Shown here: positions 1 to 64,000 of the stretch, one piece after another
Layout: the number at the start of each line of letters is the position of its first letter
Numbering within the stretch: position 1 is the first letter of the stretch
DNA from: an uncultured Candidatus Rokubacteria bacterium
Lineage (GTDB): Bacteria; Methylomirabilota; Methylomirabilia; Rokubacteriales; DASRDR01
Assembly: GCA_963805625.1 (NCBI GenBank)
Contig: CAWDVE010000012.1
Span: 96,001-160,000, forward strand
Reading direction: 5' to 3'
Length of the DNA: 64,000 nucleotides
Program-made: the position numbers and the translations under genes
Notes under the pieces: model-generated
Databases searched by the model: none
What the model saw: the letters and a program-made list of their open reading frames with translations, nothing else
Told to the model about the DNA's origin: nothing

Positions 1-374
1 GGCGACGCTGGCAGCTCGTTGGGTTGGACGGGTCTTGATTCGACGGTTACACGGTTTTCTCCTCGTTGGAGATATGGCTTGAGATCGAAGAGGATTCGGC
101 CGCCACAAATGGGCTCTTCTCTGCCATCAACAAAGGGAATCCGTCGATCGTTCAGATGGAAATCGGCCGACATGCAACGACTGGGCCACCCATCGGGCTC
201 GAAAAAAAATAGTGTGTTCTGCCAACCGGAGTATGTCACGTTCAAGTGCAGTCGGTGGGAATTAGGCCGATCCCTCCCGATGCCCGGTTGCACTGCGAGA
301 AGAATCGCACACAGGATCAGCGCCGCCACGCCTGCGGCGCCAAGCGAGAGCGGCCATCGCATTCGCGTGTTCAT
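1..374 (-). CDS. Membrane-anchored hypothetical protein, partial (runs off the window start)
   Basis: Manual translation from ATG at 374 is open to the window edge: MNTRMRWPLSLGAAGVAALILCAILLAVQ... with an N-terminal hydrophobic helix. FDLKPYLQRGENRVTVE resembles beta-sandwich/GH2-type sugar-binding segments. Visibly AT-richer than its neighbours. Confidence 0.6.
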   Translation of the reverse strand, partial: MNTRMRWPLSLGAAGVAALILCAILLAVQPGIGRDRPNSHRLHLNVTYSGWQNTLFFFEPDGWPSRCMSADFHLNDRRIPFVDGREEPICGGRILFDLKPYLQRGENRVTVESRPVQPNELPAS

Positions 375-447
375 GCCAACGGCGTAGGAGATGATTAGGA
401 GATGGACCGGCCAGCCCTTTCCAGGCCGCCGCGACCGCCCTCGGAGG

Positions 448-1422
448 TCAATACCGGAGATACGCCCGCTTCGCGAGGTATTCTTTGAGCTTCTCCGGGT
501 CGTCCATCACCGCGATGAGCGCCTTCCCGAGAGCGTCGGCGTGCCGACTGAGCTTCACGAGCATCTCCGGCAGCTGCTCGATGACTGTCCGGCGCCCCCA
601 GCCGCTCCCGAACGCGCCGGAGATCGCTTCCCGGAATTCCGCGTGCTCGAGCAGGCTGTTGCTCAGCAGCGTGCACAAGATCAGGGCCCACGGCGTCGGG
701 GGCAAGCTCATGCTCAACGACAGACTGTCTGGCGACTCGATCGCTGTGACGTGGTGAAAGTATCCACGGGGGACGTAGAGGACGGAGCCCGGGCTCAGGC
801 GGTATTCCTGGGCACCGGCGGGCATCTCGGTGGGAAGGTCCGTGGCATGGGCATACGGCGGCGGAGGATCTCCGATCGTCCAGTTCGTCACCGGATGGGC
901 GATGAAGTCATTGGGGGCGACCAGCCACTGCTTCGTGCCGACGATCTGGATCGTGAAGTTCTCGTTGAAATCGATGTGGGGCCGCGTGCCGCTCTGGCCG
1001 CGCACCGCGAAGAACGCCGTCACGCCAATCGGCGGCTCGCCGAGCTCGTCGGCGAGTGCCGACGTCCACCGGGCGAGCGAAAAGCTGTCTTTCATGCGGA
1101 AGTACAGGGTCGCGCCGCGCTTTTCGTAGGCCACCAGCGCCCCCGCCGTGGACAGCCGACTCGAGTACCGCTCACCAGCCGACTGCGGCCACAGGACGGT
1201 ATACTGGCGACTCTGCCAGAGGAGCTTCGCGATGTCGATCGAACCGAGCTCGCGGAGGATCGGCGCCAGGCGTCCGGCGGACCCGGGACAGAAGAAGGCC
1301 TTTCGCTTCCAGTAGTGCGTCCGAAAGTCGTCCGGCCGGATCGGCGCCACCAGGGAGGCGAGGGACGGCTCGAAGTCGGGGAGGGAATCCAACTCGGCCT
1401 GGGAAAAGGTCGTCATCTCCAT
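448..1422 (-). CDS. JmjC/cupin-4 family 2OG-Fe(II) oxygenase
   Basis: FRTHYWKRKA N-terminal motif, HID (HxD) metal motif, GTKQW, and LSPGSVLYVPRGYFHHV with the distal His. Confidence 0.85.
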   Translation of the reverse strand: MEMTTFSQAELDSLPDFEPSLASLVAPIRPDDFRTHYWKRKAFFCPGSAGRLAPILRELGSIDIAKLLWQSRQYTVLWPQSAGERYSSRLSTAGALVAYEKRGATLYFRMKDSFSLARWTSALADELGEPPIGVTAFFAVRGQSGTRPHIDFNENFTIQIVGTKQWLVAPNDFIAHPVTNWTIGDPPPPYAHATDLPTEMPAGAQEYRLSPGSVLYVPRGYFHHVTAIESPDSLSLSMSLPPTPWALILCTLLSNSLLEHAEFREAISGAFGSGWGRRTVIEQLPEMLVKLSRHADALGKALIAVMDDPEKLKEYLAKRAYLRY

Positions 1423-1453
1423 CGGCCGGTGTCGAGTGTACGATGCGTGGAAT

Positions 1454-1547
1454 CGCCGGGTCAAGGCGCCGAGTCACGCGCCGAGTCACGCGGTAGTGCA
1501 TCAGCTTGCTTGAAGCTGACGCACCACCGGTCACGCGCCGAATCACG
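1454..1547. repeat. Direct repeats of CGCCGAGTCACG flanking a hairpin, upstream of the JmjC gene
   Basis: Copies at 1454 (variant), 1467, 1479, ~1525 (variant) and 1536 (variant). TCAGCT-N7-AGCTGA hairpin at 1501-1519. Confidence 0.6.
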
Positions 1548-1579
1548 CCCCGTTCCGGTCGACCTCGTTCCGAGGTCGG

Positions 1580-2953
1580 TTACCGCGACCGGAGCGAGGC
1601 CCAGTAGTCGGGCGCCGCGAAGGTAAACGCGGCCGCTCCCGGCGTCCCCGCCTCCACCGCACCCCGCCACGTGCCCAGGCGCTCATCGGCGCGCGCGATC
1701 ATGCTGATCCGCGCCGGGTCGAATCCCATCAGCCGCGCCGCGGCGGCGTCGATCGCCACCGGATCGGTTCCTCCGAGAATCACCCCGCATGGCTTCGGGC
1801 GCGCCCCCAGCGGCCCCTGCCCCTCGCCTGCGATGACGCCGTCGACGACGGAGAACCACGCGCGCTGAGGCGTCGCCTGGAGCCGCCCCTGCCGATCCGC
1901 GAAGCGTAACGCCGTGTTCAGATCGAGCGCCATCCGCCACGTCGTGTCGTTCCCCTCCCAGTTGCCGTTGACCACGGGGTCGGCGTGCCCGTTCTCCAGC
2001 GCAGGCCAGCGCGCGATCAGGGCGTGTCCGCGCGGCAGCGGCACCCGACCGAGCGTCGCGGTGAGCCACTGGGACCAGCTGAGGGGCGTGGGATACTCGT
2101 CCCCCCGGGGCGGCGCACCCGCTCGGTAATGCGGCAGCCACTGCTTCTTGTCGGTGATGCCGACGACGTTCTTGAGCGCCACCGAGATGCCGGTCTTGCG
2201 ATGCGTCTTGAGCTTCGGCACGTTCACGAACAGGTCGGCCTCGAGCACCGTGTTGGACAGGCTGTAGCGATGCCGGCCAGGACCGTGATGCCTGATCGGC
2301 TCCCGCTCGCCGTTGTTGAGATTGTGACGCAGCCGGGACAGGTCGAGGCCGTCCCGCTCGAAGTAGCTGGCCCGACCCACGTCCACGATCGTGTAGCCGC
2401 GCGGATCCCCTCGGAGGCGCCGGCGGACCGCCACCCCGAGATTCCAGGAGCGGCGGGCAAAGGGCACGTCGTTGAGGAGCATCACGGGGTCCATCTTGAA
2501 CTCGCGCAGGTCGATCAGCTCGACCCCGACACCGTCGCGCCGAAGCGCCTCGAGCATGTCGTGGACACGCAGCGTGCGCAGGGTCTGCTCGAAATGACTG
2601 CCCGCGATCGAGCAATCCACGATGGAGATCCGCCCGTCCGCGCCGACCGCCTTCCAGGCGTACTCGATGAGCGGCCGCAGGACGGCGGGATGCGTCGCCA
2701 CGCTCCAGAGGCGCTCGCCCGCCAGGTTCTCGTGGAGGTTCCGAGAGGTGACGAAGTTGGGCTTCAGCACCACTCGCCCCCCGGGCCGCACGAGGTCCCC
2801 GAAGGGATTCCAGGCCGCGCTGCCGCGGTGAGCGGCGTCCAGCCCCGCCCCGGCGAGGACGCTCTCGACCGCGCGGAAGATCTCCCCGCGCTCGAACAGG
2901 TCCTCGTCTCGATACCCACGCGACACGCGGGCCAGCGCCACCATCGGGCTCAC
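1580..2953 (-). CDS. DUF362 domain protein
   Basis: VVLKPNFV, THPAVL, NVPKLKTH, ALKNVVG, VDGVIAGEGQGP and DPVAIDA motifs typical of DUF362. Overlaps the upstream stop. Confidence 0.85.
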   Translation of the reverse strand: MSPMVALARVSRGYRDEDLFERGEIFRAVESVLAGAGLDAAHRGSAAWNPFGDLVRPGGRVVLKPNFVTSRNLHENLAGERLWSVATHPAVLRPLIEYAWKAVGADGRISIVDCSIAGSHFEQTLRTLRVHDMLEALRRDGVGVELIDLREFKMDPVMLLNDVPFARRSWNLGVAVRRRLRGDPRGYTIVDVGRASYFERDGLDLSRLRHNLNNGEREPIRHHGPGRHRYSLSNTVLEADLFVNVPKLKTHRKTGISVALKNVVGITDKKQWLPHYRAGAPPRGDEYPTPLSWSQWLTATLGRVPLPRGHALIARWPALENGHADPVVNGNWEGNDTTWRMALDLNTALRFADRQGRLQATPQRAWFSVVDGVIAGEGQGPLGARPKPCGVILGGTDPVAIDAAAARLMGFDPARISMIARADERLGTWRGAVEAGTPGAAAFTFAAPDYWASLRSR

Positions 2954-5148
2954 AAGGGCTCCGCACCGACGAGCGAGCGACCCGCCAGCTCGACCGGCAA
3001 CCGGTTGATGCAGCTCAGCCGCTTCCCGGCCCGGGTCAGGGGAATGGCGTCGACGAACTCGACCTCGATCTCCATGCGAGCGCCGACATAGCGCCGTAGC
3101 ACCCGCAGGATCTCGTCCAGGACCGCGTCGCTGTAGCGCAGGCCCTTGACGATGCGCAGCCCCAGCGCGCCATGGCGCTCCTGGATCACCTGGAACTGCC
3201 GAACCGCGAAGTCGTAGTCCTTCATGACGTGGAGGAAGAGCGAGCTGGGAATGTAGCGGCCATGGCTGCCCAGGATCATGGCCTGGATGCGCCCCTCGAT
3301 CCGGCCGATGCGCGGCAGCCCGCGGCCGCAGGCGCAGGCATGGTCGTCCTCGATTGCCTCCGCGAGGTCGCCGAGCCGGTAGCGAATCAGCGGCACGCAG
3401 AAGTTGTTCAGGTCCGTCACGACCACTTCGCCGATCTCGCCCGCTTGAGCCGGACGGCCGTCCACCAGGATCTCGACGATGTGGTTCTCCGCGACCACGT
3501 GGTGCCCGGCGTGCGCGTCACACTCGTAGGCGATGCCGCTGAACTCCCGGCTGCCGTACTTGTCGAACACCGGACAGCCGAAGGCCTCCTCGATGACCCG
3601 TCGACTGGCCTCCGGCAGAGTCTGCGCCGAGGTGATGATCCCCCGCAAGCCGAAACCGCGCGCGTCGCCGTGCTGGCGCAGGTAGGTCGCCAGGAGGTGC
3701 AGCGACTCGGCATACCCGTCGATCAGCACGGGCCTGAAGTGGCGCAGCCGGGCGATCGTCCTCGCCAGGATCCGATCGTCCATGTCGAACGCGGGAACGA
3801 ACAGGCGCCGACACAGCCAGCCGTCGAGCTGCTCCCGGACGATCTGCGACGCCGTCATGCCGATCGTGTGATGCCACAGCCGGGCATGCCGATCGCCGAA
3901 GCGATAACCGGTCCATTCCATGCTGCGCAGCGTGGCCGCCCACCGAAGCTCCAGTTGCCGTCGGTCGACGTAGAGGGTCAGCGGCTCGCCGGTCGACCCA
4001 CTGGTCGAGATGCGCAGGATGTCGCGCTTGCGATGATTGTCGGACAAGAGGCCGAAGTAGAGCGCCGTTCGCAACTCCTCGCGGGTCAGAACGGGCAACT
4101 GCTGCAGATCCGCCAGGGAGCGGATCATCGACGGGTGGAAGCCGAGGGCCTGCCATTGCTCCCGGTAGTAGCCGACGTGGTGATAGGCGTGGTCGAGCAG
4201 GCGCCGCAGCTTCTCCAGCTGCAGCTGCCGGATCGCCTCCATCGACAGCCATTGCGTCTGGAAGAGCTCGGCGTGGTACCGACCCGCGTCCGCCGTGATC
4301 ATCCAGTGATGCAAGGGCATCAGCCGAAGATAGGCTTCGAAGTGCCCGCGTCGGGCCCCCGAGATCGAGCTCGCCCGCCGCGCGGCCGATCCCAGGGGGC
4401 GCCGGAGGCTCAGGTCCCGTTGCGGCAACAGGCGAAACTCGACGATCGCCTTGATCAGATCGACGAGAACCCACCAGATGACCCCGACGGGAATCGCCGG
4501 GATGAACGAGCGGCCCTGCCGGCGGCTCTCGAAGAGGGTCTCGATCTCGCGGATGGTGTAGCCCTTGGCATGCGCGGAGACCGTGATGAAGGTCTGGAAA
4601 TACCGATAGTGGAACCGGTGGGACAGGATCTCTTCCAGGACGACGCGCCGGCACAGCACGAATCCCGACTTGTTGTCCCGCGCCCGCATGCCGAAACATG
4701 CGTTCAGCAGGACGTTGAGCCCACGACTGAGCGTCCAGCGTGAATCGCGGAGACGGCCGACGGAGCTGCGCCAGCCCTGGGCCACGTCGGCATGGCTGAA
4801 GCGCAGCTCGCGATACAGTCGGTCGATGTCCTCCGGCTGGTACTGCAGATCCGCATCGATGAGACACACGTAGTGCCCGCGCGCCCGCGCCAGTCCGGTC
4901 TTCCAGGCCGCGACGATGCCGCGAGTGGTGGGGTGGTGGCAGATCAGCACGAAGGGGTGCGCGGCCGCCAGCCGCGCCATGACCTCGGCGCTATCATCGC
5001 GGCTGCCGTCGTCGACGAGAATCAGCTCGCCGGCCAAGCGCCTCCGCGCGAAGAGGAGACGCACTCGCTCGACCAGCTCGGGGAGGTTCGCCGCCTCGTC
5101 ATGGCAAGGGGCGATGACGCTCAGCTCGCACGGCGACCGGTCGGTCAT
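2950..5148 (-). CDS. GT2 glycosyltransferase fused to a phenylacetate-CoA ligase/CapK-like adenylating domain
   Basis: N-terminal VDDGSRD and DADLQ (DPM1-like GT2). C-terminal STSGSTGEP, YGSRE and IRYRLGD (PaaK-like). Confidence 0.85.
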   Translation of the reverse strand: MTDRSPCELSVIAPCHDEAANLPELVERVRLLFARRRLAGELILVDDGSRDDSAEVMARLAAAHPFVLICHHPTTRGIVAAWKTGLARARGHYVCLIDADLQYQPEDIDRLYRELRFSHADVAQGWRSSVGRLRDSRWTLSRGLNVLLNACFGMRARDNKSGFVLCRRVVLEEILSHRFHYRYFQTFITVSAHAKGYTIREIETLFESRRQGRSFIPAIPVGVIWWVLVDLIKAIVEFRLLPQRDLSLRRPLGSAARRASSISGARRGHFEAYLRLMPLHHWMITADAGRYHAELFQTQWLSMEAIRQLQLEKLRRLLDHAYHHVGYYREQWQALGFHPSMIRSLADLQQLPVLTREELRTALYFGLLSDNHRKRDILRISTSGSTGEPLTLYVDRRQLELRWAATLRSMEWTGYRFGDRHARLWHHTIGMTASQIVREQLDGWLCRRLFVPAFDMDDRILARTIARLRHFRPVLIDGYAESLHLLATYLRQHGDARGFGLRGIITSAQTLPEASRRVIEEAFGCPVFDKYGSREFSGIAYECDAHAGHHVVAENHIVEILVDGRPAQAGEIGEVVVTDLNNFCVPLIRYRLGDLAEAIEDDHACACGRGLPRIGRIEGRIQAMILGSHGRYIPSSLFLHVMKDYDFAVRQFQVIQERHGALGLRIVKGLRYSDAVLDEILRVLRRYVGARMEIEVEFVDAIPLTRAGKRLSCINRLPVELAGRSLVGAEPL

Positions 5149-5179
5149 GCGGGATCCCCCGTCCCCTCGGCCGCGGCGG

Positions 5180-6424
5180 TCATGCCAGTCTCCGCACCTG
5201 CCCCCGCGCCCACCAGGCGCCGGCCGCGCTCAGGAGGCCCAGCAGGGGCTCGATCGTCCAGCGGTGGCGCCCCCCGATGTAGAACAGCGCCTGGCCGATA
5301 CTGAAGGTCAGTCCGAGCCAGAGGACAAGCCGCGCCACCGCCCAGGGGCCGGGGCCGCCACGCGCCAGCGCCACGACGCCGATCACCGCGCAACCGACGA
5401 GCGCGAGATACCACGCCTGATACGCCGCGACCCACGTGCCGGGGTACCACAGCCCGGTGTGCGGCGAACGCCACCAGAAGAAGCCGAGCTTCCGCACGTA
5501 CAGCTCGGCCGCCCGCCGGGGCTGCGTGCGGATGAAGGTCAGCGCCGCGTCGTGAAACGCCTCCATCTGCTCGAGCTCGCCCTTGCCGGCGAGCCGCGCT
5601 TGCAGCTCGGGGGAGTGCACCCACTTGATGGGCCGCCCATCGGCCGTGAACTCCGTGCCGGTGGCGGCCTCGTTGTTCCCCTCCCAGAGCGCCATCCAGG
5701 TGGTCGTCATCAGGGGCACGAAACGGCCGTGCACGAGCGCGTTGCGTACCATCCACGGTGACAGGAGGAGGACGGCGACCACCCCGTAGAGGCCGACCTG
5801 CCGGATCCAGCGGCTCCAGGACAGATGAGCCAGACCCCTCACCCACAGCAGGGCGACCGGGAAGAAGAGGCCCGCCGTGCCCCGCTCGTACATCACGAGG
5901 CCGCTTAGGAGGCCCGCGCACCCGGCGCGTCCGAAGGACGGCTGCTCCGCCCAGCGCACGAACGCCAGCAGCACCGCCGCCATCAGCGTCGCGTCGAAGC
6001 TGAACTGGACGAGCCGCGTGGCATCGTACGCGAGCAGCCCGGGATGGGTCGCTGCCAGCCACGCGGCGAGCCCGGCCAGCGGTGGAGGCCCCAGCCGCAT
6101 CCCGATGTGCCACACCACCACGCAGAGCAGCGCGGCGAACACCCACTGGACGACGAGATTCGCCCCCGGATGACCCCCGCTGAGGCCATACACGCCAGCA
6201 TACAGAAGGTCATAGGGAAGGGCGCTATGGAACGAGCGATAGTCCGTTCCCAGAAAGTGGTGCGTGTACCCGCGTCCCTCGAACCAGTTGCGGATCAGCT
6301 CTTCCGTTTCAAAGGTCTTGGGCGCCCCGAGCGTCCCCCACCAGAGCGCCGGTACGGCTCGGACGAGGACGGCACCGACCGCCGCGCTGACCGGGTGCAG
6401 GAGCCACCCGCTCATCTCGAGCAT
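5180..6424 (-). CDS. GT-C fold (ArnT/PMT-like) membrane glycosyltransferase
   Basis: Multiple TM helices, SPWMVRN motif, LWEGNN. Start chosen at the ATG after an RBS-like AAGGAAG. Confidence 0.7.
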   Translation of the reverse strand: MLEMSGWLLHPVSAAVGAVLVRAVPALWWGTLGAPKTFETEELIRNWFEGRGYTHHFLGTDYRSFHSALPYDLLYAGVYGLSGGHPGANLVVQWVFAALLCVVVWHIGMRLGPPPLAGLAAWLAATHPGLLAYDATRLVQFSFDATLMAAVLLAFVRWAEQPSFGRAGCAGLLSGLVMYERGTAGLFFPVALLWVRGLAHLSWSRWIRQVGLYGVVAVLLLSPWMVRNALVHGRFVPLMTTTWMALWEGNNEAATGTEFTADGRPIKWVHSPELQARLAGKGELEQMEAFHDAALTFIRTQPRRAAELYVRKLGFFWWRSPHTGLWYPGTWVAAYQAWYLALVGCAVIGVVALARGGPGPWAVARLVLWLGLTFSIGQALFYIGGRHRWTIEPLLGLLSAAGAWWARGQVRRLA

Positions 6425-6514
6425 ACGGGCTTCCTTGCGCGGATCACTCCGATCCTCCGCCCCGCGCGCGCCGGTCGCTCGCCCCTTCCCGCGACCCGGT
6501 CTCTCGCGCCGCAC

Positions 6515-8017
6515 CTATCCCGGGACCCGGGACGGGGCGCGGGCCCCGACGCCGCGACGAAAATGATCGTTGATGGCGAGGGCGGCCGCTGCCACCATGA
6601 CAGCGAGGAATGGCCACGTAGCGAAAGCATACCGCTCCAGACCGACCTCGACCAGGGCCACCACCAGATGGTGCGCATTGATGGAAAGGGCGGCCAGTCC
6701 CGCCAAGGCGAGCACCGGCGAGCTGCGCTGCCCCAAGAAGACCGCGGGGATCAACGCGAAGGACAGACCCATGAGTGATACGAGCACCAGGTCCTTCGCC
6801 ACCACGGCACCCCTGGGCCAGATCGTTCGTAGCGCGTGCCCGGAGTCGCTCAGGCAGAATCCTCGGCCGAGGAACTCCCGGAGGGCCGGTGCACACACCA
6901 ACCCGCGAACCCTCCGATCCTCCTCCGCGGTTCCAATCGACGGAAACGTCCACAGAGCGGCAAAGTGCACGGCCACGTGCCATCCGAACGCAGTGGGATC
7001 GCGCAGGAGCACCGAGCGCGAGATGTCCCAGGCCAGTGCGTTGACGCGCCTCGCAATGGCGGGATCGCTCAAGGCCTCGCCGCGCGCACTCGCGTCCCCT
7101 CCGGCTTCCTCCACGAGAATCGGCAGGATCGTTCCGTGTAGCGCGGGGTTGTAGCCGAAGTACGTCATCCAATAGTGATCCCTCGCCCCCGCTATCGTCC
7201 GGCTGGGGAGGCGGGCGGACACGGCCTGCAGTCGCGTGGCGATCCGCGCCGCCCCGTTCCTGTCGGCGCCCGGGAGGTCGGGCCGGATCAGGAAGGCGAC
7301 GTTCCCGACGAGGTTGTACCCGCCAGAGATCTGCGTCGCGAACGTGCCCCGCGCGACCCAGTTGACGAGGCTGGCGAGGAGAAGGCATGCCAAGGCAGGG
7401 CCCACGAGCGCGGCGCCCGCCCTCGCCCAGTTCGGGCGCCACAGGACCACGCCGATCGCGCTGGCGGCGAGCAGGGAGTACCCGTCCGGCCGGGTCAGGA
7501 CCACCAACCCGAGGACGACGCCCGCCGGCCCGAGCCACGCCAGACCGTGGGGGCGGGCACGCAGCGCCAACGCGGCAGCGGCGACGAAGAGCATGCACAA
7601 GGAGATGTACAGGCTCTCGGCGAGGATCTGCATCGCATAGCGCCAGATGAACGGATTGGCCAGGATCGCCATGCCCGCCAGCGCCCAGACGACGCCCGCT
7701 GGCCGCAGCGCATGACACGCCGCGACCATGAGCGCGGCCGACGCGACGAGCAGCGCCATCTGGACGTACGGCACGAGCGAATGGCTCGGATCGATCCGAC
7801 CGATCAGCCAGAGGAGGGCGGGGTACGCAAAGGTGCGGGACGGGCTCCAGTCGAGGTAGCTTCCACTGTCGAAGGTGAGCAGGTCCGGCCGGCTCAGCGT
7901 CGCCATGAAGGCGGCCATGAGGGCAACGCCGCCAGCGGCCACGGACAATCCGGGCAGCGACCGGTGACGGCTGGGCGCCGAGACGTCCACTCGAAAGGAT
8001 GTTTCGCCGGCACGCAT
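6515..8017 (-). CDS. Polytopic membrane protein, GT-C-like
   Basis: FDSGSY, YPALL, ILAESLY, LTRPD and ERYA motifs with many TM segments. Start uncertain (8017 or 8053). Confidence 0.65.
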   Translation of the reverse strand: MRAGETSFRVDVSAPSRHRSLPGLSVAAGGVALMAAFMATLSRPDLLTFDSGSYLDWSPSRTFAYPALLWLIGRIDPSHSLVPYVQMALLVASAALMVAACHALRPAGVVWALAGMAILANPFIWRYAMQILAESLYISLCMLFVAAAALALRARPHGLAWLGPAGVVLGLVVLTRPDGYSLLAASAIGVVLWRPNWARAGAALVGPALACLLLASLVNWVARGTFATQISGGYNLVGNVAFLIRPDLPGADRNGAARIATRLQAVSARLPSRTIAGARDHYWMTYFGYNPALHGTILPILVEEAGGDASARGEALSDPAIARRVNALAWDISRSVLLRDPTAFGWHVAVHFAALWTFPSIGTAEEDRRVRGLVCAPALREFLGRGFCLSDSGHALRTIWPRGAVVAKDLVLVSLMGLSFALIPAVFLGQRSSPVLALAGLAALSINAHHLVVALVEVGLERYAFATWPFLAVMVAAAALAINDHFRRGVGARAPSRVPG

Positions 8018-8294
8018 CACGCGCCCCCGCTCATCGGGGAAGCTCCTGGACACGTCCCGGCCGGGCCCGCCGTGGTGGGCGGCGCGTGCGCAGGATGCGC
8101 CCCGCGGCGCGGCCGGCCGGGCTCCTCTCCCCGGCGCCCCGGCGCAACCGGTCGATCGATCGCGCCGCGCGGAAGCACCACGGACCCCCAGTCCGCGTGC
8201 GCCGGCAACGCGGGCATGGCTTGCCGGAGCCCCGAACCGTCGTGGTATCCGGCCGGCCGGGATGGCGCGGGGCCGCTCGAGCCATCCGGGTCCA

Positions 8295-9176
8295 CTACGG
8301 GCGCCGAGGCAGCCTGCGGAGGATGTCCGTGACTAGGCCGAGCGCGAAGAGCAGGAGCGCCGTGCAGGAACCGAGCGCCACGATCAGCCCCGCGTGGGCT
8401 CCCCGGGCGATCCAGGCATCCAGGCCCAGCGCCGGGACGGTGCCCAGAAGGGCGGCGCCCATCAAGACCAGGAAGAGCTTGATCGGGTTGTAGGTCACGA
8501 TGGCCACAGTCAGGATCTGGAGGACGCGCAGGAGCTCCTGGTAGAGGATGACCTTGCTCTTGCCCACCCGGGCGCGGTAGTCGATCGGGACGTGGGCCAC
8601 GAAGTGGCCCTCGAGGAGAATCGCGAGCGTCAAGGTGGTGGTGAAGGAGAAGCCGTTGCCGATGGAAGCGATGTGCTCCAGGGCGATGGACTTCCGGAAG
8701 ACCCGCATGCCGGAGTTCACGTCCGGCACCCAGACTCCGCACACGAAGCGCACCATCGCCCGCAAGGCGACGCGGGCCAGCCACTTGGCCGGGGAGCTCC
8801 AGTAGTGCACCCCGGTCCGAGCACCCACGACCATGTCGAAGCGGGGCACGTAGGCCAACAGCTCGGGCAAGGCCTCCACCGGATACGATCCATCGGCGTC
8901 CACGATGGCGATCCAGTCCCCGGACGCGTGGCGGAGGCCGGTCTTGAGGGCGCGGCCATACCCCGCGTTCTGAGGATGCTCGAGCACGGTGACCGCGCAG
9001 CCGCGGGCCTTGGTCCCCGTGTCGTCGGTCGAGCCATCGTCGATGACCACGATCTCGTAGTTCAGTCCGGCTCGCCGGGCCGCCCCCTGGATGCGCTCCA
9101 CGATGCCCTGGACGGACGCCCCCTCGTTGTACGCCGGAATCAGGATCGACACCTTGATGTCAGGCGCGGAGGGCAT
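8295..9176 (-). CDS. GT2 family glycosyltransferase (DPM1-like) with C-terminal TM helices
   Basis: LIPAYNE, IDDGSTD, NAGYG, DADGSY, DVNSGMR. Confidence 0.88.
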   Translation of the reverse strand: MPSAPDIKVSILIPAYNEGASVQGIVERIQGAARRAGLNYEIVVIDDGSTDDTGTKARGCAVTVLEHPQNAGYGRALKTGLRHASGDWIAIVDADGSYPVEALPELLAYVPRFDMVVGARTGVHYWSSPAKWLARVALRAMVRFVCGVWVPDVNSGMRVFRKSIALEHIASIGNGFSFTTTLTLAILLEGHFVAHVPIDYRARVGKSKVILYQELLRVLQILTVAIVTYNPIKLFLVLMGAALLGTVPALGLDAWIARGAHAGLIVALGSCTALLLFALGLVTDILRRLPRRP

Positions 9177-9506
9177 CGGCGATGGCGATGCGGGACTGGC
9201 CGCTCGGCGGCCAGCCCCGGAGCTGCCGGCGGTGCAGGGCGAGGACACGGGGCCGATCCAGGCCGGTCTGGTGGTCGACCGAGCCACTCACGAACCGAGC
9301 CTCGACGCGACAGGTCAGCGCCCCCCGGGCGTCGACGCGGTGGAGCGGCCGGGCGACGAGGGCGGCTCTCTGTGGCGACGCTTCGGGCGCGAGACTCCCA
9401 TGTCGCCGACGGTGTGCAGGCCGCACGTCGGGCCACCCGAACCGCGGGGAGCGGGTCCGAGCCGCGCGAAGCGGTGGCATCGCCCCTCTGTCGCCCGGAG
9501 GCGGCA

Positions 9507-11486
9507 TCAGCAGTGGTTCGGGAGGGCCGGCGCGTGAAAGGCCGCATCCGCCACGCTAGAAGCCGCGTGGGCGCCGGGCGAGGCGACGACCGGGCGGGTT
9601 GCCGGAGCCCGCAGGACCTCGTGCTCCCAGAGCAGGAGACTGAGCAGGCTCCACAGCCGGAAGCCGTGATCCGCCACGCCGGACCGGTGGGCGCCCCAGA
9701 GAGCGGTCACGACGGGGTGTCGCAGGTCGACCAGGGCGGACGAGCCGGCCAACAGGTCATCCGTCATGTCCCGCAGCCCGCCCCGGAGCCAGTCGGAGAC
9801 CGGCGCGTTGAACCCGCTCTTCCGGCGCTTCAGCACGAAGGAGGGAAGCTTCCCGGCCATCGCCCGCTTCAGCACGACCTTCCTCCGGAGCCCGCGCATC
9901 TTCAAGGGAGCCGGCAGGCGCATGGTGAACTCGACGAGGTCCACGTCGAGGAACGGCACCCGCGCCTCGAGCCCGACGGCCATGCTGGCGCGGTCCACCT
10001 TCGTCAGGATGTCGCTCGCCAGCCAGGTGTTCAAGTCGACGTAGAGCGCACGGTCCAGGGGGTTCGCCGCTGCCGCGCGATCGTAGTACTCACGGTACGT
10101 CGCGAACGGGTCGTAGCCGTCAGCCGAGTGGCCGAGCAGGGCCGCGCGATCCGTCGGCTCGAAGAGGAGGCGCCAGCCGTAGTGCGCCTCTTCGGGGGCC
10201 CGGCCGGCATGCGCCACGAACTGCCGGATCTTGTAGCCAAGCCCCAGTTTCCGGCGCGAGATCCGGATCCAGCGCGACATGGGAAGGAGGAGCCGATGGT
10301 GGAGCGCCGCGGGCACGCGCCGGTAGAGGCGCTGGAGGCGGTCGGCGACGTACGTGTCGTAGCCGGCCAGGGTCTCGTCCGCTCCATCCCCGGTGAGCAC
10401 GACCTTGACGTGTTGCCGCGCCAGACGCGAGAGGAAATAGGTGGGGATGGTCGACGTGTCCCCCAGGGGCTCGTCGAGCTGGCGAGCGAGGGCCGGAAGG
10501 GTCGCCGCCACGTCGGCCGCGACGATCTCCGTGCGGTGCTCGGTGCCGAGGGCGGCGGCGACCCGGCGTGCGTGGTCCAGCTCGCTGTACGACGGCTCGA
10601 CGAAGCCCATGCTGAAGGTCCCGATGCGGTGCTTGCTGTGGGCCCGCATGTGGTACACGATCGTCGAGGAGTCGATCCCCCCGCTGAGAAACGCGCCCAC
10701 CGGGACGTCACTGACCATCTGCCGCGAGACGGCCTGGGCGAGAAGGGCCGAGTACTCCTCGACCTGCTCGCCCTCCGGCCGCGCGCGCCGCGAACCGTCC
10801 GCGGGGACCGGCGCCGGGTCCCAGAAGCGCTCGGTCCGGATTCGGCCGTCCTCCCAGAGAAGCGACGACCCCGGGGGAAGCCGCGACACGCCGCGAAGGA
10901 TGGTGCGAGAGCCGAGGACGTACCCGAGGGCCAGGTAGTCCGCGAGCCCCTCGGGCTGGACCTCGCGCGGGACGCAGGCGGCGCGCAGGATCGCCTTCAG
11001 CTCGGAGGCGAAGATCAGGCAGCCGTCCGGCCGGTGGTAGTAGAGGAGCGGCTTGACGCCGACGTGGTCGCGGGCGAGGAAGAGGCGGCGCTCCTTCGTG
11101 TCCCAGACGGCGAACGCGAAGATGCCTCGGAAGGCCTTCGGCGCCTGCGCGCCCCACTCGGCGACGGCCGCGAGGACGACTTCGGTGTCGGACGTCGTCC
11201 GGAACCGGTGGCCCCGAGCGGCGAGGTCGTGGCGAAGCTCGCGGTAGTTGTAGATCTCTCCGTTGTGGGTGATCCAGTACCGTCCGTCCATGTAGCTCAT
11301 CGGCTGCGCGCCGCCGCCAAGATCGATGATCGACAGCCGGCGGTGGCCGAGGCCCACGGCGCCGCTGCACCAGATCCCCTCCCCATCCGGGCCTCGCTGC
11401 CGGAGGACCGCGCACGCCTCGCGGAGAAACGGCTCCCCGAGCGCCGGCTCCTGGACTAGCGACGCGAACCCGACGATCCCGCACAT
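9507..11486 (-). CDS. asnB: Asparagine synthase (glutamine-hydrolysing) family amidotransferase
   Basis: MCGIVG Ntn start, HRRLSIID, NGEIYN, FLSGGIDSS, TGDGADE, KVDRASMAVGLEARVPFLD. Confidence 0.93.
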   Translation of the reverse strand: MCGIVGFASLVQEPALGEPFLREACAVLRQRGPDGEGIWCSGAVGLGHRRLSIIDLGGGAQPMSYMDGRYWITHNGEIYNYRELRHDLAARGHRFRTTSDTEVVLAAVAEWGAQAPKAFRGIFAFAVWDTKERRLFLARDHVGVKPLLYYHRPDGCLIFASELKAILRAACVPREVQPEGLADYLALGYVLGSRTILRGVSRLPPGSSLLWEDGRIRTERFWDPAPVPADGSRRARPEGEQVEEYSALLAQAVSRQMVSDVPVGAFLSGGIDSSTIVYHMRAHSKHRIGTFSMGFVEPSYSELDHARRVAAALGTEHRTEIVAADVAATLPALARQLDEPLGDTSTIPTYFLSRLARQHVKVVLTGDGADETLAGYDTYVADRLQRLYRRVPAALHHRLLLPMSRWIRISRRKLGLGYKIRQFVAHAGRAPEEAHYGWRLLFEPTDRAALLGHSADGYDPFATYREYYDRAAAANPLDRALYVDLNTWLASDILTKVDRASMAVGLEARVPFLDVDLVEFTMRLPAPLKMRGLRRKVVLKRAMAGKLPSFVLKRRKSGFNAPVSDWLRGGLRDMTDDLLAGSSALVDLRHPVVTALWGAHRSGVADHGFRLWSLLSLLLWEHEVLRAPATRPVVASPGAHAASSVADAAFHAPALPNHC

Positions 11487-11867
11487 GAACGGTGACGCCC
11501 TGTTGGCCTGCAGTTCACAATCATGATAGCCGAATGGCCCCGCGGAGCCCGCGAGAACCATCGCACGCTCGGCGCCGTCGGATCAAGACCGGGAGGGCAT
11601 CAGGGCCAGGAGCGGCCGGGTACCGCCGCGTGCCCGCCCTCGAGGGCGGCGGTAGCTACCCGGGCGCTACGCGCCTGGCGACGTGTCGATGCAGGCTCGG
11701 CGGGCGAGAGCGGGCGGCCTCCTCGCGGCGCGTGACCGTCCGACCTCCCCGACGCCGGCCGAGTCAGTGTTCGCGCTTAGGTCGACCATCGGTCCGCACG
11801 GCGACATCCCTGGACGCGCACCAACGGCATCCGGGTCGAGTCGGCGGACGACGAGCTGTTCCGGACG

Positions 11868-11997
11868 ATGCGCCGCGCCGGATGCTACCGCGTCTCGTTC
11901 GGCTTCGAGTCGCGTAACGACGAGGTGCTCCGCACGTTCGGTAAGGGCGGCCGGGCCAGCATCGAGAAGGGGCGAGAGGCGGTGCGCATGGCCCGCG
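11868..11997 (+). pseudogene. Fragment of a B12-binding radical SAM protein
   Basis: MRRAGCYRVSFGFESRNDEVL...GK matches the radical SAM core. No cluster motif or remainder of the gene is present. Confidence 0.55.
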
Positions 11998-12192
11998 TTC
12001 GGACGGATGCCGGTCGCTTTACGGCAGGGCCAAGCTCGAGGTCGAGAGAGTCACGCTTGCCCACGGCGCGCTAGTTAGTGGTGCCGCCCGGCCTGATCTA
12101 CGGCGACGGCGTGGACGGAATGGTCGGTCGGCTCGTCGAAACGATCCGTCATGAGGCTCGCGCTCCCGACGCGGTACCCTTGACACCGACAC

Positions 12193-13695
12193 TTAGGCGT
12201 CCGGCAACCGCGACCCGCGACCGATGTCGGGCTGATCCGAACGACCCGCGCCGATGGCCTCCGTCGCTCGCGGCCGCCGAGTCCGCAACGATCTCGCGAG
12301 GACGCTCGCCGCCACGATCGCGACGGGGAATACCGTCAGTCCGTGTCGAGGCTCAAAGGGCGACAGGAGCGCATGGAACATGACGAGCCCGAACGCGGGC
12401 AGGCAGAACATCAGGAACTCGTCATGCCGGCCCCAGAGCGCCCATCCGAGGCCCGCCACGAGCACCGGAAACGTGAGTATGGCGCCTCGCCAGAGGAACG
12501 GGACCGTCATCGCTAGGCTTTCGAGCGGATGTGCTCGCATGTGCGCCAGCGCACGTCGCATCAACATCTCATCGGCAGCCAGACGGGAGTGCGCCACGCC
12601 CGCGGCAGCGAGTTGCCGGTCCACCATCGTCAGTTCCGCGATACTCCGGTAGAAGTACGACACCGCGTCCTGGGGACGGCCCTGGAACATGGCCGCTCGG
12701 TCTTGCGCCAGGAAGCCTGAATCGGCGAACGTACTGAGCTGCTCCAGCCGCCCGCCCCGCCGGAGATCCGCTGGGCCAAAGCCTGTCACGGCTCCGATCG
12801 CCGGCCTCAATACGCTGGGCGCCCACGCGTAGAACGACCCGCGAACCTGAGACGGCCAGATCCCCTCGCTCATCACAGCTCGCATCCACAGGGCCATTCC
12901 GCCGCGATCGCTGATGCCGAGTCTCCCGAACGTCTGGTAGTTGCGGAGCAGCCAGGGTGCCACTACAACCCCGCAGCCGAGAACGAGCATGGCGACTCCC
13001 GCAACGTCTCGGCGGAGCGCCACGCGCCGGAGGCGCGCTGCCCAGAGCACGGCCACCGCGACGACCAACCCCCCAAACACGTACAGCGCCGCTGCCTTGA
13101 TCAGGGCCACAACACCGAAGCTGATGCCCACCAGGCCCATACGGTCCCACCTGGGTCGGGACACTCCGCGGGCGATGAGCAACGACCCGAGCATCAACAT
13201 CGCCGCGGCGGGAATCTCAGTATACAGGGAGTCGACGCCCCACGCCCTCGTGGGTCCCTGAAAGAAGACCGCCTGCGTGAGGATGGCGCCGCCGATCGCC
13301 AAGACCGTCGAGCCGGTGAATGCCGTGATCGTAATGTACGTGACGACGCACAGCAGGAGCAGCCAGAGAACATTCTGAGACTTGATCCATCGCGCCCGTT
13401 CGCCCCCGAGATACGCTGCGAGCTCGGCTCTCCCCGTCACGGCGTCGACGACTGCGACCATCACTGCATCAGTCAGAACGGGCAGAGGCTCCCGATACAT
13501 CGACGGCGCATAGGGGGGCGCCACGTCGAGCGACATCACGCCGCCGTGCACGAGACTGACCGCCATGCGCAACGTATCGTAGGCGTCGCAGCACACGGGC
13601 GATCCGGTCAAACGGGTGCTCCAGAACCAGCACAGGATCAATGCCACCAGGACGGCGACCCGATGTGGTCGCGCACGGGACAGCCACTCTCTCAC
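12193..13695 (-). CDS. GT-C-like polytopic membrane protein
   Basis: YREPLP, LYTEIP, APWLLRNY and EPRH motifs, many TM helices, GGAGG RBS before GTG. Confidence 0.7.
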   Translation of the reverse strand: MREWLSRARPHRVAVLVALILCWFWSTRLTGSPVCCDAYDTLRMAVSLVHGGVMSLDVAPPYAPSMYREPLPVLTDAVMVAVVDAVTGRAELAAYLGGERARWIKSQNVLWLLLLCVVTYITITAFTGSTVLAIGGAILTQAVFFQGPTRAWGVDSLYTEIPAAAMLMLGSLLIARGVSRPRWDRMGLVGISFGVVALIKAAALYVFGGLVVAVAVLWAARLRRVALRRDVAGVAMLVLGCGVVVAPWLLRNYQTFGRLGISDRGGMALWMRAVMSEGIWPSQVRGSFYAWAPSVLRPAIGAVTGFGPADLRRGGRLEQLSTFADSGFLAQDRAAMFQGRPQDAVSYFYRSIAELTMVDRQLAAAGVAHSRLAADEMLMRRALAHMRAHPLESLAMTVPFLWRGAILTFPVLVAGLGWALWGRHDEFLMFCLPAFGLVMFHALLSPFEPRHGLTVFPVAIVAASVLARSLRTRRPRATEAIGAGRSDQPDIGRGSRLPDA

Positions 13696-13980
13696 CCCCT
13701 GCCTCCCGGTGGGCAGGTGGTTCGAGGCTGCGCGGCGGAACGGGCGGGCCCCGAGTCCGTCCGCATCTCGGTCGAGCCACCCGCATCGACTGCGGCGCCG
13801 TCCCGGTCGGACGCACCGCCCGGGACGAGAGCCGCCCCTGGGGTGTCGATCGGCACCGTCACGAGCAGCCGGCCTCCCGGCTTCAGCACCCGCCGGAACT
13901 CGACGAACGCCGCCTGCGGGCCGGCTTCGTCATGCTCGATCACTCTCCATGAGAGCACAGCGTCGAACCGTTCGCTGGTA
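13692..13980 (-). pseudogene. SAM-dependent methyltransferase 3' fragment
   Basis: FDAVLSWRVIEH...EFRRVLKPGGRLLVTVP (Methyltransf_11 C-terminal motif). The N-terminus is missing. Confidence 0.6.
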
Positions 13981-14061
13981 GACTCGGGACTCCGTCAGGC
14001 GGAAGCTGGATGCGAAATTCTCTTCCCACCGCACCGGATTGCGGTGGTGGATCGGCAGTCC

Positions 14062-14435
14062 TTATACATGGGCCGGTGGCATCGTCGGGCAGGGCTGGTC
14101 GAGGAACATGCGGTGCCAGAGCTCGACCATGAGGAACGTCCACTGGAGGCCGTGCTCCTGGACGAACCCCTCCTGGACCGGGTCGAGCTTGCCATCCTGC
14201 TCGAGCCCCTCGACCGTCATGACGGTCCGGCGTCGGCCTGGACGGCGAAGACCGTGCACGACTTCACCGGCCGGCCGTCGAGGAGGATCGTGCAGGCCCC
14301 GCAGTGCGTCGTGTCGCACCCGCTGTGCGTCCCGGTGAGGCGGAACATCTCCCGGATCAGGTGGGCCAGGAGCAGCCGGGGCTCGACGCCGGCGTCGCGC
14401 GCCGCTCGCCGTTGATCGTGACGCCCACGCGTATC
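14062..14435 (-). pseudogene. Truncated, frameshifted CoxS-type [2Fe-2S] subunit fused to an AsnB C-terminal fragment
   Basis: Across frames: VTING...[12 protein letters not shown]...[15 protein letters not shown]...[12 protein letters not shown]...TVEGL...QEHGLQ, then WTFLMVELWHRMFLD instead of CGFCTPG. Confidence 0.75.
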
Positions 14436-14511
14436 CGGGCCTCCTTCCAGCCTGATGGCCAGTCACGACGACCGATCGCAACACCGCCGGCCGCGGCCGG
14501 CGCGCCGCTGT

Positions 14512-15387
14512 TCAGTGAGCCGTGCCGGCGCGCTCCAGCGCGCGGCGAATCGCCCGGACCGTGAGCACCCGTACCAGGTCGCGCTTGTACGCCACCGATC
14601 CGCGCAGATCCTCTGACGGATCGCTCTCGTCGGCCGCCGCCCGGGCGGCCTCCCGGATGGCCGCGTCGTCGGGACGGCGCCCCTGTAGAAGCGCCTCCGC
14701 CCGCCGCGCCTTGATCGGCGTCGGCCCCACGTTGGTGAGCCCGATCCCCACGTGCGCACACGTCCCGCCGTCGCCGAGCGTGAGCTGGACGGCGACCGCC
14801 GCCGTCGCGAAGTCCCCGACCTTCCGCTCCATCTTGAGATAGGCCCCGCCGGACCGCGGGGGCGGGAGCGGGACACGGATCTCCGTGAGGATCTCGCCCG
14901 GCGCGAGGGCGGTCTCGAGGGGTCCCGTGAAGAACCCGGCGACCGGGAGGCGCCGCGACCCTTTCGGCCCGACCGCCACCACCTCCGCCCCGAGCGCCAG
15001 CATCGCGGCGGGGTGGTCGTTGGCGGGGTCTCCGTGAGCGAGGTTCCCCCCGACCGTGGCCAGGTTGCGGACGAGCGGGTCGGCGATCACCCGGCAGGCA
15101 TCCTCAAGGACGGGGAATCGCCGCCGGACCAGGTCGGATGCCTCGAGCTCCGACTCGCGAACGAGAGCCCCGATGACGAGCGCGCCGTCCCGCTCGGCGA
15201 TCGACCCGAGCCCGGTGATCCGGTTGAGGTCGACCACGTGGCGCGGGGACGCGAGGCGGAGCTTCATCAGGGGGATGAGGCTCTGACCGCCCGCGAGGAC
15301 CTTCGCGTCGCCACCGAGCCGGCCGAGCAGCGCGATGGCGTCCTGGAGGGTGGACGGGCGGTGATACTCGAAGGCCGCAGGAATCAT
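14512..15387 (-). CDS. coxM: CoxM/CutM-type FAD-binding subunit of a molybdenum hydroxylase (CO dehydrogenase medium chain family)
   Basis: MIPAAFEYHRP, LAGGQSLIPLMKLR, VRNLATVGGNLAHGDP, DLRGSVAYK. Confidence 0.88.
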   Translation of the reverse strand: MIPAAFEYHRPSTLQDAIALLGRLGGDAKVLAGGQSLIPLMKLRLASPRHVVDLNRITGLGSIAERDGALVIGALVRESELEASDLVRRRFPVLEDACRVIADPLVRNLATVGGNLAHGDPANDHPAAMLALGAEVVAVGPKGSRRLPVAGFFTGPLETALAPGEILTEIRVPLPPPRSGGAYLKMERKVGDFATAAVAVQLTLGDGGTCAHVGIGLTNVGPTPIKARRAEALLQGRRPDDAAIREAARAAADESDPSEDLRGSVAYKRDLVRVLTVRAIRRALERAGTAH

Positions 15388-15556
15388 GCTCGTCCTCCCA
15401 GCGCAGGGAATCAGTAGACCGGGGGCGAAGCTGATGGCCGCCCGATACTAGGAGCCACCCCGGGGCCTGTCAAGGGAAGGCTGGGGCGGGCGAGCCGAGC
15501 CGGCTCCCCGCCTTCCCGCCGGTCTCGGCCGGGGATCCTGGACCTCGCGCGGAATG

Positions 15557-16765
15557 TCAGACGATGGGCAACTCGGCCGGCGCCCGGCGTGTGAGGAGCT
15601 CGCACCCCGTCGGCGTCACGACGACGTTTTCCTCGTGCACCATCAGCCGACGCGCCATCCCGGCCAGGCCGGGCAGGGTGAGACTCGGCTCGAGGGTGAT
15701 GACCATCCCCGCCTCGAGGAACGTTCGGTCGTCGGGCGTGAGGGAGGGCGCCTCGGTGAGGTCGAGGCCGAGGCCGTGCCCCATCCGGCCGACCGGGGTG
15801 TCCGCGCGGCCGGCCGGATCGGCCACGGTCGCCATCGCGCGCCACACCTCGGCCGCCGTCCGCCCGGGCCGCACGGCCGCGAGGCCGGCCTCGGTCGCCT
15901 CGAAAACGCGCGCGTAGGCCGCCCGCGTCTCGTCGGTCGCGCGGCCCAGCGCGAAGTTCCGGTCGAAGTCACAGAAGTAGCCCCGCCAGGTCGCACCGAC
16001 GTCGATGATCAAGAGGTCTCCGGCCTCGAGCCGCCGGTCGGTCGGGCCCATGTTGATCTGCTGGTAGCCGTGGGTGCCCGACACCGGGACGAGGTACGGC
16101 ACCGTGTCGGCCCCGAGCTCGACGAGGAGGCCGTGGAGGACGCGCGCGACGTCGCGCTCGGTCAGCCCGGGCCGGAGCTGCGGCGCCAGCCGGGCGAACG
16201 CCTCGCTGGCGATCTCGGCGATCCGTCGCATGTGGGCGATCTCGGGTGCGCTCTTGACCATGCGCACCGGCCGGATCACCGGGCCGGCGTCGAGGAGCGG
16301 GCCGGCCAGCGTCTCGCGGATCCGCAGGAAGTCGGCGATCGGCATCTGAACCCGCATCTCGGGACCGATCTCCGCGGCGACGCGGCCGCCTGGGCCCGCG
16401 AGACTCCGAAGCGCGTCGATGACCAGGCTCACGCCGTCGTCCGCCGGGCGAGGCGCCGGCCAGGCGCGCACGTCCTCGAGCCACGTCGTCGCGCGGATAC
16501 CGGCCACGTTGCTCGTCGGCACGACAGCCACCGGCGCGCCCTCGACTGGGAGCAGCACGTAGCGCGGGCGGGTCGGGCTCACCCACGTCTGGCTGTGGAA
16601 ACCCGTGAGGTACCGGATGTTCTTCTCCGCGGTGAGGAACAGGCAGTCGACGCCGGCGTCGACCATCCGGCGCCGGACGCTCTCGACGCGGCGGCGGTAC
16701 TCCGCCGGCGGGAACTCCCAGCCGTGCTCGGCGGGAAGCTGATCGAGCCGGCCCCAGCTATTCAT
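15557..16765 (-). CDS. M24 Xaa-Pro peptidase family protein
   Basis: Creatinase-like N-domain (NIRYLTGF), RMVKSAPEI, IDVGA...CDFDR, GHGLG, ITLEP, HEENV. Confidence 0.88.
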   Translation of the reverse strand: MNSWGRLDQLPAEHGWEFPPAEYRRRVESVRRRMVDAGVDCLFLTAEKNIRYLTGFHSQTWVSPTRPRYVLLPVEGAPVAVVPTSNVAGIRATTWLEDVRAWPAPRPADDGVSLVIDALRSLAGPGGRVAAEIGPEMRVQMPIADFLRIRETLAGPLLDAGPVIRPVRMVKSAPEIAHMRRIAEIASEAFARLAPQLRPGLTERDVARVLHGLLVELGADTVPYLVPVSGTHGYQQINMGPTDRRLEAGDLLIIDVGATWRGYFCDFDRNFALGRATDETRAAYARVFEATEAGLAAVRPGRTAAEVWRAMATVADPAGRADTPVGRMGHGLGLDLTEAPSLTPDDRTFLEAGMVITLEPSLTLPGLAGMARRLMVHEENVVVTPTGCELLTRRAPAELPIV

Positions 16766-16921
16766 GCCTCGCGCTTTCGATGCCCCACCCGGCCCCTCGC
16801 CACGTACATGGCCCTTCCCTCCTTGCGGACCTCTGGCCAGGATGCTACGGTCTCCGCGTTACCTCATCCAACCACAGGGGAGCTCCGAGAGTCGCTCCCA
16901 CGTGATCCGGGAGCCGCCCCG

Positions 16922-18118
16922 ATGGTGCCGAAGCCGGCCTCGATTGAGGCCCCCGTTCCCTTCGACCTCGTGATCCATGCGGGGCGAGTGGTCTGTCCGG
17001 CGACGGGGCTCGACGGCCCCGGGGCCGTCGCCATCGTCGGCGGCCGGATTGCGGCGGCCGGGCCGGGGGTCGGCGGGCTGGCCCGCGAGGAGCTGCGGCT
17101 GCCGGACGCCGTCCTCCTCCCCGGGCTGGTGGACCTCCACGCCCATCCCGCCCGCGGCGAGTCGCGGTACGGCGTCGATCCCGACGTCCACCTCCTCCCC
17201 TTCGGCACGACGACCGTGCTCGCCCAGGGCGAAGCCGGCGCCCTGAACCTGGCACGCTACCTCGACGTCGTGATCGCACGCTCGCTGACGCGGGTCCGGC
17301 TCGCCATCAACCTGTCCCGGCGGGGCGAGGCGACGCCCGGGGGGAGCTGCGAGGTCCGAGAGGACGTCGACGGGGCGGCCTGCGCGGGCGCGGTGCGGGC
17401 GGCCGCGCGGAACGGTGGGCGCGCGATCTGGGGGATCGCCGTCAACCTGAGCCGCAATACATGCGGCCCCACCGACCCGCGGGCCGTCATGGCCGAGGGC
17501 CTCGCGGCCGCGAATGACACGGGACTCCCGCTCCTCTTCGGGCCCCGGCGGGACGACGACTGGGCGCTCAAGGAGCAGCTCGCCCTCCTCCGGCCGGGTG
17601 ACGTGGTCACCTACTGCTTCAGCGACTGCCCAGAGGGCCTCCTCGCCGACGGTCGGGTTCGGGACGAGGTCTGGGCGGCCCGCGAGCGGGGCATCCACTT
17701 CGACGTGGGTCACGGGATGGGCTCGTTCAGCTTCAGGGTGGCGGAGCCGGCCATCGCGGAGGGCTTTCTCCCGGACGCGATCTCGACGGACCGGTACCAG
17801 CGGCACCTCGCGCTCTCGCCGCGCCACGACCTGCCCCGGACGCTCTCGAAGCTCCTCGCGGCGGGCATGACGGAGCGAGACGCCTTCCTGCGGGTGACAG
17901 CGCGGCCGGCGGCGATTCTCGGCCTCGGCGACGAGGCGGGCACGCTCGCGCCCGGGGCGTGCGCGGACCTGGCAGTGCTCGCCTGGAATCCCGCCGCGCC
18001 CCCTCTCCGCGACACGAGCGGGGCGGAGCGGCCGGGCGGCGTCTGGGAGCCCGTTCTGACCGTGCGCGCCGGCGCCCTGATCCGCCCCTCGCCGGAGCGG
18101 GCGGGGGCTCTCGCATGA
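16922..18118 (+). CDS. Amidohydrolase/deacetylase family metallohydrolase (dihydroorotase-like)
   Basis: PGLVDLHAH, FDVGHGMGSFSF, PDAISTD, ADLAVL. This is the C-terminal part of ORF 15554-18118; start placed after GGGAG. Confidence 0.82.
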   Translation: MVPKPASIEAPVPFDLVIHAGRVVCPATGLDGPGAVAIVGGRIAAAGPGVGGLAREELRLPDAVLLPGLVDLHAHPARGESRYGVDPDVHLLPFGTTTVLAQGEAGALNLARYLDVVIARSLTRVRLAINLSRRGEATPGGSCEVREDVDGAACAGAVRAAARNGGRAIWGIAVNLSRNTCGPTDPRAVMAEGLAAANDTGLPLLFGPRRDDDWALKEQLALLRPGDVVTYCFSDCPEGLLADGRVRDEVWAARERGIHFDVGHGMGSFSFRVAEPAIAEGFLPDAISTDRYQRHLALSPRHDLPRTLSKLLAAGMTERDAFLRVTARPAAILGLGDEAGTLAPGACADLAVLAWNPAAPPLRDTSGAERPGGVWEPVLTVRAGALIRPSPERAGALA

Positions 18119-19011
18119 CGCCGTCGCGTTGGGACCACCTGAAGAACGACCAGACGGTGCTCGCCGCCCTCTTCCTGCTGCCGACGCTCCTCGTCCTCCT
18201 GGCCGTGGTCGTGTACCCGTTCTGCTCCGCCGTCTGGATCAGCTTCCAGGCCAAGCAGGCGGGGACGCCCGGGCGCTTCATCGGGCTCCAGAACTACGCC
18301 GAGCTGCTCGGCAACCAGGTCTTCTTCCAGATCGTCGGGAACACGATCTTCTACACGGGAATCGCCGTCGCCATCAAGTTCGCGCTCGGGCTCCTGGCGG
18401 CGCTCGTGCTCGCCCCCGAGCGCCGGCTCAACGGCCTTTACCGCACCGTCCTGTTCGTTCCCTGGGCGGTGCCAACGGTGATCGCCGCGCTCAACTGGCG
18501 CTGGGTCTACGACGAGTTCAGCGGCATGCTGAACAACGTGCTCCTCGCCCTCGGGCTCACGCAGAACGTCGTCGCCTGGCTGGCCGAGCCCCGGCTCGCG
18601 ATGTGGTGCGTGATCGCCGTCGCGGTGTGGACGGGGACCCCGTTCTACACGATGAGCTTCCTGGCGGGGCTCCAGGCCATCCCCAAGGAGCTCTACGAGG
18701 CCGCGCGGCTGGACGGCGCGTCCACGCTCCAGGAGTTCCTCCACGTGACCGTGCCTGGGATGCAGGCGATCTTCCTCATCACCGTCATGCTGTCGACCGT
18801 CTTCACCTCGACGAGCCTCGTGATCGTCAACGTCCTCACGAACGGCGCGCCGGCCGAGCGCACCAACATCCTGCCCAACTTCTCCTTCAACCTGGCCATG
18901 GGCACCGGCCGGCTCGGGATCGCGTCGGCCGTCAACATGATCTTCTTCCCGCTCCTCATCCTCGTCATCCTCGGGCTCAGCCGGCGGCTTCTGGCCGCGC
19001 GCGCGAGCTGA
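18115..19011 (+). CDS. Carbohydrate ABC transporter permease
   Basis: FIGLQNY and LAGLQAIPKELYEAARLDGAS (EAA motif). ATGA overlap with the upstream gene. Confidence 0.92.
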   Translation: MTPSRWDHLKNDQTVLAALFLLPTLLVLLAVVVYPFCSAVWISFQAKQAGTPGRFIGLQNYAELLGNQVFFQIVGNTIFYTGIAVAIKFALGLLAALVLAPERRLNGLYRTVLFVPWAVPTVIAALNWRWVYDEFSGMLNNVLLALGLTQNVVAWLAEPRLAMWCVIAVAVWTGTPFYTMSFLAGLQAIPKELYEAARLDGASTLQEFLHVTVPGMQAIFLITVMLSTVFTSTSLVIVNVLTNGAPAERTNILPNFSFNLAMGTGRLGIASAVNMIFFPLLILVILGLSRRLLAARAS

Positions 19012-19015
19012 CGGC

Positions 19016-19867
19016 ATGGCGGCGACGGCGAGCATGCGCGGGCTCCGGCGCGTGAGGGCGCTCGCCGCCTATGTCGTGCTCGCGATCCTGGCGGTGTGGA
19101 CGCTCGGCCCGCTCTACTGGATGGTCACGACCTCGCTCAAGACCAACCGAGAGGTCTACGGCACCTCGGCGACCCTGTGGCCGCGCGAGCCGACCCTGGC
19201 AAACTACCGGGTCCTGTTCACCAAGACGCCCTTCGCTGTCTACTTCCAGAACAGCACGGTCATCGCGCTGGCCACGACCGCCGTGACCGTCTTCACGAGC
19301 GCCTTCGGCGCCTATGCCCTCGTCCGCCTGCGTTTCCCGGGCCGCCGGCTCCTCGCGCGGGCCCTCGTCTACACGTACCTCGTGCCGCAGTCGCTCCTGT
19401 TCATTCCGCTCTTCACGATCCTGGTCAACACGGGGTTGTCGAACACGCGCACCGGGCTCGTCCTCACGTACCTCGGGTTCACGGTGCCCTTCTGCACCTG
19501 GCTCCTCATGGGGTACTTCCTGTCGGTGCCGGTGGAATTGGAGGAGGCCGGGCTCGTGGACGGCTGCAGCCGTCTCGGCGTGCTCTTCCGGATCGTGATG
19601 CCGGTCACCTTGCCGGCCCTCGCGGTGACGGCCTTCTTCTCGTTCACGCTGTCGTGGAACGAGTACCTCTACGCCTCGGTCTTCGTCTCCGACGTGAACG
19701 CCAAGACCATTCCCACCGGCATCCCGAGCTTCATCATCGAGGACGTCTTCTTCTGGGGACCGATGATGGCGTCGACCGTGCTGAGCGTGATCCCCCCGCT
19801 CGCCGTGTACTTCATCTTCCAGCGCTGGTTGCTCACCGGGCTCACCCTGGGCGCCGTCAAGGGCTGA
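19016..19867 (+). CDS. Carbohydrate ABC transporter permease
   Basis: VPVELEEAGLVDG EAA motif, SWNEYL, GAVKG end. Confidence 0.92.
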   Translation: MAATASMRGLRRVRALAAYVVLAILAVWTLGPLYWMVTTSLKTNREVYGTSATLWPREPTLANYRVLFTKTPFAVYFQNSTVIALATTAVTVFTSAFGAYALVRLRFPGRRLLARALVYTYLVPQSLLFIPLFTILVNTGLSNTRTGLVLTYLGFTVPFCTWLLMGYFLSVPVELEEAGLVDGCSRLGVLFRIVMPVTLPALAVTAFFSFTLSWNEYLYASVFVSDVNAKTIPTGIPSFIIEDVFFWGPMMASTVLSVIPPLAVYFIFQRWLLTGLTLGAVKG

Positions 19868-19905
19868 CGCCGCCCCGATCCTGAACTCCTGACGCGGAGG
19901 ACACT

Positions 19906-21258
19906 GTGATGGAATCCCCGAAGCTCACCCGACGGACCCTCCTGCAGGTTGGCCTGAAGGCCGGGGCGGGCGCCGCGGCGTTCGCCACCACGACCAACAT
20001 CTTCACCCCGCTCAAGACCTTCGCCGCCCGCGACCAGAAGCTCATCTTCTGGCTCCAGCCAAACTTCAATCCGACGGCGGACAGGATCCTGGAGGACCAG
20101 ACGCGAGCCTTCGCGAAGCAGGCGGGGCTGAAGGACACGGAGCTCCAGATCCTCAAGGTGCCCGGCGGCGAGATCCCGACGCGGATGGCCGCCGCGCTCG
20201 AGGTGGGGGCGCCGCCCGACGTGACGCGGCTCGAGGAAGGCTACGTCGCGCGCATGCGGGCGCAGAAGGCGCTCCTCGACATCACCGACATCATGACCGA
20301 GATGAAAAAGGTCCCCGGCGGGGTGAATGCCTCGGTCATCCCGCTGACCGAGGACGGCGGCCGGAACTTCGCGGTGCCGATGGGGCTCAACCCCGAGGTC
20401 ATGCACGCCCGCATGGACCTCCTCGAGCAGGCCGGCTACAGCACGTTCCCCGAGACCTGGGAGAAGTTCGTGGAGGCCTCGCTCAAGATCAACAAGCCGC
20501 CGTTCTACGCTTACGGGATGGCCCTCGGCACGTCGCCCGGCAACGACAGCACCGAGGACATCATGGCTTGCGTGTGGGCGAACGGGGGCAACATCATCGA
20601 CAAGCAGAACAAGGTGGTCTTCAACTCGCCCGGGGCCGTGAAGGGGTTCCAACTGGTCAAGGACATGTACCTGAAGCACCAGATCATCCCGAAGGGGACG
20701 CTCAGCTGGGACAACTCCGGGAACAACAAGGCCTACCAGTCGAAGCAGGTCGCCTTCGTCTACAATCCGCCGAGCGTCTACTCCTACCTCCTCCAGGAGG
20801 ACAAGGAGACGGCGGCGAAGACCGGCCTCTTCCCTGCCCCCGGGGGACCGGGCGGCCGCGTGAAGCGCGTCTACGTCGACTACTACGGCGTCTTCAAGGC
20901 GAGCCCCTACCCCGACATCGCCAAGGGGCTCATTCGGTACTTCGTCGAGCCGAAGAACTACAACGAGTTCATCACGGGAACGGCCGGCCGTTACCTGCCG
21001 ACCTACCCGAAGCTCCTCGAGGATCCCTTCTGGGCGTCGAACAAGGCGTTCGCGGGCCTGGTCGATATCGGCAAGAACGGCGAGACCATCGCCCGCGAGG
21101 GTGTGATCACGGCCGCGCTCGGCGAGGTGGTCGCGCAGTCGCTCCTGGCGAAGTCGGTCCAGACCGTGCTGGTCAACAACGTCGACCCCGCGGAGGCCGT
21201 GGCCAAGGCCCACGCGGAGATCGTGGCGATCTATAAGCGGTTCAACGAGCCAGTCTAG
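19906..21258 (+). CDS. ABC transporter extracellular solute-binding protein (SBP_bac_1 type, Tat signal)
   Basis: LTRRTLL twin-arginine motif, PPDV, PETWE, WDNSGNNKAY. Confidence 0.88.
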   Translation: MMESPKLTRRTLLQVGLKAGAGAAAFATTTNIFTPLKTFAARDQKLIFWLQPNFNPTADRILEDQTRAFAKQAGLKDTELQILKVPGGEIPTRMAAALEVGAPPDVTRLEEGYVARMRAQKALLDITDIMTEMKKVPGGVNASVIPLTEDGGRNFAVPMGLNPEVMHARMDLLEQAGYSTFPETWEKFVEASLKINKPPFYAYGMALGTSPGNDSTEDIMACVWANGGNIIDKQNKVVFNSPGAVKGFQLVKDMYLKHQIIPKGTLSWDNSGNNKAYQSKQVAFVYNPPSVYSYLLQEDKETAAKTGLFPAPGGPGGRVKRVYVDYYGVFKASPYPDIAKGLIRYFVEPKNYNEFITGTAGRYLPTYPKLLEDPFWASNKAFAGLVDIGKNGETIAREGVITAALGEVVAQSLLAKSVQTVLVNNVDPAEAVAKAHAEIVAIYKRFNEPV

Positions 21259-21366
21259 TCCTGGATCGGCCGCGGCCGACTGCCGCGTGACCCTCGCCGT
21301 GTCCCGCTCCGACCGGTGCTCCACGCCGGCGGAGCGGGGCACGGGCGGGCTGCGCGGTCCGAGGAG

Positions 21367-23094
21367 ATGCGGGTGCTCGATCTCGTGATCACGGGCGGCG
21401 TGGTGCTCGACGGCACCGGCGCGCCCGCCGTTCCGTCCGACCTCGAGGTGGCAGGCGGGCGAATCGTCGAGATCGGACGCCTCACGAGCGTCCGCGCGAC
21501 GCGGACGATCCGGGCCGACGGGCGGATCGTCTGCCCCGGCTTCATCGACATGCACGCCCACGACGACTTCAACCTGCCGGTGAACCCGCTCGCCGCCGAG
21601 AAGACCCGGCAGGGCGTGACGACCCTCGTCACGGGCAACTGCGGGCTCTCGCCGGCCCCGCTGGGCCGTGAGCATCGCCCGGCCGTCCTGGACGCCGTCG
21701 ACACGCTCGACAGCGGACTCGACTACGACTGGCCGACGTTCGGCGAGTTCCTGGACCGGATGCCGCCCCTCGGCCTGAACGCGGCGACCCTCGTCGGCCA
21801 CGGGACCGTGCGTACGGCGGTCCTCGGCGACGAGTCCCGGGCGCCCCGCCCCGACGAGCTCCGGCGGATGGCGGCGCTCGTCGAAGAGGCGATGGCGGCG
21901 GGGGCCTTCGGCCTGTCGACCGGGCTCTTCGGGCCGCCGTCCGGGTATGCGGCGACGGACGAGGTCGTCGCCCTCGCCCGCGTGGCGGCGCGCTACGGGG
22001 GCGGCTACCACACCCACATGCGGGACGAGGGCGTGCACATCGCCGAGGCCGTGCGCGAGGCGCTCGAGATCGGCGAGCGCGCGGGCTGCCCCGTCCAGAT
22101 CTCGCACCTCAAGATCTCGAGCCTCGACCGCTGGGGCCGGGCGCCCGAGTTGCTCGTCACGATCGGCGAGGCCCGCCGCCGGGGGCTCCGGGTCGCCTGC
22201 GACCAGTATCCGTACCACGCGTCAAGCGGCGGGCTCCGCGACCATCTGCCGGCATGGGTCCACGCGGGCGGGCTGCCCGCGCTCCTCGGCCGGCTCCGGG
22301 ACCCGGCCCGCCGCGCCCGGCTCCGCTATGACCTCGTCGAGGGGATGGCGAAGGCCGGCATCTCGCTTCGCTTCTACCGCTGGGACCTGACGCGCGTCAG
22401 CGAGTCCCCGACGCGCCCGGACTACGCCGGGCTCACGCTGGCCGAGATCGGCGCGCGGGAAGGTCAGGCGCCGGTGGACGCGCTCCTCGACCTTCTCCTG
22501 GCCGACGGCGGCCGCACGGGCGGGATCTACTTCCACATCGACGAGGGGGACGTGCGCACCATCATGCGCGACCCGCACGTCGGCGTCGGCTCGGACGGCC
22601 TCTACACCGGCCGCCCGGGTCACCCGGCGCGGGGGCGTCCGCATCCGCGGCACTTCGGCACCTTCCCGCGCGTCCTCGGCCGCTACACGCGCGACGAGGG
22701 CCTCCTCGCGCTCCCGGAGGCGATCCGCAAGATGACCTCGCTGTCGGCCGACGTGCTGGGGCTCGCCGATCGCGGCCGGATCCGGGAGGGCGCGGCGGCC
22801 GACCTCGTCGTGTTCGACCCGTCGACGATCGCGGACCGCGCCACGTTCGAGACGCCTCACCAGCCGCCGGTGGGGATCGCGGCGGTGATCGTCAACGGGG
22901 TGCCCGTCGTGCTCGACGGCGAGCCTACCGGGGTCACGCCGGGACACGTCCTCCGACACGGCCGTCCCAGTCGGCCGGGGTGGCTGACTGGTCGTCGAGC
23001 CTCAAGTCATCCAGATCCTTCGGGACCTGATCGAGCACGGGCCGCTGGAGATGCCGTGCGAGAGCCCAGTCCTGGACGACCGTCCGCCAGGTGA
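21367..23094 (+). CDS. D-aminoacylase (N-acyl-D-amino acid deacylase) family amidohydrolase
   Basis: PGFIDMHAHDD, GVTTLVTGNCG, THMRDEG, ISHLK, DQYPY, GSDG, PHPRHFGTFPRVLG. The C-terminal ~40 aa look like read-through. Confidence 0.9.
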   Translation: MRVLDLVITGGVVLDGTGAPAVPSDLEVAGGRIVEIGRLTSVRATRTIRADGRIVCPGFIDMHAHDDFNLPVNPLAAEKTRQGVTTLVTGNCGLSPAPLGREHRPAVLDAVDTLDSGLDYDWPTFGEFLDRMPPLGLNAATLVGHGTVRTAVLGDESRAPRPDELRRMAALVEEAMAAGAFGLSTGLFGPPSGYAATDEVVALARVAARYGGGYHTHMRDEGVHIAEAVREALEIGERAGCPVQISHLKISSLDRWGRAPELLVTIGEARRRGLRVACDQYPYHASSGGLRDHLPAWVHAGGLPALLGRLRDPARRARLRYDLVEGMAKAGISLRFYRWDLTRVSESPTRPDYAGLTLAEIGAREGQAPVDALLDLLLADGGRTGGIYFHIDEGDVRTIMRDPHVGVGSDGLYTGRPGHPARGRPHPRHFGTFPRVLGRYTRDEGLLALPEAIRKMTSLSADVLGLADRGRIREGAAADLVVFDPSTIADRATFETPHQPPVGIAAVIVNGVPVVLDGEPTGVTPGHVLRHGRPSRPGWLTGRRASSHPDPSGPDRARAAGDAVREPSPGRPSAR

Positions 23095-23379
23095 TGGCGG
23101 CCACATCCCTGCCGCACAGGTGGTCCCTTACAGCACCACCGAGCGGATTTCGCTGAAGGGCGCGATCGCGGCGCAGGTCTGGCTCCGCGAGGTGGTGGAG
23201 ATCCGCGCCGGCGCATAGCCGGGCACCCCGGCGCGCTTGAAGGAACGTCGTCACCTGGGCGGCGGTGGGACTCGACGGGCGGCGCCGCGCCGAGCCGCGT
23301 CCTCTGCCGAGGGCGTGCGGTCGACGAGGCCGCGGGCTGAGTCCGGACCCCGACCCGGCGGCGGTGCGCCGAACGTCGG

Positions 23380-24792
23380 CTAGCGTCGGGGCCAACGCCC
23401 CGGGGTGCCGAGACCGAGCCGCGCGGCCATGTGCCCGGCCGACGCGCGCGCCTCGGCGATCACCTCCGTCTCACTGACCCGTGTCGAGCGGCCGCCCTTC
23501 AGCACCACCTGGCCGTTGACCAGCACCGTGTCGGCGGTGGGGCCGTGCCCCAGGGTGACGAGCTGGTGCGCGGGGTCGAGCCCGGGACCGAGCTCCACCG
23601 CGTCGCGCTGCCGTACCACGAGGTCGGCGCGCTTGCCCGGCTCGAGGCTGCCGAGGAGTCGGTCGAGGCCCGCAGCGCGCGCGGCCCCGAGCGTCACCAT
23701 CTCGATGGCGTCCTCCGAGGCGAGCGGCTGGCCGGCCTCGGCCGCTAGGTGGACCGCGAGGAACGGGGCGTCGCCGACCGTGCTCTGGCGCGCCGAGTCG
23801 GTGCCGAGCGCGACGTGCGCGCCCCGGCGCCGTATCTCCGGGATGCGCGTCGGCAGTCGGAGCGGCGTGCCCTTCTGGAGGTAGGCGAGCGGGCACCAGA
23901 CGATCGACAGGCCGGAGGCGAGGATCGGCTCGACGTCCTCATCCCGGATCACGTTCATGTGGACGAAGGTCGCGTTCGGCCCGAGCACGCCCAGCTCCCG
24001 GAGGTGGACGAACCGGGGGCGCCCCAGGCGCGCCTCCATGGCCGCGGCCATGTCGAGATCGTAGCCGAGGTGGGAGTTGACGATGACGCCTTCGCGGTCG
24101 GCGAGGGCCTTGGCCGCCTGCAGGAGCTCGTCGGAGGCCGTGCCCTCGCCGTATAGCGCGACGTGGCCGTGGACGATGGCGTCGGGATCCCGGTTGCGAT
24201 GGAGCTGGCCTCCCAGGAGCTTGAGCGACCGCTCGCGGGTCGGCGGCACGCGCGCGAACAGGCTCGGGCTCTTCAGACCCGCGATCAGGTCCATCAGCGA
24301 GGGGTCGTCCCAGAGATACGGATCGGCGAGGGAGCACCGGACGCCGGTGGCCTCGGCGGCGGCGGCGATGGCGTCCGGCTCGAACGCACTGCCCGGCTCC
24401 ACGAAGGCGGTGTAGCCGTGGCGCAGGAGCTCGAGACACCCGAGCGCGGCCGCCGCCTGCTCATCTTCCAGCCGGAGCGCGGCCTTCCAGTCGGCGTAGT
24501 TCGGCCCCGCCCCGCCGCCCCGGCTGCTGTCCCCCTGGAAGAAGCCCCGGCAGGTCTGGGCGTTGATGTGGAGATGGGCATCGATGAACCCCGGGTGCAC
24601 GATCCCGCCACCGGCGTCGAGGACGCGCGGCGCACGCCAGCGCAGCAGCAGCTCCCTCTCCGGCCCGACCGCGACGATCGTGTGGCCTCGCACCGCGACG
24701 GCTCCGGTGGAGTAGATCGTGCGTCGGGCGTCGAGCGTCAGGACCTGCGCCCCCTTCAGGATCAGGTCACAGGGCTCCGGAGCGGTGGTCAG
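23380..24792 (-). CDS. Amidohydrolase family protein (MTA/SAH deaminase-like)
   Basis: PGFIDAHLH, FVHMN, ALGTDS, GSLEPGKRADLV. The frame extends upstream through CDLILKGAQVLTLD to a CTG 7 nt after AGGAG. Confidence 0.85.
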   Translation of the reverse strand: MTTAPEPCDLILKGAQVLTLDARRTIYSTGAVAVRGHTIVAVGPERELLLRWRAPRVLDAGGGIVHPGFIDAHLHINAQTCRGFFQGDSSRGGGAGPNYADWKAALRLEDEQAAAALGCLELLRHGYTAFVEPGSAFEPDAIAAAAEATGVRCSLADPYLWDDPSLMDLIAGLKSPSLFARVPPTRERSLKLLGGQLHRNRDPDAIVHGHVALYGEGTASDELLQAAKALADREGVIVNSHLGYDLDMAAAMEARLGRPRFVHLRELGVLGPNATFVHMNVIRDEDVEPILASGLSIVWCPLAYLQKGTPLRLPTRIPEIRRRGAHVALGTDSARQSTVGDAPFLAVHLAAEAGQPLASEDAIEMVTLGAARAAGLDRLLGSLEPGKRADLVVRQRDAVELGPGLDPAHQLVTLGHGPTADTVLVNGQVVLKGGRSTRVSETEVIAEARASAGHMAARLGLGTPGRWPRR

Positions 24793-24822
24793 GCGGGTGC
24801 TCCTCGCTCCGGCGAGACCGCG

Positions 24823-25962
24823 TCAGGCGCTCACGCCCGGCGGGGCGTTGCGGCCCCAGCGCTCGAGGATGTCCAGGTCGACCTCGACGCCCAGACCCGG
24901 GCCCTCCGGCGGATAGGCGTAGCCGCCCTCGATGCGGAGCGGATGGGTCAGGAGGTCCTCGGCATGATAGAGGACGCCGCAGGTGTCGCTGTCGGGCCCG
25001 AGGTTCGGCATGGCGACGCCGAGGTGGATCTGGGCTGCGGTGCCGATGCCGAACTCGGGCATGCTGCCGATCATGCACGGCATGCCGGCCGCCTCGCAGA
25101 GGGTGAAGATGCGGCTCGCGTTCAGGAGGCCGCCGGCCTCGGTGACGTAGACGTTGGCGATGTCGGCGGCGCCGCGCCGGATGACCTCCATCGCGTCCCG
25201 CGGGGTGCGGATGCTCTCGTCGGCCATCAGCGGCACCCCGATCGCCCGGCGCACCTCCGCCATGGCGTCGAGCTCGCGCGGCGGGAGCGGCTGTTCGACC
25301 AGCTCGAGGTCCCACCGCTCCATCGCGCGGATGAGGCGAATGGCCTCCTTCGCGGTCGGCCAGGCCATGTTGGCGTCGACGCGGAGGCGCACTCCCGGCC
25401 CGATCGCCTCACGCACCCGCTCGACGGCCTCGACGTCCCGCGCCGGGTCGTTCCCGACCTTCACCTTGATCGTGCGATGCCCCTCGCCGACGCGCTCGCG
25501 GGCGTACTCGGCCATCGCCTTGGGCTCGCCGAACGGCACCGAGTAGCTGAGCGGGATGCGCTCGCGCACCAGGCCGCCGAGGAGCGTGTAGGCCGGTGTG
25601 CCGAGGGCCTTCCCCAGGATGTCCCAGAGCGCCATCTCGATCCCGGCCTTCGCCTCCTCCACGCCGTCGAGCGCGCGGTCCATCTTCTGGACGAGGTGGG
25701 CGATACGGCGCGGATCCTCGCCGATCACCGCGGGGGCGAGCACCGCCTCGACGTCTCGCGCCAAGAGACGCCCGCGCCGCTTGAACACGGACGAGATCTC
25801 GCCGACGCCGGTCACGCCGGCGTCCGTGTCGACGAACACGATGGCGTGCTCCGACACCGCCGCGAGCCCAAGCGCGGTGCGGGACGCGCCACCATACGCC
25901 GGCCGACGCGGCCCCCACACCACCACCGTGCGGACGGCGGCGATCCTCATCGCGCCCGCCAT
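24823..25962 (-). CDS. Mandelate racemase/muconate cycloisomerase (enolase superfamily) protein
   Basis: GIEMALWDILGK, TIKVKVG, RVDAN, EQP, ADES, PEGPGLGVEVD. Confidence 0.9.
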   Translation of the reverse strand: MAGAMRIAAVRTVVVWGPRRPAYGGASRTALGLAAVSEHAIVFVDTDAGVTGVGEISSVFKRRGRLLARDVEAVLAPAVIGEDPRRIAHLVQKMDRALDGVEEAKAGIEMALWDILGKALGTPAYTLLGGLVRERIPLSYSVPFGEPKAMAEYARERVGEGHRTIKVKVGNDPARDVEAVERVREAIGPGVRLRVDANMAWPTAKEAIRLIRAMERWDLELVEQPLPPRELDAMAEVRRAIGVPLMADESIRTPRDAMEVIRRGAADIANVYVTEAGGLLNASRIFTLCEAAGMPCMIGSMPEFGIGTAAQIHLGVAMPNLGPDSDTCGVLYHAEDLLTHPLRIEGGYAYPPEGPGLGVEVDLDILERWGRNAPPGVSA

Positions 25963-26005
25963 TCGATCGCGTCGTCGGAGACTGGCGGCCGGCGCGCCGG
26001 CCGCG

Positions 26006-26344
26006 TCACACACCTTCCTGGGGCGCGCCGTCGCCGGGACCGTCCTCGTCCAGTTCCGAGGGGTCGGGGTCCATCGCATCCGGATACTTCACCGGCACGT
26101 TCTGCGCGACCCACAGCTTCCAGTCGCTCCACGCGTGGTCGAGCTCGTGGAGGAACGCCCCGCGCTTCTCGGCGGGCGGGAGGCGACGATCCACGACGAT
26201 CGTCCGCGTATCCACGTCCCACTCGGCGGCGCGATCATCCTTGTCGGGCGTGCCCTGGACGACCGAGATCTCGTACCCGAACGGGAACTCGAACCTCCGC
26301 GGAAGCCGATAGATGAGACTCTTGACCGGAGCGGGTTCAGTCAT
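26006..26344 (-). CDS. Small HExxH (ImmA/IrrE-like) putative metallopeptidase
   Basis: TIVVDRRLPPAEKRGAFLHELDHA, with an acidic tail; 112 aa. Confidence 0.6.
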   Translation of the reverse strand: MTEPAPVKSLIYRLPRRFEFPFGYEISVVQGTPDKDDRAAEWDVDTRTIVVDRRLPPAEKRGAFLHELDHAWSDWKLWVAQNVPVKYPDAMDPDPSELDEDGPGDGAPQEGV

Positions 26345-26798
26345 TCCCGGTGTGTTCCTTCCCCTCGCGAGGGCCGCCCGCCGCGCTCGCTCATCTTGCC
26401 CCGTCAGACCCCGCGCGGCGGCGGTGAGCTGTTTCCCCTTGAGCCTCCACGCCCGCCGAGAACCACGGCGCGGGGACTCTTCCACTGCGGTCGCCCGGCC
26501 ACTGGGCCGTCGAGTCGCCCCGCGCAACACCTTTCAGGGCCTTCGACTCAACCCTATGATCATAGGCCACCTCGGGCTCTCGTTTCCTGGCGGATTTAGC
26601 GAGCATTTACAGTAGCTTACACGGTTGTCCCGGGTAAGTGCTGCTCGGGCCACGTCCCGACCCTCCCCCGACACCAGCGGGCTCGGACACCCCCCACACG
26701 CTGAAGGCGGGATCCTCGGGGACTCGCACGGTGGGCCCAAGCCGGCGCCGGACGATAACCCGGACCTTTCGAGATGGCGCGGACGTGAGCATGAGGCT

Positions 26799-26842
26799 TG
26801 GCGCGCCTGAAGGGAATCGAACTCGGACCCACGGCTTAGAAG
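26799..26842 (-). repeat. Degenerate att copy of the tRNA-Arg 3' half (outermost)
   Basis: TGGCGCGCCTGAAGGGAATCGAACTCGGACCCACGGCTTAGAAG versus 63535-63579: about 3 substitutions plus a 1-nt deletion. Confidence 0.85.
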
Positions 26843-27144
26843 CTCCGATCCGGGCGCGACGCCCCCAGCGTCCTCGGGCCAACCCCATGATAGTACGCAC
26901 TCGCGGCCTCACGGCCTTTGGGGCGAGTTGGGGCCCGTTGGCCCTGGTTCCCGGACAGAACCCGGACAGTAACCGGGCCAATCCGATCTCGTCGCGACCA
27001 ACCGTCTGACCCCCGAGACTCCTCGACCCGCGCCCTAGCTCCGACCAGATCGAGGTCCAGTCATCCGGGGCCGGGGGGTCATTTGACGCGGTCCAGCACC
27101 TCCCGGTACGCTCCTGCCGTCCCTTCCGTCGAGCTGGGGGTGCG

Positions 27145-28299
27145 ATGACGCTCACGCTCCGCGTCATTACAGTCGCGATCCTTACCCGTCTCACTTCGCC
27201 GTTCCGCGGGGAGGCCGAGCGATGCTTCTGTTTCGGCGCCGCCTTCGCCGGCGGTTCGCCAAAATCCCCACCCCGCCGCGCCGTCACGCTGCCTCAGCCG
27301 GAGGCGCGCGCGAGAATCTCTCGGCTCCGCGGCACAGTCATCCTCGCGCTCGGCCTCCTCCTCGCGGCGCCCGCCGCCGCGCAATACCCGGGCAAGGTGT
27401 ACCGGATTGGGATGCTGCTTCACACGGACAATCCGTCCGATTCCGCCCGAATCGCCTTCCGGGAGGGTCTCCGGGCGCTCGGCTGGGTCGAGGGCCAGAA
27501 CTACATGCTCGAGCCCCGGTTCGCGGAAGGGCAGGCGGACCGGTTTCCGGCCCTCGCCGCCGAGCTCGTCCAGCTCAAGGTGGACGTCATTGTCACCGCC
27601 GGCCCTCCACCGACCCGAGCGGCCAAGGATGCGACGAAGACGATTCCCATCGTCATGGCGACCCACGGCGACCCGGTCGGGCACGGCGCCGTGGCCAGCC
27701 TGGCGCGACCCGGCGGCAACATCACCGGCCTCAGCAGCATGGCCGGCGACCTGGAGACGAAGCGGCTCGAGCTGCTGAAGGGGATCGTGCCCGGGGCGGT
27801 CCGCGTTGCATACCTCTGGGTGGCGCCCGTCACGAACGTAGACCCGTGGCTGGTCCGGAGCGGTGTCGGCGCGGCGGCCCGCACGCTGGGCGTTCAGCTC
27901 CAGCACGTCGGGGCGCGTGATGCCAGCGACCTTGACGCCGCCTTTCCGGCCATGACGCGTGACCGTATCGACGCGGTCGTCGTCTCGAACCAGCCGTTCC
28001 AGTACGCCCACCGCGCCCGGATCACGGAGCTGGCGGCAAAGTACCGCCTACCGGCGATGTACGAGATCCGGGACTATCCCGACGTCGGCGGGCTCATCTC
28101 GTACGGCACGTACTTCCCTGAACTCTTCCGCCGCGCCGCGAGCTACGTCGACAAGGTCCTGAAGGGCGCCAAGCCCGCCGACCTGCCCATCGAGCCGCCC
28201 ACGAAGTTTGAGCTAGTTGTGAACCTCAGGACGGCCAAGGCCCTCGGGTTGACGATCCCCCCAGCGGTCCTGCGGCAGGCCGACGAGATCATCGAGTGA
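27145..28299 (+). CDS. ABC transporter substrate-binding protein (ABC_sub_bind type), array copy 1
   Basis: [48 protein letters not shown]. The true start is probably near 27310, where a canonical start codon is lacking. Confidence 0.88.
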   Translation: MTLTLRVITVAILTRLTSPFRGEAERCFCFGAAFAGGSPKSPPRRAVTLPQPEARARISRLRGTVILALGLLLAAPAAAQYPGKVYRIGMLLHTDNPSDSARIAFREGLRALGWVEGQNYMLEPRFAEGQADRFPALAAELVQLKVDVIVTAGPPPTRAAKDATKTIPIVMATHGDPVGHGAVASLARPGGNITGLSSMAGDLETKRLELLKGIVPGAVRVAYLWVAPVTNVDPWLVRSGVGAAARTLGVQLQHVGARDASDLDAAFPAMTRDRIDAVVVSNQPFQYAHRARITELAAKYRLPAMYEIRDYPDVGGLISYGTYFPELFRRAASYVDKVLKGAKPADLPIEPPTKFELVVNLRTAKALGLTIPPAVLRQADEIIE

Positions 28300-29279
28300 T
28301 GGACCGGCGCGCGTTCGTCCGTGCGCTGGGCCTGGGCATCCTCGCCCGGCCCATGGCCGCCGAGCCGCAGCCCGCTAAGGTCGCCCGCGTCGGGTATCTC
28401 TCGAGCGGCGTATTCGCACGGACGGATCCGGTCGAGGGGGAACTCCTGCGGGGGCTCCGCGAGCAGGGGTACACCGAAGGCCAGAACCTCGCCATCGAGT
28501 ACCGCTCAGCTGAGGGGCGCAACGAGGCCTTCCCGGACCTGGCCGCGGAATTGGTCCGACTCAAGGTGGAAGTCATCGTGGCCCACTCGGCGCCGGCGAC
28601 GCTGGCGGCCAAGCAGGCGACGACCACGATCCCCATCGTGCTGCTGAACGTCGCGGACCCCGTCGGGGTGGGGCTGGTCGCCAGCCTGGCGCGCCCGGGC
28701 GGCAACGTCACCGGGGTGTCGAGCCAGGCCGCCGACTTTACCGCCAAGCTCCTGGAACTGGCCAAGCAGGCGGTGCCGCGGCTCGACCGGGTGGCCGTCA
28801 TCACGACCCCGACGAATCCGGCCCTGGCCCCGCGCGTGAGGGACCTCGAGGCAGCCGCCTCGGCGCTCGGGATCACGCTCGACTCCTTTGGAGTGGGCGG
28901 GCCGCCGGAGATCCAGCAGGCGTTCCCGGCGATGACCAAGAGGGGGACTCACGCGGTCGTGGTACTGGCGGACAACCTCATCTGGTTTCACCGCGCGCAG
29001 ATCCTCGATCTGGCCACCCGAAGCCATCTCCCGACCATCTGCATGTTCAAGGTGTGGGCCGGCGCGGGATGTCTCCTGGCCTATGGGCCGAGCCTCGCCC
29101 ACATGTGGTATCAGGCGGGCGTGTTCGCGGGCAAGCTCCTGAATGGCGCCAAGCCTGCCACCCTTCCCGTCGAGCAGCCCACGAAGTTCGAGCTAGTCGT
29201 GAACCTCAAAACCGCCAAGGCGCTCGGTCTCACGATTCCGCCCGCGGTGCTCGCGCGAGTGGATGAGGTCATCCAATAA
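28296..29279 (+). CDS. ABC transporter substrate-binding protein, array copy 2
   Basis: MDRRAFV signal, [36 protein letters not shown]. Confidence 0.92.
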   Translation: MMDRRAFVRALGLGILARPMAAEPQPAKVARVGYLSSGVFARTDPVEGELLRGLREQGYTEGQNLAIEYRSAEGRNEAFPDLAAELVRLKVEVIVAHSAPATLAAKQATTTIPIVLLNVADPVGVGLVASLARPGGNVTGVSSQAADFTAKLLELAKQAVPRLDRVAVITTPTNPALAPRVRDLEAAASALGITLDSFGVGGPPEIQQAFPAMTKRGTHAVVVLADNLIWFHRAQILDLATRSHLPTICMFKVWAGAGCLLAYGPSLAHMWYQAGVFAGKLLNGAKPATLPVEQPTKFELVVNLKTAKALGLTIPPAVLARVDEVIQ

Positions 29280-30281
29280 TGAACCGACGTGTTTTCGTCC
29301 TTGGCTCCCTCGGCCTCCTTGCCGCGCCGCTCGCCGCCGAGGCGCAGGCGGTGCCGAGGGTGTACCGGATCGCCCTCATCGTCAGCCTCGCGCCGGTCGG
29401 GGAGATGACGGAATCGGCAAACCCGGCGCTCCGCGCGTTCTTCGGGGAGCTGCGGAGCCTGGGCTACGTCGACGGCCAGAACCTCGTCGTCGCGGCGGTC
29501 CGCCCTCGGGCGTCCGGAACGCTTTCCCGAGATCGCGGCGGAGGTGGTGCGCCTCAATCCTGACCTCATCGTGGTGGGCCCCAACCGGATCGCCCGCGCG
29601 TTTCGGGCCGCGACCAGCACGATTCCCACCGTCGGCGCGGGCCTCAGCTTCCCGGTGGAGTACGGGCTCGCCGTGAGCCTGGCGCGGCCCGGCGGCAACC
29701 TGACCGGCATCACGGATGATGCGGGCCCGGAGATCGCCGCCAAAGCGCTTGAGGCGCTCGCGGAGGCGGTGCCGGGCACCGCCCGGGTGGCGTATACCGC
29801 GACGACCACTATCTGGAATGGGCCAATGGGACAACTGCTGCGAGCTGGCGCTCAACAGCGTGGTGTCACCCTGGTCGCCGCCTTGATGGATGGCCCATTC
29901 CTGGAGGCCCAGTATCTGGAGACGTTCCGGACCATCACGCAGACCGGCGCGGAGGCGGTGCTCGTCGGCCCCACCGGTGAGCACTGGGGCAACCGGCGTC
30001 TGATCGCCGAGCTGGCCTTACGGAACCGGCTCCCGACGATGGCCCCCTCGCGGGAGTTCGTCGAGGCCGGCGGTCTCATGGCCTATGGCGTCAGCACGCC
30101 GGACAACTGGCGACGTGCCGCCCTGTACGTGGACCGTATCCTGAAGGGAGCTAAGCCTGGTGACCTTCCGTTTGAACAGCCCACGAAGTTCGAGTTGGTG
30201 ATCAACATGAAGACCGCCAAGGCCCTCGGCCTCACGATCCCCCCGGCGGTGCTCGCTCGGGTCGACGAGGTGATCGAATAG
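29279..30281 (+). pseudogene. ABC transporter substrate-binding protein, array copy 3 (frameshifted near 29500-29540)
   Basis: The N-half (ORF 29279-29563) and C-half (ORF 29544-30281) lie in different frames and together form one SBP. Confidence 0.85.
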
Positions 30282-31283
30282 GTGAACCGCCGTACGTTCG
30301 TGGCGGGCTGCCTCGGTCTGCTGGGCGCACCACTCGCCGCCGAGGCGCAGTCGGCGGGAAAGCGATACCGGATCGCGTTCCTCTCGAACGATGGACCGCT
30401 CCCGACGATGTGCGTCCCCGACCCGAGCGACGTGGGATTCCGAGGCTTGCGAGACGGGCTTCGCGAGCTAGGCTATCGGGAGGGTGTCCAGATCACGTTC
30501 GAGTGCCGCTCGGCCGAGGGCAATTACAGTCGGCTGCCCGAGCTCGCCCGCGAGATCGTCCGGGCCGGTCCGCACGTGATCGTCGCTTCCTCCTCCCCGG
30601 CGTCGCTGGCCGCAAAAGCGGCGACCGGCACGCTTCCCATCGTGTCCGTGTACACGGCGGATCCTGTCGATCTCGGTCTGGTGGCGAGCCTGGCGCGCCC
30701 GGGTGGAAACGTGACCGGCATCTCGGCGCTCGCGGCAGATTATGTGGCGAAATGCTTGCAGCTCTTGAAGGAGACGGTTCCTCGAGCCACGCGCATCGGC
30801 GTGCTCGGGCACGGTGAGAATCGGACCTTCCGTATCTACCAACGGGAGCTGGAGCCCGCCGCGACAACTCTCGGGCTGCATCTCAAGTTCCGCCGGCTGG
30901 CGAAGGTCGAGGACATCGACAGCGACGTTGCCGCGCTCGCGAACACGGCCCCCAGCGCGGTGCTCGTGATGCACCAGCCGTTCACGTTCGTGCACCGGGG
31001 ACGGGTCGTTGAAGCGCTCGGCAAGCGACGTCTCCCCGCGATGTTCGGGAGTCGTGAAGCGGTCGAGGCAGGCGGGCTGATGTCCTACGCCGCCAGCGTG
31101 GGCGAGGTGTTCCGGCGGTCGGCCGTGTACGTCGACAAGATCCTCAAGGGCGCGAAGCCCGCCGACCTGCCCGTCGAGCAGCCCACCAAGTTCGAGTTGG
31201 TCATCAACAGGCGGACCGCGAAGGCCCTCGGGCTCACGATCCCGCCGGCCGTGTTGGCGCGGGCGGATGAGGTAATCGAGTAG
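30282..31283 (+). CDS. ABC transporter substrate-binding protein, array copy 4
   Basis: Same family motifs; starts immediately after the previous stop. Confidence 0.92.
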   Translation: MNRRTFVAGCLGLLGAPLAAEAQSAGKRYRIAFLSNDGPLPTMCVPDPSDVGFRGLRDGLRELGYREGVQITFECRSAEGNYSRLPELAREIVRAGPHVIVASSSPASLAAKAATGTLPIVSVYTADPVDLGLVASLARPGGNVTGISALAADYVAKCLQLLKETVPRATRIGVLGHGENRTFRIYQRELEPAATTLGLHLKFRRLAKVEDIDSDVAALANTAPSAVLVMHQPFTFVHRGRVVEALGKRRLPAMFGSREAVEAGGLMSYAASVGEVFRRSAVYVDKILKGAKPADLPVEQPTKFELVINRRTAKALGLTIPPAVLARADEVIE

Positions 31284-31353
31284 TGGACCGGCGCGCCTTT
31301 GTCGTTGGCACCCTCGGCCTCCTCGCCGCGCCGTTCGCTGCTGAGGCGCAGCC
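31283..31353 (+). pseudogene. Orphan SBP signal-peptide segment (5' end of an emptied array slot)
   Basis: Translates VDRRAFVVGTLGLLAAPFAAEAQP, then diverges from the family. Confidence 0.8.
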
Positions 31354-31415
31354 AGAGACAAAGAGGTCGCCTACTGCACGCTTCACAGATCAACTTCATC
31401 AGAGGCAGGGCCTCC

Positions 31416-31874
31416 ATGCCTGAGATCAAGACCGAGTTTCTGTTCACGATCGCCTTTGAAGTTCAAGTCTTCAACCTCGGCGACACGCCCCATGGCGGCC
31501 GGCGCATCGTCCGGCTCGGTACCGGCAGCTTCGAAGGACCGAAGCTCAAGGGCACGGTGTTACCGGGCGGTGGCGGCTGGTCGCTCATGCGCCGCGATGA
31601 TGTGCTGGAGATCGGCGGCCACGGCCTGGCCCTCGAGACGGACGACAAGCAGCACATCTACATGACCTGGAAGGGATTTCGCCACGGCCCGAAGGAGGTT
31701 ATTGATCGTCTCAATCGCGGTGAGACGGTCGACCCGGAGACGTACTATTTCCGCACCACGCCATACTTCGAGACGAGCTCGGAAAAGTACGGCTGGATGA
31801 ACCGCATCTGCTCGATCGCCTCCGGCTCGCGCACGGCGAGCGGGCGGACCTTCCAGGTGTTTCAGGTGTTGTAA
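31416..31874 (+). CDS. DUF3237 domain protein
   Basis: GDTPHGGRRI, GSFEGPKLKGTVLPGGG, LETDD, YYFRTTPYFET...YGWMN. Confidence 0.85.
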   Translation: MPEIKTEFLFTIAFEVQVFNLGDTPHGGRRIVRLGTGSFEGPKLKGTVLPGGGGWSLMRRDDVLEIGGHGLALETDDKQHIYMTWKGFRHGPKEVIDRLNRGETVDPETYYFRTTPYFETSSEKYGWMNRICSIASGSRTASGRTFQVFQVL

Positions 31875-31901
31875 GGGGATGCAGGTATGAGCTGCGGACC
31901 C

Positions 31902-31976
31902 CTCAAGACCTCGAAGGCCCTCGGCCTGACGATCCCCCCGGCGGTCCTCGCGCGGGCGGATGAGGTCATCGAGTGA
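31902..31976 (+). pseudogene. Orphan SBP C-terminal segment (3' end of the emptied slot)
   Basis: Translates [24 protein letters not shown] and overlaps the next start exactly as intact copies do. Confidence 0.85.
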
Positions 31977-32947
31977 TGGACCGGCGAGCCTTCGTCGCTG
32001 GCACCCTGGGCCTCCTCGCCGCACCGCTCGCTGCCGAGGCGCAGTCGGCGGTGAGAACATACCGAGTTGGCCTCCTCGCCGGAGGATCGCCGCCGTCCCA
32101 CCGTGCACCATTGACGGAGGCGTTGCGCGAACTGGGGTATGTCGAGGGCCAGAACCTTCTCATTGAGAGCCGCTACGCGGAGGGGCGGCCCGAGAACTTG
32201 CCCAGCCTTGCCGCTGACCTGGCCCGGCTGAAGGTGGACGTGATCGTGACCGTCGCGACGCCCGCAACCGCAGCGGCCAAGGATGCCACCGCCACGATCC
32301 CGATCGTCATGACCGACGTGGGGGACCCTGTAGCGACTGGACTCGTCGCAAGCCTCGCTCGACCGGGTGGGAACCTCACGGGACTGTCGATTGCGGGGTC
32401 AGCGATCCCCAAGAAGGCGTTGGAGGTGCTCAAGGAAGCGGTGCCCTCCCTGACCCGGGTCGCCGTCGTCAGGAACCCGACCAATCCTGCGCAGGAACTC
32501 GGCTATCGGGAGATGGAGGCCCCCGCGAAGGCTTTGGGTGTCGCGCTGAGACCGATCGATGGGATCTCGGGGGCGGATCTCGACCGTGTCTTCACCGACG
32601 TCCGTGGGCACGATCCTGACGCGCTTCTCGTTCTGCCACTGCATGCGAGGCTCTCCGACCTGCGGAAGATCGCGGCCTTCGCGGTGAGGAACCGATTGCC
32701 GGCGTCCTCGCTGCAGGCCGGGTCTGCGGAAGCTGGGTTCCTTATGGCGTGCTTCCCCCGAGCGGGCCATCGCTTTCCCCGTGTGGGCGTGTACGTCGAC
32801 AAGATCCTGAAGGGCGCGAAACCCGGTGACCTGCCGATCGAGCAGGCGACCGAGTTCGACCTGGTCATCAACCTGAAGACCGCCAAGGCGCTCGGCCTCA
32901 CGATCCCGCCCGCGGTGCTGGCGCGGGCGGATGAGGTCATCAAATAA
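31973..32947 (+). CDS. ABC transporter substrate-binding protein, array copy 5
   Basis: Family motifs as above. Confidence 0.92.
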   Translation: MMDRRAFVAGTLGLLAAPLAAEAQSAVRTYRVGLLAGGSPPSHRAPLTEALRELGYVEGQNLLIESRYAEGRPENLPSLAADLARLKVDVIVTVATPATAAAKDATATIPIVMTDVGDPVATGLVASLARPGGNLTGLSIAGSAIPKKALEVLKEAVPSLTRVAVVRNPTNPAQELGYREMEAPAKALGVALRPIDGISGADLDRVFTDVRGHDPDALLVLPLHARLSDLRKIAAFAVRNRLPASSLQAGSAEAGFLMACFPRAGHRFPRVGVYVDKILKGAKPGDLPIEQATEFDLVINLKTAKALGLTIPPAVLARADEVIK

Positions 32948-33918
32948 TGGACAGGCGAGGTTTCATCGCTGGCGCCGTCAGCGCGCTCGCCGCGCCGCTT
33001 GCGACCGACGCGCAAGAGCCCACGGCGGCTCACATCGGGATGCTGTCGTTGGCCAGCCCGGAAAGCATGAGCCCCCTGTTGGGCGCCTTCAGGCAAGGAA
33101 TGCGTGAGCTGGGGTATGACGAGGGTCAGAACCTGACTATTGAGGTCCGCTATGCTGCGGGAAGGGCTGAACGACTCCCCGCTTTGGCAGCGGAGTTGGT
33201 GAGCCGCAAAGTGGCAGTGATCGTGGCGGGCTCATCGCAGGCCGTTAGTGCGGCCCAAAGGACAACGACGGTTATTCCGATTGTTGCAGCAGGCGGCGAC
33301 TTGCTGGGCATTGGCGCGGTCAAGAGCCTGGCGCGGCCCGGCGGCCATATTACCGGGCTATCAAATCTCACGACCGATTTCATCCCCAAGCTCCCCGAAC
33401 TTCTTCTGACTGCAGTGCCGAAGCTCTCACGTGTGGCCGTGTTGTGGAATCCATCCCACACGAACCCCACCGTGTTGAAGAAGCTTCAGATGGCGACACG
33501 GCAGGTGAGCGGAAACTCTTTCCTGATGGAAGCGCAAACGCCCTCGGATATTGAGAACATGTTTGCAGGCACGCGCGAGCAACATATTGAGGCGGTCATC
33601 GTTTCGCCTGATGGATTTTTCCTCCAGCAAGCGAACCAGATCGCGGGTTTGACGACGAAATATAGACTACCCTGCATATCTCCGTACCGCGAAATCACTG
33701 AAAACGGCGGTTTGATGAGTTACGGCCGAAATGTCGCCAAGAGTTTTCAACGCGCGGCAACGTATGTGGACAAGATCCTGAAGGGCGCCAGACCGGGCGA
33801 CCTGGCCATTGAGCAGCCAACGACGCTCGAGCTGATCGTGAACCTGAGGATCGCCAAGGCCCTCGGCCTGACGATCCCACCCGCGGTCCTCGCGCGGACG
33901 GACGAGACCATCCAGTAA
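32947..33918 (+). CDS. ABC transporter substrate-binding protein, array copy 6
   Basis: Family motifs; the centre is visibly AT-richer than the ends. Confidence 0.92.
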   Translation: MDRRGFIAGAVSALAAPLATDAQEPTAAHIGMLSLASPESMSPLLGAFRQGMRELGYDEGQNLTIEVRYAAGRAERLPALAAELVSRKVAVIVAGSSQAVSAAQRTTTVIPIVAAGGDLLGIGAVKSLARPGGHITGLSNLTTDFIPKLPELLLTAVPKLSRVAVLWNPSHTNPTVLKKLQMATRQVSGNSFLMEAQTPSDIENMFAGTREQHIEAVIVSPDGFFLQQANQIAGLTTKYRLPCISPYREITENGGLMSYGRNVAKSFQRAATYVDKILKGARPGDLAIEQPTTLELIVNLRIAKALGLTIPPAVLARTDETIQ

Positions 33919-34893
33919 GTGGACCGGCGCGCGTTCGTCGCTGGTACCCTGGGCCTCCTCGCCTCGCCGCTCGCCGCCGACGCACAGCAGGCGGCGGGGA
34001 GGATCTACCGCATCGGCTTCCTCTCGACCTCGGGTAGCGGGGGAGCCAACCTGCGGAGGACCTTGCTCGATGGCTTACGGGAGTGGGGCTACGTCGAGGG
34101 CCGGAATCTCGAGGTCCTGCTTCGCCATGGGGATGGCAAGATCGACCGGCTGCCCGAGGCGGCGACCGAGCTCGTGCGCGCCAGGCCCGACGTCATCATC
34201 ACATCCATCAACGCCACGACGCACGCGGCCCGGAAGGCGACGCAGACCGTTCCGATCGTGATGGTCATCGGGAGTGACGTCGTCCGGCAGGGGTTCGTCG
34301 CGAGTCTGGCGAAGCCGGGCGGTAACGTCACCGGGCTGACATTCGAGGCCGACACCGGACTGATGGCGAAGCGCTTCGAATTCGTGAAGGAAACGATCCC
34401 TGGGGTCTCGCGCATCACGGCCCTGTGGGACCCCGGGCAGGATGCCGCGTCCGGCAGGTCCCGGTTGGAAGAGGCTGCGGCGGCCGTGAGTGCGCGCCTC
34501 ATCCTCCTCGAGTTCCAAGATGATCTGGACGCGCTGTTCGCCACGGCGGTGCGGGAGGGCGCCCAGGCCCTCGTCACCGGCGGTGGTGCGCGCATGTTCC
34601 GTCGCCGCCAGGAACTCGTCGACTTGGCGGCGAAGAATAGGCTGGCTGACTTCCATTACACGCGCGAATTCGTCGAAGCGGGCGGCTTGATGTCCTATGC
34701 GCCAAGCCTACCCGGGAACTACAAGCGCGCCGCCACCTATGTCGACAAGATCCTCAAGGGCACCACCCCCGCGGATCTGCCCGTGGAGCAGCCCACGCAG
34801 TTCGAGCTCGTGATCAACCTGCGGACCGCGAAGGCGCTCAGTGTCACGATCCCACCGGCGGTGCTCGCGCGAGCGGACGAAGTGATCAACTGA
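33919..34893 (+). CDS. ABC transporter substrate-binding protein, array copy 7
   Basis: Family motifs; GTG start directly after TAA. Confidence 0.92.
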   Translation: MDRRAFVAGTLGLLASPLAADAQQAAGRIYRIGFLSTSGSGGANLRRTLLDGLREWGYVEGRNLEVLLRHGDGKIDRLPEAATELVRARPDVIITSINATTHAARKATQTVPIVMVIGSDVVRQGFVASLAKPGGNVTGLTFEADTGLMAKRFEFVKETIPGVSRITALWDPGQDAASGRSRLEEAAAAVSARLILLEFQDDLDALFATAVREGAQALVTGGGARMFRRRQELVDLAAKNRLADFHYTREFVEAGGLMSYAPSLPGNYKRAATYVDKILKGTTPADLPVEQPTQFELVINLRTAKALSVTIPPAVLARADEVIN

Positions 34894-35039
34894 CCGCCCT
34901 CGCCCTCGGCCCCGCGTATCGCAACCCGGCGCTTGCATGGCGTCGAATCCGCGCGGTTAGGGGACCGCCTCGCCCCGCAGATTCACATGTGGACCTACGG
35001 GAGGATCGAACCCTCGCACGGTGACTCCTCATCCCGGCT

Positions 35040-35060
35040 GGTATGATGTACCATCATACC
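35040..35060. promoter_or_regulatory. Palindromic operator upstream of the TA operon
   Basis: Perfect inverted repeat GGTATGATG-TAC-CATCATACC, 14 bp before the antitoxin ATG. Confidence 0.7.
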
Positions 35061-35074
35061 GGAGGGTGCCTTGG

Positions 35075-35317
35075 ATGCCAAAGACGAAAGTCGCCATCAC
35101 ACTTGACACGGAACTCGTGCAGAACCTGGACGATCTCGTGGCACAGCGACGGTTCGCCAACCGCAGCCAGGCGATTGAAGCCGCCCTCGCGGAGAAGCTG
35201 GCCCGCCTTGCCAAGACGCGTCTCGCACAAGAGTGCGCGAAGCTTGATCCCGCAGAGGAGAAAGCGCTGGCGGAAGAAGGCCTTGCGGGTAGCGCCGAGA
35301 CATGGCCCGAATACTGA
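35075..35317 (+). CDS. CopG/RHH family antitoxin
   Basis: KTKVAITLD...NRSQAIEAAL ribbon-helix-helix; overlaps the toxin gene. Confidence 0.85.
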   Translation: MPKTKVAITLDTELVQNLDDLVAQRRFANRSQAIEAALAEKLARLAKTRLAQECAKLDPAEEKALAEEGLAGSAETWPEY

Positions 35318-35640
35318 GGGGCGAGATTCGCTGGGCTGACCTCAACCCGGTGCGCGGTCGCGAGCAAGCTGGTCTCCGGCCTGTACTGATCCTGAGCCAC
35401 GACGTGTTCAACGACCGATCGGGCACCGTCATCGCCGTCGCGCTGACCAGCCAGGAGCCCCGCGCCGGCTTCCCGCTCACGCTAGAGAGCAAGGCTCCTG
35501 GCTTGCCGAAGCGCTCCTGGGTCAAGATCAGTCAGATCCGCACGCTCGCGGTGGAACGCATTGGCCGACGACTTACGCGAGTGCCCGACGAGGAACTCAC
35601 GCGGGTCGTCGAAGGGCTGAACGAGATCATCGCGCCCTGA
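35302..35640 (+). CDS. mazF: PemK/MazF family endoribonuclease toxin
   Basis: RGEIRWADLNPVRGREQAGLRPVLILS, QIRTLAVERI. Confidence 0.9.
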   Translation: MARILRGEIRWADLNPVRGREQAGLRPVLILSHDVFNDRSGTVIAVALTSQEPRAGFPLTLESKAPGLPKRSWVKISQIRTLAVERIGRRLTRVPDEELTRVVEGLNEIIAP

Positions 35641-35865
35641 TCTCAGATATCGCCTCCCACAACCGGGCGATGCCGCGCTCAGCGGTCCGTATCCCGATAG
35701 GTTCCCCGGCAGGCCACCACGAAGCTCGCCGAGTTCGTAGCGGCCCAGCCCACCGAGGCGAAGGTGGTGCCCCTCGCCCGGGTGGCTCAGGCTGGGGGCC
35801 GACGAGAACCCGGACAATTCTGGTGCGGGGTCGGGGAAGAGCCCTACGGAAGTACGCGGAAAGGC

Positions 35866-35909
35866 TGGCGCGCCTGGAGGGAATCGAATCCCCGACTCAC
35901 GGCTTAGAA
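35866..35909 (-). repeat. att copy of the tRNA-Arg 3' half (middle)
   Basis: 44 bp with 2 mismatches to 63535-63578. Upstream AAGTACGCGGAAAG is also shared with the tRNA flank at ~63518. Confidence 0.9.
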
Positions 35910-36099
35910 AGCATGCGGGTTGTCGAAGAATAGCGCCCCGCAATCGCAACTTACGCCGCGCCATTGTTGGCGTATCGTCGCCTCATGCGGCGGCCGAGTG
36001 GTGGCCGAGTAGGGGCCGAAATATGGCCGTCTGGCGACGGCGTAAGCGACAGCTCGGGGCCAGGCGTCGGCGCTAAGAAGGACCGACTGCGCGACCCGC

Positions 36100-36340
36100 G
36101 CGCGCCGTGATAGATGACCAAGTTGACCGCGGGCCGAGGCGTGATCGCCGCGAGCTTTTCCATGAACTCAATCGGGTCGAAGACCAGATGGGACGGCCCG
36201 GAGCCGCACGCGGTCTCGGGCCAGCGGGGGACGGAGAAGATAGCGGCCGAGCTGTTCCAAGCATCCTGCCGTAAGCGCCTGCGTGTGATTGCCACGGTGG
36301 CGGACCCCATCGCCGTGCGTCAGATTCTCGCCGCCCCGGC
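36100..36340. pseudogene. IS91-like (Y2) transposase remnants on opposite strands
   Basis: Minus strand: LVFDPIEFMEKLAAITPRPAVNLVIYHG. Plus strand: CRKRLRVIATVADPIAVRQIL. Confidence 0.6.
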
Positions 36341-36513
36341 CCCCCAACGTCTGGGTTCCCCCGAACGATCGCGTCCGCCTAGCGGCTGCGATAGATCGGC
36401 GCCGGAGGCGTCACGATGCGTCGCGGATAGCAGAAACGCGGGCGGGATCGTGGGCGCAGTGGACCGGCCACGGCTTGGACGCGTCCAGGGTCACCATGTT
36501 AACGTGACGGGAC

Positions 36514-38184
36514 ATGTCCGGCCGGCCGGTGATCCTCGTGGTCGACGACGACCCCGCCGCCCTCGCGCAGCTGCTCGATGCGCTGGCCCGACGCTATGGC
36601 AGCGACTACCGGGTCGTGCCAGAGATCTTGGCCAGCGCCGCGCTCGCCGAACTCGCGCGCCTGAAGACGGAGGGCGAAGACGTCGCGCTCGTGATCGCCG
36701 ACCAGTGGATGTCGGAGATGCAAGGGATCGAGCTTCTCGGTCGCGCCCATCAGATTCATCCCGCCGCGCAGCGCGCGCTCGTCGTCGAGTGGGGTGACCG
36801 GTCGGCCTCCGAGACGATCCTGCACGGCTGCGCCTTCAACCAGATGGACAACTACTTACACACGCCCTGGTCGCCGCCCGAGGTGTATCTCTATCCCTTC
36901 ATCAACGAGTTCCTGGCCGACTGGACGCGCGCCCACGGCCCGGGCATGGAGCTGGTGCGGGTGGTCGGGAGCGCGGCCTTCCCCCGCACCAACGAGATCT
37001 GCGAGTTCCTCGTGCGGAGCGGCATCCCGCACGGCTTCTACCCGGCCGATTCCGAACCCGGGCAGCGCCTCCTCCGTCAGGTCCCGCCCGCGGAAGGCGG
37101 CCGCCCGGTGGTCTTCCTGCTCGACGGGAAGTCGCTCGTCGACCCCTCGAACGCGGCCATCGCCGACGCCCTCGGCTCCACCGACGCCACGGACCACACC
37201 TGCGACGTCGCGATCGTCGGCGCGGGCCCGGCGGGGCTCGCGGCCGCCGTCTACGCCGCATCGGAGGGATTGCGGACCATCGTGATCGAGCGCGAGGCCG
37301 TGGGGGGACAGGCGGGCATGAGCCCGCTGATCCGGAACTATCTCGGCTTCCCGCGCGGCATCAGCGGCGCCGAGCTCGCCCAGCGTGCCTACCAGCAGGC
37401 GTGGCTGTTCGGCGCCAAGTACGTGCTCGCGCGCGAGGTGATGGCCCTCCAGGCGCGCGGCGGGCGCCGCGTCCTCACGCTGTCCGACGGCACCGAGATC
37501 AGCGCCAGGAGCGTCATCATCGCGACCGGGGCCGCCTATCGGCGACTCGGCATTCCGTCGCTCGACCGGCTTGAGCGCGCCGGCATCTTCTACACCGGCA
37601 TCGTTGCCGATTCCCGGTTCGTCAAGGGCGCCCACGCCTTCGTCGCGGGTGGCGGCAACGCCGCGGGCCAGGCGACCGTGTCGCTGGCGAGATCGGGGGA
37701 CCGGGTCACGTTGCTCGTCCGGGGCGAAAGCCTGGCCGAGGACATGTCCGACTACCTCGTGCAACAGATCAACGAGCTGCCGAACGTCGACGTCCGGCTG
37801 AGGACCGAGATCGTGGACGGATCCGGGGAGAGCAAGCTCGAACGCCTCGTGCTCCGTGATCTCTCGACGGGCAAGACCGAGTCCGTCGAGGCCACGCTGC
37901 TGTTCGTGCTCATCGGCGCGGAGCCACACACGGGCTGGCTCGCGGGGACGGTGGAGCGCGACCCGGAGGGGTTCATCCTGACCGGCCGCGACCTGAGGAC
38001 GGACGGCTCACGGCTCGCCGGGGAGCGCGCGACACTGCCGTACGAGACGAGCATGCCGGGCGTGTTCGCCGTGGGGGACGTGCGGGCGGGCTCCCTGAAG
38101 CGCGCGGCCTCGGCGGTCGGCGAGGGCGCCGGTGTCGTGAGCGCGGTGCACGAGCTCCTCGCCGCCTCGCCGGTGACGGTCTAG
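36514..38184 (+). CDS. Response-regulator receiver domain fused to a thioredoxin-reductase-like FAD oxidoreductase
   Basis: ILVVDDD...ADQWM receiver domain; IVGAGPAGLAAAVYAASEG, GGQAG, IRNYLGFP, ETSMPGVFAVGDVR. Confidence 0.88.
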   Translation: MSGRPVILVVDDDPAALAQLLDALARRYGSDYRVVPEILASAALAELARLKTEGEDVALVIADQWMSEMQGIELLGRAHQIHPAAQRALVVEWGDRSASETILHGCAFNQMDNYLHTPWSPPEVYLYPFINEFLADWTRAHGPGMELVRVVGSAAFPRTNEICEFLVRSGIPHGFYPADSEPGQRLLRQVPPAEGGRPVVFLLDGKSLVDPSNAAIADALGSTDATDHTCDVAIVGAGPAGLAAAVYAASEGLRTIVIEREAVGGQAGMSPLIRNYLGFPRGISGAELAQRAYQQAWLFGAKYVLAREVMALQARGGRRVLTLSDGTEISARSVIIATGAAYRRLGIPSLDRLERAGIFYTGIVADSRFVKGAHAFVAGGGNAAGQATVSLARSGDRVTLLVRGESLAEDMSDYLVQQINELPNVDVRLRTEIVDGSGESKLERLVLRDLSTGKTESVEATLLFVLIGAEPHTGWLAGTVERDPEGFILTGRDLRTDGSRLAGERATLPYETSMPGVFAVGDVRAGSLKRAASAVGEGAGVVSAVHELLAASPVTV

Positions 38185-38253
38185 GGCGACCGCGTCCGCA
38201 GGCGCGCTGGCGGGCTCGGCCTCGCTCACCCGTGTGCTGTCCCGGCGCCAGGG

Positions 38254-38390
38254 TTACGCGTCCCCGACGTAGACACGCCGGAAGTGGGGCTCGGCGAGCA
38301 GCGTCGCCGCGGGCCGTCCGCCACGATGCGACCTTCCGCCAGCACGTACGCGCGTCCCGCCACGGCCAGGGGGGTGCGCATGGCTTCGGC
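38254..38390 (-). pseudogene. LivF-type ABC ATPase 3' remnant
   Basis: LAVAGRAYVLAEGRIVADGPAATLL...RRVYVG. Confidence 0.55.
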
Positions 38391-38520
38391 CTCCCAGGTC
38401 TCGGAGCGTAGAAGCAGTGCGGGTAACGCGGGGCCCGATGCTACGGTGGCCCCTCTCCACCCGTCAATGTGACCAACTGGCGCGCGAACCCCCGGAACGG
38501 GCGGGCCGGAGTGCGCCCCG

Positions 38521-39265
38521 TCACCCCAACTGCCCGCCGGTCACGTCGATGGTCACGCCGGTCACAAAGTCGGCGTCGCGGGAGGCCAGGAAGCAGATGA
38601 CGCGAGCCTGATCCTCGGCCACGGCCACCCGCCCGAGCCGAGTGCGCGCGGCTTCCGCGGCGATCTGGTCGGACGTGCGGCGGACGCGCAGCCGCTCGGT
38701 CAGGGTGAGGCTGGGGGCGATGGCGTTCACGGAGCTCCAGGGACAGTTTTCGTGTGAAGGCGATGATGCCACCCTTGGCGGCGGCGTAGACGCTGCTGCT
38801 GTTGGCGGCGACGCCGCGCCCGGCGATCGAGGAGATGTTCACGATCTTGCCCGAGCGCTGGCGCTTCATCACGGGCACCACGGCGTGGCAGAAGAGGAAC
38901 GTGCCGTCCAGGTTGAAGGTGATGACGCGATGCCACTCCTCGAGCGTCAGCTCGTCCGCGGCGGCGGCCGGGCGCTCGATGATGGTACTGCCGCCCACGG
39001 CGTTGACGAGGATGTCGATCCGGCCGTGCGCGCGCACCACCGCGTCGACCGCGGCGGCCACTTTCGCGCCATCGAGCGCATCGGCCACCTGTACCTCGGC
39101 CCGGCCGCCGCCCTGGCGGATGCCGTTGACGACCTCCTCGAGCCGGGCCTTGTCGGGATCTACCCCGACGACCACGCCGCCTTCGCGGCCGATGATCTCC
39201 GCCGTCGCCCGACCGATCCCGCTGCCCGCCGCCGTGATCAAGGCCACCCTGTCCTGAAACCTCAT
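38521..39265 (-). pseudogene. SDR oxidoreductase with an internal deletion/frameshift near 38730
   Basis: TAAGSGIG, ILVNAVG and YAAAKGG in one frame; VNAIAP...ADFVTGVTIDVTGG in another. Confidence 0.8.
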
Positions 39266-39359
39266 GGACGGACGCCGCCTCTCCCCGCCACGCCAACACC
39301 GGGCGTGGCGAGCATAGGCGCGGCGGCCGCCGTCCTCACTGGCTCTCCTTGGTCGACCC

Positions 39360-42300
39360 TCATGTCGCCGCCCGCATCTCCGCCTCGGCCTGCTCCAGCC
39401 AGAAGGTCATGCCCATCTCGCGGTACATCGTCGTCGCGGCGGCGAGGTGCTCGCGGGCCTCCTCCCGCTTGCCGGCGCGCTGGTAGAGCTTGCCGATGCC
39501 GAGGTGGCAGTGGGCGACGAGGGGGCGCATGCCGAGCTCGCCGGCGAGGGCCAGCGCCCCGCGGTAGTGACCTTCAGCCTCGGCAGCGTCCTCGGCGCCG
39601 CCGGCGGACGCGACGTCACCGGCGAGGCAGAGGGCGTGGGCCTCGCTGCCCCGCGCCCCTAGCCGGCGGCTGAGCGTCAGCGCCTCTCGAGCGTGGCGGG
39701 CGGCCTCGGCGATCCGCCCGGCTGAGAGGCAGGTCATCCCCGCGCACAGCAGAATGAGCGTCGGCCAGCTGTGAGTCTGGCGTCTGCGGAACTCCTCGAC
39801 AGCGCCCGCGACCAGCGGGAGCGCCTCGTCAGCCCGGCCGGCGAGGGCGTAGGCGGCGCCGAGGGCCGCGGCGACGACCGGTATCCCGATGACGATCTGC
39901 CACGATCGGCAGAGGTCGAGGCTGCGCTCGAGGACCCGGATCGCGCGCGGGAGATCCCCGCGACGGAGGTGGACGCGCCCGAGACTGGACAACCCGAAGT
40001 GCAGCGTGTAGGGATGATCGGCCGCTTCCGCGATCTGCACGGCACCCTCGGCGTGCCCGATGGCCTCGTCGAACCGGCCGAGCTGGGAGAGCGCGTCGGC
40101 GAGCCAGGCGCCTGACGCCGCCGACTGAATGGCGGGCCCGCCAAAGCGCTCGGCGCGCAGGTCGCCCTCGAGCGCCACGTTTCGCTCGAGCAAGGTGGCC
40201 GCGGCGCTGAACTCGCCCCGGGTGAGGTGCGTCAAGCCCAGCAAGGTCGTCGCGACCACCTCGATCGAGCGATCGCCGAGGGTGCGCGCGAGGCTCAGGG
40301 CCTCCCGCCCGAATCTGAGGGACTCGTCGTACTCGCCCGTGATCCGGCACTGGGTCACCATGAAGGTGGCGATCCACGCGAGCCGGCGCGGGTCGCCCAG
40401 CGTCCGGGCGAGCCCCTCTGCCTCGTGGAGGTACTCCCCGATGCGCGCATACTCGCCGAGCGGGAGGAGCGCGTTTCGGAGGTCGAGCCGGAAGTCGATG
40501 GCCAGCTCGGTCGTCTCTCGGGTCTCGGGGAGATGGCGGAGGGCCCCGAGGGCCTGCTCCAGGTGGGCCACGGCCTCGCGGTTGGCGCCCCGCGCCATGG
40601 CTCGGAGCCCCGCCTGGCGGAGATACGCGACCGCCTTCTCCCACAACTCCCCGCGCAGGGCGTGATGGGCCAGCTGTTCCGCCTGCTCGGCGAGGCGCTC
40701 GGGCGAGAGCCGCTCGAGGGCCTCGGTGATCCGAGCGTGCAGGGCGCGCTGCCGGTCGTGGAGCAGTCCCTGGTACGCCACCTCGTGCGTGAGTGCGTGC
40801 TTGAACGTGTACTCAAGGTCCGGAAAGAGCCGGGTCTCGTAGAGGAACTCCGCGGCCTGGAGGTGCGCGAGCCCGCGTCGAAGGCCCTCCTCCGGAAGAT
40901 CGGCCACCGCCTGGAGCAGGGGGAACGCCACCTCTGTCCCGATGACGGACGCGGTTTGGAGCAGCAGTTTCTCGTCGGCGGGCAGGCGGTCGATGCGGGC
41001 GGCCAGAATCGCCTGCACCGTCGTGGGCACCTGGATGCTGGGCAGGGCCGTTCCCAGGCGGTAGGCCCCGCGCTCGCCGATCAACGCGTGGGTCTCGACC
41101 AGCGTGCGGACGCTCTCCTCCAGGAAGAACGGGTTCCCTTCCGTCCGCTCGATCAGGAGCGGAGGGAGCGGACGCAGGCTGGGGTCGTCCCCCAGGAGGA
41201 CGTGCAGGAGGGCCTCCGCGCCCTCGGGCGGCAACGGGTCGAGCCGGAGCTGGGTGTAGAACATCCGGCTCCCCCAGCCGTGCTGGTATTCGGGGCGGTA
41301 GTTGACGAGGAGAAGGAGCCGGGCGGTCGGGAGGCCCTCGATGAGACTGTCCAGCAGGGCCTGGGTCTCGGAATCGATCCAGTGCAGGTCCTCGAACACG
41401 AGGAGCAGGGGCTGCCCCTGCGCTTCGCGCAGCAGGAGCCGCTTGATCGCCTCGAGCGTCCGCTGGCGCCGCTGCGGGGGGTCGAGCGCCTCCCACGCAC
41501 CGTCCTCCACTGACACGTCGAGCAAGGCGAGGAAGGCGGGGAGGCTCGGCTCCAGGCTGCGGTCGAGCGCGAGGAGCTTGCCCATCACCTTCTCGCGCAT
41601 CCGTCGCGGGTCGTCACGCGCCTCGATCTGGAAGTACGCCTTGAGCAGGTCAACCACGGGCAGATACGGGGTCGCCTGCCCGTACGAGGCCGAGCTGGCG
41701 TGCAGGATGAGCCAGCCCGCGCTGCGATGGGAGTGCGTCACCTCCCAGACGAGCCGGGACTTCCCCACGCCCGGCTCCCCGACGAGGGCCACGACCTGGC
41801 CGTGCCCGGAGGCCGCGCGCCCGAGCGCCTGGCGCAGCTGCTCCACCTCGCGGTCCCGGCCGACGAACGTGGTCAGCCCCCGGGCGGCCGCCGCCTGCAG
41901 CCGCGTCCGGACCGGTCCCGCGCCGGTTACCTCGTAGACCTCGATGGGCGCGCCGAGGCCCTTGACCGACATCGGGCCGAGCGGCGTCACCCCGACGTAG
42001 CCCTCGGCCAGCCGGAGCACCTCGGCCGTCAGGAGGATCGACCCGGGTGCGGCCATCTGTTCCATCCGACCCGCCAGGTGGGTCGTCTGCCCGACGGCCG
42101 TGTACTCCATGTGGAGGTCGCTGCCGATCGAGCGGACGACGACCTCTCCCGAGTTCAGCCCCACTCGGATCTGGACCAGCACGCCCTCGGCCCGTCGCAC
42201 AGCCTCGGCGTACTGCTTGACCGAGTCCTGCATCCGGAGCGCCGCGTAGCACGCGCGCACCGCGTGATCCTCGTGGGCGGCGCCCCGAAGAGGGCCATGA

Positions 42301-42708
42301 TGCCATCGCCCATGACCTGGTTGACGGTGCCCTCGTAGCGGTGAACCGCCTCCATCATCCGCTCGAGGACCGGGTCGAGGAGCTTCCGCGCCTCCTCGGG
42401 GTCGCGGTCGGCCAGCAGCTCCATCGAGCCCTTCAGTCGGCGAACAGCACGGTGACCTGCTTGCGCTCACCTTCAAGGGCGTTCCGGGACGTGAGGATCT
42501 TCTCGGCGAGGTGCTTCGGGGTATAGACCTGGGGCGCCAGAGATGGACCGGGTGAAGAGTCTAGCGGCTTGCCGCACTCCAGACAGAACTTCGCGCCGGC
42601 CGGCAGCGCGGTGCCGCACTGGGCGCACGTGGGCGCAAGCCGGCTCCCGCATTCCAGGCAGAGCTTCGCCGGCGGCGGGTTCTCGTGCTGGCACCGGGGG
42701 CAGTGCAT
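39360..42708 (-). pseudogene. Double zinc ribbon + class III adenylate/guanylate cyclase + AAA ATPase + TPR protein, frameshifted near 42435 and 42275
   Basis: CPRCQHEN..CLECG; EGERKQVTVLFAD / GDGIMALFGAP / HEDHAVRAC / RVGLNSGEV split over three frames; GEPGVGKSRL Walker A; FEDLHW. Confidence 0.88.
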
Positions 42709-42962
42709 GCCCAACATTTCCCCGCGCAGAGTGCCGCCAGCCTAGCCCACCGGACCTCGGGGAGCAACCAGGACCTGCCCTGTCCGAGTGTATGCCTTCG
42801 CATGCGCCAACAGTCTCCTGTTAGGCGCCGAGCACCCCTCCTCTGCCATCACCGGCCGCCATCCCATCCCGGGAACTGGTCCCGAGTCCGCCCGGCCAGG
42901 ATCCGGCAGCCTGCATCCGGACCGTCCCTTCCGCCAATTGCCGCCCCGCACCAGGAGCCGCT

Positions 42963-43007
42963 GCCGCCAGACCCTGTCGCCGCCAGACCCTGTCGCCGCC
43001 AGACCCT
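42963..43007 (+). repeat. 16-bp tandem repeat (GCCGCCAGACCCTGTC) x2.8
   Basis: Read directly from the sequence. Confidence 0.8.
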
Positions 43008-43069
43008 TGACAGGGCGCGCGCCAGCCGCGCACCCTCGGGGCCAAGGGGGGATGTCTGCCAGCCCCCCT

Positions 43070-43095
43070 GGGGAAACAGCTGAGAACGAGCTTTA
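43070..43095 (+). repeat. dif/Xer-like repeat copy 1, left part (continues at 44204-44211 and 45785-45788)
   Basis: After removing the ISs: GGGGAA ACAGCTGAGAA CGAGCT TTATGTCGACT ACCC (11-6-11 core). The Xer assignment is inferred. Confidence 0.65.
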
Positions 43096-44201
43096 TTGAT
43101 CTTTGACTATGTAATGGATACACGACTCACGTCCACGGCAGGTCCGATGCGAGGATGCAGGACCACAGGAGGTGCTGGGACCCATGGACCCGACGGAACG
43201 ACCGCCGTAGGTGGGCATCCAATTGACGAAGGTGTTCCGGTGCGCCATTGGCCAAGTCATGCTTGAACTTGGTCCAGACGAACTCGTCGGGATTCAGCTC
43301 GGGGGCATAGGCCGGGAACCGATGCACGTGCAGCCGCGTGTGTCGGGTCAAGAACGCCGTGACGTCGGCGCGCCGGTGAATCATGCCACCATCCCAGAGC
43401 AGCTCGACCGGTCCGCGGAGGTGCCGCAGGAGGTGGCGCAGAAACACCACGACCTCCGCCCCGGTGATGTTCACGGGGTGGACGTGCATGTACAAGCCCA
43501 GGCGGGCGCGCTGGGGGGACACCGACAGGGCAGAAATCGCCGACAGCTTGTCGCGCGTGTAGCTGTGGCGTACCCGCGGCGTACACCCCACCGGCGCCCA
43601 GGTCTTCCGCATGTTCGGGATCAACAGGAAGCCGCTTTCATCGAGAAACACGAGGTGGGCCCCACGTCGGGCGGCGTTTTTTTATATCCGGCCACGTGTG
43701 CGTCTTCCAGTGTTCGATGGCCGCCTCGTCCCGCTGGCGCGCGCGCCGTTCGGGTTTCTGCCAACTCCAATGCAGGCCGTGCCGCAAGAGCTTCCACACG
43801 CCGACCGGACTGTAGCGTACGTCGAACTCCGCCTCGATCAGCGTGCCGATGCGCTTGAGCGTCCACAACTCGGTCGTGTGTCCGGCGGCCCGCGCGCCTT
43901 GGAGCAGCAACCGCCGGAGGCGCGCCTTCTGGGTCTCCGTCAACCGGGGCGGGCGGCCCGGCGTGGGCCGGGCGCGTAATCCGTTCCGCCGGTCGCGCCG
44001 ATACGCTTGCTTCCAGCGCACGACGGAGCTCACGGCCGCCCGGACCAAGCGGGCGACTTCGCGATATGGCGTGCCCACCCGCAGGAGCGCGATAGCCCGG
44101 CGTCGACGCTTTTCCAGTTGCTCGGCCGTGCCAGAAGGTCTCATGCCGATCAGCATAGTGAACCACAGGCTAACCGTATGCATTCTTTAGTAAATGGTCA
44201 A
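43096..44201 (-). mobile_element. IS630 family element 1
   Basis: TA duplication at 43094-95 and 44202-03; imperfect terminal IRs TTGATCTTTGACTA / TTGACCATTTACTA. Confidence 0.9.
43127..44144 (-). CDS. IS630 transposase (orfA/orfB joined by a -1 frameshift at A7, 43677-43683)
   Basis: HTH orfA ending DIKK; orfB with FLDESG, WDG and YAPELNPDE. Confidence 0.85.
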
Positions 44202-44224
44202 TATGTCGACTTCTATGAAGCGGC

Positions 44225-44645
44225 CCCCCGTGTCAAGCGATAGCGGCGTGTGTGGTGTCCCTCTCGTCCTCCCGTCCTAGGTCAGCGGTCCACGGCGATG
44301 GGACCTACGGTTCCCGCGAGGTTCAGTCATCCTTCTATTCGCGCTCGTCAGGGGCGAGCGGGGCTCGCCGGCGCATGAGGGGAGTCGAAGGGTGGGGACG
44401 CCATCTATGCAACGGCGCTCGAACAGCGGCCAAGTCGACATACGCGCTCACCCACCCGTCGAACCTGCGCGAGACCGAGGTGCCGCTCATCTCACCGACG
44501 CGGACTATGCCTGACTTCTCAGGGCTCGGAGCCTGACTCGGGTGAATCGCGATCGCCCAGTGGGCCCAGGACGCGTCCGTTGACCTGGACCGCTATCTGG
44601 GTATTCCCGAAATCGGCTATTTTCGCGTTCGCCATGCGCCGCCCG
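44225..44645 (-). ncRNA. Candidate bridge/seek RNA in the IS1111 3' non-coding region (limits approximate)
   Basis: Contains ATAGAAG (44332-44338) and TCCCATC (44297-44303) matching the predicted circle junction, and TATGTCGACT (44433-44442) and GTGGGT (44450-44455) matching the target flanks. Confidence 0.55.
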
Positions 44646-45689
44646 TCAGACGGGAGCAGCCGCCTCGGCCACGTGGCGCGGCACGACCCGTGGAGTATAC
44701 GTCGTCCCGTCGCGCAGCATCGCGTAAAGGATGCCGGCCAGGCGACGGGCCAGCGCGACGACGGCGATCTTCTTGCCACGGCGCGTGGCGATGCCCATGG
44801 CCCACCGCCGCAAGGCGACCGTCCGGGGATCACGCAGGCGCAGGATCGACACGGCCGCCTGGACGAGCAACCAGCGCATCCGGGTATTGCCAGCCTTGGT
44901 GATCCGCCCGCGTCGTTGACTCTCCCCCGAGCTCAGCTCCCTCGGGACGAGGCCGAGATACGCTTCCACGTCATGCGCCCGGTGGAAACGCCCGGCGTCG
45001 TCGATCGTGGCCACGAAGGCCGCCGCGGTCACCGGTCCCACACTGGGGACTGTCCGCAGGCGCTGGACTCGCACATCTGGGCGCGTGACGGCCTCGATCA
45101 CCTCGTCCGAGTAGGCGAGCTGCTGATTGACGGGCCGCATCACCGCCAGCAGGGGCGCCACCTCCGAGAGCAGGCGGCCCGGCAGCGGCAGCGCCACGAC
45201 GCGCCGGATGAACGTGTCCGCGCTCCCCGTGGGCACGCGCCACCCGTGGCGGCGCAGAAGAGCCCGGATCAGGGCGATGTAGCCGGTGCGCGTCCGAACC
45301 AAGGCATCGCGCACCGCCAGGCGCCCCCGCACATGCCGCTGCGCGTCCGAGAGCCGATGCGCCGGGCGGTACGCCCCCAGCAGGCAGGCCTCCGCCAGCG
45401 CCCGGGCATCCCGCCGATCGGTCTTGACCTTCCGGGTCCGCGTGGCAGACATCGGCGCGAAGTTCGGGTCCGCCACCACGACCTCGTGGCCCAAGGCCTC
45501 AAGGCAGCGCGCCACCCACTCGCTCTCCGTTGAGGCCTCGACGAGGATCCGGGCTCGCGGCCGGCCGCCCAGCACCTCCGCGAACCGCTCGGGCTCGGTG
45601 CGGATCCGGCATTCGCTCAATTGGCCCCCCTCGCGGAGGGTGCAGATCTGGCTTTCCTTCTTGTGCAGGTCGATGCCAACATAGTCCAT
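44646..45689 (-). CDS. IS110 family recombinase/transposase
   Basis: YVGIDLHK, VEAST, KTDRRDA (DEDD RuvC domain); VPSVGP, YLGLVP..SSG, ITKAGN. Confidence 0.93.
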   Translation of the reverse strand: MDYVGIDLHKKESQICTLREGGQLSECRIRTEPERFAEVLGGRPRARILVEASTESEWVARCLEALGHEVVVADPNFAPMSATRTRKVKTDRRDARALAEACLLGAYRPAHRLSDAQRHVRGRLAVRDALVRTRTGYIALIRALLRRHGWRVPTGSADTFIRRVVALPLPGRLLSEVAPLLAVMRPVNQQLAYSDEVIEAVTRPDVRVQRLRTVPSVGPVTAAAFVATIDDAGRFHRAHDVEAYLGLVPRELSSGESQRRGRITKAGNTRMRWLLVQAAVSILRLRDPRTVALRRWAMGIATRRGKKIAVVALARRLAGILYAMLRDGTTYTPRVVPRHVAEAAAPV

Positions 45690-45810
45690 GGCTGGCCCCC
45701 TCGTGCGCCCGTGAGCGCGTGTTCGCTCAGTGGGGCACTGTATGCCACCACGTCGAGCTGCGGGTCAGCCGCTTCATCCCATCTACCCACGTTCCCCGGG
45801 AGGTGTGCCC

Positions 45811-46269
45811 GTGCCAGTCGATCGCACGTATGCAACTGAGAACGATGCACAGCGGGAGCGGCTTCGCGCCCTTGTCCGGAGCCTCGGCGACCAGGACCTC
45901 GCGCGCCCCATGGAGGCCGGCTGGACGGTGGCGGCAGTCCTCGCGCACGCCGCCTTCTGGGATCAGCGGATTGTCGTCCTGCTCGACCAGTGGGAGCAAC
46001 GGGGCCCCTCGTGGACCCCGCCCCTCGAAGTGGAGCGCGATGGCGACTGGATCAACGATGCCGCGAAGGCGCTCTGCCTGGCCCTCCCGCCTCGCGTGGC
46101 GGCCGACCTCGCCGTCTCGGTCGCCGAGGCGGTGGATCGGCGGGTGGCCGCGGTGAGCGACGCCATCATCGAGGCGAATGCGCGGGCCGGCTCTCCGCTC
46201 AACTGGCACCGCGCGGAACACCGGCGCGAGCACCTGGACGAGATCGAGCGAGCGCTCCGCGGCGCCTGA
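45811..46269 (+). CDS. DinB/MDMPI superfamily protein
   Basis: GWTVAAVLAHAAFWD and HRREHLDEI motifs; GGAGG RBS. Confidence 0.8.
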   Translation: MPVDRTYATENDAQRERLRALVRSLGDQDLARPMEAGWTVAAVLAHAAFWDQRIVVLLDQWEQRGPSWTPPLEVERDGDWINDAAKALCLALPPRVAADLAVSVAEAVDRRVAAVSDAIIEANARAGSPLNWHRAEHRREHLDEIERALRGA

Positions 46270-46297
46270 TCCCCCGATGCGCTTCTCCGGGCCCCCG

Positions 46298-46323
46298 GGG
46301 GAAACAGCTGAGAACGAGCTCTA
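46298..46323 (+). repeat. dif/Xer-like repeat copy 2, left part (continues at 47398-47409)
   Basis: Reconstructed GGGGAA ACAGCTGAGAA CGAGCT CTATGTCGACT ACCC; 37 of 38 bp identical to copy 1. Confidence 0.65.
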
Positions 46324-47395
46324 CTAGTCAGTCCGACACTTGGCGCATGAAAGAAGGAGCGAACCAGGCCGGTCGCGCTTGAATACCCGCCAGATCCACC
46401 TGGACGCGGCTTCGAAGCGATTCGTCTTTCCGCAACGGGGTCTTGCTGACGCCTTGGCGCTTGAGGTGGTTCCAGACGAACTCGTCGGGGTTCAACTCCG
46501 GCGCATAGCCGGGCAGGAAATGCAGCTCGAGGCGACCGGCAAGCTGCTGGACGTACTGCGCGGCTACGTTGGCGATGTGCGCGGGGTGGCCGTCGAGGAC
46601 GAGGAACACGGCGCGCTTGCGCCCGCGCATGAAGTGCGTCAGCAACTCGACGAACCGTGGGGCGTTGAGCCGTTCGGTGTAGATCTCGTACCAGAAGGCG
46701 CCGCGGGCGTTGACGGCGGAGATGGCGCTCACGCTCTGGCGCCGGCCGCTCGTGGGGACCTCGGGCGTCTGCCCCCGCAGACCCCACGTCCGCCCGAGGA
46801 CTTGGTCGGAACGGACCCCGGCCTCATCGAGGAAGAAGATCTTCGCGCCGACGCGCTTGGCCCGCGCGCGCAGGCGGGGGAACACCGCCGTTTTCCAGTG
46901 CTCGATCGCCACGGGATCGCGCTCGTAGGCGCGGCGCAACGGTTTCTGGGGCGTGATGTCCAACTCGGTGAGGAGGCGACCGACGGCGGTCACGCCCAGC
47001 CGCACGCCGAACTTCTGTGCGATCAGCGCCGCTACAATCTGCCGAGTCCAGAGGCCAAAGTCGAAGCCGTACTGGCGCGGGTCCTTGCCATTGATCCATC
47101 GCCGGACCTGGAGCTTCTGGCGCGGCGTCAGGGCCGGCTGCCGCCCCGGATGTGTTCGCGCGGTGAGCGCCGCTGGGCCGCGTCGCCGCACCGCGGTCAG
47201 CCATTTGTAGATCGTGGTGCGACACAACCCATAGCCTTTGATGACGTCGCTCGGCGCTTCGCCTTCCTGCACGCGCCGCACGGCCATGCGCCGGATTGTC
47301 TCGGAGGTCTCGTGCGACAGGGTCCGCCCGTCGATCCGCATAACCCTTCATATCACAATCCGAGCGCAGTGTAGCCTAAAGACAGGACTGGTTAG
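46324..47395 (-). mobile_element. IS630 family element 2
   Basis: TA duplication at 46322-23 and 47396-97; terminal IRs CTAGTCAGTCC / CTAACCAGTCC. Confidence 0.9.
46328..47341 (-). CDS. IS630 transposase (single ORF; possible frameshift in the last ~15 codons)
   Basis: FLDEAG, VLDGHPAH, YAPELNPDE. Confidence 0.9.
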   Translation of the reverse strand: MRIDGRTLSHETSETIRRMAVRRVQEGEAPSDVIKGYGLCRTTIYKWLTAVRRRGPAALTARTHPGRQPALTPRQKLQVRRWINGKDPRQYGFDFGLWTRQIVAALIAQKFGVRLGVTAVGRLLTELDITPQKPLRRAYERDPVAIEHWKTAVFPRLRARAKRVGAKIFFLDEAGVRSDQVLGRTWGLRGQTPEVPTSGRRQSVSAISAVNARGAFWYEIYTERLNAPRFVELLTHFMRGRKRAVFLVLDGHPAHIANVAAQYVQQLAGRLELHFLPGYAPELNPDEFVWNHLKRQGVSKTPLRKDESLRSRVQVDLAGIQARPAWFAPSFMRQVSD

Positions 47396-47415
47396 TATGT
47401 CGACTACCCCCAAGC

Positions 47416-47530
47416 TCAGGGTGCTTCGTTGAATGCCGCGGCGTGGTTGGTCGGCGCGACGTGCCCTCCTCCAGGAATAACAATGAGTCGCGACCCCGGA
47501 AATGCAGCGATGGGCCGTCTCCGCCGCAAG
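47416..47530 (-). pseudogene. Alpha/beta hydrolase 3' remnant
   Basis: FPGSRLIVIPGGGHVAPTNHAAAFN (catalytic His region). Confidence 0.5.
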
Positions 47531-47620
47531 CGCCGAGATGCACAGGAACCGCTAGCTACGGTTTCAGCCACGGTGAGCCCGTCGTGACCAAAATGGTGTT
47601 CGCTAACTATCGAAAAAGGC

Positions 47621-47665
47621 TGGCGCGCCTGGAGGGAATCGAACCCCCGACCCACGGCTTAGAAG
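47621..47665 (-). repeat. att core: perfect 45-bp copy of the tRNA-Arg 3' half
   Basis: Identical to 63535-63579. Confidence 0.95.
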
Positions 47666-48244
47666 TGCGGGAAGGGGTTCCACGACCGCACGGGACCAAG
47701 TGCGACGGGGTATGACTGGACAAGGAGTTGCGTCGAATTCTGACAATACCGATGGTGACCGGACCGTACCTATTTCGACGCTGAACCGGCACTACGACCG
47801 GCACCGGCAGTCGCGCCAGGATAGGCGCATATGCCGCTGATCGAGGCCCCCCACGGTCCGACCCCAACGGGGGGTCGGGGTCGCGACGCTGGGCTGTCGC
47901 TGGCAAATTTTGATTTCGCAAAAAAGGGGCGAGACCCTCCAGCTGGCTAGGTGCCAGGCCCCTCCTGTGATCCCCGCCAATGGGAGCATGTCCCCGCACG
48001 GTGCTCCGCGCGGTCAGCGCGTCCGCCTGGGTCTGCGCTTCGGCCACCGTCCCTACACCCGCGACGATGACGGCTCCTAGGGCGCTGAAGTCCTCCTGAC
48101 TGTGGGGAGCCCGGAGCGTTTGCGGGCGGCCTCCGACGTCAGTCGGCGCTTCCGGCGGGCCCCGATCTCGGTCGCGACCTGGCCCAGCTGCTCCGGCGGG
48201 AACAGGGCCCGCATCTCGTGCGCGCCCGTCTGCCACCGCCGGAC

Positions 48245-48348
48245 CCCGGGCACCGCCCACAGCCGGCCACAACACCGCTGCCCAGCAACAGCAGGCTTGA
48301 AGGCTCGGGGACAGAAAAGTACCAAACAATGCTGACCCCCATCGTCAT
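48245..48348 (-). pseudogene. PEP-CTERM sorting-signal remnant
   Basis: WYFSVPEPSSLLLLGSGVVA, with no upstream protein body. Confidence 0.6.
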
Positions 48349-48374
48349 TCCTCGCACTTTCCCATCCGACCTAT

Positions 48375-49319
48375 TCAGCGATGTTCCTTGGCCACGACGA
48401 TCAATGGATACTGCCCATAGAGGCCAAAGAATCGCGGGAATAGGCTCTCGGCCACGAACAGCAGGCGAAGTGCGATGCGGACGAGAATTCCGCTCCCGAA
48501 ACGCTGGAGGTTTCCGAGGGTGCGCCAACCGCGCACGTCGTGACGGAATGGCCACTCCTTCCCAAAGAACCACTCCCGGCTATGGGCGTGGTAATAGAGT
48601 CCGGCCCCCGCAGTCTTTGGGGCCGGTGGCGCTCCGAGTCGATTCAGGAGACGGGACAGGCCCGCATTGAGGGGCGAGTAACCCCAAGAGTAGATGATCG
48701 CTGCCCTGCCCCCGGGTTTCAGCACGCGATGGAGCTCCGTGAATGCACGGCCCTGCTCGTCGGCCGGAATGTGATAGATCGTGTGGAATGACACGGCCGC
48801 ATCGATCACGTCGTCCTGCAAAGGCAGGCGAGTTAGGTCGGCCAGGAGATACACGCCACGATCGCCGAGCTTCCGTCTGGCCTCGCGAAGCGCCTCGATC
48901 GAAAGGTCGAGGCAGAGGCGCCGCTCGAAGTGCTCGTGGAAGCGCATGTACTCCGGGTAGGGGATCGGGCCACTCGCGGCGTCGAGCAAATACCGCCCTC
49001 GCCGTGGAAGGAACTTTCGCACCCGGGCGATGCAGCGCGCTGTGTAAGACCACGATGACTCGCGCTGGTCGGTGAAGGTCTGCACCTCCTTGTATGAGGC
49101 ACCGACCGATTGCCAGCCAAACGTGTCGTAGTACCGCTGGGTCGCCGCTTTCTCATCGCGAAGTGACGCGCCTTCGTCCAGCGTCGAAAGAAAGTCGACA
49201 ATGCCGTCGATGATCCGGTAGCGATATTTGCCGCTCGCCGAAACGAGCACATCGCCGTCGAGTCTGAGCTCTTCTCCGGACACGGGGCATCGAAGGATCG
49301 AGATGACGTGCTGATTCAT
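48375..49319 (-). CDS. SAM-dependent methyltransferase with an N-terminal Trm112-like domain
   Basis: ILRCPVSGE...YRIIDGI; LLDAASGP; ELHRVLKPGG; AGGGAGG RBS. Confidence 0.85.
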   Translation of the reverse strand: MNQHVISILRCPVSGEELRLDGDVLVSASGKYRYRIIDGIVDFLSTLDEGASLRDEKAATQRYYDTFGWQSVGASYKEVQTFTDQRESSWSYTARCIARVRKFLPRRGRYLLDAASGPIPYPEYMRFHEHFERRLCLDLSIEALREARRKLGDRGVYLLADLTRLPLQDDVIDAAVSFHTIYHIPADEQGRAFTELHRVLKPGGRAAIIYSWGYSPLNAGLSRLLNRLGAPPAPKTAGAGLYYHAHSREWFFGKEWPFRHDVRGWRTLGNLQRFGSGILVRIALRLLFVAESLFPRFFGLYGQYPLIVVAKEHR

Positions 49320-49635
49320 TGGCACCTCCCTTAGCGCCGTCGGTATACGCTTGGGTGCCCAGTCGGGAGCCACGGCCTTGTACGCGGCGATAGCACCGCG
49401 CATCATGTAGGTACACGCTCCAGGTCCCGTACTGAAGGCGCGGGCGTGATCGGATTCTTATGATAGCGCGTGGCACACCGGGCGAGAAGGACGAAGCCCG
49501 CCCCTCCGGTAGCCGCTGCGCTGTCGCTCGCCTCGGACTGCCAAATCGTAGCGGCGCTTCGACACACGCGGGCTATACTCCGTCCGCCCTGGGCCTCATG
49601 GGCCACGTTCTCGCGGCCGAAACCCGGGAACCGAC

Positions 49636-49842
49636 GCCCTCGACGTAGCCGAGTCGCCGCAGCTCCCCGAAGAACGCGCGGAGGCTCGGGTTTGCCGACT
49701 CCGTCATTTCGCCGCTCGGCGCCGCGGAGTTCACGATGGCGATCCGGTACACCTTCGACGCCGGCTGCGCGGCGGCGGCAAGCGGCGCGGCGAGGAGGCC
49801 CATGGTGAGGATGGCCGGAAGCGTCAGCCGGGCGAGCCTCAT
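49636..49842 (-). pseudogene. Truncated ABC_sub_bind substrate-binding protein (5' end)
   Basis: MRLARL...LLAAPLAAAAQPASKVYRIA...[26 protein letters not shown]. Confidence 0.8.
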
Positions 49843-50104
49843 GGGGTCCTCCCTCGTCTCGGAGTCCCCAGAGCAGTCTGGCCCCGCCGTCGGGGTGCCA
49901 GGGACCGGCGGCACACCTCGCAGCGCATCCTAGCGCATCTTCCGACACCCGCCTGAGCATCTCCGCCGGTGAAGTGACGGCCCTGGGGAATCACCGCCCC
50001 GGAGTCGGGACACGGTGGCCCCAGGCCGAGGCATGGGCGCCCCAGCCCCCGCGCCGGTAGGCCGACGGAAGGACTCTGCGATCTTCCGCCCACTGCGGCA
50101 CTTA

Positions 50105-51410
50105 GGGATTGTCACGAAATAAATGTACCAGATAATGGGATCGTGGCTGCTAGGGTATCCCATGGATGGTGGCCGAGCAGGCCATTCGACGACGGTTCCG
50201 GCTGATCGAGCCGCACCTGGACGAGCGGCTGCGCCGGCTGGTGGCCGCGGCGGAAGTCGCGGCCGCGGACAGCGTGTCGGCGGTGGCCCGGGCCACCGGA
50301 GTGTCCCGGCGCGCCATTCGCGCTGGGGTCACGGAGCTGAAGGCCCGTGGCGCAGCGGCCCTGGCCCCGGGGCGGATCCGGCGTCCCGGAGGCGGGCGCA
50401 AGCGCACGGTCGACCAGGATCCGACGTTGGTGACGGACTTGGAAACGCTGATCGAACCCACGACGCGCGGGGATCCGCAGTCCCCGCTGCGGTGGACCTG
50501 CAAGAGCGTCCGGCGCCTGGCCGCCGAGCTGACCCGCCAAGGGCCTCGCACGAGCCATCGGATGGTCGCCGCGTTGCTCCAGCAGTTGGGGTACAGCCTG
50601 CAGGCCAATCGGAAGACGATCGAGGGCACCCGGCACCCCGATCGCAATGCCCAGTTCGAGCACATCGCCGCCCGCGTCCAGGCCACGCTGCGCCAGGGCC
50701 AGCCGGCGATCTCTGTCGATACCAAGAAGAAGGAGCTCGTGGGGCCGTTCAAGAATGCCGGTCGCGAATGGCGGGCCCACGGGCAGCCTCGGCCGGTGCG
50801 GGTCCACGACTTCGTGCAGCCGGAGCTGGGGCGCGCCATTCCCTACGGGGTCTACGATCTGGGCGCCAACACCGGCTGGGTCAGTGTCGGCATCGACCAC
50901 GACACGGCGGCGTTTGCCGTCGCGAGCATTCGCCACTGGTGGCAGGCCATGGGGCGCCGGGCCTATCCTCACGCCCGGCGGCTGCTGATCACGGCCGACG
51001 CCGGCGGGAGCAACGGCGCCCGCCGGCGGTTGTGGAAGGTCGAGCTGCAGAAACTGGCGGACCGCCTCCACCTGCCCATCACGGTGTGTCATTTCCCGCC
51101 CGGCACGAGCAAGTGGAACAAGATCGAACACCGCCTGTTCTCCTTCATCACTCAGAACTGGCGCGGCCAGCCCCTGCTCAGTCACGCGGTCATTGTGAAT
51201 CTGATCGCGGCCACCACGACCACCACGGGCCTCCGCGTGCGGGCGCGGCTGGACACGACCCGGTATCCCTCGGGCCTCAAGGTCAGTCGCGCCACCCTGG
51301 AGGCCGTCCGCCTGCGGCCCGATCCGTTTCACGGGGACTGGAACTACACGATCCTTCCCACCCAGTCGGCAAAGCGATAGCATCTGGTCCATTTATTTCG
51401 CACCGGGTCC
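50105..51410 (+). mobile_element. ISAzo13 family element
   Basis: IR core CGAAATAAATG(T/G)ACCAGAT at both ends; flanked by TTA(G). Confidence 0.85.
50166..51380 (+). CDS. ISAzo13 family transposase
   Basis: RGDPQSPLRWTCKS, ISVDTKKKE, TADAGGSNG, PPGTSKWNKIEHRLFS. Confidence 0.92.
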   Translation: MVAEQAIRRRFRLIEPHLDERLRRLVAAAEVAAADSVSAVARATGVSRRAIRAGVTELKARGAAALAPGRIRRPGGGRKRTVDQDPTLVTDLETLIEPTTRGDPQSPLRWTCKSVRRLAAELTRQGPRTSHRMVAALLQQLGYSLQANRKTIEGTRHPDRNAQFEHIAARVQATLRQGQPAISVDTKKKELVGPFKNAGREWRAHGQPRPVRVHDFVQPELGRAIPYGVYDLGANTGWVSVGIDHDTAAFAVASIRHWWQAMGRRAYPHARRLLITADAGGSNGARRRLWKVELQKLADRLHLPITVCHFPPGTSKWNKIEHRLFSFITQNWRGQPLLSHAVIVNLIAATTTTTGLRVRARLDTTRYPSGLKVSRATLEAVRLRPDPFHGDWNYTILPTQSAKR

Positions 51411-51562
51411 TTAGCGGATGGGCCCCGTGGACGAAACCATGGGGCTCGGTCCTTGCATAGTCTCGCTCTTCGTGGATAGCGCGCGTTCCTCATAGCCTGC
51501 TGCGGCCATAGTGCATTCACATCAACGGGATGATGTGCCCGCACCGGCCGCTTGGGGGGAGC

Positions 51563-52114
51563 ATGAAACTGATAGCGACAATCGGACTCCTAGTCGTGAT
51601 CCTCGTCCCCGGCGTAGCGCACGCGACTCCGCTCGTCGCCACGTGGGGATGGATCGGACTCTATGGGGTCGACACATGGGCCGACTTCGGCGGAGAAGAA
51701 TTCTCCGTGTTCGTCTCCCAACCAAGTTCGTTTATAAGCAACCCTTTCACGATCGCGATAGGCATGAACGGGATGGATGGAGATGGCGGACTCATTCATT
51801 TGTATTTCGGGTGGGGTGAGGTATACGGGGCGATCTGCTCCTCGTACGCGTTGGGGATCGGCGAGACATGCGGTTCGATGACGCTCGCGTATGATCCTCT
51901 CGCGACCCTGCCGGCGCCGTTCACCCTGACGGGGCATTTGAACGTCGGCGATGGGTTTGACTTTGTGGGACAGGGCACGGTCCGTGCCGGAACGCCAAAC
52001 CCATACCCATGGTTGCGGTACACAGTACCCGAGCCCTCGACGCTGCTCTTGGTCATCGCGTCGCTCGGCGCGCTCGGCGCGCTTCACGGCACTCGACGAG
52101 GTGCATCGCGGTGA
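51563..52114 (+). CDS. PEP-CTERM surface protein 1
   Basis: Signal peptide, then C-terminal VPEPSTLLL + TM + basic tail. Confidence 0.85.
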   Translation: MKLIATIGLLVVILVPGVAHATPLVATWGWIGLYGVDTWADFGGEEFSVFVSQPSSFISNPFTIAIGMNGMDGDGGLIHLYFGWGEVYGAICSSYALGIGETCGSMTLAYDPLATLPAPFTLTGHLNVGDGFDFVGQGTVRAGTPNPYPWLRYTVPEPSTLLLVIASLGALGALHGTRRGASR

Positions 52115-52145
52115 CGGCAGCAGCCCACTGTGGGAGGTGTGTCCG

Positions 52146-52763
52146 ATGAAGCTCATAGCCACGATCGGGCTCCTGATTGTGATCCTCGTCCCCGGCGTAA
52201 CCCACGCGACGCTCGTTGTCACGGAAGGAAAGGTAAGCCTGGAAGTGACAGACAGCCTTGCCATCTTTGGCGACAACCTTTCGGGAGATTGGGAGGATGG
52301 GTGGTGGGGCGTGGAGCTGTCCTGGCCCTATCAGCAACCAGCGGACGACGGGACGCTGACGATGCAGATCCAGGGCAACGCCAGCGCCTGGGTCGATGGG
52401 ACCGGGTGCTCCGCCGTACGGTTCCCGGGAGGCCCCCTCCCCGAGCCCGCCCCCTCCTGCGGCGTGTTCACGCTGACGCCGGCGCCGCCACCTGTCGAGA
52501 GCTTGCCCGTGCCATTCACCGCTACTGGGCATCTGAACGTCGGCGACGGCTTCGACTTTGTCGGCCAGGGCGTGATCGAGCGTGGTTGCCTGCTACCCCT
52601 GGGATGCACCCCCGGACCAGGACGTCCACTCTGGGTATATAGGTTCACCGTGCCCGAGCCCTCGACCCTCCTGTTGCTCGGAACGTCGCTCGGAGCACTC
52701 GCGATTCTTCAGCGACGAAAGAGAGCAGCACGGTCTCATTCATCGCCTCAACCTGATCGCTGA
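52146..52763 (+). CDS. PEP-CTERM surface protein 2 (paralog)
   Basis: Same signal peptide type, TGHLNVGDGFDFVGQG, VPEPSTLLL...RRKR. Confidence 0.85.
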   Translation: MKLIATIGLLIVILVPGVTHATLVVTEGKVSLEVTDSLAIFGDNLSGDWEDGWWGVELSWPYQQPADDGTLTMQIQGNASAWVDGTGCSAVRFPGGPLPEPAPSCGVFTLTPAPPPVESLPVPFTATGHLNVGDGFDFVGQGVIERGCLLPLGCTPGPGRPLWVYRFTVPEPSTLLLLGTSLGALAILQRRKRAARSHSSPQPDR

Positions 52764-52832
52764 GCCTCTCGAAAGAGCAGGTTACCGCCGCGGCCGGGGG
52801 TGCTCCGCTGAGTCCATAGCGGCGTCGCGGTC

Positions 52833-53462
52833 GTGGACCGGCGCCGCGTGGAGGGTTGGAGACCCGGTGCCGAACCGGTGCGGACCCCTCCACGCAGCTC
52901 AAGACGCGGTGGTGAACAGGCCGCGCAGGAACCGGCCCGCCAAGGTCAGGGCCTGGTCGCCACTGGCGACGAGGGACCCATCCCCAGCGCGACCCCGCCC
53001 CGCACCGGCACCACCCACCCCCGCATAGTGCGCCTCCCGTTCCACGAGTTTGTCCGGTTGCCGAGAGCGTCGCGGACTCACTGGGGGCCCTGGGAGTTTC
53101 GTGCCGATACCAACGTGCTCATGCTGCTTAGCAACCGGGGGGGCAACGGGCGCACCCGGGACGAGTTCGAGGTCGACCTGGACGAATGCACGACACCGGA
53201 GCAAACGCTGTGGTGGATTTTCACGGTGTGCGATTCGGAGCCACACGCCGTGGGCGACCTGGTCGAGGCGTTGCGAGACCGCAGCGAGTGGTGGAAACGA
53301 GCGTGGGCACAATTCCCTCATGCGGCACCGCCGGTCCCTGGGCCCAGTGCCAGCCCCGGCACCATACGAGGCCGGGGCGCCACCAAGACCAAGGTCTCAG
53401 CGGCTGGCCCCAACCGGCGCGCCCCGTCGCGGCGGGCTCCCTCAGCGCGGAGGCCGGGATGA
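52833..53462 (+). CDS. Hypothetical protein (phage-like)
   Basis: 209-aa ORF with a plausible globular core (WGPWEF...EVDLDEC...VGDLVEAL). Start uncertain. Confidence 0.45.
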   Translation: MDRRRVEGWRPGAEPVRTPPRSSRRGGEQAAQEPARQGQGLVATGDEGPIPSATPPRTGTTHPRIVRLPFHEFVRLPRASRTHWGPWEFRADTNVLMLLSNRGGNGRTRDEFEVDLDECTTPEQTLWWIFTVCDSEPHAVGDLVEALRDRSEWWKRAWAQFPHAAPPVPGPSASPGTIRGRGATKTKVSAAGPNRRAPSRRAPSARRPG

Positions 53463-53773
53463 GCCTTAGCTTCGACGGCGTCAACGACGTCGTCACCCTG
53501 GCCAGCCAGACGCTCGGCAACGACCTCACCATGGCCATCCCGGGCATGCGCCTGTACTGGCCCATGGACCGCATCGGCGCCGCCCACGCTACCGACTACA
53601 GAGGCAACGGACGCTCGGGCCCCATTAGCGGGGCGATAGAGGGCGAGAACCCCCCGGTGCGCCCTGCGGGCGACGGGGCTAGCGATGCATTACCAAGCTG
53701 CCCGGACGTTGCGGGGGCGGCGTCACAGCGCCTTCGGCTCGGTCCGCGAGCTGCGCTCGCGACCTCGCCTTGA
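53459..53773 (+). pseudogene. Internally deleted LamG/concanavalin-like protein
   Basis: MSLSFDGVNDVV is joined almost directly to LYWPMD...ATDYRGNGRSG. Confidence 0.5.
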
Positions 53774-54140
53774 CGTATTCCCAGCGTCACGTTCAATGCC
53801 GGCTCCCATTTGACACTCGTTCCTCACTCGCCCTACCATCGCGCCACGCCCGCGACTAGTCCTTCAAGGAGGGAGAGCCCCCATGCGACCGCCGTACCTT
53901 GGACTAATCGTTCTTGGGCTGGTGGGCGCCAGCGCTGCGTCTGCCCAGAACGTCAGTTATCCCCCCTACTCGGTCACGGTCAGTGTGCAAATTGAAGCGA
54001 GCGGAGGACTCAGGGAAAGAGTCGCTAGCTATCTGACTCGGGAGTTGCGGACCCTGCCTGGCGTGAGAGTAGGTGATCAGAGCCCAACCTTCACAATTTA
54101 CGTTGTGGCGGTCGAGTCCCACAATCGGGGCGGGACACCA

Positions 54141-55637
54141 TGCTGTTGGTCCATAAGAATGTCATGGGCTAACTGTTCAGTGAGAGTGTCACCCCATGCC
54201 GACATGGGAGCCTCTCACGATGAGTCGCAAGGAAGTCCCGCGGCCCGGCCTGCTCAAGGCGGCCCTGGCCGGGAAGTTCACCAATGCCGAGGGAGCCGGG
54301 GCCTTGCACCTGAGCGTCCGGCAGTTCATCCGGGTCAAGCATCGCTTCCAGGCCGCCGGGGCGTCGGGCCTGTGCCACCGCCTGCGGGGGCGACCCTCCC
54401 CCCGCCGGCTGCCGGCCGACGTCCGGGCGCGGGTGGCGGCGCTCCTGCAGACCACCTACCTCGATGTCAATGACTGCCACGCCACGGAGAAGCTGCGCGA
54501 GGTCGAGGGCCTCCGCGTCAGCCGGGCCTCCGTGCGGCGGATCCGCCGCGCCCTGGACCTGCCGGCCAAGCATCGCCGCCGGCCCCGCCAGCACCGGGCT
54601 CGCCGGACCCCGGAAGCCCGCAGGGGCGTCCTCGTCCAGCTCGACGGCAGCCCCCACGCGTGGCTCGAAGACCGGGGCCCCGCCCTGACCCTCCACGGCG
54701 CGATCGACGACGCCACCGGCACGGTCCTGGCCCTGCACTTTCGGCCGACCGAGGACCTGCACGGCTACGCCACCGTGCTCCAGCAAATCGGTCTGGCCTA
54801 CGGCCTCCCGCTGACCCTGTACGGCGATCGTTTCGGCGTTTTCGTCCGCAACGACCCGCACTGGACGCTCGCGGAAGAACTCCAAGGCCACCAGCACCCC
54901 ACCCATTTCGGCCAGATCCTCCGAGACCTCGCCATCGGCTTCCTGGCGGCGGGCTCCCCCCAGGCCAAGGGGCGCATCGAACGGCTCTGGCGCACCCTGC
55001 AAGATCGCCTCGTCGTCGAGCTCCGCCTGCGCGGGATCGCGACCCGCGCGGCGGCCAACGCCTTCCTCCCTGAGTTCCTCGCCGATTACAATGGCCGCTT
55101 CGCTCATCCCCCCACCGACGCCCACGCCGCCTGGCGGCCGCGGCCGCGGGACTTCGCCGACCAACTCAGCTGCCGCTACACCCGCGTCGTCGCCCCCGAC
55201 AACACCGTCCGCCTGGGGACCCGCTGGGCCCAGATCCCCCCCGGTCCTTACGGCCGCTCCTCCGCGGGCCGCCGTGTCGACCTCCGCGAGTGTGTCGACG
55301 GCCGGCTCCTTGTCGTCCGCGCCGGCGGGCGACTCGTCAGTCAGCCCTCGCCGGGGCCTGATTTCGTCCTCACGCCCCGCAGCAAGCCCCACGCGGAGCG
55401 CACGCGTCGCCTACGCGCCTCCAGGACTGCGTCGGAGGAGGGGGGCCGCCATCAGAGTATTCCCCAGAAACCGCCTGCGCGCCCCTCGGCGCGCCGCCTC
55501 ACCCCGACCACCCAGACGGCTCGCCCCGCCGCCACGCATCCCTGGCGCCGCTCACTCAACCTCCGTCGCCACACCCCTCACACAGGGGTGACATTCTCAC
55601 GGAACAGTTAGGGTGACATTTTCACTGGACAGCTACA
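54141..55637 (+). mobile_element. IS1202-like (ISNCY/IS481-related) element
   Basis: TG...CA ends, ~54-bp IRs with two internal (A/G)TGTCA repeats, 16-bp TSD TCGGGGCGGGACACCA (54125-54140 and 55638-55653). Confidence 0.88.
54196..55611 (+). CDS. ISNCY/IS1202-type DDE transposase
   Basis: QLDGSPHAW, AIDDATG, LYGDR, SPQAKGRIERLWRTLQDRL, HPWR C-terminus. Confidence 0.9.
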   Translation: MPTWEPLTMSRKEVPRPGLLKAALAGKFTNAEGAGALHLSVRQFIRVKHRFQAAGASGLCHRLRGRPSPRRLPADVRARVAALLQTTYLDVNDCHATEKLREVEGLRVSRASVRRIRRALDLPAKHRRRPRQHRARRTPEARRGVLVQLDGSPHAWLEDRGPALTLHGAIDDATGTVLALHFRPTEDLHGYATVLQQIGLAYGLPLTLYGDRFGVFVRNDPHWTLAEELQGHQHPTHFGQILRDLAIGFLAAGSPQAKGRIERLWRTLQDRLVVELRLRGIATRAAANAFLPEFLADYNGRFAHPPTDAHAAWRPRPRDFADQLSCRYTRVVAPDNTVRLGTRWAQIPPGPYGRSSAGRRVDLRECVDGRLLVVRAGGRLVSQPSPGPDFVLTPRSKPHAERTRRLRASRTASEEGGRHQSIPQKPPARPSARRLTPTTQTARPAATHPWRRSLNLRRHTPHTGVTFSRNS

Positions 55638-55971
55638 TCGGGGCGGGACACCAACGGGGTTCGCCTTAAGCGTTCTCGTCAACAATGCCCGGAATTGCCA
55701 ACTGCTTGAGCAGTTGAACAGCGGGAAGAGCCCTGATCGAAAGATCACCCAGCAGTGGGTGTTTGACCTCTATAGCTCTATGTGCTCCGGTTCTTCGCGG
55801 ACGACACAGCACGCTTTGTATGTGGTTGGGGACGAGCAAGAGCTTCGAGAGACGTGCGTTCGGGTTATTGCGGAGTTTGATACCAGAGATTTGGAGCCCC
55901 AGCGAAAGGTCTGGGAGATGCTCACTAAGTAACCATGAGCACGTAGGCTACTCCGGGAAGAGAACGTCAGA

Positions 55972-56244
55972 ATGAAGCGGCCCCGAAAGGTAAAGCGCTC
56001 TCAGGCACGAAAACAGAGCGCGGCCGACCCACCACAGATTGATGGCATTCGAGCCAAAACATCTACTGAACCCGAGCGCTGGCCGGGCTGGCTACAACAC
56101 ATCGAACGCCGCCTGCAGGCACTCTCTGCGAGTGGCGAGCCGCCAACTGTAGCGCGAGTGGAGTACATGTTGAAGCACTCCGCGTGGGTGCTCGGCCATC
56201 CGCTTGTCTGGAGCGTGGTCCGGCGAGTATTGGTCGCCCTATGA
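55972..56244 (+). CDS. Hypothetical protein
   Basis: 90-aa ORF co-oriented with the element genes; no recognisable motif. Confidence 0.35.
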   Translation: MKRPRKVKRSQARKQSAADPPQIDGIRAKTSTEPERWPGWLQHIERRLQALSASGEPPTVARVEYMLKHSAWVLGHPLVWSVVRRVLVAL

Positions 56245-56908
56245 CCGTGGCGAAGAGGTGCAGGAGTTGCGCGTTCGTCTCGCCGCCGCATTAGTCGAAG
56301 GCTTGACGGAGGGTGGGTACGCAATCACACGCGCCAAGGTTCGCCGGGGTGGTGTGGGAGTCGCCCCCGCTCTATTTCCGAATCTCGGCGACACGCTCGG
56401 CTGGTGGGACACGGAGGCTGGGGAAGCGGACAGGCGGGACGCACACCAGTTCTATCGCTTGTACGAGGAGTTGATGGAACGCTTGAAAGCTGTCCCTTGG
56501 CGAACGCTTGCGCGGCGATACCGAACGCTCGTCGATCGTCGTGAGCATGGGCAGGCGACACGGATGCTGGCCCAGGAGGGTGCGCCAGTCCTGGCAAGAG
56601 TGTTCGAGGACTTCAGGGGGGATAGGCTGGTGGGTGCATCCCTCAACGCCGACGAGTTGACAGAGATCCTGCGTGGAGTGCTCGACCAGCGCAAGGGCGG
56701 CACCCCGCGTCATGCCACCGCGTGCGAGTTGATGGCTCGCTTCCGTTTTGAGACTAGAGATGGCAGGGAACAGAAACTGACCGGCTCGCTGGTCGCGAGC
56801 ACGCTGCGAACCATCCGTAAGCGCCTACCAGAGCTTGAGTTCATGCGCCAGCCAACTCGGCGACGCTCGTCCCAAAAGAGGGGCGGAGGCCGGCGCGTAG
56901 TCCCCTGA
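56204..56908 (+). CDS. Hypothetical protein
   Basis: 234-aa ORF with helical composition and a basic tail; start uncertain. Confidence 0.5.
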   Translation: MSGAWSGEYWSPYDRGEEVQELRVRLAAALVEGLTEGGYAITRAKVRRGGVGVAPALFPNLGDTLGWWDTEAGEADRRDAHQFYRLYEELMERLKAVPWRTLARRYRTLVDRREHGQATRMLAQEGAPVLARVFEDFRGDRLVGASLNADELTEILRGVLDQRKGGTPRHATACELMARFRFETRDGREQKLTGSLVASTLRTIRKRLPELEFMRQPTRRRSSQKRGGGRRVVP

Positions 56909-56985
56909 ACCCCTCGTTGCAGGCCGGCGGTCCGGCTCCCTCTCCCGTTCTTACCTCTCTCCGTTCGTACACTGAGGCGAATTAG

Positions 56986-58493
56986 CCCCAATCGGCGAAT
57001 AAATCAGGCCACCAGACGGTGAGCGATCTGCCCATACAGTGTCTCGGTCGCGGGGTTCTGGGTCAGACGGAGCACGTTCCGCCCACCGAGTCGGCTCAGA
57101 CGCCCGGCCCGGGCGATGAGCAGGAACCGAAGCGTGCGCATGCTGCGGAAGAGGTAGGCGTAGGTGCGCTTCCGGGACCGGGGCTTCGGTTCGGCGAGGG
57201 TTTCGAGTTGGAAGCTGCGGATCAGATTGTGGGCCAGGATGCTGAGTTGCTGCCAGGCGCTGTTGGCCGCGTAGTGCTTGGTCGGGACCACGTCGAGCGC
57301 GAACTCGCCTTTGAGTTCGGCGAAGGTCTTCTCCTGCGCCCCACGCCCGCAGGCAAAGGCCCACAGCGCCGAGAGTCCCAGCGGCAGGTTCGTGGCCACG
57401 GCCGAGTACTCGTAGTGCCCGTCATCGGGAGTGAACAGATCGAGTTGGAAGTTCCGGCGCGTTTCGTGGTGGACGTGCTTCCGGTACAGGACCACGCGCA
57501 GGCGGAGATTGTTCCACTGTGGGATGACCAGTTCGGTCTCGTGGCCGGTCACGCCCGGCGCCACCGGGTGCCAGCGTCGGCACGCGGCGGCGATCGCCTT
57601 GAGCGGAAGCCAGCTCCAGTACCCCACCTTGATCGCGTAGCCACAGTCCCGGGCGGCGAGCAGGTGCAGAATCCCGCGCTGGAAGAAGGCGGCGTCCATG
57701 CGGAACTCCAGGGCCACGCGCCGGCCGAAGCGGCCGCGGAGGTCGTCGATGAGGTCCCGCAGGAACGGGATCGCCTGCTTGGAGTCGTGGACGTTCCCGG
57801 GCCGGTTCTTCAGGCGAAGGATGTGGCCCGTCTGGGCCACGTGCGCGACCAGCGGGTAGTAGCTCGGGTCCTTCCGATGATGGGGGTTGAAGCCGCGGAA
57901 GGCCCAGCCGACGGTGGCCCCCGTGCGGATGACCGACCCATCCACGTCGATCGTCAGGCGCGGCAGCTCGAGCCGGGCCAGCGCCTCGGTCACGAGATCC
58001 CGATTCAAGGCGACGAGCGGCGCCAGCGTCTCCTGCGTGAACTGCCGCAACCAGTCGGCGACCGTCCGGCGGGTGGGCAACCGGGCCAAGCCACAGAAGC
58101 GCGTCACCAGCGGATCGCCGCCGAGGTGGCGCAGGTGCTCGAGGCGCCGGGCCCCGACGTAGAACAGCGCCAGCAGCACCATCGCGATCCGCGCACTGCC
58201 GTAGTCGCTGCGCAGTCCTCCGAAGGCCTGACGCAACCGCGCCCCCAGATGGATCTGGCGCAGATAGCGCCCGAGCAGCTCCAGGCCGCCGTACGAGGTG
58301 AGCGCCTGGGGGACGAACTGGATCGTGAGATCACCCTTGACCACCCGCCGCAGGGTCGCTATCGTCAAACGCATCAGAGGGGCCTCCAGTGTGCGAGGGA
58401 GCGCATTGGCGTGTTCTCCCTTGAGACCGCATTGGAAGCCTCTCTGATTCATGTTTCCCGCTGTTTCCCGTCCCGCTTATTCGCCGATTGGGG
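56986..58493 (-). mobile_element. IS1380 family element
   Basis: Perfect 17-bp IR CCCCAATCGGCGAATAA; 4-bp TSD TTAG (56982-85 and 58494-97). Confidence 0.92.
57004..58452 (-). CDS. IS1380 family transposase
   Basis: LTSYGGL, TIDVDGS, SYYPL, RPGNVH, RMDAAF, RGAQEKTFAELK. The real start may be the later MRLTIATL. Confidence 0.9.
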   Translation of the reverse strand: MNQRGFQCGLKGEHANALPRTLEAPLMRLTIATLRRVVKGDLTIQFVPQALTSYGGLELLGRYLRQIHLGARLRQAFGGLRSDYGSARIAMVLLALFYVGARRLEHLRHLGGDPLVTRFCGLARLPTRRTVADWLRQFTQETLAPLVALNRDLVTEALARLELPRLTIDVDGSVIRTGATVGWAFRGFNPHHRKDPSYYPLVAHVAQTGHILRLKNRPGNVHDSKQAIPFLRDLIDDLRGRFGRRVALEFRMDAAFFQRGILHLLAARDCGYAIKVGYWSWLPLKAIAAACRRWHPVAPGVTGHETELVIPQWNNLRLRVVLYRKHVHHETRRNFQLDLFTPDDGHYEYSAVATNLPLGLSALWAFACGRGAQEKTFAELKGEFALDVVPTKHYAANSAWQQLSILAHNLIRSFQLETLAEPKPRSRKRTYAYLFRSMRTLRFLLIARAGRLSRLGGRNVLRLTQNPATETLYGQIAHRLVA

Positions 58494-58575
58494 TTAGCCC
58501 CACCCGGTATTCGTCGCCGTGAAGAGAGAGATGAGACCGGTACGCTTGGGTACAACTCAAGCACGAGGAGGCGCT

Positions 58576-60039
58576 ATGCGACAAGGCGAAGAGAGCGGAC
58601 CGGGGCCAGAGGACCGTGAAGGCGCGACACGGGAATTGCGGCAGGGGGTAGACCGGGCACGCGGCTTGGTCGAGGAACACTTCCCGGGGCTCTGGCCCGC
58701 GGTGGAGGTGGGATTGTCCGTCTGCGCCACGGTGCTGCTCGCGGATAACAGCAACCCGGTTGCGGTGATCTACGAGGGACCCGCAAGCGGCGGGAAGACG
58801 ACGGTGATCAACATGTTTTCCAGCCATCCGCTGTGCTACCGCTCGGACAACTTCACGCCAGCGGCATTCGTCAGCCACGCGGCCAATCGGACCATGACAG
58901 ACCTGGGCAAGACGGACCTCTTGCCTCGCATTCGGCATAGGGTCCTGGTCACCCCCGAATTGGCGCCGATATTCCGTGGCAAGGAGACGGATCTCACCAG
59001 GACCTTCAGTACGTTGACGCGCGTGATGGACGGCCAGGGATATGTGACGGACAGTGGGACGCACGGCCAGCGCGGGTACAAGGGCGACTACATGTTTGCT
59101 TGGCTAGGCGGCACGACGCCTTTCGAGGACCCCGTGTGGCGGCTGATGGCCCAACTGGGGTCGCGGCTGTTCTTCCTGACGATGGAGGCGCAACAGGACA
59201 CGTCGGAGGACGCGTTGGTCGCGTCCGTCAAGGGCCTGTCGTATCAGGAGCGAGTGCGGGAGTGTCAGCGAGTCGTGGCAGATGTGCTCAATGAGTTGAT
59301 CGCCCCGCATCGAGGCAAGTGTCCAGAGGCGCACCCAGACTGCCCAGCGCGCGCGGTGCAATGGCCGGCGGGAGCGGACCCGGAGACAGTGGTACGAGGG
59401 ATTGCCCGATGGGCGCGTCTGGTGGCGGCTCTACGAAGCATCCCGGTACGGGAGGGCGACGAGGACCGGGGCCGGTCGAGTTACGCGCCCGCGCAGGACG
59501 AGGCCCCCCAGCGCGCCTTCGCCGTGCTGCGGAACCTTGCCGGAGGCCATGCCTTGCTGATGGAGCGACGCCAGCTCGCGGTGGAGGACTTGCCACCGGT
59601 CGCCCGCGTGGCCCTCTCGTCGGTGGGGCGCACGGCCTCCCGGGTGCTGCGGGGCATGATCGCTCGGGGCGTCGCTGCGCTGAGCGCCAAAGACGTGCAG
59701 GGGTTGTTGGGCGCCAGGCACCACGAGACGGCCAGGCGCGTGATGGAGGACCTGGGGCAGCGGGACGTGTTCACGTACGTGGCCGGCTCGCCCATCCAAC
59801 TCTGCCTGGCCGAGGAGTGGACCTGGCTCGTGGCGCGAGAGTTTCGCACGTTGCTGGCCGGCAATGTCAGTGAAGAGGGACTGTGTGGCGACGTCACTTC
59901 CTTACCTACCTCAACGTTAGAAGGAGAGAAAGAGGGGGAGAGCAGCACACAACCCCCGCCGGGTGACATCGAGCAGGGTTGTGTCGCTGACGGGGCGTCA
60001 GACGAGCCTGTGGATCAACGCGAGGTATCCCGTGGCTGA
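58576..60039 (+). CDS. P-loop ATPase, probable replicative helicase-like protein of the element
   Basis: Walker A GPASGGKTT, VLVTPE Walker B-like, TRVMDGQGY, GSRLFF; C-terminal winged-helix-like segment; GAGGAGG RBS. Confidence 0.7.
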   Translation: MRQGEESGPGPEDREGATRELRQGVDRARGLVEEHFPGLWPAVEVGLSVCATVLLADNSNPVAVIYEGPASGGKTTVINMFSSHPLCYRSDNFTPAAFVSHAANRTMTDLGKTDLLPRIRHRVLVTPELAPIFRGKETDLTRTFSTLTRVMDGQGYVTDSGTHGQRGYKGDYMFAWLGGTTPFEDPVWRLMAQLGSRLFFLTMEAQQDTSEDALVASVKGLSYQERVRECQRVVADVLNELIAPHRGKCPEAHPDCPARAVQWPAGADPETVVRGIARWARLVAALRSIPVREGDEDRGRSSYAPAQDEAPQRAFAVLRNLAGGHALLMERRQLAVEDLPPVARVALSSVGRTASRVLRGMIARGVAALSAKDVQGLLGARHHETARRVMEDLGQRDVFTYVAGSPIQLCLAEEWTWLVAREFRTLLAGNVSEEGLCGDVTSLPTSTLEGEKEGESSTQPPPGDIEQGCVADGASDEPVDQREVSRG

Positions 60040-60391
60040 TCGGGCCTGGAAACAGGAAGAGCGCCACGCGGCGCGTCTCCTTGGGGGCCAGCGCTATCCA
60101 GCCAACGGAGGCGGCCTAGTCGACTGTGAGTCGCCGTGGGCCGTCGCGCAGTGTAAGCACGTCCGCCGACTGAGCCTGGCCGAGCTAGAGCGGCTGGCTA
60201 TCGAGGCCGAGCGGGAAGGCGCTGCACGCGGCAAGACTGGGCTGGTGGTCGTTAAGCGACGCGCGGGCCGTGGTTGCTACACGCCGCGACTTTTCGTAAT
60301 GACGGCGGGTACTTGGGTAAGTGTTGTAGGGCGGCGGATCAACCAAATTCAACCTATTCAAAGGGGGACGGATCGGTGGAGCGGCTATTGA
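60032..60391 (+). CDS. Putative PD-(D/E)xK Holliday-junction-resolvase-like nuclease
   Basis: AWKQEER...VD...AQCK motif and LVVVKRR; 119 aa. Confidence 0.6.
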   Translation: MADRAWKQEERHAARLLGGQRYPANGGGLVDCESPWAVAQCKHVRRLSLAELERLAIEAEREGAARGKTGLVVVKRRAGRGCYTPRLFVMTAGTWVSVVGRRINQIQPIQRGTDRWSGY

Positions 60392-60489
60392 GTGTCAAGG
60401 ACGCGGCGGCACTATTGGGATGCAGCGAGGCGGCCATCCGCAGGTGGCTCTCCCAGCGCAAGCTTCAGACCTTCAAGGTTGGGCGGCTG

Positions 60490-61986
60490 GGCCGTGTCCC
60501 GAATGATGTGGAAAAGGCTTCTCGGGGATCGGAGCACGTTGGGCTCGGATCGCGGGCGACGCCCGATTTCGGGGGATACCAGGATATGGGTCGCCCCGTC
60601 AAACGGGATCCTGAGGCAATTGTGCGATTGCGGAATTGAGGCCATTGGCGTCAGGCGGCCTCTTCCGCCTTCGGCGCCGGGATCGTGAACGCGAGGGCCA
60701 TGTCGTGCCAGCCCTCGAGCTTCCGGAAGGAGATCTGCCCTGAGGCCATGAGGCCATAGAGCAGAGCCAGGGCGGCATCCGCCGTGGGAAAGCTCCCTTG
60801 AGTCTTCACCCGACGCCGGAACTCGAGATGCAGACGCTCAATGCTGTTCGTCGTGCGCCAGCTCTTCCACTGGCTCCGGGGGTAGCGGAAGAACGTGAGC
60901 AACTCGGCCCCCGCCTCCTCCAGGCTGGTGACAGCCGCCAGGCAACCCTTGGTCCACTTCTTCACGAAGGCCAGGTACGCGCGCCGGGCGGCGGCCCCGT
61001 CTTCGGCGAAGACGATCGCGTGGTAGTCGTCGCGGAGCTCGTCATGGAGCCGCCGCGGGGCATGGGTCAGCAGGTTCCGGAGCTTGTGGACGGTACACCG
61101 CTGGATCGCCGCCGCCGGCCACGTCCGTTCGACCGCGGCGCGCAGCCCCTTGCCCCCATCGAGGACGCAGAGCTGGGGCGCGCGCACGCCCCGAGCGGCC
61201 AGGTCCTCGCAGACCGCCGCCCAGGCCTCGGCACTCTCGCTCCCGCGGAGCGACAGATGCACCAGGACCTTCTGGCCGCTCCGCTGCACTCCCAGGACGG
61301 CCAGCACCGGGACCGGGCTCACGCGCCCGCCCAGCCGCACCCGCAGGTGAAAGCCATCCAGGTAGAGGGCGACGAGATCGAGATCGGACAGCGTCCGCGC
61401 CCGCCAGGCCTCGAGCTGGGCTTTCAACCCCTGGACGATCCGGCTGATCGCGCTCTTCGACAAGGCCCGGCCCTGCAGCAACGGTTTCAGGGCGCCACGG
61501 ATCCGGCGTGTGTTCGCCCCGCACAGGTAGGCCTGCAGGACGGCCTCGTTGACCTGCCGCATCCGCCGAGCGTAGGCCGGCAGGACCTGGCTCTGCCATT
61601 CGGTGGCGGCGCTGGCTCCGGCCTGCAGACGGGCCCGGGGCACGGTCAGCGTCACGGCGCCCACCGGGCTGGTGATCGTGCGCACCTTCGACCCGTGGCG
61701 ATACCCCACCCGGCTCCCGCCACGCGCGTACGGGGGACCGAGCACCGCGGCGAGCTCCACGGCCACGAGGTGTTCAATGGCCTGCCGCACCACGCTCAGC
61801 ATGTCGGCCTGCAGGGCGGTGGCCCAATCGATGTCGGCCGGCTTGTCCGCGGTCGTCTTCTGTGGCAACGTCGGCATCGGCGTATCTCCTCTCGGTGCGC
61901 CCCGCCAAGGGCGTCAACGGTTGGTGGTCTCCAATCCACCGAGAAGATACGCCATTTCTCTTTTCCACAACTATCGGGACGCCGCC
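60490..61986 (-). mobile_element. IS256 family element
   Basis: ~27-bp imperfect IRs (..GTCCCGA..TGTGGAAAAG); 9-bp TSD GGGCGGCTG (60481-89 and 61987-95). Confidence 0.93.
60651..61877 (-). CDS. IS256 family transposase
   Basis: LYLDG, VLDGGKGL, QRCTVHKLRN, RTTNSIER. Confidence 0.93.
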   Translation of the reverse strand: MPTLPQKTTADKPADIDWATALQADMLSVVRQAIEHLVAVELAAVLGPPYARGGSRVGYRHGSKVRTITSPVGAVTLTVPRARLQAGASAATEWQSQVLPAYARRMRQVNEAVLQAYLCGANTRRIRGALKPLLQGRALSKSAISRIVQGLKAQLEAWRARTLSDLDLVALYLDGFHLRVRLGGRVSPVPVLAVLGVQRSGQKVLVHLSLRGSESAEAWAAVCEDLAARGVRAPQLCVLDGGKGLRAAVERTWPAAAIQRCTVHKLRNLLTHAPRRLHDELRDDYHAIVFAEDGAAARRAYLAFVKKWTKGCLAAVTSLEEAGAELLTFFRYPRSQWKSWRTTNSIERLHLEFRRRVKTQGSFPTADAALALLYGLMASGQISFRKLEGWHDMALAFTIPAPKAEEAA

Positions 61987-62165
61987 GGGCGGCTGACCCG
62001 GGTGCGAGTCTCCGACCTGGAGGCATTCGTCCAGGCGCGCCGTTGACGCCCCGCCAGCAGCGGCTCCTGAGTGGCGCTAGGAGCCCGTAGGAGCCGCCTT
62101 CTCCCCCTGAGCCATGGCGCGGGGCCGCCCCCGATGGGGCCCCGCGTCTCAGGGGACTTGTGTAC

Positions 62166-62185
62166 TGGTATATGATACGATACCA
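62166..62185. promoter_or_regulatory. Putative operator TGGTAT-N8-ATACCA at the Xre-integrase promoter
   Basis: Inverted repeat in an AT-rich patch ending 1 nt before the Xre ATG. Confidence 0.45.
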
Positions 62186-62186
62186 T

Positions 62187-62411
62187 ATGCGACAGATGAT
62201 CCTCCTTCGCTACTGGCGGGAGCGGCGAGGCTACTCGGTGCGCGGGCTGGCGAAGGTGGCCGGCGTGGGTTACGTCAGCATCGTGCGGATCGAGAACGGC
62301 CACATGAGCCCGACCGTCGCCATGCTGGAGAAGCTGGCCGAGGCGCTGGGGATCAGCGTGCGCGATTTCTTCCCGGTGGAGAAGCCTACTGGCAAGAGGA
62401 GGGCACAGTGA
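62187..62411 (+). CDS. Xre-family HTH regulator
   Basis: WRERRGYSVRGLAKVAGV...RIENG..SPTVAMLEKLAEALG; coupled to the integrase gene. Confidence 0.85.
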   Translation: MRQMILLRYWRERRGYSVRGLAKVAGVGYVSIVRIENGHMSPTVAMLEKLAEALGISVRDFFPVEKPTGKRRAQ

Positions 62412-63499
62412 TGAAGCGGGGTCGGAAGGTGCGAGGCGTATTTCTGCGAGAGGGGCAGTGGTGGATTCGCTATGCGTGCACGCTCGGGCACGATCATCGG
62501 AAGCCTAGTGGCGACCTGAAGACCGCAGCAACCGAGGAACACAAGGCCAAGCGCGCAGAGATGCGCGAAGCGCGCAAGGCAGGGCGCGAGTGCTGCCCCC
62601 GACTGGTGCAACGGGAGCGCCCGGTGCTGTTCGATCAGATCGTGGACGACTACATGGAGTACAGCGAGCGTAGCAAGCGCTCGTACCGGGACGACAAGTT
62701 TCGCAAGGCCAGGCTCGTGGCATCGTTCGGTGGCCGGCTTGCCAGTGACATTCGCGCCAAGGATGTCGAGGACTTCAAGGCGGCGCTTGCCGAATCCCGC
62801 AAGGTGGCGACCGTGAATCACCATCTCAAGCTGCTGAAGGCCGTCTTCAACCGAGCGATCCGGCAGGGCCGACTCACCTTCAACCCAGTCACCGCCGTCA
62901 AGCTCTTCCAGGAGCACAATGCTCGCAACCGGTGCCTCAGTCGTGAGGAGGAGGGTCGGCTCCTGAAGGCCCTCCCGGAGCGGCTTCGCCCGCTCGTGGC
63001 AGTCGCGCTCAACACGGGGATGCGCCGGGGCGAACTCCAGGCGCTCCGTTGGTCGGATGTGGACTTCGCCACCGGAACGCTCCATATCCGTCGCGACAAG
63101 GCCGGCGAGGGCCGCTGGGTCGCCTTGAACAGCGCGGCCCGAGATGCCCTCCTGGCCGTCAAACGGGAGCAGAAGGTGCTCGGCTCCTACGTGTTCTGCT
63201 CCCCGGAAGGTCGGTTCCTCCACAACCTGGAGCGTGACTGGCGGCCCGCCCTGGAGACGGCGAAGATCCCGGACTTCCGATTCCACGACTGCCGGCACAC
63301 GTTCGCGTCCCGATTGGCCATGACTCCAGGCGTCGACCTGTACACGGTCCAGCGAGCGGGAGGGTGGAAGAGTCAGGCCATGGTGCAGCGGTACGCCCAC
63401 CTCAGCCCCGACTACGTGAGGGCCGCCGTCGAGCGGATGGCCAGGGGTGAATCCGAGGGTGGAACCGGCACGAAAACCGGCACTGGGCAGCCCGCCTGA
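62411..63499 (+). CDS. Tyrosine recombinase/integrase
   Basis: ATVNHHL, NTGMRRGEL, FHDCRH, GWKS..MVQRYAH catalytic motifs; adjacent to the tRNA att site. Confidence 0.95.
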   Translation: MKRGRKVRGVFLREGQWWIRYACTLGHDHRKPSGDLKTAATEEHKAKRAEMREARKAGRECCPRLVQRERPVLFDQIVDDYMEYSERSKRSYRDDKFRKARLVASFGGRLASDIRAKDVEDFKAALAESRKVATVNHHLKLLKAVFNRAIRQGRLTFNPVTAVKLFQEHNARNRCLSREEEGRLLKALPERLRPLVAVALNTGMRRGELQALRWSDVDFATGTLHIRRDKAGEGRWVALNSAARDALLAVKREQKVLGSYVFCSPEGRFLHNLERDWRPALETAKIPDFRFHDCRHTFASRLAMTPGVDLYTVQRAGGWKSQAMVQRYAHLSPDYVRAAVERMARGESEGGTGTKTGTGQPA

Positions 63500-63534
63500 G
63501 AACGGACCAGACGACGTAAGTACGCGGAAAGTCA

Positions 63535-63611
<77 letters not shown>

Positions 63612-63681
63612 ACGCCTCTTACCGTAGCACGGCCCTCTCGGCGTTCAGGCGGGAACGAGACGGCCGAGCGGGTGGGAAGGG

Positions 63682-63758
63682 TGGTCGGGGCGAGCCGATT
63701 TGAACGGCCGACCTCCTGCTCCCAAGGCAGGCGCGCTACCCGGCTGCGCCACGCCCCG
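63682..63758 (-). tRNA. tRNA-Pro (anticodon TGG)
   Basis: CGGGGCGTGGCGCAGCCGGGTAGCGCGCCTGCCTTGGGAGCAGGAGGTCGGCCGTTCAAATCGGCTCGCCCCGACCA; 77 nt. Confidence 0.97.
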
Positions 63759-63888
63759 ACCCGCTTATCTTACAACACCTTACCGACAGGGCGGCCGGCG
63801 GCCTCAAAGTCCTGCGGACGTTTGGCGGACGGTCCGGTCACCCTGAGTCAGCAACGCATTATATATAGGAAGGCGTCGAAGCTCCGCC

Positions 63889-64000
63889 CTAGGCACCGTC
63901 GCTGAACTCCGACCCCCACTCGGCCGTTCCTCCACAAGTCGGGCACCGGTACTCCACCTCACCGTGGCCCTGCTCGATGATCAGCTTCCCCCGAGGGGCA
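63889..64000 (-). CDS. 3' end of a CxxC-containing protein (partial)
   Basis: ...GKLIIEQGHGEVEYRCPTCGGTAEWGSEFSDGA*. Confidence 0.45.
   Translation of the reverse strand, partial: APRGKLIIEQGHGEVEYRCPTCGGTAEWGSEFSDGA

Follow-up and report, generated by a model that had tools for sequence, protein, structure and literature searches.

The locus analysed here raises the question of how a row of orphan substrate-binding protein genes comes to be assembled in a genome of the Rokubacteria, which are uncultured, large-genome bacteria of soil and sediment. The window, that is, the whole 64,000-nt stretch of DNA that was analysed, contains seven genes of family PF04392 (ABC_sub_bind), a family that is one of the large expansions in Rokubacteria, with up to 72 scored matches per genome, and is annotated merely as 'putative ABC transport substrate-binding protein'. 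An earlier note on this DNA had proposed that the junctions between the genes act as handles by which units are added, swapped or dropped, in an integron-like manner. Our analysis identifies the row as one array of a lineage-wide orphan PF04392 family, whose single-gene units recur beside different neighbours in different genomes and probably reach these places by homologous recombination through two protein-coding handles. The array (27310-34893, + strand) consists of the following units, all assigned by profile match:

27310..28299, + strand, U1, PF04392 binding protein, signal peptide not of the RR type
28299..29279, + strand, U2, PF04392, RR-type signal peptide
29279..30281, + strand, U3, PF04392 pseudogene, frameshift near 29490-29500
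30282..31283, + strand, U4, PF04392
31283..31976, + strand, cargo unit: RR signal-peptide stub, DUF3237 gene (31419-31874) and tail remnant (31902-31976)
31976..32947, + strand, U5, PF04392
32947..33918, + strand, U6, PF04392, low GC3 (0.65)
33919..34893, + strand, U7, PF04392, the last unit

The seven genes lie head to tail, and the profile matches 7/7 units with scores of 95-166 bits (curated cut-off 25.9), confirming the family assignment of the earlier note; PDB relatives of the units are 3LKV, 6HNI and 3LFT. At all seven internal junctions the next start codon overlaps the preceding stop by one base or follows directly after it, and neither a permease nor an ATPase is found inside the array, both as had been described. 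The description of seven genes and one emptied slot holds for the count of genes, but not for the slot, and two of the genes are altered. U3 is frameshifted, and the frameshift letters recur in the independent run X1 (contig 29337-30095, 0 differences). The likely start of U1 at 27310, right after GGAGG, reads GCG instead of ATG, its sole in-frame start codon being an ATG at 27145; a related sequence in run X3 has ATG at the U1 start. The slot is filled by the signal-peptide stub, the DUF3237 gene and the 75-nt tail remnant listed above.

The junctions are similar at the DNA level, as the earlier note had stated: eight junction or end stretches align with a mean column identity of 76%, over their final 225 nt the seven genes match the reference copy at 68-75% identity, and the handle blocks are 75-85% alike. 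Shared blocks of high-similarity DNA, as looked for in paralogue arrays of the tipC/esaG/lpl kind, are therefore present. The longest exact word common to two junctions is 12-23 nt, short compared with the 40-70 nt quoted for efficient recombination in the tipC/esaG study (PMC9484751). The tail is also a conserved part of the family, being seen in solved structures of distant relatives and in solo genes.

A set of genes selected by junction is biased at the last 20 nt, and the silent-site test was therefore rerun on genomes not chosen by junction, with 141 intact paralogues taken from six genomes of one genus and 4000 of the 9743 diverged pairs among them. Conservation at fourfold sites is 0.49 at the gene start and 0.52-0.55 in the gene tail, versus 0.36-0.37 expected, and 0.35-0.41 in the middles, versus 0.35-0.40 expected, which corresponds to saturation. 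The SLARPGGN block, equally conserved as protein, reaches 0.39 at fourfold sites versus 0.37 expected, and the difference between the tail and the SLARPGG block is 0.12 (gene bootstrap 0.09-0.15). The array of the window by itself gives 0.51, 0.38 and 0.53 for start, middle and tail, respectively; its handles are not homogenised, about half of their fourfold sites being different. The ends are thus conserved beyond expectation and the middles are saturated, contrary to the equal divergence of junctions and middles that the earlier note had named as the sign of ordinary old duplication.

Such ends could partly reflect translation signals. In a rival explanation built on this, the ends are conserved as a ribosome-binding motif, a coupled start and a weak mRNA hairpin, units move by generic horizontal transfer or are lost by deletion of neighbours, short gene conversion smooths the ends, and the handles are a consequence of movement and not its route. 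Consistent with it, GAGGT lies 5-10 nt upstream of the next start at 5/7 junctions (GAGAT or GAGAC at J1 and J6), GC at fourfold sites is higher in the tail (0.91 versus 0.83), and the coding strand of the tail folds slightly better than recoded controls (mean z -0.55; about 0 for the other strand). Furthermore, several empty sites in genome G000 resemble deletions leaving a tail stub, and non-PF04392 accessory genes of these genomes likewise show shared blocks, short or gene-length. However, the silent-site excess covers codons 11-24 and 296-318, far beyond the motif, the breakpoints of intragenomic DctP and methyltransferase copies are marked by non-coding stretches of tail that follow the cargo, and covariation gives a hairpin in the tail no support. 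We regard this explanation as unlikely, although units could have moved in some other way and had their ends replaced later by gene conversion.

The units of the array differ in origin. Monophyly of the window units is rejected (6 changes, AU p=4.5e-7), no two of them are mutual nearest relatives, and their GC3 ranges from 0.65 to 0.90. The nearest relative of U5 lies in a four-gene array of genome G003, at another site, and that of U6 is a solo gene of G003, 0.67 Mb away from the U5 relative; the U4 subfamily is widespread, with conserved middles and many different ends. These observations, together with the restriction of silent-site conservation to the ends, argue against an old local tandem duplication in which shared ends reflect protein-level constraint and content is stable. 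The retention of the tail in distant relatives and solo genes would fit such a history, as would the presence of orthologues in 4/6 syntenic slots with both flanks shared; the other 2/6 hold unrelated units, and the site of the window array holds one different PF04392 gene in 1/6 relatives and none in 5/6. Slot content therefore varies between relatives, contrary to the fixed array content that had been named in advance as the second sign of duplication, and we consider duplication of this kind highly improbable.

Exchange through the ends is further suggested by comparison of genomes. Among 28 cross-genome pairs with middles at least 80% identical, 21 lack any common flank (12 independent clusters). 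In 17/21 relocated pairs divergence is greater in the tail than in the middle, versus 1/6 pairs with a common downstream flank; the effect is absent in 4/21 relocated pairs. One middle is found in four genomes at 90-94%, each time with host-typical ends. Transposon-like insertion of units was considered and rejected, since 10 filled/empty sites reveal no consistent target duplication or terminal repeat and several are deletions. The exact junction pattern has 0 matches in viral contigs, and junction DNA has 0 matches in plasmids.

Unrelated genes also occur between the handles. One genome holds two copies each of a DctP unit (98.6%, 1054 nt) and of a methyltransferase unit; the order of the units differs, and both breakpoints lie in handles. 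DctP is joined in frame to an RR signal peptide. The DUF3237 unit is shared by G000, G004 and G001, again with breakpoints in handles; in G004 and G001 it is first in line after a cyclase gene, the homology starting at the LLAAP codons. Species differ in the copy number and content of their arrays, and breakpoints fall inside the blocks at variable positions. In the closest pairs the breakpoints range from +20 to +153 on the left and from -4 to -171 on the right, a spread of about 150 nt per end in a census that is unreliable under about 94% identity, and tail remnants start at model positions 1-40.

In integrons and CALINs, units of one gene each, apparently without promoters, stand in a row; a repeat marks every joint, and the cargo is mixed. 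The precise stop/start joints, the promoterless single-gene units and the foreign cargo between handles of the present system resemble them, and a site-specific system in which an unlinked recombinase acts in trans on an attC-like junction would also accommodate exchange between handles with only short exact words in common, and the betaproteobacterial records in which an array has ten or more units. Here, however, IntI, attC and a fixed crossover are lacking, and the repeat is protein-coding. Specifically, 0/15 matches to the IntI profile TIGR02249 exceed the cut-off (best 76 bits versus 265), the single match to an attC-type pattern (20-50 nt spacer) in the 64-kb window lies outside the array, with 0.98 expected, a search of Rfam gave 0 matches, and the bottom strand forms no stable hairpin (z 0.23/-0.04). 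No fixed crossover position is found, the breakpoints being scattered, and a tyrosine-recombinase match lies near just 7/179 loci (two G000 queries; matches from the window integrase alone), for which reason a linked recombinase was rejected. We consider a site-specific system very unlikely. The earlier note's view of a system that lacks attC sites and IntI agrees with these searches, and its central idea of junctions as handles is supported by silent sites, separate origins, moving units and cargo, and differing slot content; the integron-like part of the idea, with a fixed crossover or dedicated recombinase, is not. An attC-like or RNA hairpin in the tail, first seen by eye, was also rejected: the RNAalifold covariation term is positive (unfavourable), and in 297 tails the predicted pair is not among the top covarying columns, the top pair being a DQVIE/DEVIQ swap.

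We propose two handles, one being the LLAAPLAAEAQ codons in the second half of the signal peptide and the other the final 75-130 nt of the gene. Through a crossover in the tail handle, a unit would be inserted behind a resident gene together with its own RR-type start. The distribution of starts fits such crossovers: an RR start is present in 23/24 genes behind a tail versus 27/117 other genes, and the MDRRAF start is absent from the first gene and typical of downstream positions. If the crossover fell in the signal-peptide handle, the unit would come to lie in front and take the resident start. Units would be deleted or copied when two resident handles cross over with each other, and whatever DNA lies between two handles, unrelated genes included, would be carried along. 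Stop/start overlaps and GAGGT in the tail may couple translation, so that each new unit would be expressed and exported. Incoming DNA would likely arrive by natural transformation, as suggested solely by intact comEC and dprA, and the scattered breakpoints point to a dependence on the homologous recombination of the host. The first gene at a new core site is not accounted for by the handles.

Population reads contain one candidate product of such a crossover, at the following repeat:

29330..29347, + strand, 18-nt repeat within the signal-peptide handle, repeated exactly at 30333-30350 (run X1 contig)

One short-read contig of run X1 joins 29329 to 30333 at this repeat and thereby skips U3 exactly and in frame; it is a single unreplicated contig, and U3 is also present in run X1 at equal depth. 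The U2-U4 joint is not seen in three other runs at a depth of 2-5. Cover of U3 is missing in runs X2, X6 and X8, at depths too low to interpret. Joints of single-unit circles are not found among the 6 joints listed, which is not evidence of absence in contigs that drop rare forms; a further listing covers 15 of 206 joints.

The best reading of these data is that units recombine homologously through coding handles, as they do in streptococcal tipC and staphylococcal esaG/lpl arrays, and not as in an integron; this is not a new recombinase system. Tandem tipC/esaG paralogues, as described by Garrett et al. 2022 (PMC9484751), have a variable middle between conserved 5' (signal peptide) and 3' blocks; tipC genes recombine via the blocks at both gene ends, which alters copy number and sequence with no dedicated recombinase. 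The genes of that study confer immunity to toxins, lie at a single locus and were compared within species, whereas the present genes encode predicted small-molecule receptors at dozens of loci per genome, with cross-species units and unrelated cargo. The lpl genes of Staphylococcus aureus, as described by Tsuru and Kobayashi 2008 (PMC2568036), are tandem exported-protein paralogues on an island that are shuffled by homologous recombination at a conserved coding block, a junction-spanning piece being inherited as a unit; there the central block is conserved and the ends vary, whereas in the present genes the handles lie at the ends and the mobile unit is the middle. In Type III mod genes of Helicobacter pylori, according to Furuta and Kobayashi 2012 (PMC3467074), the target-recognition domain, a specificity region, likewise moves between loci and species, by recombination in the neighbouring DNA that codes for conserved motifs, but as domain replacement in one gene, with no growing array or foreign cargo. 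Orphan TTT (TctC/Bug) binding proteins of Rhodoplanes, Bordetella and Cupriavidus, as presented in PMC5994714, are similar in their many orphans, few cognate transporters and occasional proximity to histidine kinases; they belong to PF03401, their expansion is ascribed to lineage-specific duplication rather than transfer, and they are rare in islands, whereas here middles are shared across genomes and the paralogues of one array are unrelated.

A literature search found no description of such arrays, although supplements of Rokubacteria genome papers might list the expansion. The data indicate that the expansion of this family is not passive duplication, since species exchange single genes and the coding handles that take part also capture foreign ones. 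This would carry a mechanism familiar from the immunity and surface genes of pathogens over to receptors for nutrients or signals, and to exchange across species. It would offer a testable route to the flexible genomes of the lineage, and the receptor specificities involved would form a large natural library. It is conceivable, although doubtful, that the handles are a selected integrase-free gene-capture platform across soil phyla, in which universal coding adaptors would admit, through transformation, any DNA flanked by handles into an array that is expressed and ready for export. Rokubacteria and co-occurring Betaproteobacteria and Binatia would then draw on a community-wide, swappable library of periplasmic receptors that plug into common dCache kinases or cyclases, and in chemical sensing the platform would be the functional counterpart of the integron.

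The earlier suggestion of a ligand-binding repertoire fits the predicted fold and the purifying selection on the middles (fourfold differences 0.26 versus 0.075 at second positions). The permease and ATPase expected in the operon of an ABC importer for aromatic amino acids are absent from the array, and a genome-wide count of binding proteins and permeases agrees with the orphan status that had been claimed: G000 has one operon with PF04392, permease and ATPase (C19:91447-94151) per about 37 long PF04392 matches. U5 is only about 24% identical to the transporter-linked paralogue; PF04392-type importers have Trp, Tyr and Phe as known ligands, according to PMC10443332. The proteins are predicted to act in the periplasm as receptors for small molecules and likely feed a shared partner, more probably dCache sensor kinases or cyclases than the single cognate transporter. 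Binding proteins stimulate dCache sensor kinases in LuxP/LuxQ and HptA/HptS (PMC8050422), according to a review with 0 mentions of PF04392. Similarly, at three G000 loci a PF04392 gene lies directly beside the gene of a dCache-HAMP kinase or a cyclase. Signalling modules are near 8/27 G000 PF04392 genes versus 5.8% of random places; 96/117 PF04392 genes have none nearby, and the array genes themselves have no dCache-HAMP neighbour.

The surroundings of the array contain the following features:

26799..26842, - strand, degenerate tRNA-Arg(TCT) 3'-half copy, att relic that bounds the outermost island segment on the left (91% over 45 nt by blastn)
35075..35317, + strand, RHH antitoxin (profile match)
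35302..35640, + strand, PemK/MazF-like toxin (profile match)
35866..35909, - strand, degenerate tRNA-Arg(TCT) 3'-half copy, att relic that bounds this segment on the right (95% over 44 nt by blastn)
62114..63499, + strand, island integrase
63535..63611, - strand, intact tRNA-Arg(TCT)

Both the att sites around the array and the toxin-antitoxin pair at its end, noted earlier, are real, but they are incidental to it. The two att relics are the outer pair among three tRNA 3'-half copies in the window, which together with the one integrase identify a tRNA-anchored island, an assignment that covers only the surroundings of this array. The toxin-antitoxin pair was rejected as a system component, as PF04392 lies within about 1.5 kb at 0/11 homologous loci. 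The integrase and tRNA-Arg(TCT) account for the att relics and not for the array, and other PF04392 arrays are sited between core genes.

The seven PF04392 (ABC_sub_bind) binding-protein genes of the window (U1–U7) form a head-to-tail row on the plus strand at 27310-34893, in which the next start codon overlaps the stop codon by 1 base or directly adjoins it at 7/7 internal joints. U3 is frameshifted, with identical letters in sequencing run X1; the probable start codon of U1 is GCG, a position at which a related sequence reads ATG; and the GC3 of the units spans 0.65–0.90. The slot following U4, which the earlier note called emptied, does retain stub and remnant but is not empty:

31283-31976, plus strand: cargo slot, with a signal-peptide stub, then a DUF3237 gene, then a tail remnant
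3′ of the array: RHH-PemK pair (profile matches)

The feature is real and of a known kind, namely arrays of paralogues in tandem that are shuffled by way of conserved coding blocks. These blocks (handles) are the second half of the signal peptide (LLAAPLAAEAQ codons) and the last 75–130 nt of the gene (tail), with the middle in between. The nearest known systems are tipC/esaG arrays (PMC9484751), the lpl cluster (PMC2568036), TRD movement (PMC3467074) and TTT binding-protein expansions (PMC5994714). What sets the present case apart is that whole putative receptor genes are exchanged across species and that unrelated cargo is captured. In the literature searched, mostly outside subscription journals, we found no paper describing PF04392 expansion or arrays, and ‘ABC’, ‘paralog’, ‘substrate-binding’ and ‘recombination’ each have 0 occurrences in the main text of the Rokubacteria genome paper.

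The window array is one instance of a lineage-wide pattern. Its genome, G000, in which the window spans C12:96001-160000, carries 61 PF04392-like stretches, ~37 of them near full length and several arranged in tandem and linked by the same type of joint, and the family is present in 31/31 relatives' genomes searched. The exact 31-nt junction pattern matched at least 149 stretches in the GTDB collection; among the matches listed, 93/147 loci are labelled Rokubacteria/Methylomirabilota and 20/147 Betaproteobacteria, while the remainder are taxonomically scattered and may include misbinned contigs, overlapping loci being counted twice. Betaproteobacterial arrays reach >10 units. Many core-gene boundaries that hold PF04392 genes or arrays in relatives (L165–L263; e.g. 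L185, L236, L245, L226, L220, L260) are, in G000, empty or occupied by no more than a tail stub. In the same-genus genome G003, an array of six units fits exactly between one stop codon and the following start codon, and at G000 C16:315824-316565 and C10:1729580 several degenerate tail handles lie close together with no binding-protein gene in between.

The earlier note set equal divergence of silent sites at junctions and in middles as an outcome that would speak against its proposal, and the junction sites are in fact less diverged: in 141 intact genes of six same-genus genomes, the ends lie above chance and the middles at chance. Because the junction-selected gene set is biased, this comparison used PF04392 matches of five same-genus genomes, around which 99 regions were fetched (omitting the top-scoring matches of G003 and G004 and most small fragments), giving, with G000, 141 intact genes and 201 tails overall. 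Specifically, in 4000 sampled of 9743 diverged pairs, conservation at fourfold-degenerate sites is 0.35–0.41 in the middles, against 0.35–0.40 expected from codon use and the next base, and 0.39 against 0.37 in the SLARPGGN block, whose protein is as conserved as the tail. It is well over chance at the start (0.49) and in the tail (0.52–0.55), both against 0.36–0.37 expected, although about half of the silent sites in the handles still differ, the longest exact words common to handles are just 12–23 nt, and tail GC exceeds what the control assumes. The tail excess relative to the SLARPGG block is 0.12 (bootstrap 0.09–0.15), tail values are higher in tandem than in solo genes (0.59 versus 0.48), and the six intact window units give 0.51 at the start, 0.38 in the middle and 0.53 in the tail.

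The window units were not born of local duplication. A tree was built from 35 middles, picked so that the nearest relatives of each unit were in; on it the six intact units need six changes, and their monophyly is rejected (AU p=4.5e-7). At the array's chromosomal site, 1/6 relatives has one different PF04392 gene and 5/6 have none (7.5–18 kb fetched). The alternative of an ordinary old duplication, with silent sites equally diverged and content fixed, fails on both counts. G003 has the closest relatives of U5 and U6, at sites separated by 0.67 Mb, and U4 has ten close relatives (75–94% overall) in which the middle is kept beneath many different ends. One protein among the U4 relatives, P0026 (573 aa), is a Peripla_BP_6 + PF04392 domain fusion.

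Single units relocate, and their ends get exchanged. Between genomes, 28 pairs have middles of ≥80% identity: 21 of them (12 clusters) lack a common flank, 6 agree in the downstream flank and 1 case is borderline. Divergence of the tail exceeds that of the middle in 17/21 pairs without a common flank versus 1/6 with a common downstream flank, whereas in distant pairs the tail is much better conserved (0.30 versus 0.47 differences). Of seven pairs above 94%, six have homology from 20–153 nt inside the unit to 4–171 nt short of its end, and in one it runs into the flank. Six slots have both flanks in common, with unrelated units in 2 and orthologues in 4. Within the junction-selected set, four genomes have one middle in common at 90–94%, each time with host-typical start and tail. 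In this set, the nearest neighbour is from the same genome for 40/115 ends and 15/115 middles (10 expected). Of the genes located behind a tail, 23/24 have the RR-type (MDRRAF) start, versus 27/117 others, as expected if the RR start travels with the unit.

Unrelated cargo uses the same handles. Non-PF04392 DNA with varying left edges lies upstream of 27/231 tails, and the 24 gaps between tails, some of them plain neighbours, hold cargo that includes methyltransferases, cytochrome P460, DctP and an IS. Two cargo units, one with DctP (1054 nt, 98.6%) and one with a methyltransferase, are each present twice within a single genome; the copies stand in different order, with homology beginning in the LLAAP codons and stopping at the tail. 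The DctP (TRAP) binding protein is fused in frame to a PF04392-type RR signal peptide and followed by a non-coding tail copy:

L061:4974-5999 and L033:901-1974: DctP–RR signal peptide fusion, two copies in one genome, between handles

From the LLAAP codons onward, the window DUF3237 unit matches a G004 copy at 89% identity, and this copy follows a cyclase gene, with a non-RR start; in G001 the tail is kept, followed by a different binding protein. At L055:4522-5442, two tail handles enclose a CAP12/Pycsar-type TIR domain gene.

The proposal that handles add, swap or drop units agrees with the silent-site conservation at start and tail, the relocation of single units, the exchange of their ends, the scatter of breakpoints and the foreign cargo. 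Its integron-like component found no counterpart: a search for integron integrase found no IntI, pattern search and folding found no attC, the junction sequence has no Rfam match, no fixed crossover position is seen (breakpoints scatter and the left edges of tail remnants vary), and a recombinase lies near only 7/179 loci. Homologous recombination would instead cause relocation and end exchange, a crossover in either handle would add a unit, and DNA might enter by transformation. ComEC and DprA reading frames are intact; the argument for transformation is weak because these families also occur in 10–11 of 14 control genomes. Handle recombination leaves unexplained the first gene's arrival at a new site and exchange with 12–23 nt of exact homology.

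In run X1, one contig of 1169 nt (depth 5.15, 0 mismatches) joins 29329 to 30333 at an 18-nt repeat, skipping U3 and restoring a clean reading frame. The 31-mers spanning this joint are absent from G000, and U3 itself is also in X1 (depth 5.8), which is possibly the source sample. The joint was not seen in runs X2, X6 and X8, and this single contig, which could be a library chimera or come from a co-occurring strain, is only suggestive of ongoing array change. No single-unit circle joint is among the joints listed from read contigs.

By the following features, the array lies within a tandem island, in its outermost segment, which lacks its own integrase:

26799-26842, 35866-35909 and 47621-47665: three copies of the tRNA-Arg(TCT) 3′ half
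62114-63611: integrase and tRNA-Arg(TCT)

Neither the att sites nor the toxin-antitoxin pair, both mentioned in the earlier note, belongs to the system: other PF04392 arrays stand between core genes without att sites, and a PF04392 neighbour is absent at 11/11 other loci of the pair. The island (26799-63611) accreted in tandem at tRNA-Arg(TCT), its 3′-half copies (91, 95 and 100%) being older with distance from the tRNA, and has a single integrase and numerous IS elements (IS630-, IS110-, IS1380- and Mutator-type Pfam matches). In G002, an intact tRNA lies ~4.5 kb from the left flank common with the window. A short minus-strand frame at 35951-36310, without Pfam match over 36117-36310, presumably resembles the C-terminus of an IS91-type transposase. 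Just outside the island, a small conserved minus-strand ORF (26006-26530) with an HELDH motif and no Pfam match is common to several same-genus genomes.

PF04392 proteins belong to the type I periplasmic binding protein fold class, and purifying selection acts on their middles; the ligands of the three solved members are Trp, Tyr or Phe (PMC10443332). Three G000 genes adjoin dCache-HAMP kinases or a cyclase:

G000 C19:555664-559010, C22:5641-10598 and C24:160508-164361 (L264–L266): PF04392 gene, coupled with either a dCache-HAMP-GAF kinase or a dCache cyclase

A platform of kinase, DZR-cyclase-AAA-TPR gene and first PF04392 unit recurs (10/141 genes), and a dCache-type module lies within 3.8 kb of 8/27 G000 genes and 21/117 overall, versus 5.8% of random G000 places. 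Stimulation of dCache kinases by binding proteins is known (PMC8050422). From this gene context, we favour the reading that the units probably form a receptor library for signalling. Uptake via a shared transporter is possible but clearly less likely; the count of binding proteins against permeases proposed earlier gives ~37 near-full-length genes and one cognate permease/ATPase operon in G000. Some other role, neither signalling nor uptake, appears quite unlikely. It is doubtful that the handles are a selected, integrase-free capture platform for a cross-phylum library of swappable receptors plugging into dCache kinases and cyclases.

Orphan TctC, DctP and SBP_bac_3 binding proteins stand beside the L264–L266 genes. 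DZR-adenylate cyclase-AAA-TPR genes are a second big G000 expansion (35 N-terminal matches, 40 cyclase domains; example, window 39360-42476); their conserved C-terminal ends, often overlapping the first PF04392 start, may also be handles. ARAGORN calls a tRNA-SeC at G000 C21:228127-228224.

Follow-up and report, generated by a model that had tools for sequence, protein, structure and literature searches.

We favor a reading, drawn from sequence comparison, in which a DUF3237 gene was likely captured once by illegitimate replacement of the body of a substrate-binding-protein (SBP) gene and later, through homology-directed recombination at the conserved gene ends, likely came to move between arrays and between genomes. 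The gene lies in the window, the 64,000-nucleotide stretch of DNA analyzed here (C12:96001-160000 of its own genome, G000, which comprises 7.27 Mb in 28 contigs with an estimated contamination of 6.3%). Units are shared between genomes that do not share the neighboring sequence, breakpoints fall inside the conserved gene ends (handles), and identity is concentrated at those ends. From this we infer homology-directed exchange, probably by RecA on incoming DNA, with rare illegitimate joins for new cargo; recombination of this kind likely needs no dedicated enzyme.

The DUF3237 gene (31416-31874, + strand, 152 aa) is complete. Stubs of a PF04392 SBP gene enclose it, one on the 5´ and one on the 3´ side, within an array of seven stop/start-coupled SBP genes. 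In a Pfam search, the ORF matched PF11578 (E 3e-36; 124.7 bits against a curated cut-off of 24; profile positions 2-149 of 149), the only such match in G000, bearing out the proposal of the earlier note that a complete DUF3237 gene has replaced an SBP body. The GC content of the gene is 61%, compared with 60-69% for the five SBP genes measured. The 5´ stub (31283-31355, +) is a signal-peptide start with a conserved N-core at ~31311-31350 and scores 53 bits with a 5´ handle model; its SBP-type GTG start at 31283 overlaps the TAG of the preceding SBP gene, s4, and translates DRRAFVVGTLGLLAAPFAAEAQ. Stub and linker form a 46-codon ORF (31283-31423, +) whose TGA overlaps the DUF3237 start, making translational coupling to DUF3237 possible; the same overlap is found in G004, and in G001 the ORF is out of frame. 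The 3´ stub (31902-31976, +) scores 64 bits with a 3´ handle model, for which 2.97 Mb of reversed genome yielded nothing at or above 15 bits. At the end of the stub, the TGA shares bases with the start codon (ATG) of the next SBP gene, s5; a GAGGT ribosome-binding motif lies 9 nt before that ATG, and an in-frame mini-ORF of 29 codons (31887-31976, +; likewise 29 codons in G001) runs through it and stops on the s5 ATG. The SBP ends therefore are in register with their neighbors, starts and stops overlapping, as had been described, but the 3´ stub is not intact, being truncated to the last 75 nt of a ~160-nt conserved terminal block.

The seven co-oriented SBP genes occupy ~27.1-34.9 kb on the + strand, with stops and starts overlapping or abutting: s1 (27145-28299, PF04392 type, with the ORF call probably placing the start too early), s2 (28296-29279), the frameshifted s3 (29279-30281), s4 (30282-31283; PF04392 E 1e-45, PDB 3LKV E 7e-37) directly upstream of the DUF3237 unit, s5 (31976-32947) directly downstream, s6 (32947-33918) and s7 (33919-34893), the last gene of the array. 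The body of s5 has an 82% match in a different array in G003 and that of s6 an 84% match at a separate G003 locus; the close matches of s3, s5 and s6 sit at three separate loci of that genome. No permease accompanies the array. G000 carries 33 near-full-length SBP copies, and many copies are broken; across genomes, SBP matches number in the tens in many Rokubacteriales, reaching at least ~32, compared with 0-5 in the other orders of the class that were sampled.

The array is bordered by two copies of a tRNA-Arg 3´ half, a decayed copy on the left (26792-26841, -) and another on the right (35860-35909, -), which enclose the SBP genes and an RHH/PemK toxin-antitoxin pair. Further right are a third 3´-half copy (47615-47664), a tyrosine integrase (62114-63499) and an intact tRNA (63535-63611). 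We read the copies as nested or stacked islands at one tRNA, with the SBP array in the outermost. The RHH antitoxin and PemK/MazF toxin genes (35021-35640) lie directly past the array and have a 91% copy elsewhere in G004. IS genes with Pfam matches to DDE_3, IS110, Mutator and DDE_Tnp_1 are found at 43127-47341 and 54196-61877, and 35951-36310 (-), which has no Pfam match, presumably is a fragment of an IS91-type transposase, judging by motif. A 185-aa ORF at 49403-49960 (-), also without a Pfam match, begins with an in-frame SBP signal-peptide core, as does a TPR protein in a relative (L119:6385-7599), suggesting reuse of the signal peptide by non-SBP proteins.

DUF3237 matches were found in 11 of the 41 genomes searched, and close copies beyond G000 in three of them (88% aa identity in G001 and G004, 78% in G008); the same-genus genomes with this gene are Candidatus Rokubacteria. 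G001 has the whole unit: a 5´ stub, a matching linker, the gene (90% nt identity; 90-91% over the G001 and G004 copies), a matching post-stop linker and a 3´ stub coupled to an SBP gene, with the linker and 3´ stub 72.5% identical to those of the window. The neighbors differ, with an adenylate-cyclase/TPR gene upstream and a downstream SBP body only 55% like s5. G004 retains the left junction only, 78% identical from N-core to ATG and 51% upstream of the N-core, and the G008 copy has no adjacent handle. Contigs of two sequencing runs of another study, P3, cover 31233-31811 (X3, three differences) and 31214-31805 (X4, seven differences) and span the left junction; beyond the s4 3´ handle, 270 nt of the X4 contig do not match the window. 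Runs with small shares were left out, and joints in X3 and X4 at 90% likeness were excluded since their sides are short and they likely are paralogs of other organisms. A metagenome contig (L028) carries a DUF3237 gene (81% aa identity) between two 3´ handles, with junctions different from those of the window. Because G001 has both junctions and the P3 contigs span the left one, the unit is neither a misassembly nor confined to G000. The capture looks like one old event, given the junction sequence common to the copies, with the unit then inherited and moved through crossovers in the handles, and not like repeated capture.

The closest homologs of the gene, beyond the genus copies, are nearly all Alphaproteobacteria among the named relatives (62-86% aa identity). 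The call to find its native context thus was answered for the homologs, but no single native context emerged among DUF3237 relatives: an SBP gene or fragment was present in the fetched flanks of 8 of 34 close genome loci (including G001 and G008), 0 of 46 distant loci and 22 of 80 metagenome loci. In a DUF3237 tree (57 of 90 rows after dereplication), the window clade is apart from the GC-rich DUF3237 copies of the genus, and L001, L002 with L003, L004 and L028 fall in a polytomy, which identifies neither a donor nor an independent capture. GTCCGCT...AGCGGAC palindromic repeats flank DUF3237 and SBP genes at loci of the alphaproteobacterial type (L051-L066 and others); at least two half-sites within 400 nt occur in 33 of 80 metagenome loci, and G000 has the paired pattern at just two places. 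By sequence, the window gene is a full-length member of the DUF3237/UPF0311 family (PDB 4PUX, 3C5O, 3G7G). Characterized DUF3237 proteins are described as including decarboxylases of lignin-derived aromatics (PMC9942872, PMC12607616); in these accounts and a third, the decarboxylases PhcF, PhcG and PinX, and also PhnH, are assigned to the family (PMC9942872, PMC12607616, PMC11969235).

Comparison of SBP genes pointed to exchange at their ends. Bodies were at least 74% alike in 23 SBP pairs among 102 units; 16 of these pairs have no flank in common, five share 57-143 nt on one side only, one shares 497 nt on one side, and the single pair with both flanks in common is a duplicated region within G000. 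As a control, the junction between two genes that we take, from their sequence features, to be uvrB and uvrC was kept in 15 of 15 genomes. For the 18 pairs run, among the alignments listed, similarity sets in either at the N-core or within the 3´ handle upstream; among the same alignments, the position at which it stops inside the 3´ handle varies, lying ~23-70 nt short of the end in one pair and ~140 nt in another. Among 93 full SBP genes, 17 pairs were alike in either half and all 17 were alike in both, so that half-gene comparison gave no inner crossover. Of 4260 non-orthologous SBP pairs, 1311 had an identical run of at least 20 nt within the final 170 nt, compared with 284 pairs within the initial 90 and 78 within the central 710. 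The excess of synonymous codon sharing over expectation was 0.38 in the N-core (10 sites) and 0.21 in the last 22 codons (15 sites), compared with 0.03 in inner codons (80 sites), with p values of 2e-6 and 6e-4 for codon sites and related genomes that are not independent.

A probable rearrangement of this kind is visible in the array itself. In run X1, one contig (record 3) passes without a difference from 29329 straight to 30333, such that exactly s3 is missing and the join falls in an 18-bp N-core identity (29330-29347, +, common with 30333-30350), and record 4 of the run matches 29337-30095, the s3 body, without a difference; the s3-less join is a single contig, and X1 may be the source of the window itself. 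The SBP genes are tandem paralogs whose bodies vary and whose DNA blocks are conserved, and rearrangement breakpoints fall inside the blocks. Perfect identities between the handles of the array are only 8-23 bp, which is short for RecA; recA and comEC are present in the genome.

Cargo other than DUF3237 also lies between handles. An SBP body was lacking for 41 of 152 3´-handle matches in G000 and 34 loci of relatives; because the latter were chosen for holding handles, counts from these loci should not be read as frequencies. Among the 41, L130 is an artifact of a contig end, and 14 have another handle within 2 kb upstream. Four further Pfam families are found between handles, ABM, LCM methyltransferase, TPR and PNPOx, along with three cargo loci without a family. 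ABM genes occur at 10 places in 5 of 41 genomes; the 3´ handle model detected a handle upstream of five and downstream of five, and decayed traces were visible by eye in most others. Upstream sequence was common to only 1 of the 45 ABM pairs, and short downstream sequence to two. At L123 (G000:C16 ~315.8-316.6 kb), an ABM gene is set apart from a gene fragment without annotation by three chained 3´ stubs, and no full SBP gene lies nearby. A methyltransferase gene (92% nt identity) lies mid-array in both G009 and G014, before different SBP genes, and is fused in frame to the stub in G009; a 75% copy in G008 is without a handle. Most cargo is flanked by a 3´ handle on either side, and only DUF3237 and one TPR gene combine a recognizable 5´ handle with a 3´ stub; the 3´ end thus serves as the general handle, with the 5´ end optional.

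The stubs range from 34 to 190 nt, and those of 34-35 nt join foreign DNA at uvrB-uvrC and upstream of ABM copies. Within the hypervariable uvrB-uvrC spacer, we noted SBP 3´ stubs of ~34 nt (L121, G000:C10 ~431767-431800) and ~55 nt (L143, G008); a stub was clear in 2 and a full SBP gene present in 0 of 15 genomes. Of the stop-reaching SBP fragments in G000, 18 of 19 start within the last 190 nt (p 2e-12). The 5´ fragments are short in 7 of 13 cases (p 0.003), above expectation but less so than the 3´ fragments. The adenylate-cyclase/TPR family, used as a control for end-biased fragments, has a conserved 3´ tail too and is not a clean negative control. Adenylate-cyclase/AAA/TPR genes are themselves expanded (39360-42476, -, in the window and ~20 other places in G000), carry a ~200-nt conserved 3´ tail and often precede SBP genes, and possibly are a second handle family. 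Beside some SBP genes, attC-like palindromes were seen by eye (L118 ~6230-6400 and ~7400-7490; G000:C13 ~468000), and some SBP genes may also travel in true integron cassettes.

These data bear on two further suggestions of the earlier note. It had taken the persistence of the ends as support for a DNA-level role, which by itself is no proof, because the ends hold GAGGT and in-frame mini-ORFs overlapping the next start and also are constrained as protein (in an alignment with 3LKV, the conserved part of the protein includes the C-terminal motif). A role as a recombination substrate nevertheless is supported by the comparative data, because the DUF3237 unit recurs with other neighbors and other cargo lies between handles. 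It had also supposed that the array can capture foreign cargo, unless this proved a one-off replacement or misassembly with no other handle-flanked cargo anywhere. The search for such cargo (ABM, LCM methyltransferase, TPR, PNPOx) disposes of that objection, but DUF3237 itself looks like one old capture, and the searches described below found no dedicated machinery.

By the mechanism we propose, the last 35-160 nt of SBP genes and the 35-nt signal-peptide core, whose repetition is visible in the sequence, would act as dispersed short repeats. DNA landing between two handles would become an exchangeable unit, as the shared units with unshared flanks suggest, and the likely agent would be RecA acting on DNA brought in by transformation or by another route. 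Entry of new cargo would be rare, with homology anchoring it at one handle and microhomology making the join at the other. Stubs may persist because only handle-bounded units go on moving and are refreshed by crossovers, and also because they would keep translation of the array coupled. No circle junction was seen.

Homology alone explains poorly why illegitimate joins cluster in the last 190 nt, or why stubs lie at SBP-free places such as uvrB-uvrC. The 3´ handle (last 35-75 bases) could instead be a dedicated coding-sequence site for a putative trans-acting recombinase, nickase or reverse-transcriptase system, which we think unlikely. Such a site predicts units that are fixed at the 3´ end but differ at the 5´ end, as integron-like or one-ended transposition would give, in keeping with the shortness of all but one of the 19 stop-anchored fragments, the 41 of 152 3´ handles without an SBP body, and the 34-35-nt stubs joined to foreign DNA, including at uvrB-uvrC and upstream of ABM. 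Synonymous constraint also is higher in the last 22 codons (0.21) than in the equally protein-conserved block just upstream (0.06), and in G008 a group II intron with an RT gene interrupts the handle at AACC/TGAAG, its 3´ junction recurring in G004. However, no stable hairpin was predicted in 14 of 14 junction folds on either strand (z -1.67 to +0.86), and so no attC-type single-strand hairpin, as judged by folding z-scores. The best dyad scored 6.7 of 11 in 95 gene ends compared with 6.3 in an inner control region, leaving no Xer-type 28-bp dif site with inverted arms above control in those ends. Nor is there a fixed crossover nucleotide: breakpoints vary between ortholog pairs in the alignments listed, and stub left ends are spread over model positions 12-66 with no spike at the intron site.

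The enzymes expected of a dedicated site likewise were missing from the places searched. The genome has no match to the integron integrase TIGR02249 over the cut-off (best 76 bits against 265) and none to RecT with the query used. The 92 ORFs (of 131 candidates) flanking 14 array loci include no tyrosine recombinase and two large serine recombinases; a recombinase acting in trans could still come from the 24 PF00589 matches of the genome. The flanks have no common non-coding motif, only paralog starts and the adenylate-cyclase/TPR gene tail recurring there, and Chi-like 8-mers were not over-represented (ratios 0.95-0.99). No terminal inverted repeats or exact target duplication, as for an insertion sequence or MITE, were found around the unit; the handles are direct repeats, and an exact duplication is rejected because 17 bp is the longest run that the 3´ stub has in common with the s4 end. 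If a dedicated site did exist, Rokubacteria would have a genome-wide integron-like cassette system without an intergenic att site or adjacent integrase, which captures foreign genes and is parasitized by its own group II intron.

The stubs might also have been kept for translation only, as ribosome-binding sites and coupling ORFs, with the cargo a static relic without special mobility. The GAGGT motif ahead of s5, the in-frame 29-codon ORF of the 3´ stub in G000 and G001, the 5´ stub ORF whose stop overlaps the start of DUF3237 in G000 and G004, and the in-frame methyltransferase fusion in G009 all are as this predicts, and no + strand promoter-like site was found in 26600-36000. However, the G001 counterpart of the 5´ stub ORF is out of frame, and a ribosome-binding site needs ~20 nt where stubs have 34-190. 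An ORF of at least 80 aa starts near 20 of 38 stubs, compared with 38% at random positions, and 18 of the 38 have none. The unshared flanks of near-identical units and the changed neighbors of the DUF3237 unit also go unexplained. As a full account, translation is therefore quite unlikely, though it probably contributes alongside recombination.

The intron at the handle raises a further, highly improbable, route, in which introns at the 3´ handle and at other sites recombine, splice and are reverse-transcribed, giving cargo fused at the intron site, a cassette-genesis model reportedly proposed for IIC-attC introns. The window stub and orphan stubs at C11:129996 and L110 begin at or a few bases from the intron site AACC/TGAAG, but most stub boundaries are elsewhere, the G001 copy retains AACC upstream of the site, and the single RT match in G000 is ~19 kb from the nearest stub. 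The introns themselves lie at L133:9975 onward and L019:1-2848 (G008:C32, with an RT/maturase ORF) and at L120 ~7200-8006 (G004:C20); in both genomes they look nested, with two intron-like tails each, a parallel to introns targeting integron attC. Finally, an assembly artifact joining an unrelated gene into a repetitive array that no single run contig compared spans whole has a negligible chance of being correct, given the ~90% identity of G001 (both junctions) and G004 (left junction only) and the X3 and X4 contigs of another study across the left junction.

Returning to recombination at gene ends, if the ends are universal adapters, one rule would explain the SBP expansion, the arrays and the many stubs, and would provide an entry and spread route for genes from other phyla. 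Such a cassette system of gene ends would be missed by integron or att-site finders, and 3´ handle primers or read mining would list the cargo pool of soil.

No description of such a system turned up in open-access literature listings on Rokubacteria, PF04392/COG2984 or orphan SBP arrays. The SBP genes belong to the same family as the PF04392/COG2984 ABC-importer binding proteins (PDB 3LKV, 3LFT, 6HNI), from which the Rokubacteria array differs in lacking a permease and in the 33 near-full-length copies in one genome. Integron cassette arrays (IntI, attI, attC) consist of co-oriented single-gene units with varied cargo, each unit closed by a repeated site. The SBP handles resemble them in their co-oriented single-gene units, repeated terminal site, varied cargo and group II intron at the site, but are without IntI or an attC hairpin and have a variable crossover and a protein-coding site. 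IIC-attC group II introns are described as targeting the repeated site of integrons (PMC3001079).

Other systems are closer in how they recombine. For Vibrio T6SS immunity arrays, homology-facilitated illegitimate recombination has been proposed, with a homologous anchor, an illegitimate join and remnants left behind, at a rate given as orders of magnitude below that of homologous recombination (PMC5361080); as outlined there, it fits the first DUF3237 capture, but a cluster of joins within the last 190 nt is not expected from it. In the S. aureus lpl cluster, a tandem array on a genomic island, a conserved coding stretch is reported as the crossover site (Tsuru and Kobayashi 2008, PMC2568036). 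The crossover described for lpl is central and the unit has two genes, whereas Rokubacteria SBP genes have crossovers at the ends, one whole gene body and no inner mosaics. For the tandem immunity genes tipC (Streptococcus) and esaG (S. aureus), recombination through homology blocks is described as gaining, losing and swapping genes (Garrett et al. 2022, PMC9484751). By that account, tipC and esaG share with our array tandem paralogs, homology blocks near gene start and end and a variable middle, but involve paralog exchange at one locus, whereas in Rokubacteria there are dozens of loci, moves between loci and genomes, and unrelated genes between the blocks. Homology-block shuffling of tandem paralogs thus is known from lpl, esaG and tipC; what is new here is the genome-wide use of handles by unrelated cargo.

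Follow-up and report, generated by a model that had tools for sequence, protein, structure and literature searches.

The window, a 64,000-nucleotide stretch of contig CAWDVE010000012.1 from an uncultured Candidatus Rokubacteria bacterium, holds a small gene of the DinB_2/MDMPI_N family between two interrupted copies of a repeat (Table 1). Excising three insertion sequences (ISs) rebuilds the copies, which are identical at 37 of 38 positions, with 509 bp between them and 547 bp from start to start. This bears out a preliminary description of 38-bp repeats about 510 bp apart with the DinB-family gene alone between them; there is one called gene within the 509 bp. In a soil metagenome (run X8), a contig connects position 43096 with 45783 via the five missing letters, leaving copy 1 free of ISs, and contigs from runs X2 and X5 terminate within the IS-free letters, indicating that the rebuilt repeat is no artefact.

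Table 1. Features of the window (positions are those of the window; IS families as assigned by profile)
Feature	Position	Strand	Remarks
Further tRNA 3' pieces	near 35865 and 26800		
ISCR-type transposase remnant, same island as the repeats	36041..36275	-	Profile matches E 5e-14 and 2e-5 at C12:132041-132275
oriIS region of ISCR-type IS, ~100 bp	42994..43095	+	Through copy 1 left arm, spacer and first right-arm bases
Promoter-like TTGACA-18-CACCCT aimed at DinB gene	43007..43036	+	Alignment of 10 end regions
Copy 1, first piece	43070..43095	+	Left arm 43076-43086, spacer 43087-43092
IS630-family element in TA of copy 1	43096..44201	-	TA duplication; transposase split over two frames
Copy 1, remaining XerD-like right arm	44204..44211	+	IS-free joint in run X8
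IS110-family element at CT closing copy 1 right arm	44212..45784	-	CT core
IS110-family transposase	44646-45689		Inside the IS110-family element
Copy 1 tail	45785-45788	+	Last piece, after the IS110-family element
Cassette unit	45785..46323	+	Copy 1 tail, ribosome-binding site, DinB gene, short linker, left part of copy 2
DinB_2/MDMPI_N family gene, 152 aa	45811..46269	+	PF12867, PF11716
Copy 2, first piece; short right-end derivative (~50 bp total) from C-run	46291..46323	+	38-bp repeat from 46298; left boundary approximate
IS630-family element in TA of copy 2	46324..47395	-	TA duplication; differs from copy-1 IS630
Copy 2, remaining right arm and tail	47398..47409	+	
3' fragment of likely alpha/beta-hydrolase gene	47412..47529	-	Cut by copy 2 few codons before its end
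tRNA-Arg 3' piece	47620..47664	-	Border between tandem islands
tRNA-island integrase	62114-63499		Sole PF00589 match in the window
tRNA-Arg	63535-63611		

Pfam and NCBIfam profiles assign the three inserted elements to their families. Both IS630 elements occupy the identical TA position, each in its own copy. Their second copies, at C12:166444 for the copy-1 element and C10:1949183 for the copy-2 element, lie outside such sites, and targeting of the repeat by IS630 was rejected. Relatives of the IS110 element (86 to 87% identity) sit in the same CT of sites at loci L146 and L169, and L337 has the same IS110 start at its site; an IS110 exclusive to these sites was rejected on finding a relative within the transposase gene at L182. 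The IS110 insertions of the window and of genome G003 are not shared by descent, as the ISs are 87% identical but the flank 95%.

The tRNA island proposed for this region is supported by a tRNA-Arg, an integrase, and tRNA 3' pieces. The fragment abutting copy 2 is 83% identical in nucleotides to C10:1289597-1289714 (peptide 79% over 24 aa) and weakly resembles a hydrolase-type C-terminus (E 0.21). Its earlier naming as a hydrolase is plausible by this peptide likeness and has no support from Pfam or NCBIfam. Copy 2 truncates the gene a few codons short of its stop, which Xer recombination alone would not do.

Searches of the genome and its relatives, as the preliminary description had proposed, located about a dozen further copies in the same genome and matches in 67 of 251 genomes of the phylum. 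Among metagenomes, a first search pattern found none and a second 10 loci. Of the other copies in the genome, 14 were checked and every one lies between genes, contradicting the suggestion of a coding remnant.

The region before copy 1 aligns with post-transposase regions of other elements. Its last 100 bp or so match, at 92 of 101 positions (91%), DNA about 105 to 205 bp past the stop codon of a remnant ISCR-type transposase at G001:C2 (L182). Once 13 loci judged to be chance matches had been removed, an ISCR-type transposase match was found within 400 nt of 19 of the 200 sites with enough upstream DNA, and in 18 of these 19 the match is the C terminus, 184 to 295 nt away. Control loci (0 of 191) and host dif sites (0 of 28) have no such match. 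The transposase shares 44% identity with ISVsa3/ISCR2-type proteins (E 9e-106), and its best NCBIfam match is ISCR clade Ia (NF052416), at 384 and 315 bits under a cut-off of 925. An HUH motif and the single RYLLRPP tyrosine are visible in the L186 protein. Canonical ISCR ends have the same 11-6-11 register, 210 to 222 nt past the stop, and differ chiefly in the right arm; an intact end is present at three of four plasmid ISCR loci, in the register of the window sites. As judged by these alignments, the repeat is shown to be the right end (oriIS) of a rolling-circle IS of the ISCR clade. Its weakly matching "XerC arm" is explained by being largely ordinary ISCR oriIS sequence.

Conservation reaches 6 bases beyond the right arm and 15 to 100 bases ahead of the left one. 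Among 56 same-lineage pairs, identity extends to +34 and then falls to 0.29. Positions +32 to +34 read C-N-C in most sites (CTC in 81 of 164, C at +34 in 155 of 164; no empty target was seen), which can be likened to the tetranucleotide that adjoins oriIS in IS91 (PMC13181058). Left ends begin at CTGTG or a C-run. The 28-contig assembly has no intact ISCR-type transposase; its 24 fragment matches are all short of full length. In a tree of 17 transposases, where long branches meet and IS91 proper did not pass the filter, leaving no outgroup, dif-ended elements are interleaved with ones lacking a scored site and are not resolved as one clade. A blastn search of an end region against plasmids gave no match.

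These data bear on two other origins of the repeat. If the copies were chromosomal pdif-like sites of a purely Xer-borne cassette, their 11-6-11 likeness to the predicted dif would be expected, and chromosomal islands of dif modules have been reported in Acinetobacter (PMC12907356). Such an origin is very improbable: it is already contradicted by the fixed position of the site downstream of ISCR transposases, in continuity with their end region, and conservation outside the 28 bp and the interruption of a gene by copy 2 also count against it. Alternatively, a promoter, operator, or RNA element, or a coding remnant, may have been duplicated locally, as a co-oriented gene follows most own-genome copies. 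The end region itself would account for these genes, as TTGACA-18-CACC(A/C)T is kept across the 10 aligned end regions and, in the window, is predicted to be the counterpart of ISCR outward promoters. Further, the gene fragment beside copy 2 converges on it, and no Rfam family was found at the sites of six loci. With the transposase link, this led us to reject both an ECF-type promoter and an RNA element, and local duplication as a whole, contradicted also by the cyclic contig described below, has next to no likelihood.

The core of the repeat is dif-like. KOPS polarity places the predicted host dif at C10:379400-379427, at the KOPS switch, and the predicted dif is single-copy in 26 of 41 genomes. 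The preliminary description had recommended comparison with a dif at the GC-skew terminus; nothing convincing lies at the skew maximum (C10:521 kb), where the best palindrome looks by eye to be part of a tRNA-Leu, and KOPS supplied the site instead. As the site at the KOPS convergence lies there and not in the window, the window copies were rejected as the chromosomal dif. They do resemble it, as had been claimed, at 15 and 14 of 22 arm bases (6+9 and 6+8 of 11+11). The right arm is XerD-like, matching the host dif at 8 to 9 of 11 bases versus 4 of 11 in canonical ISCR ends, and the left arms of canonical ends already match at 6 to 8 of 11. Both window copies read AGAA where the inner dif motif, ATAA-N6-TTAT, has ATAA. 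Position 9 is G in 195 of 206 sites, partly through the search design, and ATAA is present in 9 of 206 ends. None of the 14 own-genome copies above 22 bits has ATAA, though the matrix gives the ATAA dif 33 bits. The host encodes a XerC above the NCBIfam cut-off and a second protein whose best match is XerD, at 303 bits against a cut-off of 330.

Neighboring sites are arranged mostly as direct pairs (61 of 68, with 7 inverted). Spacers differ in 34 of the 61 direct pairs and are identical in 27, about half of them from one genome; the first three spacer bases are common to 45. In the acidobacterial genome G041, 11 direct ends stretch over 36 kb behind a full transposase, with long, random-looking segments between them, and several arrays, G008:C75 and G009:C3 among them, have one whole co-oriented gene per interval. 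Traces of exchange are mixed. The right arm of copy 2 differs from that of G009 at 3 of 11 bases despite 97.8% identity over the upstream 400 bp, and is nearer that of L146, whose downstream flank it shares; in the pair L076/L330 a rare right-arm variant goes along with the downstream flank. Two crossover cases put the switch on the spacer side, but single pairs are weak evidence because sites also vary between orthologous loci.

The main rival to cassette movement by the transposase, an account taken up below, is a division of labor in which the transposase spreads ends and host XerC and XerD, by exchange in or beside the spacer, would excise and integrate what lies between them and so build the arrays. 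The shift of the right arm toward XerD-like sequence, the identical spacers of the window pair, the shared first spacer bases elsewhere, the two spacer-side switches, the nine ends with ATAA, and the well-scoring XerC all favor it. So do left arms that track a related dif: 9.0 of 11 to the acidobacterial dif versus 7.2 to 7.6 to Rokubacteria-type difs in G041; 10 to the G041 dif and 8 to its own in G044, also of the Acidobacteriota; and 8.2 to the family dif versus 7.0 in G019. In the window's own genus, however, arms are no nearer the own dif than a foreign dif (left arms, 6.7 versus 6.8), ATAA is absent from the 14 own-genome copies above 22 bits, and more than half of the direct pairs have unlike spacers. 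According to PMC11705084, an xrs diverged in ATAA-CR-TTAT was not catalysed, and Acinetobacter sites with unlike central regions failed to recombine. We consider Xer-driven movement between transposase-spread ends a real possibility, though not the probable one.

The borders of the DinB unit follow the sites. G009:C3 holds a 98% identical unit between sites of a four-site array, with unlike spacers and other flanks than in the window; identity to the window begins at arm position 24, and both neighbors of the unit change exactly at the sites. The preliminary description had suggested looking for alleles without the gene; at G003:C10 (L146), the downstream flank known from the window adjoins a site that has no DinB gene. 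In metagenome run X12, the unit forms a 534-bp cyclic contig, a candidate circle that could also stem from tandem repetition or from the assembly (45 junction letters are not displayed). Orthologues in G004 and G005 (79 to 80%) have no site within 1.5 kb. The G009 unit and the cyclic contig support cassette-like behavior of the DinB gene. With the gene flanked by these ends elsewhere and closed into a loop contig in soil DNA, we regard it as probably a small mobile cassette belonging to a gene-collecting system that has been little described, and of which we found no account in print.

Ends might also pile up passively in islands, the gene between two of them moving only as part of larger blocks or through RecA exchange at the repeats, and the dif likeness being incidental. 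The mere fragments of transposase in this genome, the dif-like left arms of canonical ISCR ends, and the random-looking intervals of G041 would suit such relics, and fragments of IS801 have mostly been put down to reorganisation (PMC3189936). Independent scattering would, however, give both orientations, whereas direct pairs prevail; the exact swap of both neighbors of the DinB unit, the single whole genes between ends, and the cyclic contig also speak against passive relics, which we regard as improbable.

We weigh most seriously an account that we give about an even chance of being right, in which the repeats are ISCR-type oriIS whose last 28 bases are dif-like and the DinB gene is a cassette circled and inserted by the transposase. 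Speaking for it are the ISCR-type transposases upstream of the sites, the 91% match of the window's end region to DNA after a transposase remnant, the shared identity up to +34 with its C-N-C, the gene cut by copy 2, the unlike spacers around the G009 unit, the prevalence of direct pairs, many with unlike spacers, the array of G041, and the cyclic contig; the want of an intact transposase in the assembly, the mixed crossover pairs, and the other readings of the cyclic contig speak against it. The Xer-type single-gene cassette first claimed survives in its cassette and its dif-like core; what it missed is that the site is a transposon end, and AGAA in place of ATAA and the unlike spacers of many direct neighbors argue against a plain Xer cassette. 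From the end of an ISCR-clade element found here, one-ended transposition, by analogy with IS91 and IS801, would spread right-end pieces of 50 to 200 bp, into genes as well. Replication from the downstream end (copy 2) would pass through the gene and halt at the next end or end-like motif, releasing the gene and one end as a circle. Were the circle then inserted directly 3' of an end already in place, direct arrays would build up downstream of the outward promoter. The AT-richer sites were later entered by two IS630 elements and by IS110, which would freeze the locus. The XerD-like arm may have a side role, such as resolving circle multimers or occasional Xer swaps. Published work counsels care: ISCR transposition was described as without experimental demonstration as of 2018 (PMC6218425), and most IS801 fragments of Pseudomonas syringae were ascribed to rearrangement rather than one-ended transposition (PMC3189936). 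More tentatively, and with somewhat more doubt than belief, we suggest that in one rolling-circle IS clade the replication origin has come to imitate the host dif functionally, yielding an integron-like system without integron integrase. The transposase would place 50-bp ends after genes, circles made of a gene and one end (the 534-bp DinB circle would be an example) would be released, and transposase and host XerCD would line these circles up downstream of an outward promoter; the resulting arrays would be spread over Rokubacteria of soil, Acidobacteriota, and further uncultured lineages.

Mobilisation of neighboring genes is generally ascribed to ISCR elements, by a capture mechanism that is poorly shown. 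The environmental clade described here offers a record of it, with direct rows of ends, whole single genes between them, a cassette shared across arrays, and a candidate circle. The DinB cassette is a small, defined substrate for the study of ori-to-ori excision and suggests that rolling-circle transposition may be connected with the Xer machinery. For "extra dif sites" in such genomes, the possibility that they are IS ends deserves a check.

Compared with known systems, the elements share with ISCR1, ISVsa3/ISCR2-type elements, and the IS91 family an HUH transposase (at the 44% identity given above), an end region of about 200 to 250 bp with an outward promoter-like sequence (that of ISCR1 has 232 bp and POUT; PMC6218425), and a register common to the terminal sequences. 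For ISCR28, a paper mentions, citing another, that DNA was captured between two oriIS in sequence (PMC12772301). They differ in a XerD-like right arm, TTATG or TCATG rather than the TTGAAC of the three canonical ends examined, in a transposase far under the clade Ia cut-off, and in ends that are mostly solo 50- to 200-bp pieces in direct rows between single genes. The miniature right-end derivatives of IS801 (229, 360, and 679 nt, mobile in trans; PMC3189936) are likewise short, keep the right end intact, and begin on the left at a target-like motif; the pieces here are shorter still, contain a dif-like core, and are lined up in direct arrays, and the word dif is absent from the main text of the IS801 paper. 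Acinetobacter pdif and chromosomal dif modules are similar in that 28-bp sites of 11-6-11 form, akin to the host dif, frame one to a few accessory genes, with several modules to an island (PMC12907356, PMC11705084). Here, in contrast, the sites are transposon ends with AGAA for ATAA and conserved sequence beyond 28 bp, and they are mostly direct where pdif sites are mostly inverted. No integron integrase lies beside the window's array, the one PF00589 match in the window being the tRNA-island integrase. As in integron arrays, a head promoter and recombinase-like gene precede direct repeats that close genes (G041, G008, and G009), but the enzyme at the head is an HUH transposase.

The preliminary description proposed that a tRNA island hides a pair of direct repeats framing a single gene. 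Profile matches (Pfam, NCBIfam) place three insertion sequences inside 43096-47395, two unrelated IS630-family elements and one IS110-family element. When these are cut out by coordinates, together with a single TA from each IS630 duplication and a single CT from the IS110 core, the expected pair of 38-bp copies reappears. The copies match at 37/38 positions, and the 509 bp that separate them hold only a DinB_2/MDMPI_N gene (45811-46269). The locus is indeed in such an island, the second of three in tandem at tRNA-Arg; of the three, only the tRNA-adjoining island contains the integrase. A contig from an independent soil metagenome run (X8) links 43096 to 45783 via the five expected letters, indicating that an IS-free copy 1 exists in nature, and the IS-free letters also terminate contigs of runs X2 and X5.

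Both IS630 elements sit in the same TA of their respective copies, and both are present outside such sites as well. Loci L146 and L169 have IS110 relatives, 86-87% identical to the window's element, inserted at the corresponding CT of their sites, and the same IS110 start is found at that CT in L337. These insertions, which would block the transposon end, look like independent events into a preferred target. IS110-type elements recur at this CT in different genomes (L146:6238, L169:2711, L337:3249, and L195:4813, the last only suggested by its first letters); a bridge-RNA target within the site is a testable idea. A contig (run X4) of the DinB unit, the gene plus one site, continues after the copy 2 spacer (46320) in different letters; these start with TA and may mark a third insertion there.

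A matrix scan of the same genome (G000) identified 12 more intact copies that score over 22 bits, two of which lie in one duplicated segment; the top decoy from the reversed genome reached 17.2 bits. All 14 own-genome copies checked with a simple gene caller are intergenic. A degenerate pattern had matches in 12 of 41 relatives, against 0 for the control, and across the phylum in 67 of 251 genomes, against 3 for the control. It also matched records under the titles Acidobacteriota, Binatia, Nitrospira, and others, along with some chance matches in coding DNA. An identical segment that begins near one of these sites and includes a GH39 gene and its neighbours occurs at G000:C10:1733.5 kb and C12:179.7 kb.

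The repeat is almost certainly an ISCR-type transposon end. The test covered 200 non-dif sites for which 380 nt or more of upstream DNA was available (13 loci judged chance matches were left out). In that DNA, 19 sites have a match to a rolling-circle transposase profile, 18 of these being the C terminus, 184-295 nt away; the same test gave 0/191 for controls and 0/28 for difs. Further, window 42994-43093 is 92/101 identical to DNA 3' of a rolling-circle transposase remnant in another genome (G001:C2). An intact family transposase shares 44% identity with ISVsa3/ISCR2-type transposases, and its best NCBIfam match is ISCR clade Ia, yet below the cut-off. Among four canonical ISCR loci read from plasmids, three have an end that falls into this 11-6-11 register (left arm, spacer, right arm), 210-222 nt past the stop. 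Canonical left arms match the host dif at 6-8/11 and right arms at only 4/11; because the left arms are already dif-like, the XerD-like right arm is the distinguishing feature of this clade. The end region has a conserved promoter-like TTGACA-18-CACC(A/C)T, matching the outward promoters of ISCR1 in the accessible text of PMC6218425. Copy 1 is a remnant of ~120 bp including the predicted promoter, and copy 2 of ~50 bp. The own assembly yielded transposase fragments only, one in the same island (36041-36275).

Resemblance to the host's predicted dif is borne out as well. Contig C10 has a GGGNAGGG polarity switch, and the 11-6-11 site C10:379400-379427, between convergent genes, is the predicted dif. 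Of 41 relatives, 30 contain a match to a pattern built from it, and in 26 there is just one, as a dif should behave. The arms of this predicted dif agree with the window copies at 6+9 and 6+8 of 11+11 bases, and at the level of sequence the likeness is real. The site stays a prediction because the GC-skew maximum lies elsewhere: the KOPS switch and predicted dif (375-380 kb) are ~140 kb from the cumulative maximum (521 kb). In the same region are the xerD-like (422 kb) and xerC (551 kb) genes; XerC scores above its NCBIfam cut-off, and the XerD-like gene 303 bits versus a cut-off of 330. Some element-type ends carry ATAA (among L099:G010 and the G033, G039, and G218 matches), and the sole G010 match has the spacer and tail of the element type; such ends may mimic dif more closely, or be hybrids with it.

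Judged from its alleles, the DinB gene acts like a cassette. G009:C3 contains the unit, at 98% over 400 nt, framed by two sites of a direct array of four; its neighbours differ from the window's on both sides, and identity breaks at the sites. An allele with a site but without the gene occurs in G003:C10, where the window's right flank follows the site. Orthologues in G004 and G005 (79-80%) have no site nearby, and one in G008 (82%) comes after a site whose 5' flank is different. A 564-nt soil contig (X12) reads 45835-46271, then 45 letters, then 45783-45864, and closes on itself via a 30-nt overlap into a 534-bp cycle. As this is 13 bp less than the unit in the window, the site region of the cycle is not the same. 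Either an excised circle or a tandem repeat would give such a contig, and it may also be an assembly effect.

Similar arrays occur elsewhere. Four direct sites in G008:C75 separate glyoxalase, GNAT, and cupin genes, and neighbouring sites within 10 kb are direct in 61 of 68 pairs (non-independent, with ~14 from one genome). A full ISCR-type transposase heads 11 direct ends across 36 kb in G041 (C1, 653-691 kb; L263, L264), near-identical over 97 bp and in one orientation. Further end clusters lie at 618-641 kb and 1219-1281 kb, and the left arm of the G041 end equals that genome's predicted dif arm at 10/11 bases. A metagenome contig (L317) has two ends of the window's lineage 847 bp apart, enclosing one gene, by eye presumably peroxiredoxin-like; the interval opens with the 3' end of a similar gene.

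We give about even credence to movement of the cassettes by the transposase. Within lineages (56 pairs), identity continues beyond the right arm as far as +34 before it drops to background, and +32..+34 is mostly C-N-C, like the target and terIS tetranucleotides adjoining IS91 ends in the available part of PMC13181058. Copy 2 truncates a gene fragment a few codons short of its terminus, with no earlier site apparent there, and unlike spacers flank the G009 cassette and 34 of 61 direct pairs. More doubtful, though conceivable, is that the transposase seeds ends and Xer shuffles them: the right arm has become dif-like, and the left arm is closer to the local dif type in G041 (9.0 vs 7.6) and G019 (8.2 vs 7.0), but it fits no better in the window's genus. 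At copy 2, and likewise in the L076/L330 pair, the right arm goes with the downstream flank, although single crossover pairs carry little weight because sites differ between orthologous loci too. Shuffling by Xer also sits poorly with the absence of the inner ATAA from all 14 own-genome copies; in the accessible text of PMC11705084, an Acinetobacter site diverged in the inner ATAA is uncut and unlike spacers do not recombine. The G at position 9 in 195 of 206 sites family-wide is inflated, as most search patterns required it. That the sites are passive relics is improbable.

The surroundings contain further features (see table). Window 27300-34900 has seven or eight diverged paralogous ~1-kb genes in tandem (repeat families D1-D10), which by eye resemble ABC substrate-binding proteins. 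The zinc-ribbon start (42433-42717) and main body (39360-42476) of the cyclase gene are in different frames. The next island (50166-58452) encodes an ISAzo13-family transposase, two PEP-CTERM proteins, an HTH/rve transposase, and a DDE_Tnp_1_4 transposase. Elsewhere in the genome, three adjacent, partly frameshifted tyrosine recombinase genes at C10:694.7-697.4 kb are presumably RIT-like.

Features of the window around the repeat pair
Feature	Coordinates	Strand	Remark
tRNA-Arg 3' pieces	26800-26841, 35865-35909, 47620-47664		with one integrase, mark three tandem islands
Intact tRNA-Arg(TCT)	63535-63611		
Adenylate/guanylate cyclase-AAA-TPR gene	39360-42717	(-)	

A literature search, largely of non-subscription papers, found no description of a dif-like oriIS (the right end of such elements) or of direct arrays of such ends, and an earlier description is possible. 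The component parts are known, as far as the accessible text of each source goes: ISCR ends with outward promoters (PMC6218425), miniature right-end pieces of IS801 (PMC3189936), gene capture between two oriIS (PMC12772301), and dif-module islands (PMC12907356). What the locus contributes beyond these is an allele free of IS, the occurrence of one cassette in two arrays, and a candidate circle.

Follow-up and report, generated by a model that had tools for sequence, protein, structure and literature searches.

A predicted bridge RNA likely guides an IS1111-type element to the XerD-like arm of an accessory dif-like repeat in a Candidatus Rokubacteria genome

Results

Element, insertion site and empty site

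The window, meaning the whole 64,000-nucleotide stretch analysed here, belongs to the genome G000 of an uncultured Candidatus Rokubacteria bacterium and contains an intact IS1111-type element at 44212-45784 on the minus strand, which is 1573 bp long counting one CT core (45783-45784) and is present in only one copy in G000. The element starts directly after the CT that closes the XerD-like arm of a repeated site with an 11-6-11 layout, and this confirms the position at the outer edge of that arm given by the first-pass annotation of this DNA. The first copy of the site is split. Its left part (43076-43095, plus strand) consists of an XerC-like arm (43076-43086), a 6-bp spacer (43087-43092) and the first three bases of the XerD-like arm; an IS630-family element (element A, 43096-44201, minus strand) sits in the TA of the arm, which is duplicated at 43094-43095 and 44202-44203; and the bases that complete the XerD-like arm, CT core included (44202-44211, plus strand), are followed immediately by the IS1111 element. 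The target flank beyond the core (45785-45790, plus strand) carries the ACCC that the predicted short guide would read, which fits at only two of four bases. Further on, a DinB-family gene (45811-46269, plus strand), a candidate cassette, lies between the two direct site copies. The left part of the second copy (46304-46323, plus strand) has the same XerC-like arm and spacer (46304-46320) as the first, another IS630-family element (element B, 46324-47395, minus strand) is inserted at the same TA, and the right part (47396-47409, plus strand) is without an IS1111 element.

Once the IS630 elements are set aside, both window copies consist of an 11-bp XerC-like arm, a spacer and an 11-bp XerD-like arm. 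The true XerC-like arm of the first copy is 1.1 kb from the remainder of its XerD-like arm, with IS630 element A between them; the DNA directly to the left of this remainder is the IS630 end, reaching to 44201, that had been overlooked. The ends of element A could be fixed because a second copy exists elsewhere on contig C12, and element B has a second copy on contig C10. Two different IS630-family elements have split both repeat copies at the same TA (43094-43095 and 46322-46323), and the other G000 copies of elements A and B do not lie at dif-like sites.

An empty site, free of both elements, is found in a contig of run X4, in which 43096 and 45783 are linked through the five arm bases that were missing, the short side of this contig being 40 letters, and a contig of run X15 contains a variant of it. 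These contigs, which hold the empty junction predicted for excision, may come from related strains; run X1, possibly the source sample, was left out of the count. The 28-bp site core is kept whole after insertion. In G242, the same arm-spacer-arm sequence is unbroken and is then followed by a homologous element (L164). Near-identical right ends of the element adjoin other repeat copies in runs X5, X8 and X11 and a site with a different left arm (type B, described below) in run X2, the listed pieces of X2, X5 and X8 ending before the long guide. At the right ends of L019, L088 and L091, a common foreign sequence stands where the core is normally found and may be a second element inserted at that point.

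Recombinase, ends and class of the element

The recombinase gene (44646-45689, minus strand) encodes 347 aa with matches to PF01548 and PF02371, and its closest named homologs come from Candidatus Rokubacteria assemblies. Residues D7, E51, D91, D94 and S254 align with D11, E60, D102, D105 and S241 of IS621 (PDB 8WT6), whose catalytic roles are described in PMC11208158; among 42 homologous proteins, D7, E51, D91 and S254 are invariant and D94 is nearly so. The sub-terminal inverted repeats are located at 45768-45777 (left) and 44215-44224 (right), both on the minus strand, with 7 nt (5 nt plus the CT core) outside the left repeat and 3 nt outside the right repeat, in agreement with the 7/3-nt geometry reported at first pass. 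In the predicted circle they would be 10 nt apart, as in most homologs. Non-coding stretches of 434 nt and 95 nt lie downstream and upstream of the recombinase gene, respectively. By every feature that is testable in sequence, the element is a member of the IS1111 group of the IS110 family: it has a DEDD RuvC-like domain and a Transposase_20 domain with a catalytic serine, sub-terminal inverted repeats inset at both ends, a long non-coding region 3' of the gene and, in its predicted RNA, two covarying target matches with the top-strand complement first.

A TTGACA at 44231-44236 (minus strand) is the predicted -35 box of a putative circle-junction promoter, and in 49 of 61 elements this hexamer lies 16 or 17 nt before the end of the inner repeat. 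The junction promoter was not found by a promoter scan of the linear element. Similarly, the joined ends of a circle were not seen in the contigs of eight runs, an assembly product that drops rare forms.

Elsewhere in the window, a 404-aa open reading frame (50166-51380) has no Pfam match and looks like an ISAzo13-type transposase. A tyrosine integrase (62111-63758) is located beside tRNA-Arg and tRNA-Pro, and this context suggests that the region lies within an integrated island.

Predicted bridge RNA

The predicted bridge-RNA core (44309-44476, minus strand) comprises seven helices, with a target loop followed by a donor loop. On the 5' strand of the target loop lies the long guide TATGTCGACT (44433-44442, minus strand; 7-8 nt plus the CT core), which matches the XerD-like arm, and on the 3' strand lies the short guide GCAT with the AG core (44405-44410, minus strand), which is followed by the predicted handshake dinucleotide AT (44403-44404, minus strand). 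Read on the plus strand of the window, the target is laid out as 7 nt, CT and 4 nt, as in IS621. The donor guide ATAGAAG (44332-44338, minus strand) tracks the right end of the element. Another stretch (44376-44384, minus strand) is a candidate second donor guide by position alone, with a 6/9 match to the left end; inspection revealed no covariation there, and no second donor guide covaries in the homologs.

The structure was set by hand because the RNAalifold consensus mis-paired the outer helices, and, coming from the same 52 aligned sequences on which it was counted, it leans towards passing: 91.3% of the cells are paired and 15 of the 42 pairs carry a compensatory change, compared with no equally high value in 500 shuffles and 32-50% in slid controls. 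The fold is seen as a conserved core across homologs. The whole 431-nt region gave no signal on folding (z -0.70), the value for the 176-nt core being z -2.43. The single-sequence fold pairs the two target guides with each other, and an Rfam search with the RNA returned nothing above gathering.

The first-pass annotation had named four strings in this region as matches to the target or to the circle junction, namely ATAGAAG, TATGTCGACT, TCCCATC (44297-44303) and GTGGGT (44450-44455). All four are present. The matches of ATAGAAG and TATGTCGACT go beyond chance, but those of the latter two are put down to chance, and these are no guides. GTGGGT occurs in 45 of 46 non-coding regions and in the left flank of one of 46 elements, that of the window. 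Most of it falls in a stem strand (44451-44457, minus strand) that pairs with 44390-44396 to form helix 3, and as a near-invariant stem strand it was rejected as a guide. A TCCCATC-type match is found in one of the 46 elements with both ends. The alternative stem with 44506-44517, raised at the same time as a caveat, can pair, but imperfectly and outside the conserved core.

Covariation of guides and targets

Homologs were taken from 80 metagenome loci and 30 genome loci (from 251 phylum genomes, of which 20 gave a match), together with 80 more loci with an alignment. The target loop was parsable in 82 of the first 110 loci, the remaining 28 being truncated or missed by the parser, and after 22 loci without a right flank, two duplicates and one altered end were dropped, 57 entered the flank test. 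The long guide matches its own flank at 6.37 of 8 positions, against 4.87 after shuffling, when the best of three registers is taken (n = 57), and none of 5000 shuffles reaches this score; with a fixed register, the values are 5.63 and 4.21 (n = 57). When each of nine guide classes is represented by one member, the guide fits its own target at 6.14 of 7 positions and that of another class at 3.01, the maximum in 2000 guide-class draws being 4.0, in a test whose 80 rows include some elements twice across two scans. The short guide matches its flank at 3.36 versus 2.79 of 4 positions (n = 58) and, in a larger set, at 3.29 versus 2.28 (n = 85). The donor guide is identical to the element end in 56 of 58 cases across three sequence states. 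For the dinucleotide that follows the short guide, identity with the two bases that open the left end is seen in 81 of 85, again with three states, although this handshake covariation reflects about two evolutionary changes. The handshake of the donor loop with the target is weak (1.13 versus 1.02 of 2; 116 of 5000 shuffles as high; n = 54). The covariation proposed at first pass as a check is found for three guides and one handshake dinucleotide, and the assignments of TATGTCGACT to the target and of ATAGAAG to the donor both hold.

Wholesale changes of the guide with a matching target occurred on separate branches, both in L084 (88% identical protein), L051, L075, L006 and L012/L086 and in the more distant L107, L225, L232 and L244. 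Phylogenetically independent pairs point in the same direction (3/3, 4.2/5, 1.6/2 and 3/3); none is opposite and no test alone gives p<0.05, the pairs being few and the tests underpowered. The flanks of L008, L056 and L099 do not fit the guide. Several targets of reprogrammed guides, in the flanks of L006, L007, L012, L051, L229, L234 and L244, still have A and T on either side of a 6-bp centre whose distance from the core is unchanged, a pattern that resembles tyrosine-recombinase sites.

G000 contains 115 places with at most one mismatch to the long guide and at most two to the short guide, and the guide sequence alone is not selective enough for site choice. This raises the question of whether protein or DNA shape, such as contact with bound XerD or a hairpin by the target, might mainly pick the site, the RNA match being secondary. 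The guides are indeed short, with many genomic places fitting about equally; ISPpu10 is reported to need a target stem-loop besides base pairing, and for IS1202-family elements no mechanism of finding dif and pdif sites has been described, XerC contact being one possibility. The wholesale guide changes matched by target changes on the branches named above are hard to reconcile with such an explanation, and we regard it as very unlikely for the main choice of site. A helper layer on top of RNA guidance is possible.

The target repeat and the chromosomal dif

An XerD-like arm is present at 45 of the 57 homolog flanks and absent from 12. It is combined with an XerC-like arm at 6-7 bp in 14 flanks, with a different left arm (type B) in 24 and with neither left arm in seven; the window element is counted among these seven because the IS630 element splits its site. 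Accordingly, 31 of the 57 flanks have an XerD-like arm without the canonical XerC-like arm at 6-7 bp, and the full layout of an 11-bp arm, a 6-8-bp spacer and an 11-bp arm is lacking in the other 43 homolog flanks. The guide reads the XerD-like arm and 4 nt beyond it, and nothing else of the site. Among 80 proteins placed on a tree, XerD-arm targeting is seen only in the branch with at least 72% identity (42 of 53 rows by a strict rule, against 0 of 27 outside). Of the 24 type-B-like flanks of sufficient length, 13 have a second Xer-like core upstream, in most cases at a distance of about 55 nt. The type B flanks of L011, L017, L020, L039, L042, L046, L052, L053 and L105 show a longer-centre Xer-like core with a second XerD-like arm about 55 nt later. 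A search of G000 for the type B site gave three weak matches, none of them convincing.

The likely chromosomal dif of G000 is a separate, single-copy site at C10:379405-379425 (L120:7424), minus strand. It is located at a strand switch of the KOPS motif at about 376-380 kb. The peak of the cumulative GC skew comes later, at 521 kb, which is 140 kb from the candidate. XerC- and XerD-like genes are also encoded on C10. By a loose pattern, 161 of 251 genomes have a dif-like candidate, and a strict pattern occurs once in 37 and twice in one of the 61 genomes searched, with zero hits in reversed controls. The third base of the dif XerD arm is mostly C in this family and A in the rest of the order. 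The dif signature is found at none of the 57 insertion flanks. Of 41 dif arms, none agrees with the guide pattern, and the element does not follow any of them; 11 of 31 accessory arms fit, a figure that the accessory pattern favours by construction. The chromosomal dif was therefore rejected as the target, since the target repeat is multi-copy and a separate single-copy site lies at the KOPS switch.

These results also bear on the earlier map taken literally, in which GTGGGT and TCCCATC would be guides as well and the target would be the dif of the chromosome. All four strings match the window insertion exactly; given the counts of both strings in 46 homologs, the pairing of GTGGGT in a stem, the dif candidate on C10 and the flanks devoid of its signature, it is scarcely credible. 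RNA-guided targeting of an Xer-like site, as such, is supported by the covariation of guide and target, but the second target guide is GCAT-AG and the target is an accessory repeat, not dif.

Copies of this repeat number 7-68 in the five genomes tested, dif being included in the counts. Neighbouring copies enclose one to four genes of varied kinds and are mostly direct repeats, with few inverted pairs. A matrix built from 23 sites of other genomes yields 12 matches at 20 bits in G000, compared with two in a reversed control, and the ten best-scoring matches comprise the dif candidate together with nine accessory sites. As read from these copies, the repeat is an accessory, multi-copy, dif-like repeat that bounds genes; from its likeness to dif only, we infer that XerCD may act on it. 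In G113 and G116 (L155-L161), accessory sites are dense, with 68 and 27 pattern matches in two sequence classes, and L157 has two accessory sites 36 bp apart.

In G243, the same DinB gene (97% identical) lies between direct sites of the same type whose upstream arm and spacer are not those of the window; this is consistent with exchange within the site. On the other hand, the next G243 gene, also between two sites, has a homolog on G000 C10 without a site in roughly 170 bases at either end, and this does not fit such exchange. Among DinB homologs at 79-83% identity, one of four (L282) has a site upstream. The latter G243 gene, together with the 31 flanks lacking the canonical XerC-like arm, raises the alternative that the RNA guides insertion while the repeat itself belongs to another tyrosine recombinase or is a regulatory repeat resembling dif. 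The left arm usually has GAGAA where dif has GATAA, the right arm ends unlike dif, and G000 has 24 tyrosine-recombinase matches. However, accessory copies in G113 and G116 retain an unchanged dif left arm, the accessory-site spacing is 6 bp, a matrix made from the accessory sites of other genomes alone ranks the G000 dif candidate seventh, and XerC- and XerD-like genes are present in the same genome; the context of DinB in G243 agrees with this. We consider this alternative rather unlikely and continue to read the target as an accessory dif-like repeat.

More distant relatives (L217, L218, L219, L264 and L267; 61-64% identity, Gemmatimonadota records) share a different guide and stand 9-11 nt inside an attC-like R'' box. 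The fit to attC holds in five of seven tested relatives at 60-64% identity, indicating that attC and Xer-like targeting occur in one lineage. By inspection, no TAAC box is common to the close clade's left flanks, and the position typical of the IS1111-attC group was not seen there.

Discussion

IS1111 seekRNAs are reported to contain two target matches with the top-strand complement first (PMC11187229), and IS1111 insertions have been described at attC, at REP and at the ends of transposons (PMC11187229, PMC11208160). Like ISEc11, ISKpn4 and ISPst6 (attC) and ISPa11 (REP), the window element combines a DEDD recombinase with sub-terminal repeats and a long 3' non-coding region (PMC11187229, PMC11208160). 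With the IS1111-group seekRNA elements described there it also shares two target matches, natural reprogramming and a repeated site used in a fixed orientation; unlike them, its target is an XerD-like arm, and insertion takes place at the edge, so that the 28-bp core is preserved. The likeness to IS621 (PMC11208158, PMC13626964) extends to the aligned catalytic residues, the CT core, the 7 + 2 + 4 target layout and the donor-pairing handshake AU. In contrast to IS621, which targets REP, the RNA here lies downstream of the gene and reads DNA on the strand opposite to the gene, and one donor guide covaries.

Insertion beside dif-like sites in a fixed orientation and at a fixed distance is shared with the ISAba32/ISAjo2 subgroup of the IS1202 family, for which a 5-bp distance to the XerC arm is reported at both dif and pdif (bioRxiv 10.1101/2022.12.17.520857, PMC10132070). 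That subgroup, as described there, has a DDE transposase, a 5-bp duplication and terminal repeats, also hits the chromosomal dif and acts by an unknown mechanism, whereas the window element has a DEDD recombinase, a 2-bp core, insertion on the XerD side and a predicted RNA guide, and dif is not hit in our sample. Similarly, the accessory repeats resemble the pdif sites and dif modules of Acinetobacter, where 11-6-11 sites surround one or a few accessory genes (PMC10132070); those modules have inversely oriented pairs on plasmids, in contrast to the mostly direct repeats on long genomic contigs here. Targeting of Xer, dif, pdif or xrs by IS110/IS1111 elements was not found in the literature searched, where supplementary target tables may hold unlabelled cases, and no fitting report of direct-repeat dif-like cassette arrays was found among papers judged by title and the start of the abstract.

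Based on the ends, catalytic residues, insertion point, empty site, RNA fold and guide covariation presented above, all of them established at the level of sequence, it is likely that the predicted bridge RNA guides the IS1111-type element to the CT at the XerD-like arm of the accessory dif-like repeat, and not to the likely dif. By analogy with IS621 and ISEc11, the element would excise as a circle, and its joined ends would form a promoter, the conserved TTGACA being combined with a weak -10 box that arises only on joining. A recombinase tetramer would then hold the target and the circle junction through RNA-DNA pairing, and strands would be exchanged at the CT core. With the 28-bp core kept, the site would serve as a repeated, low-cost landing place. 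Because 115 places in G000 loosely fit the guides, the bias may be increased by counter-selection of insertions that hit genes or by a further determinant such as the one reported for ISPpu10.

Only tentatively can a wider picture be drawn, in which Rokubacteria-like bacteria of soil and sediment would have an as yet undescribed Xer cassette system on the chromosome, with the whole IS1111 clade as its RNA-programmed resident. One or two arm bases plus the flank would allow the guide to distinguish accessory sites from the essential dif, and the element would insert without breaking the site and ride with mobile cassettes. The wider lineage might hop between site types, namely Xer-like arms and, in a sister branch, attC, by rewriting its guide.

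The targets of IS110/IS1111 elements given in the literature reviewed are REP repeats, attC, transposon ends and short linear sites; the clade described here would be a hunter of dif-like sites with a readable and testable mechanism. It also offers a natural series of guide reprogramming on an IS1111 scaffold whose layout resembles that of IS621 and whose handshake covaries, a series useful for bridge-recombinase engineering. In this uncultured lineage, the insertions also serve as markers for a dif-like repeat that occurs in multiple copies around accessory genes and may be a gene-shuffling system.
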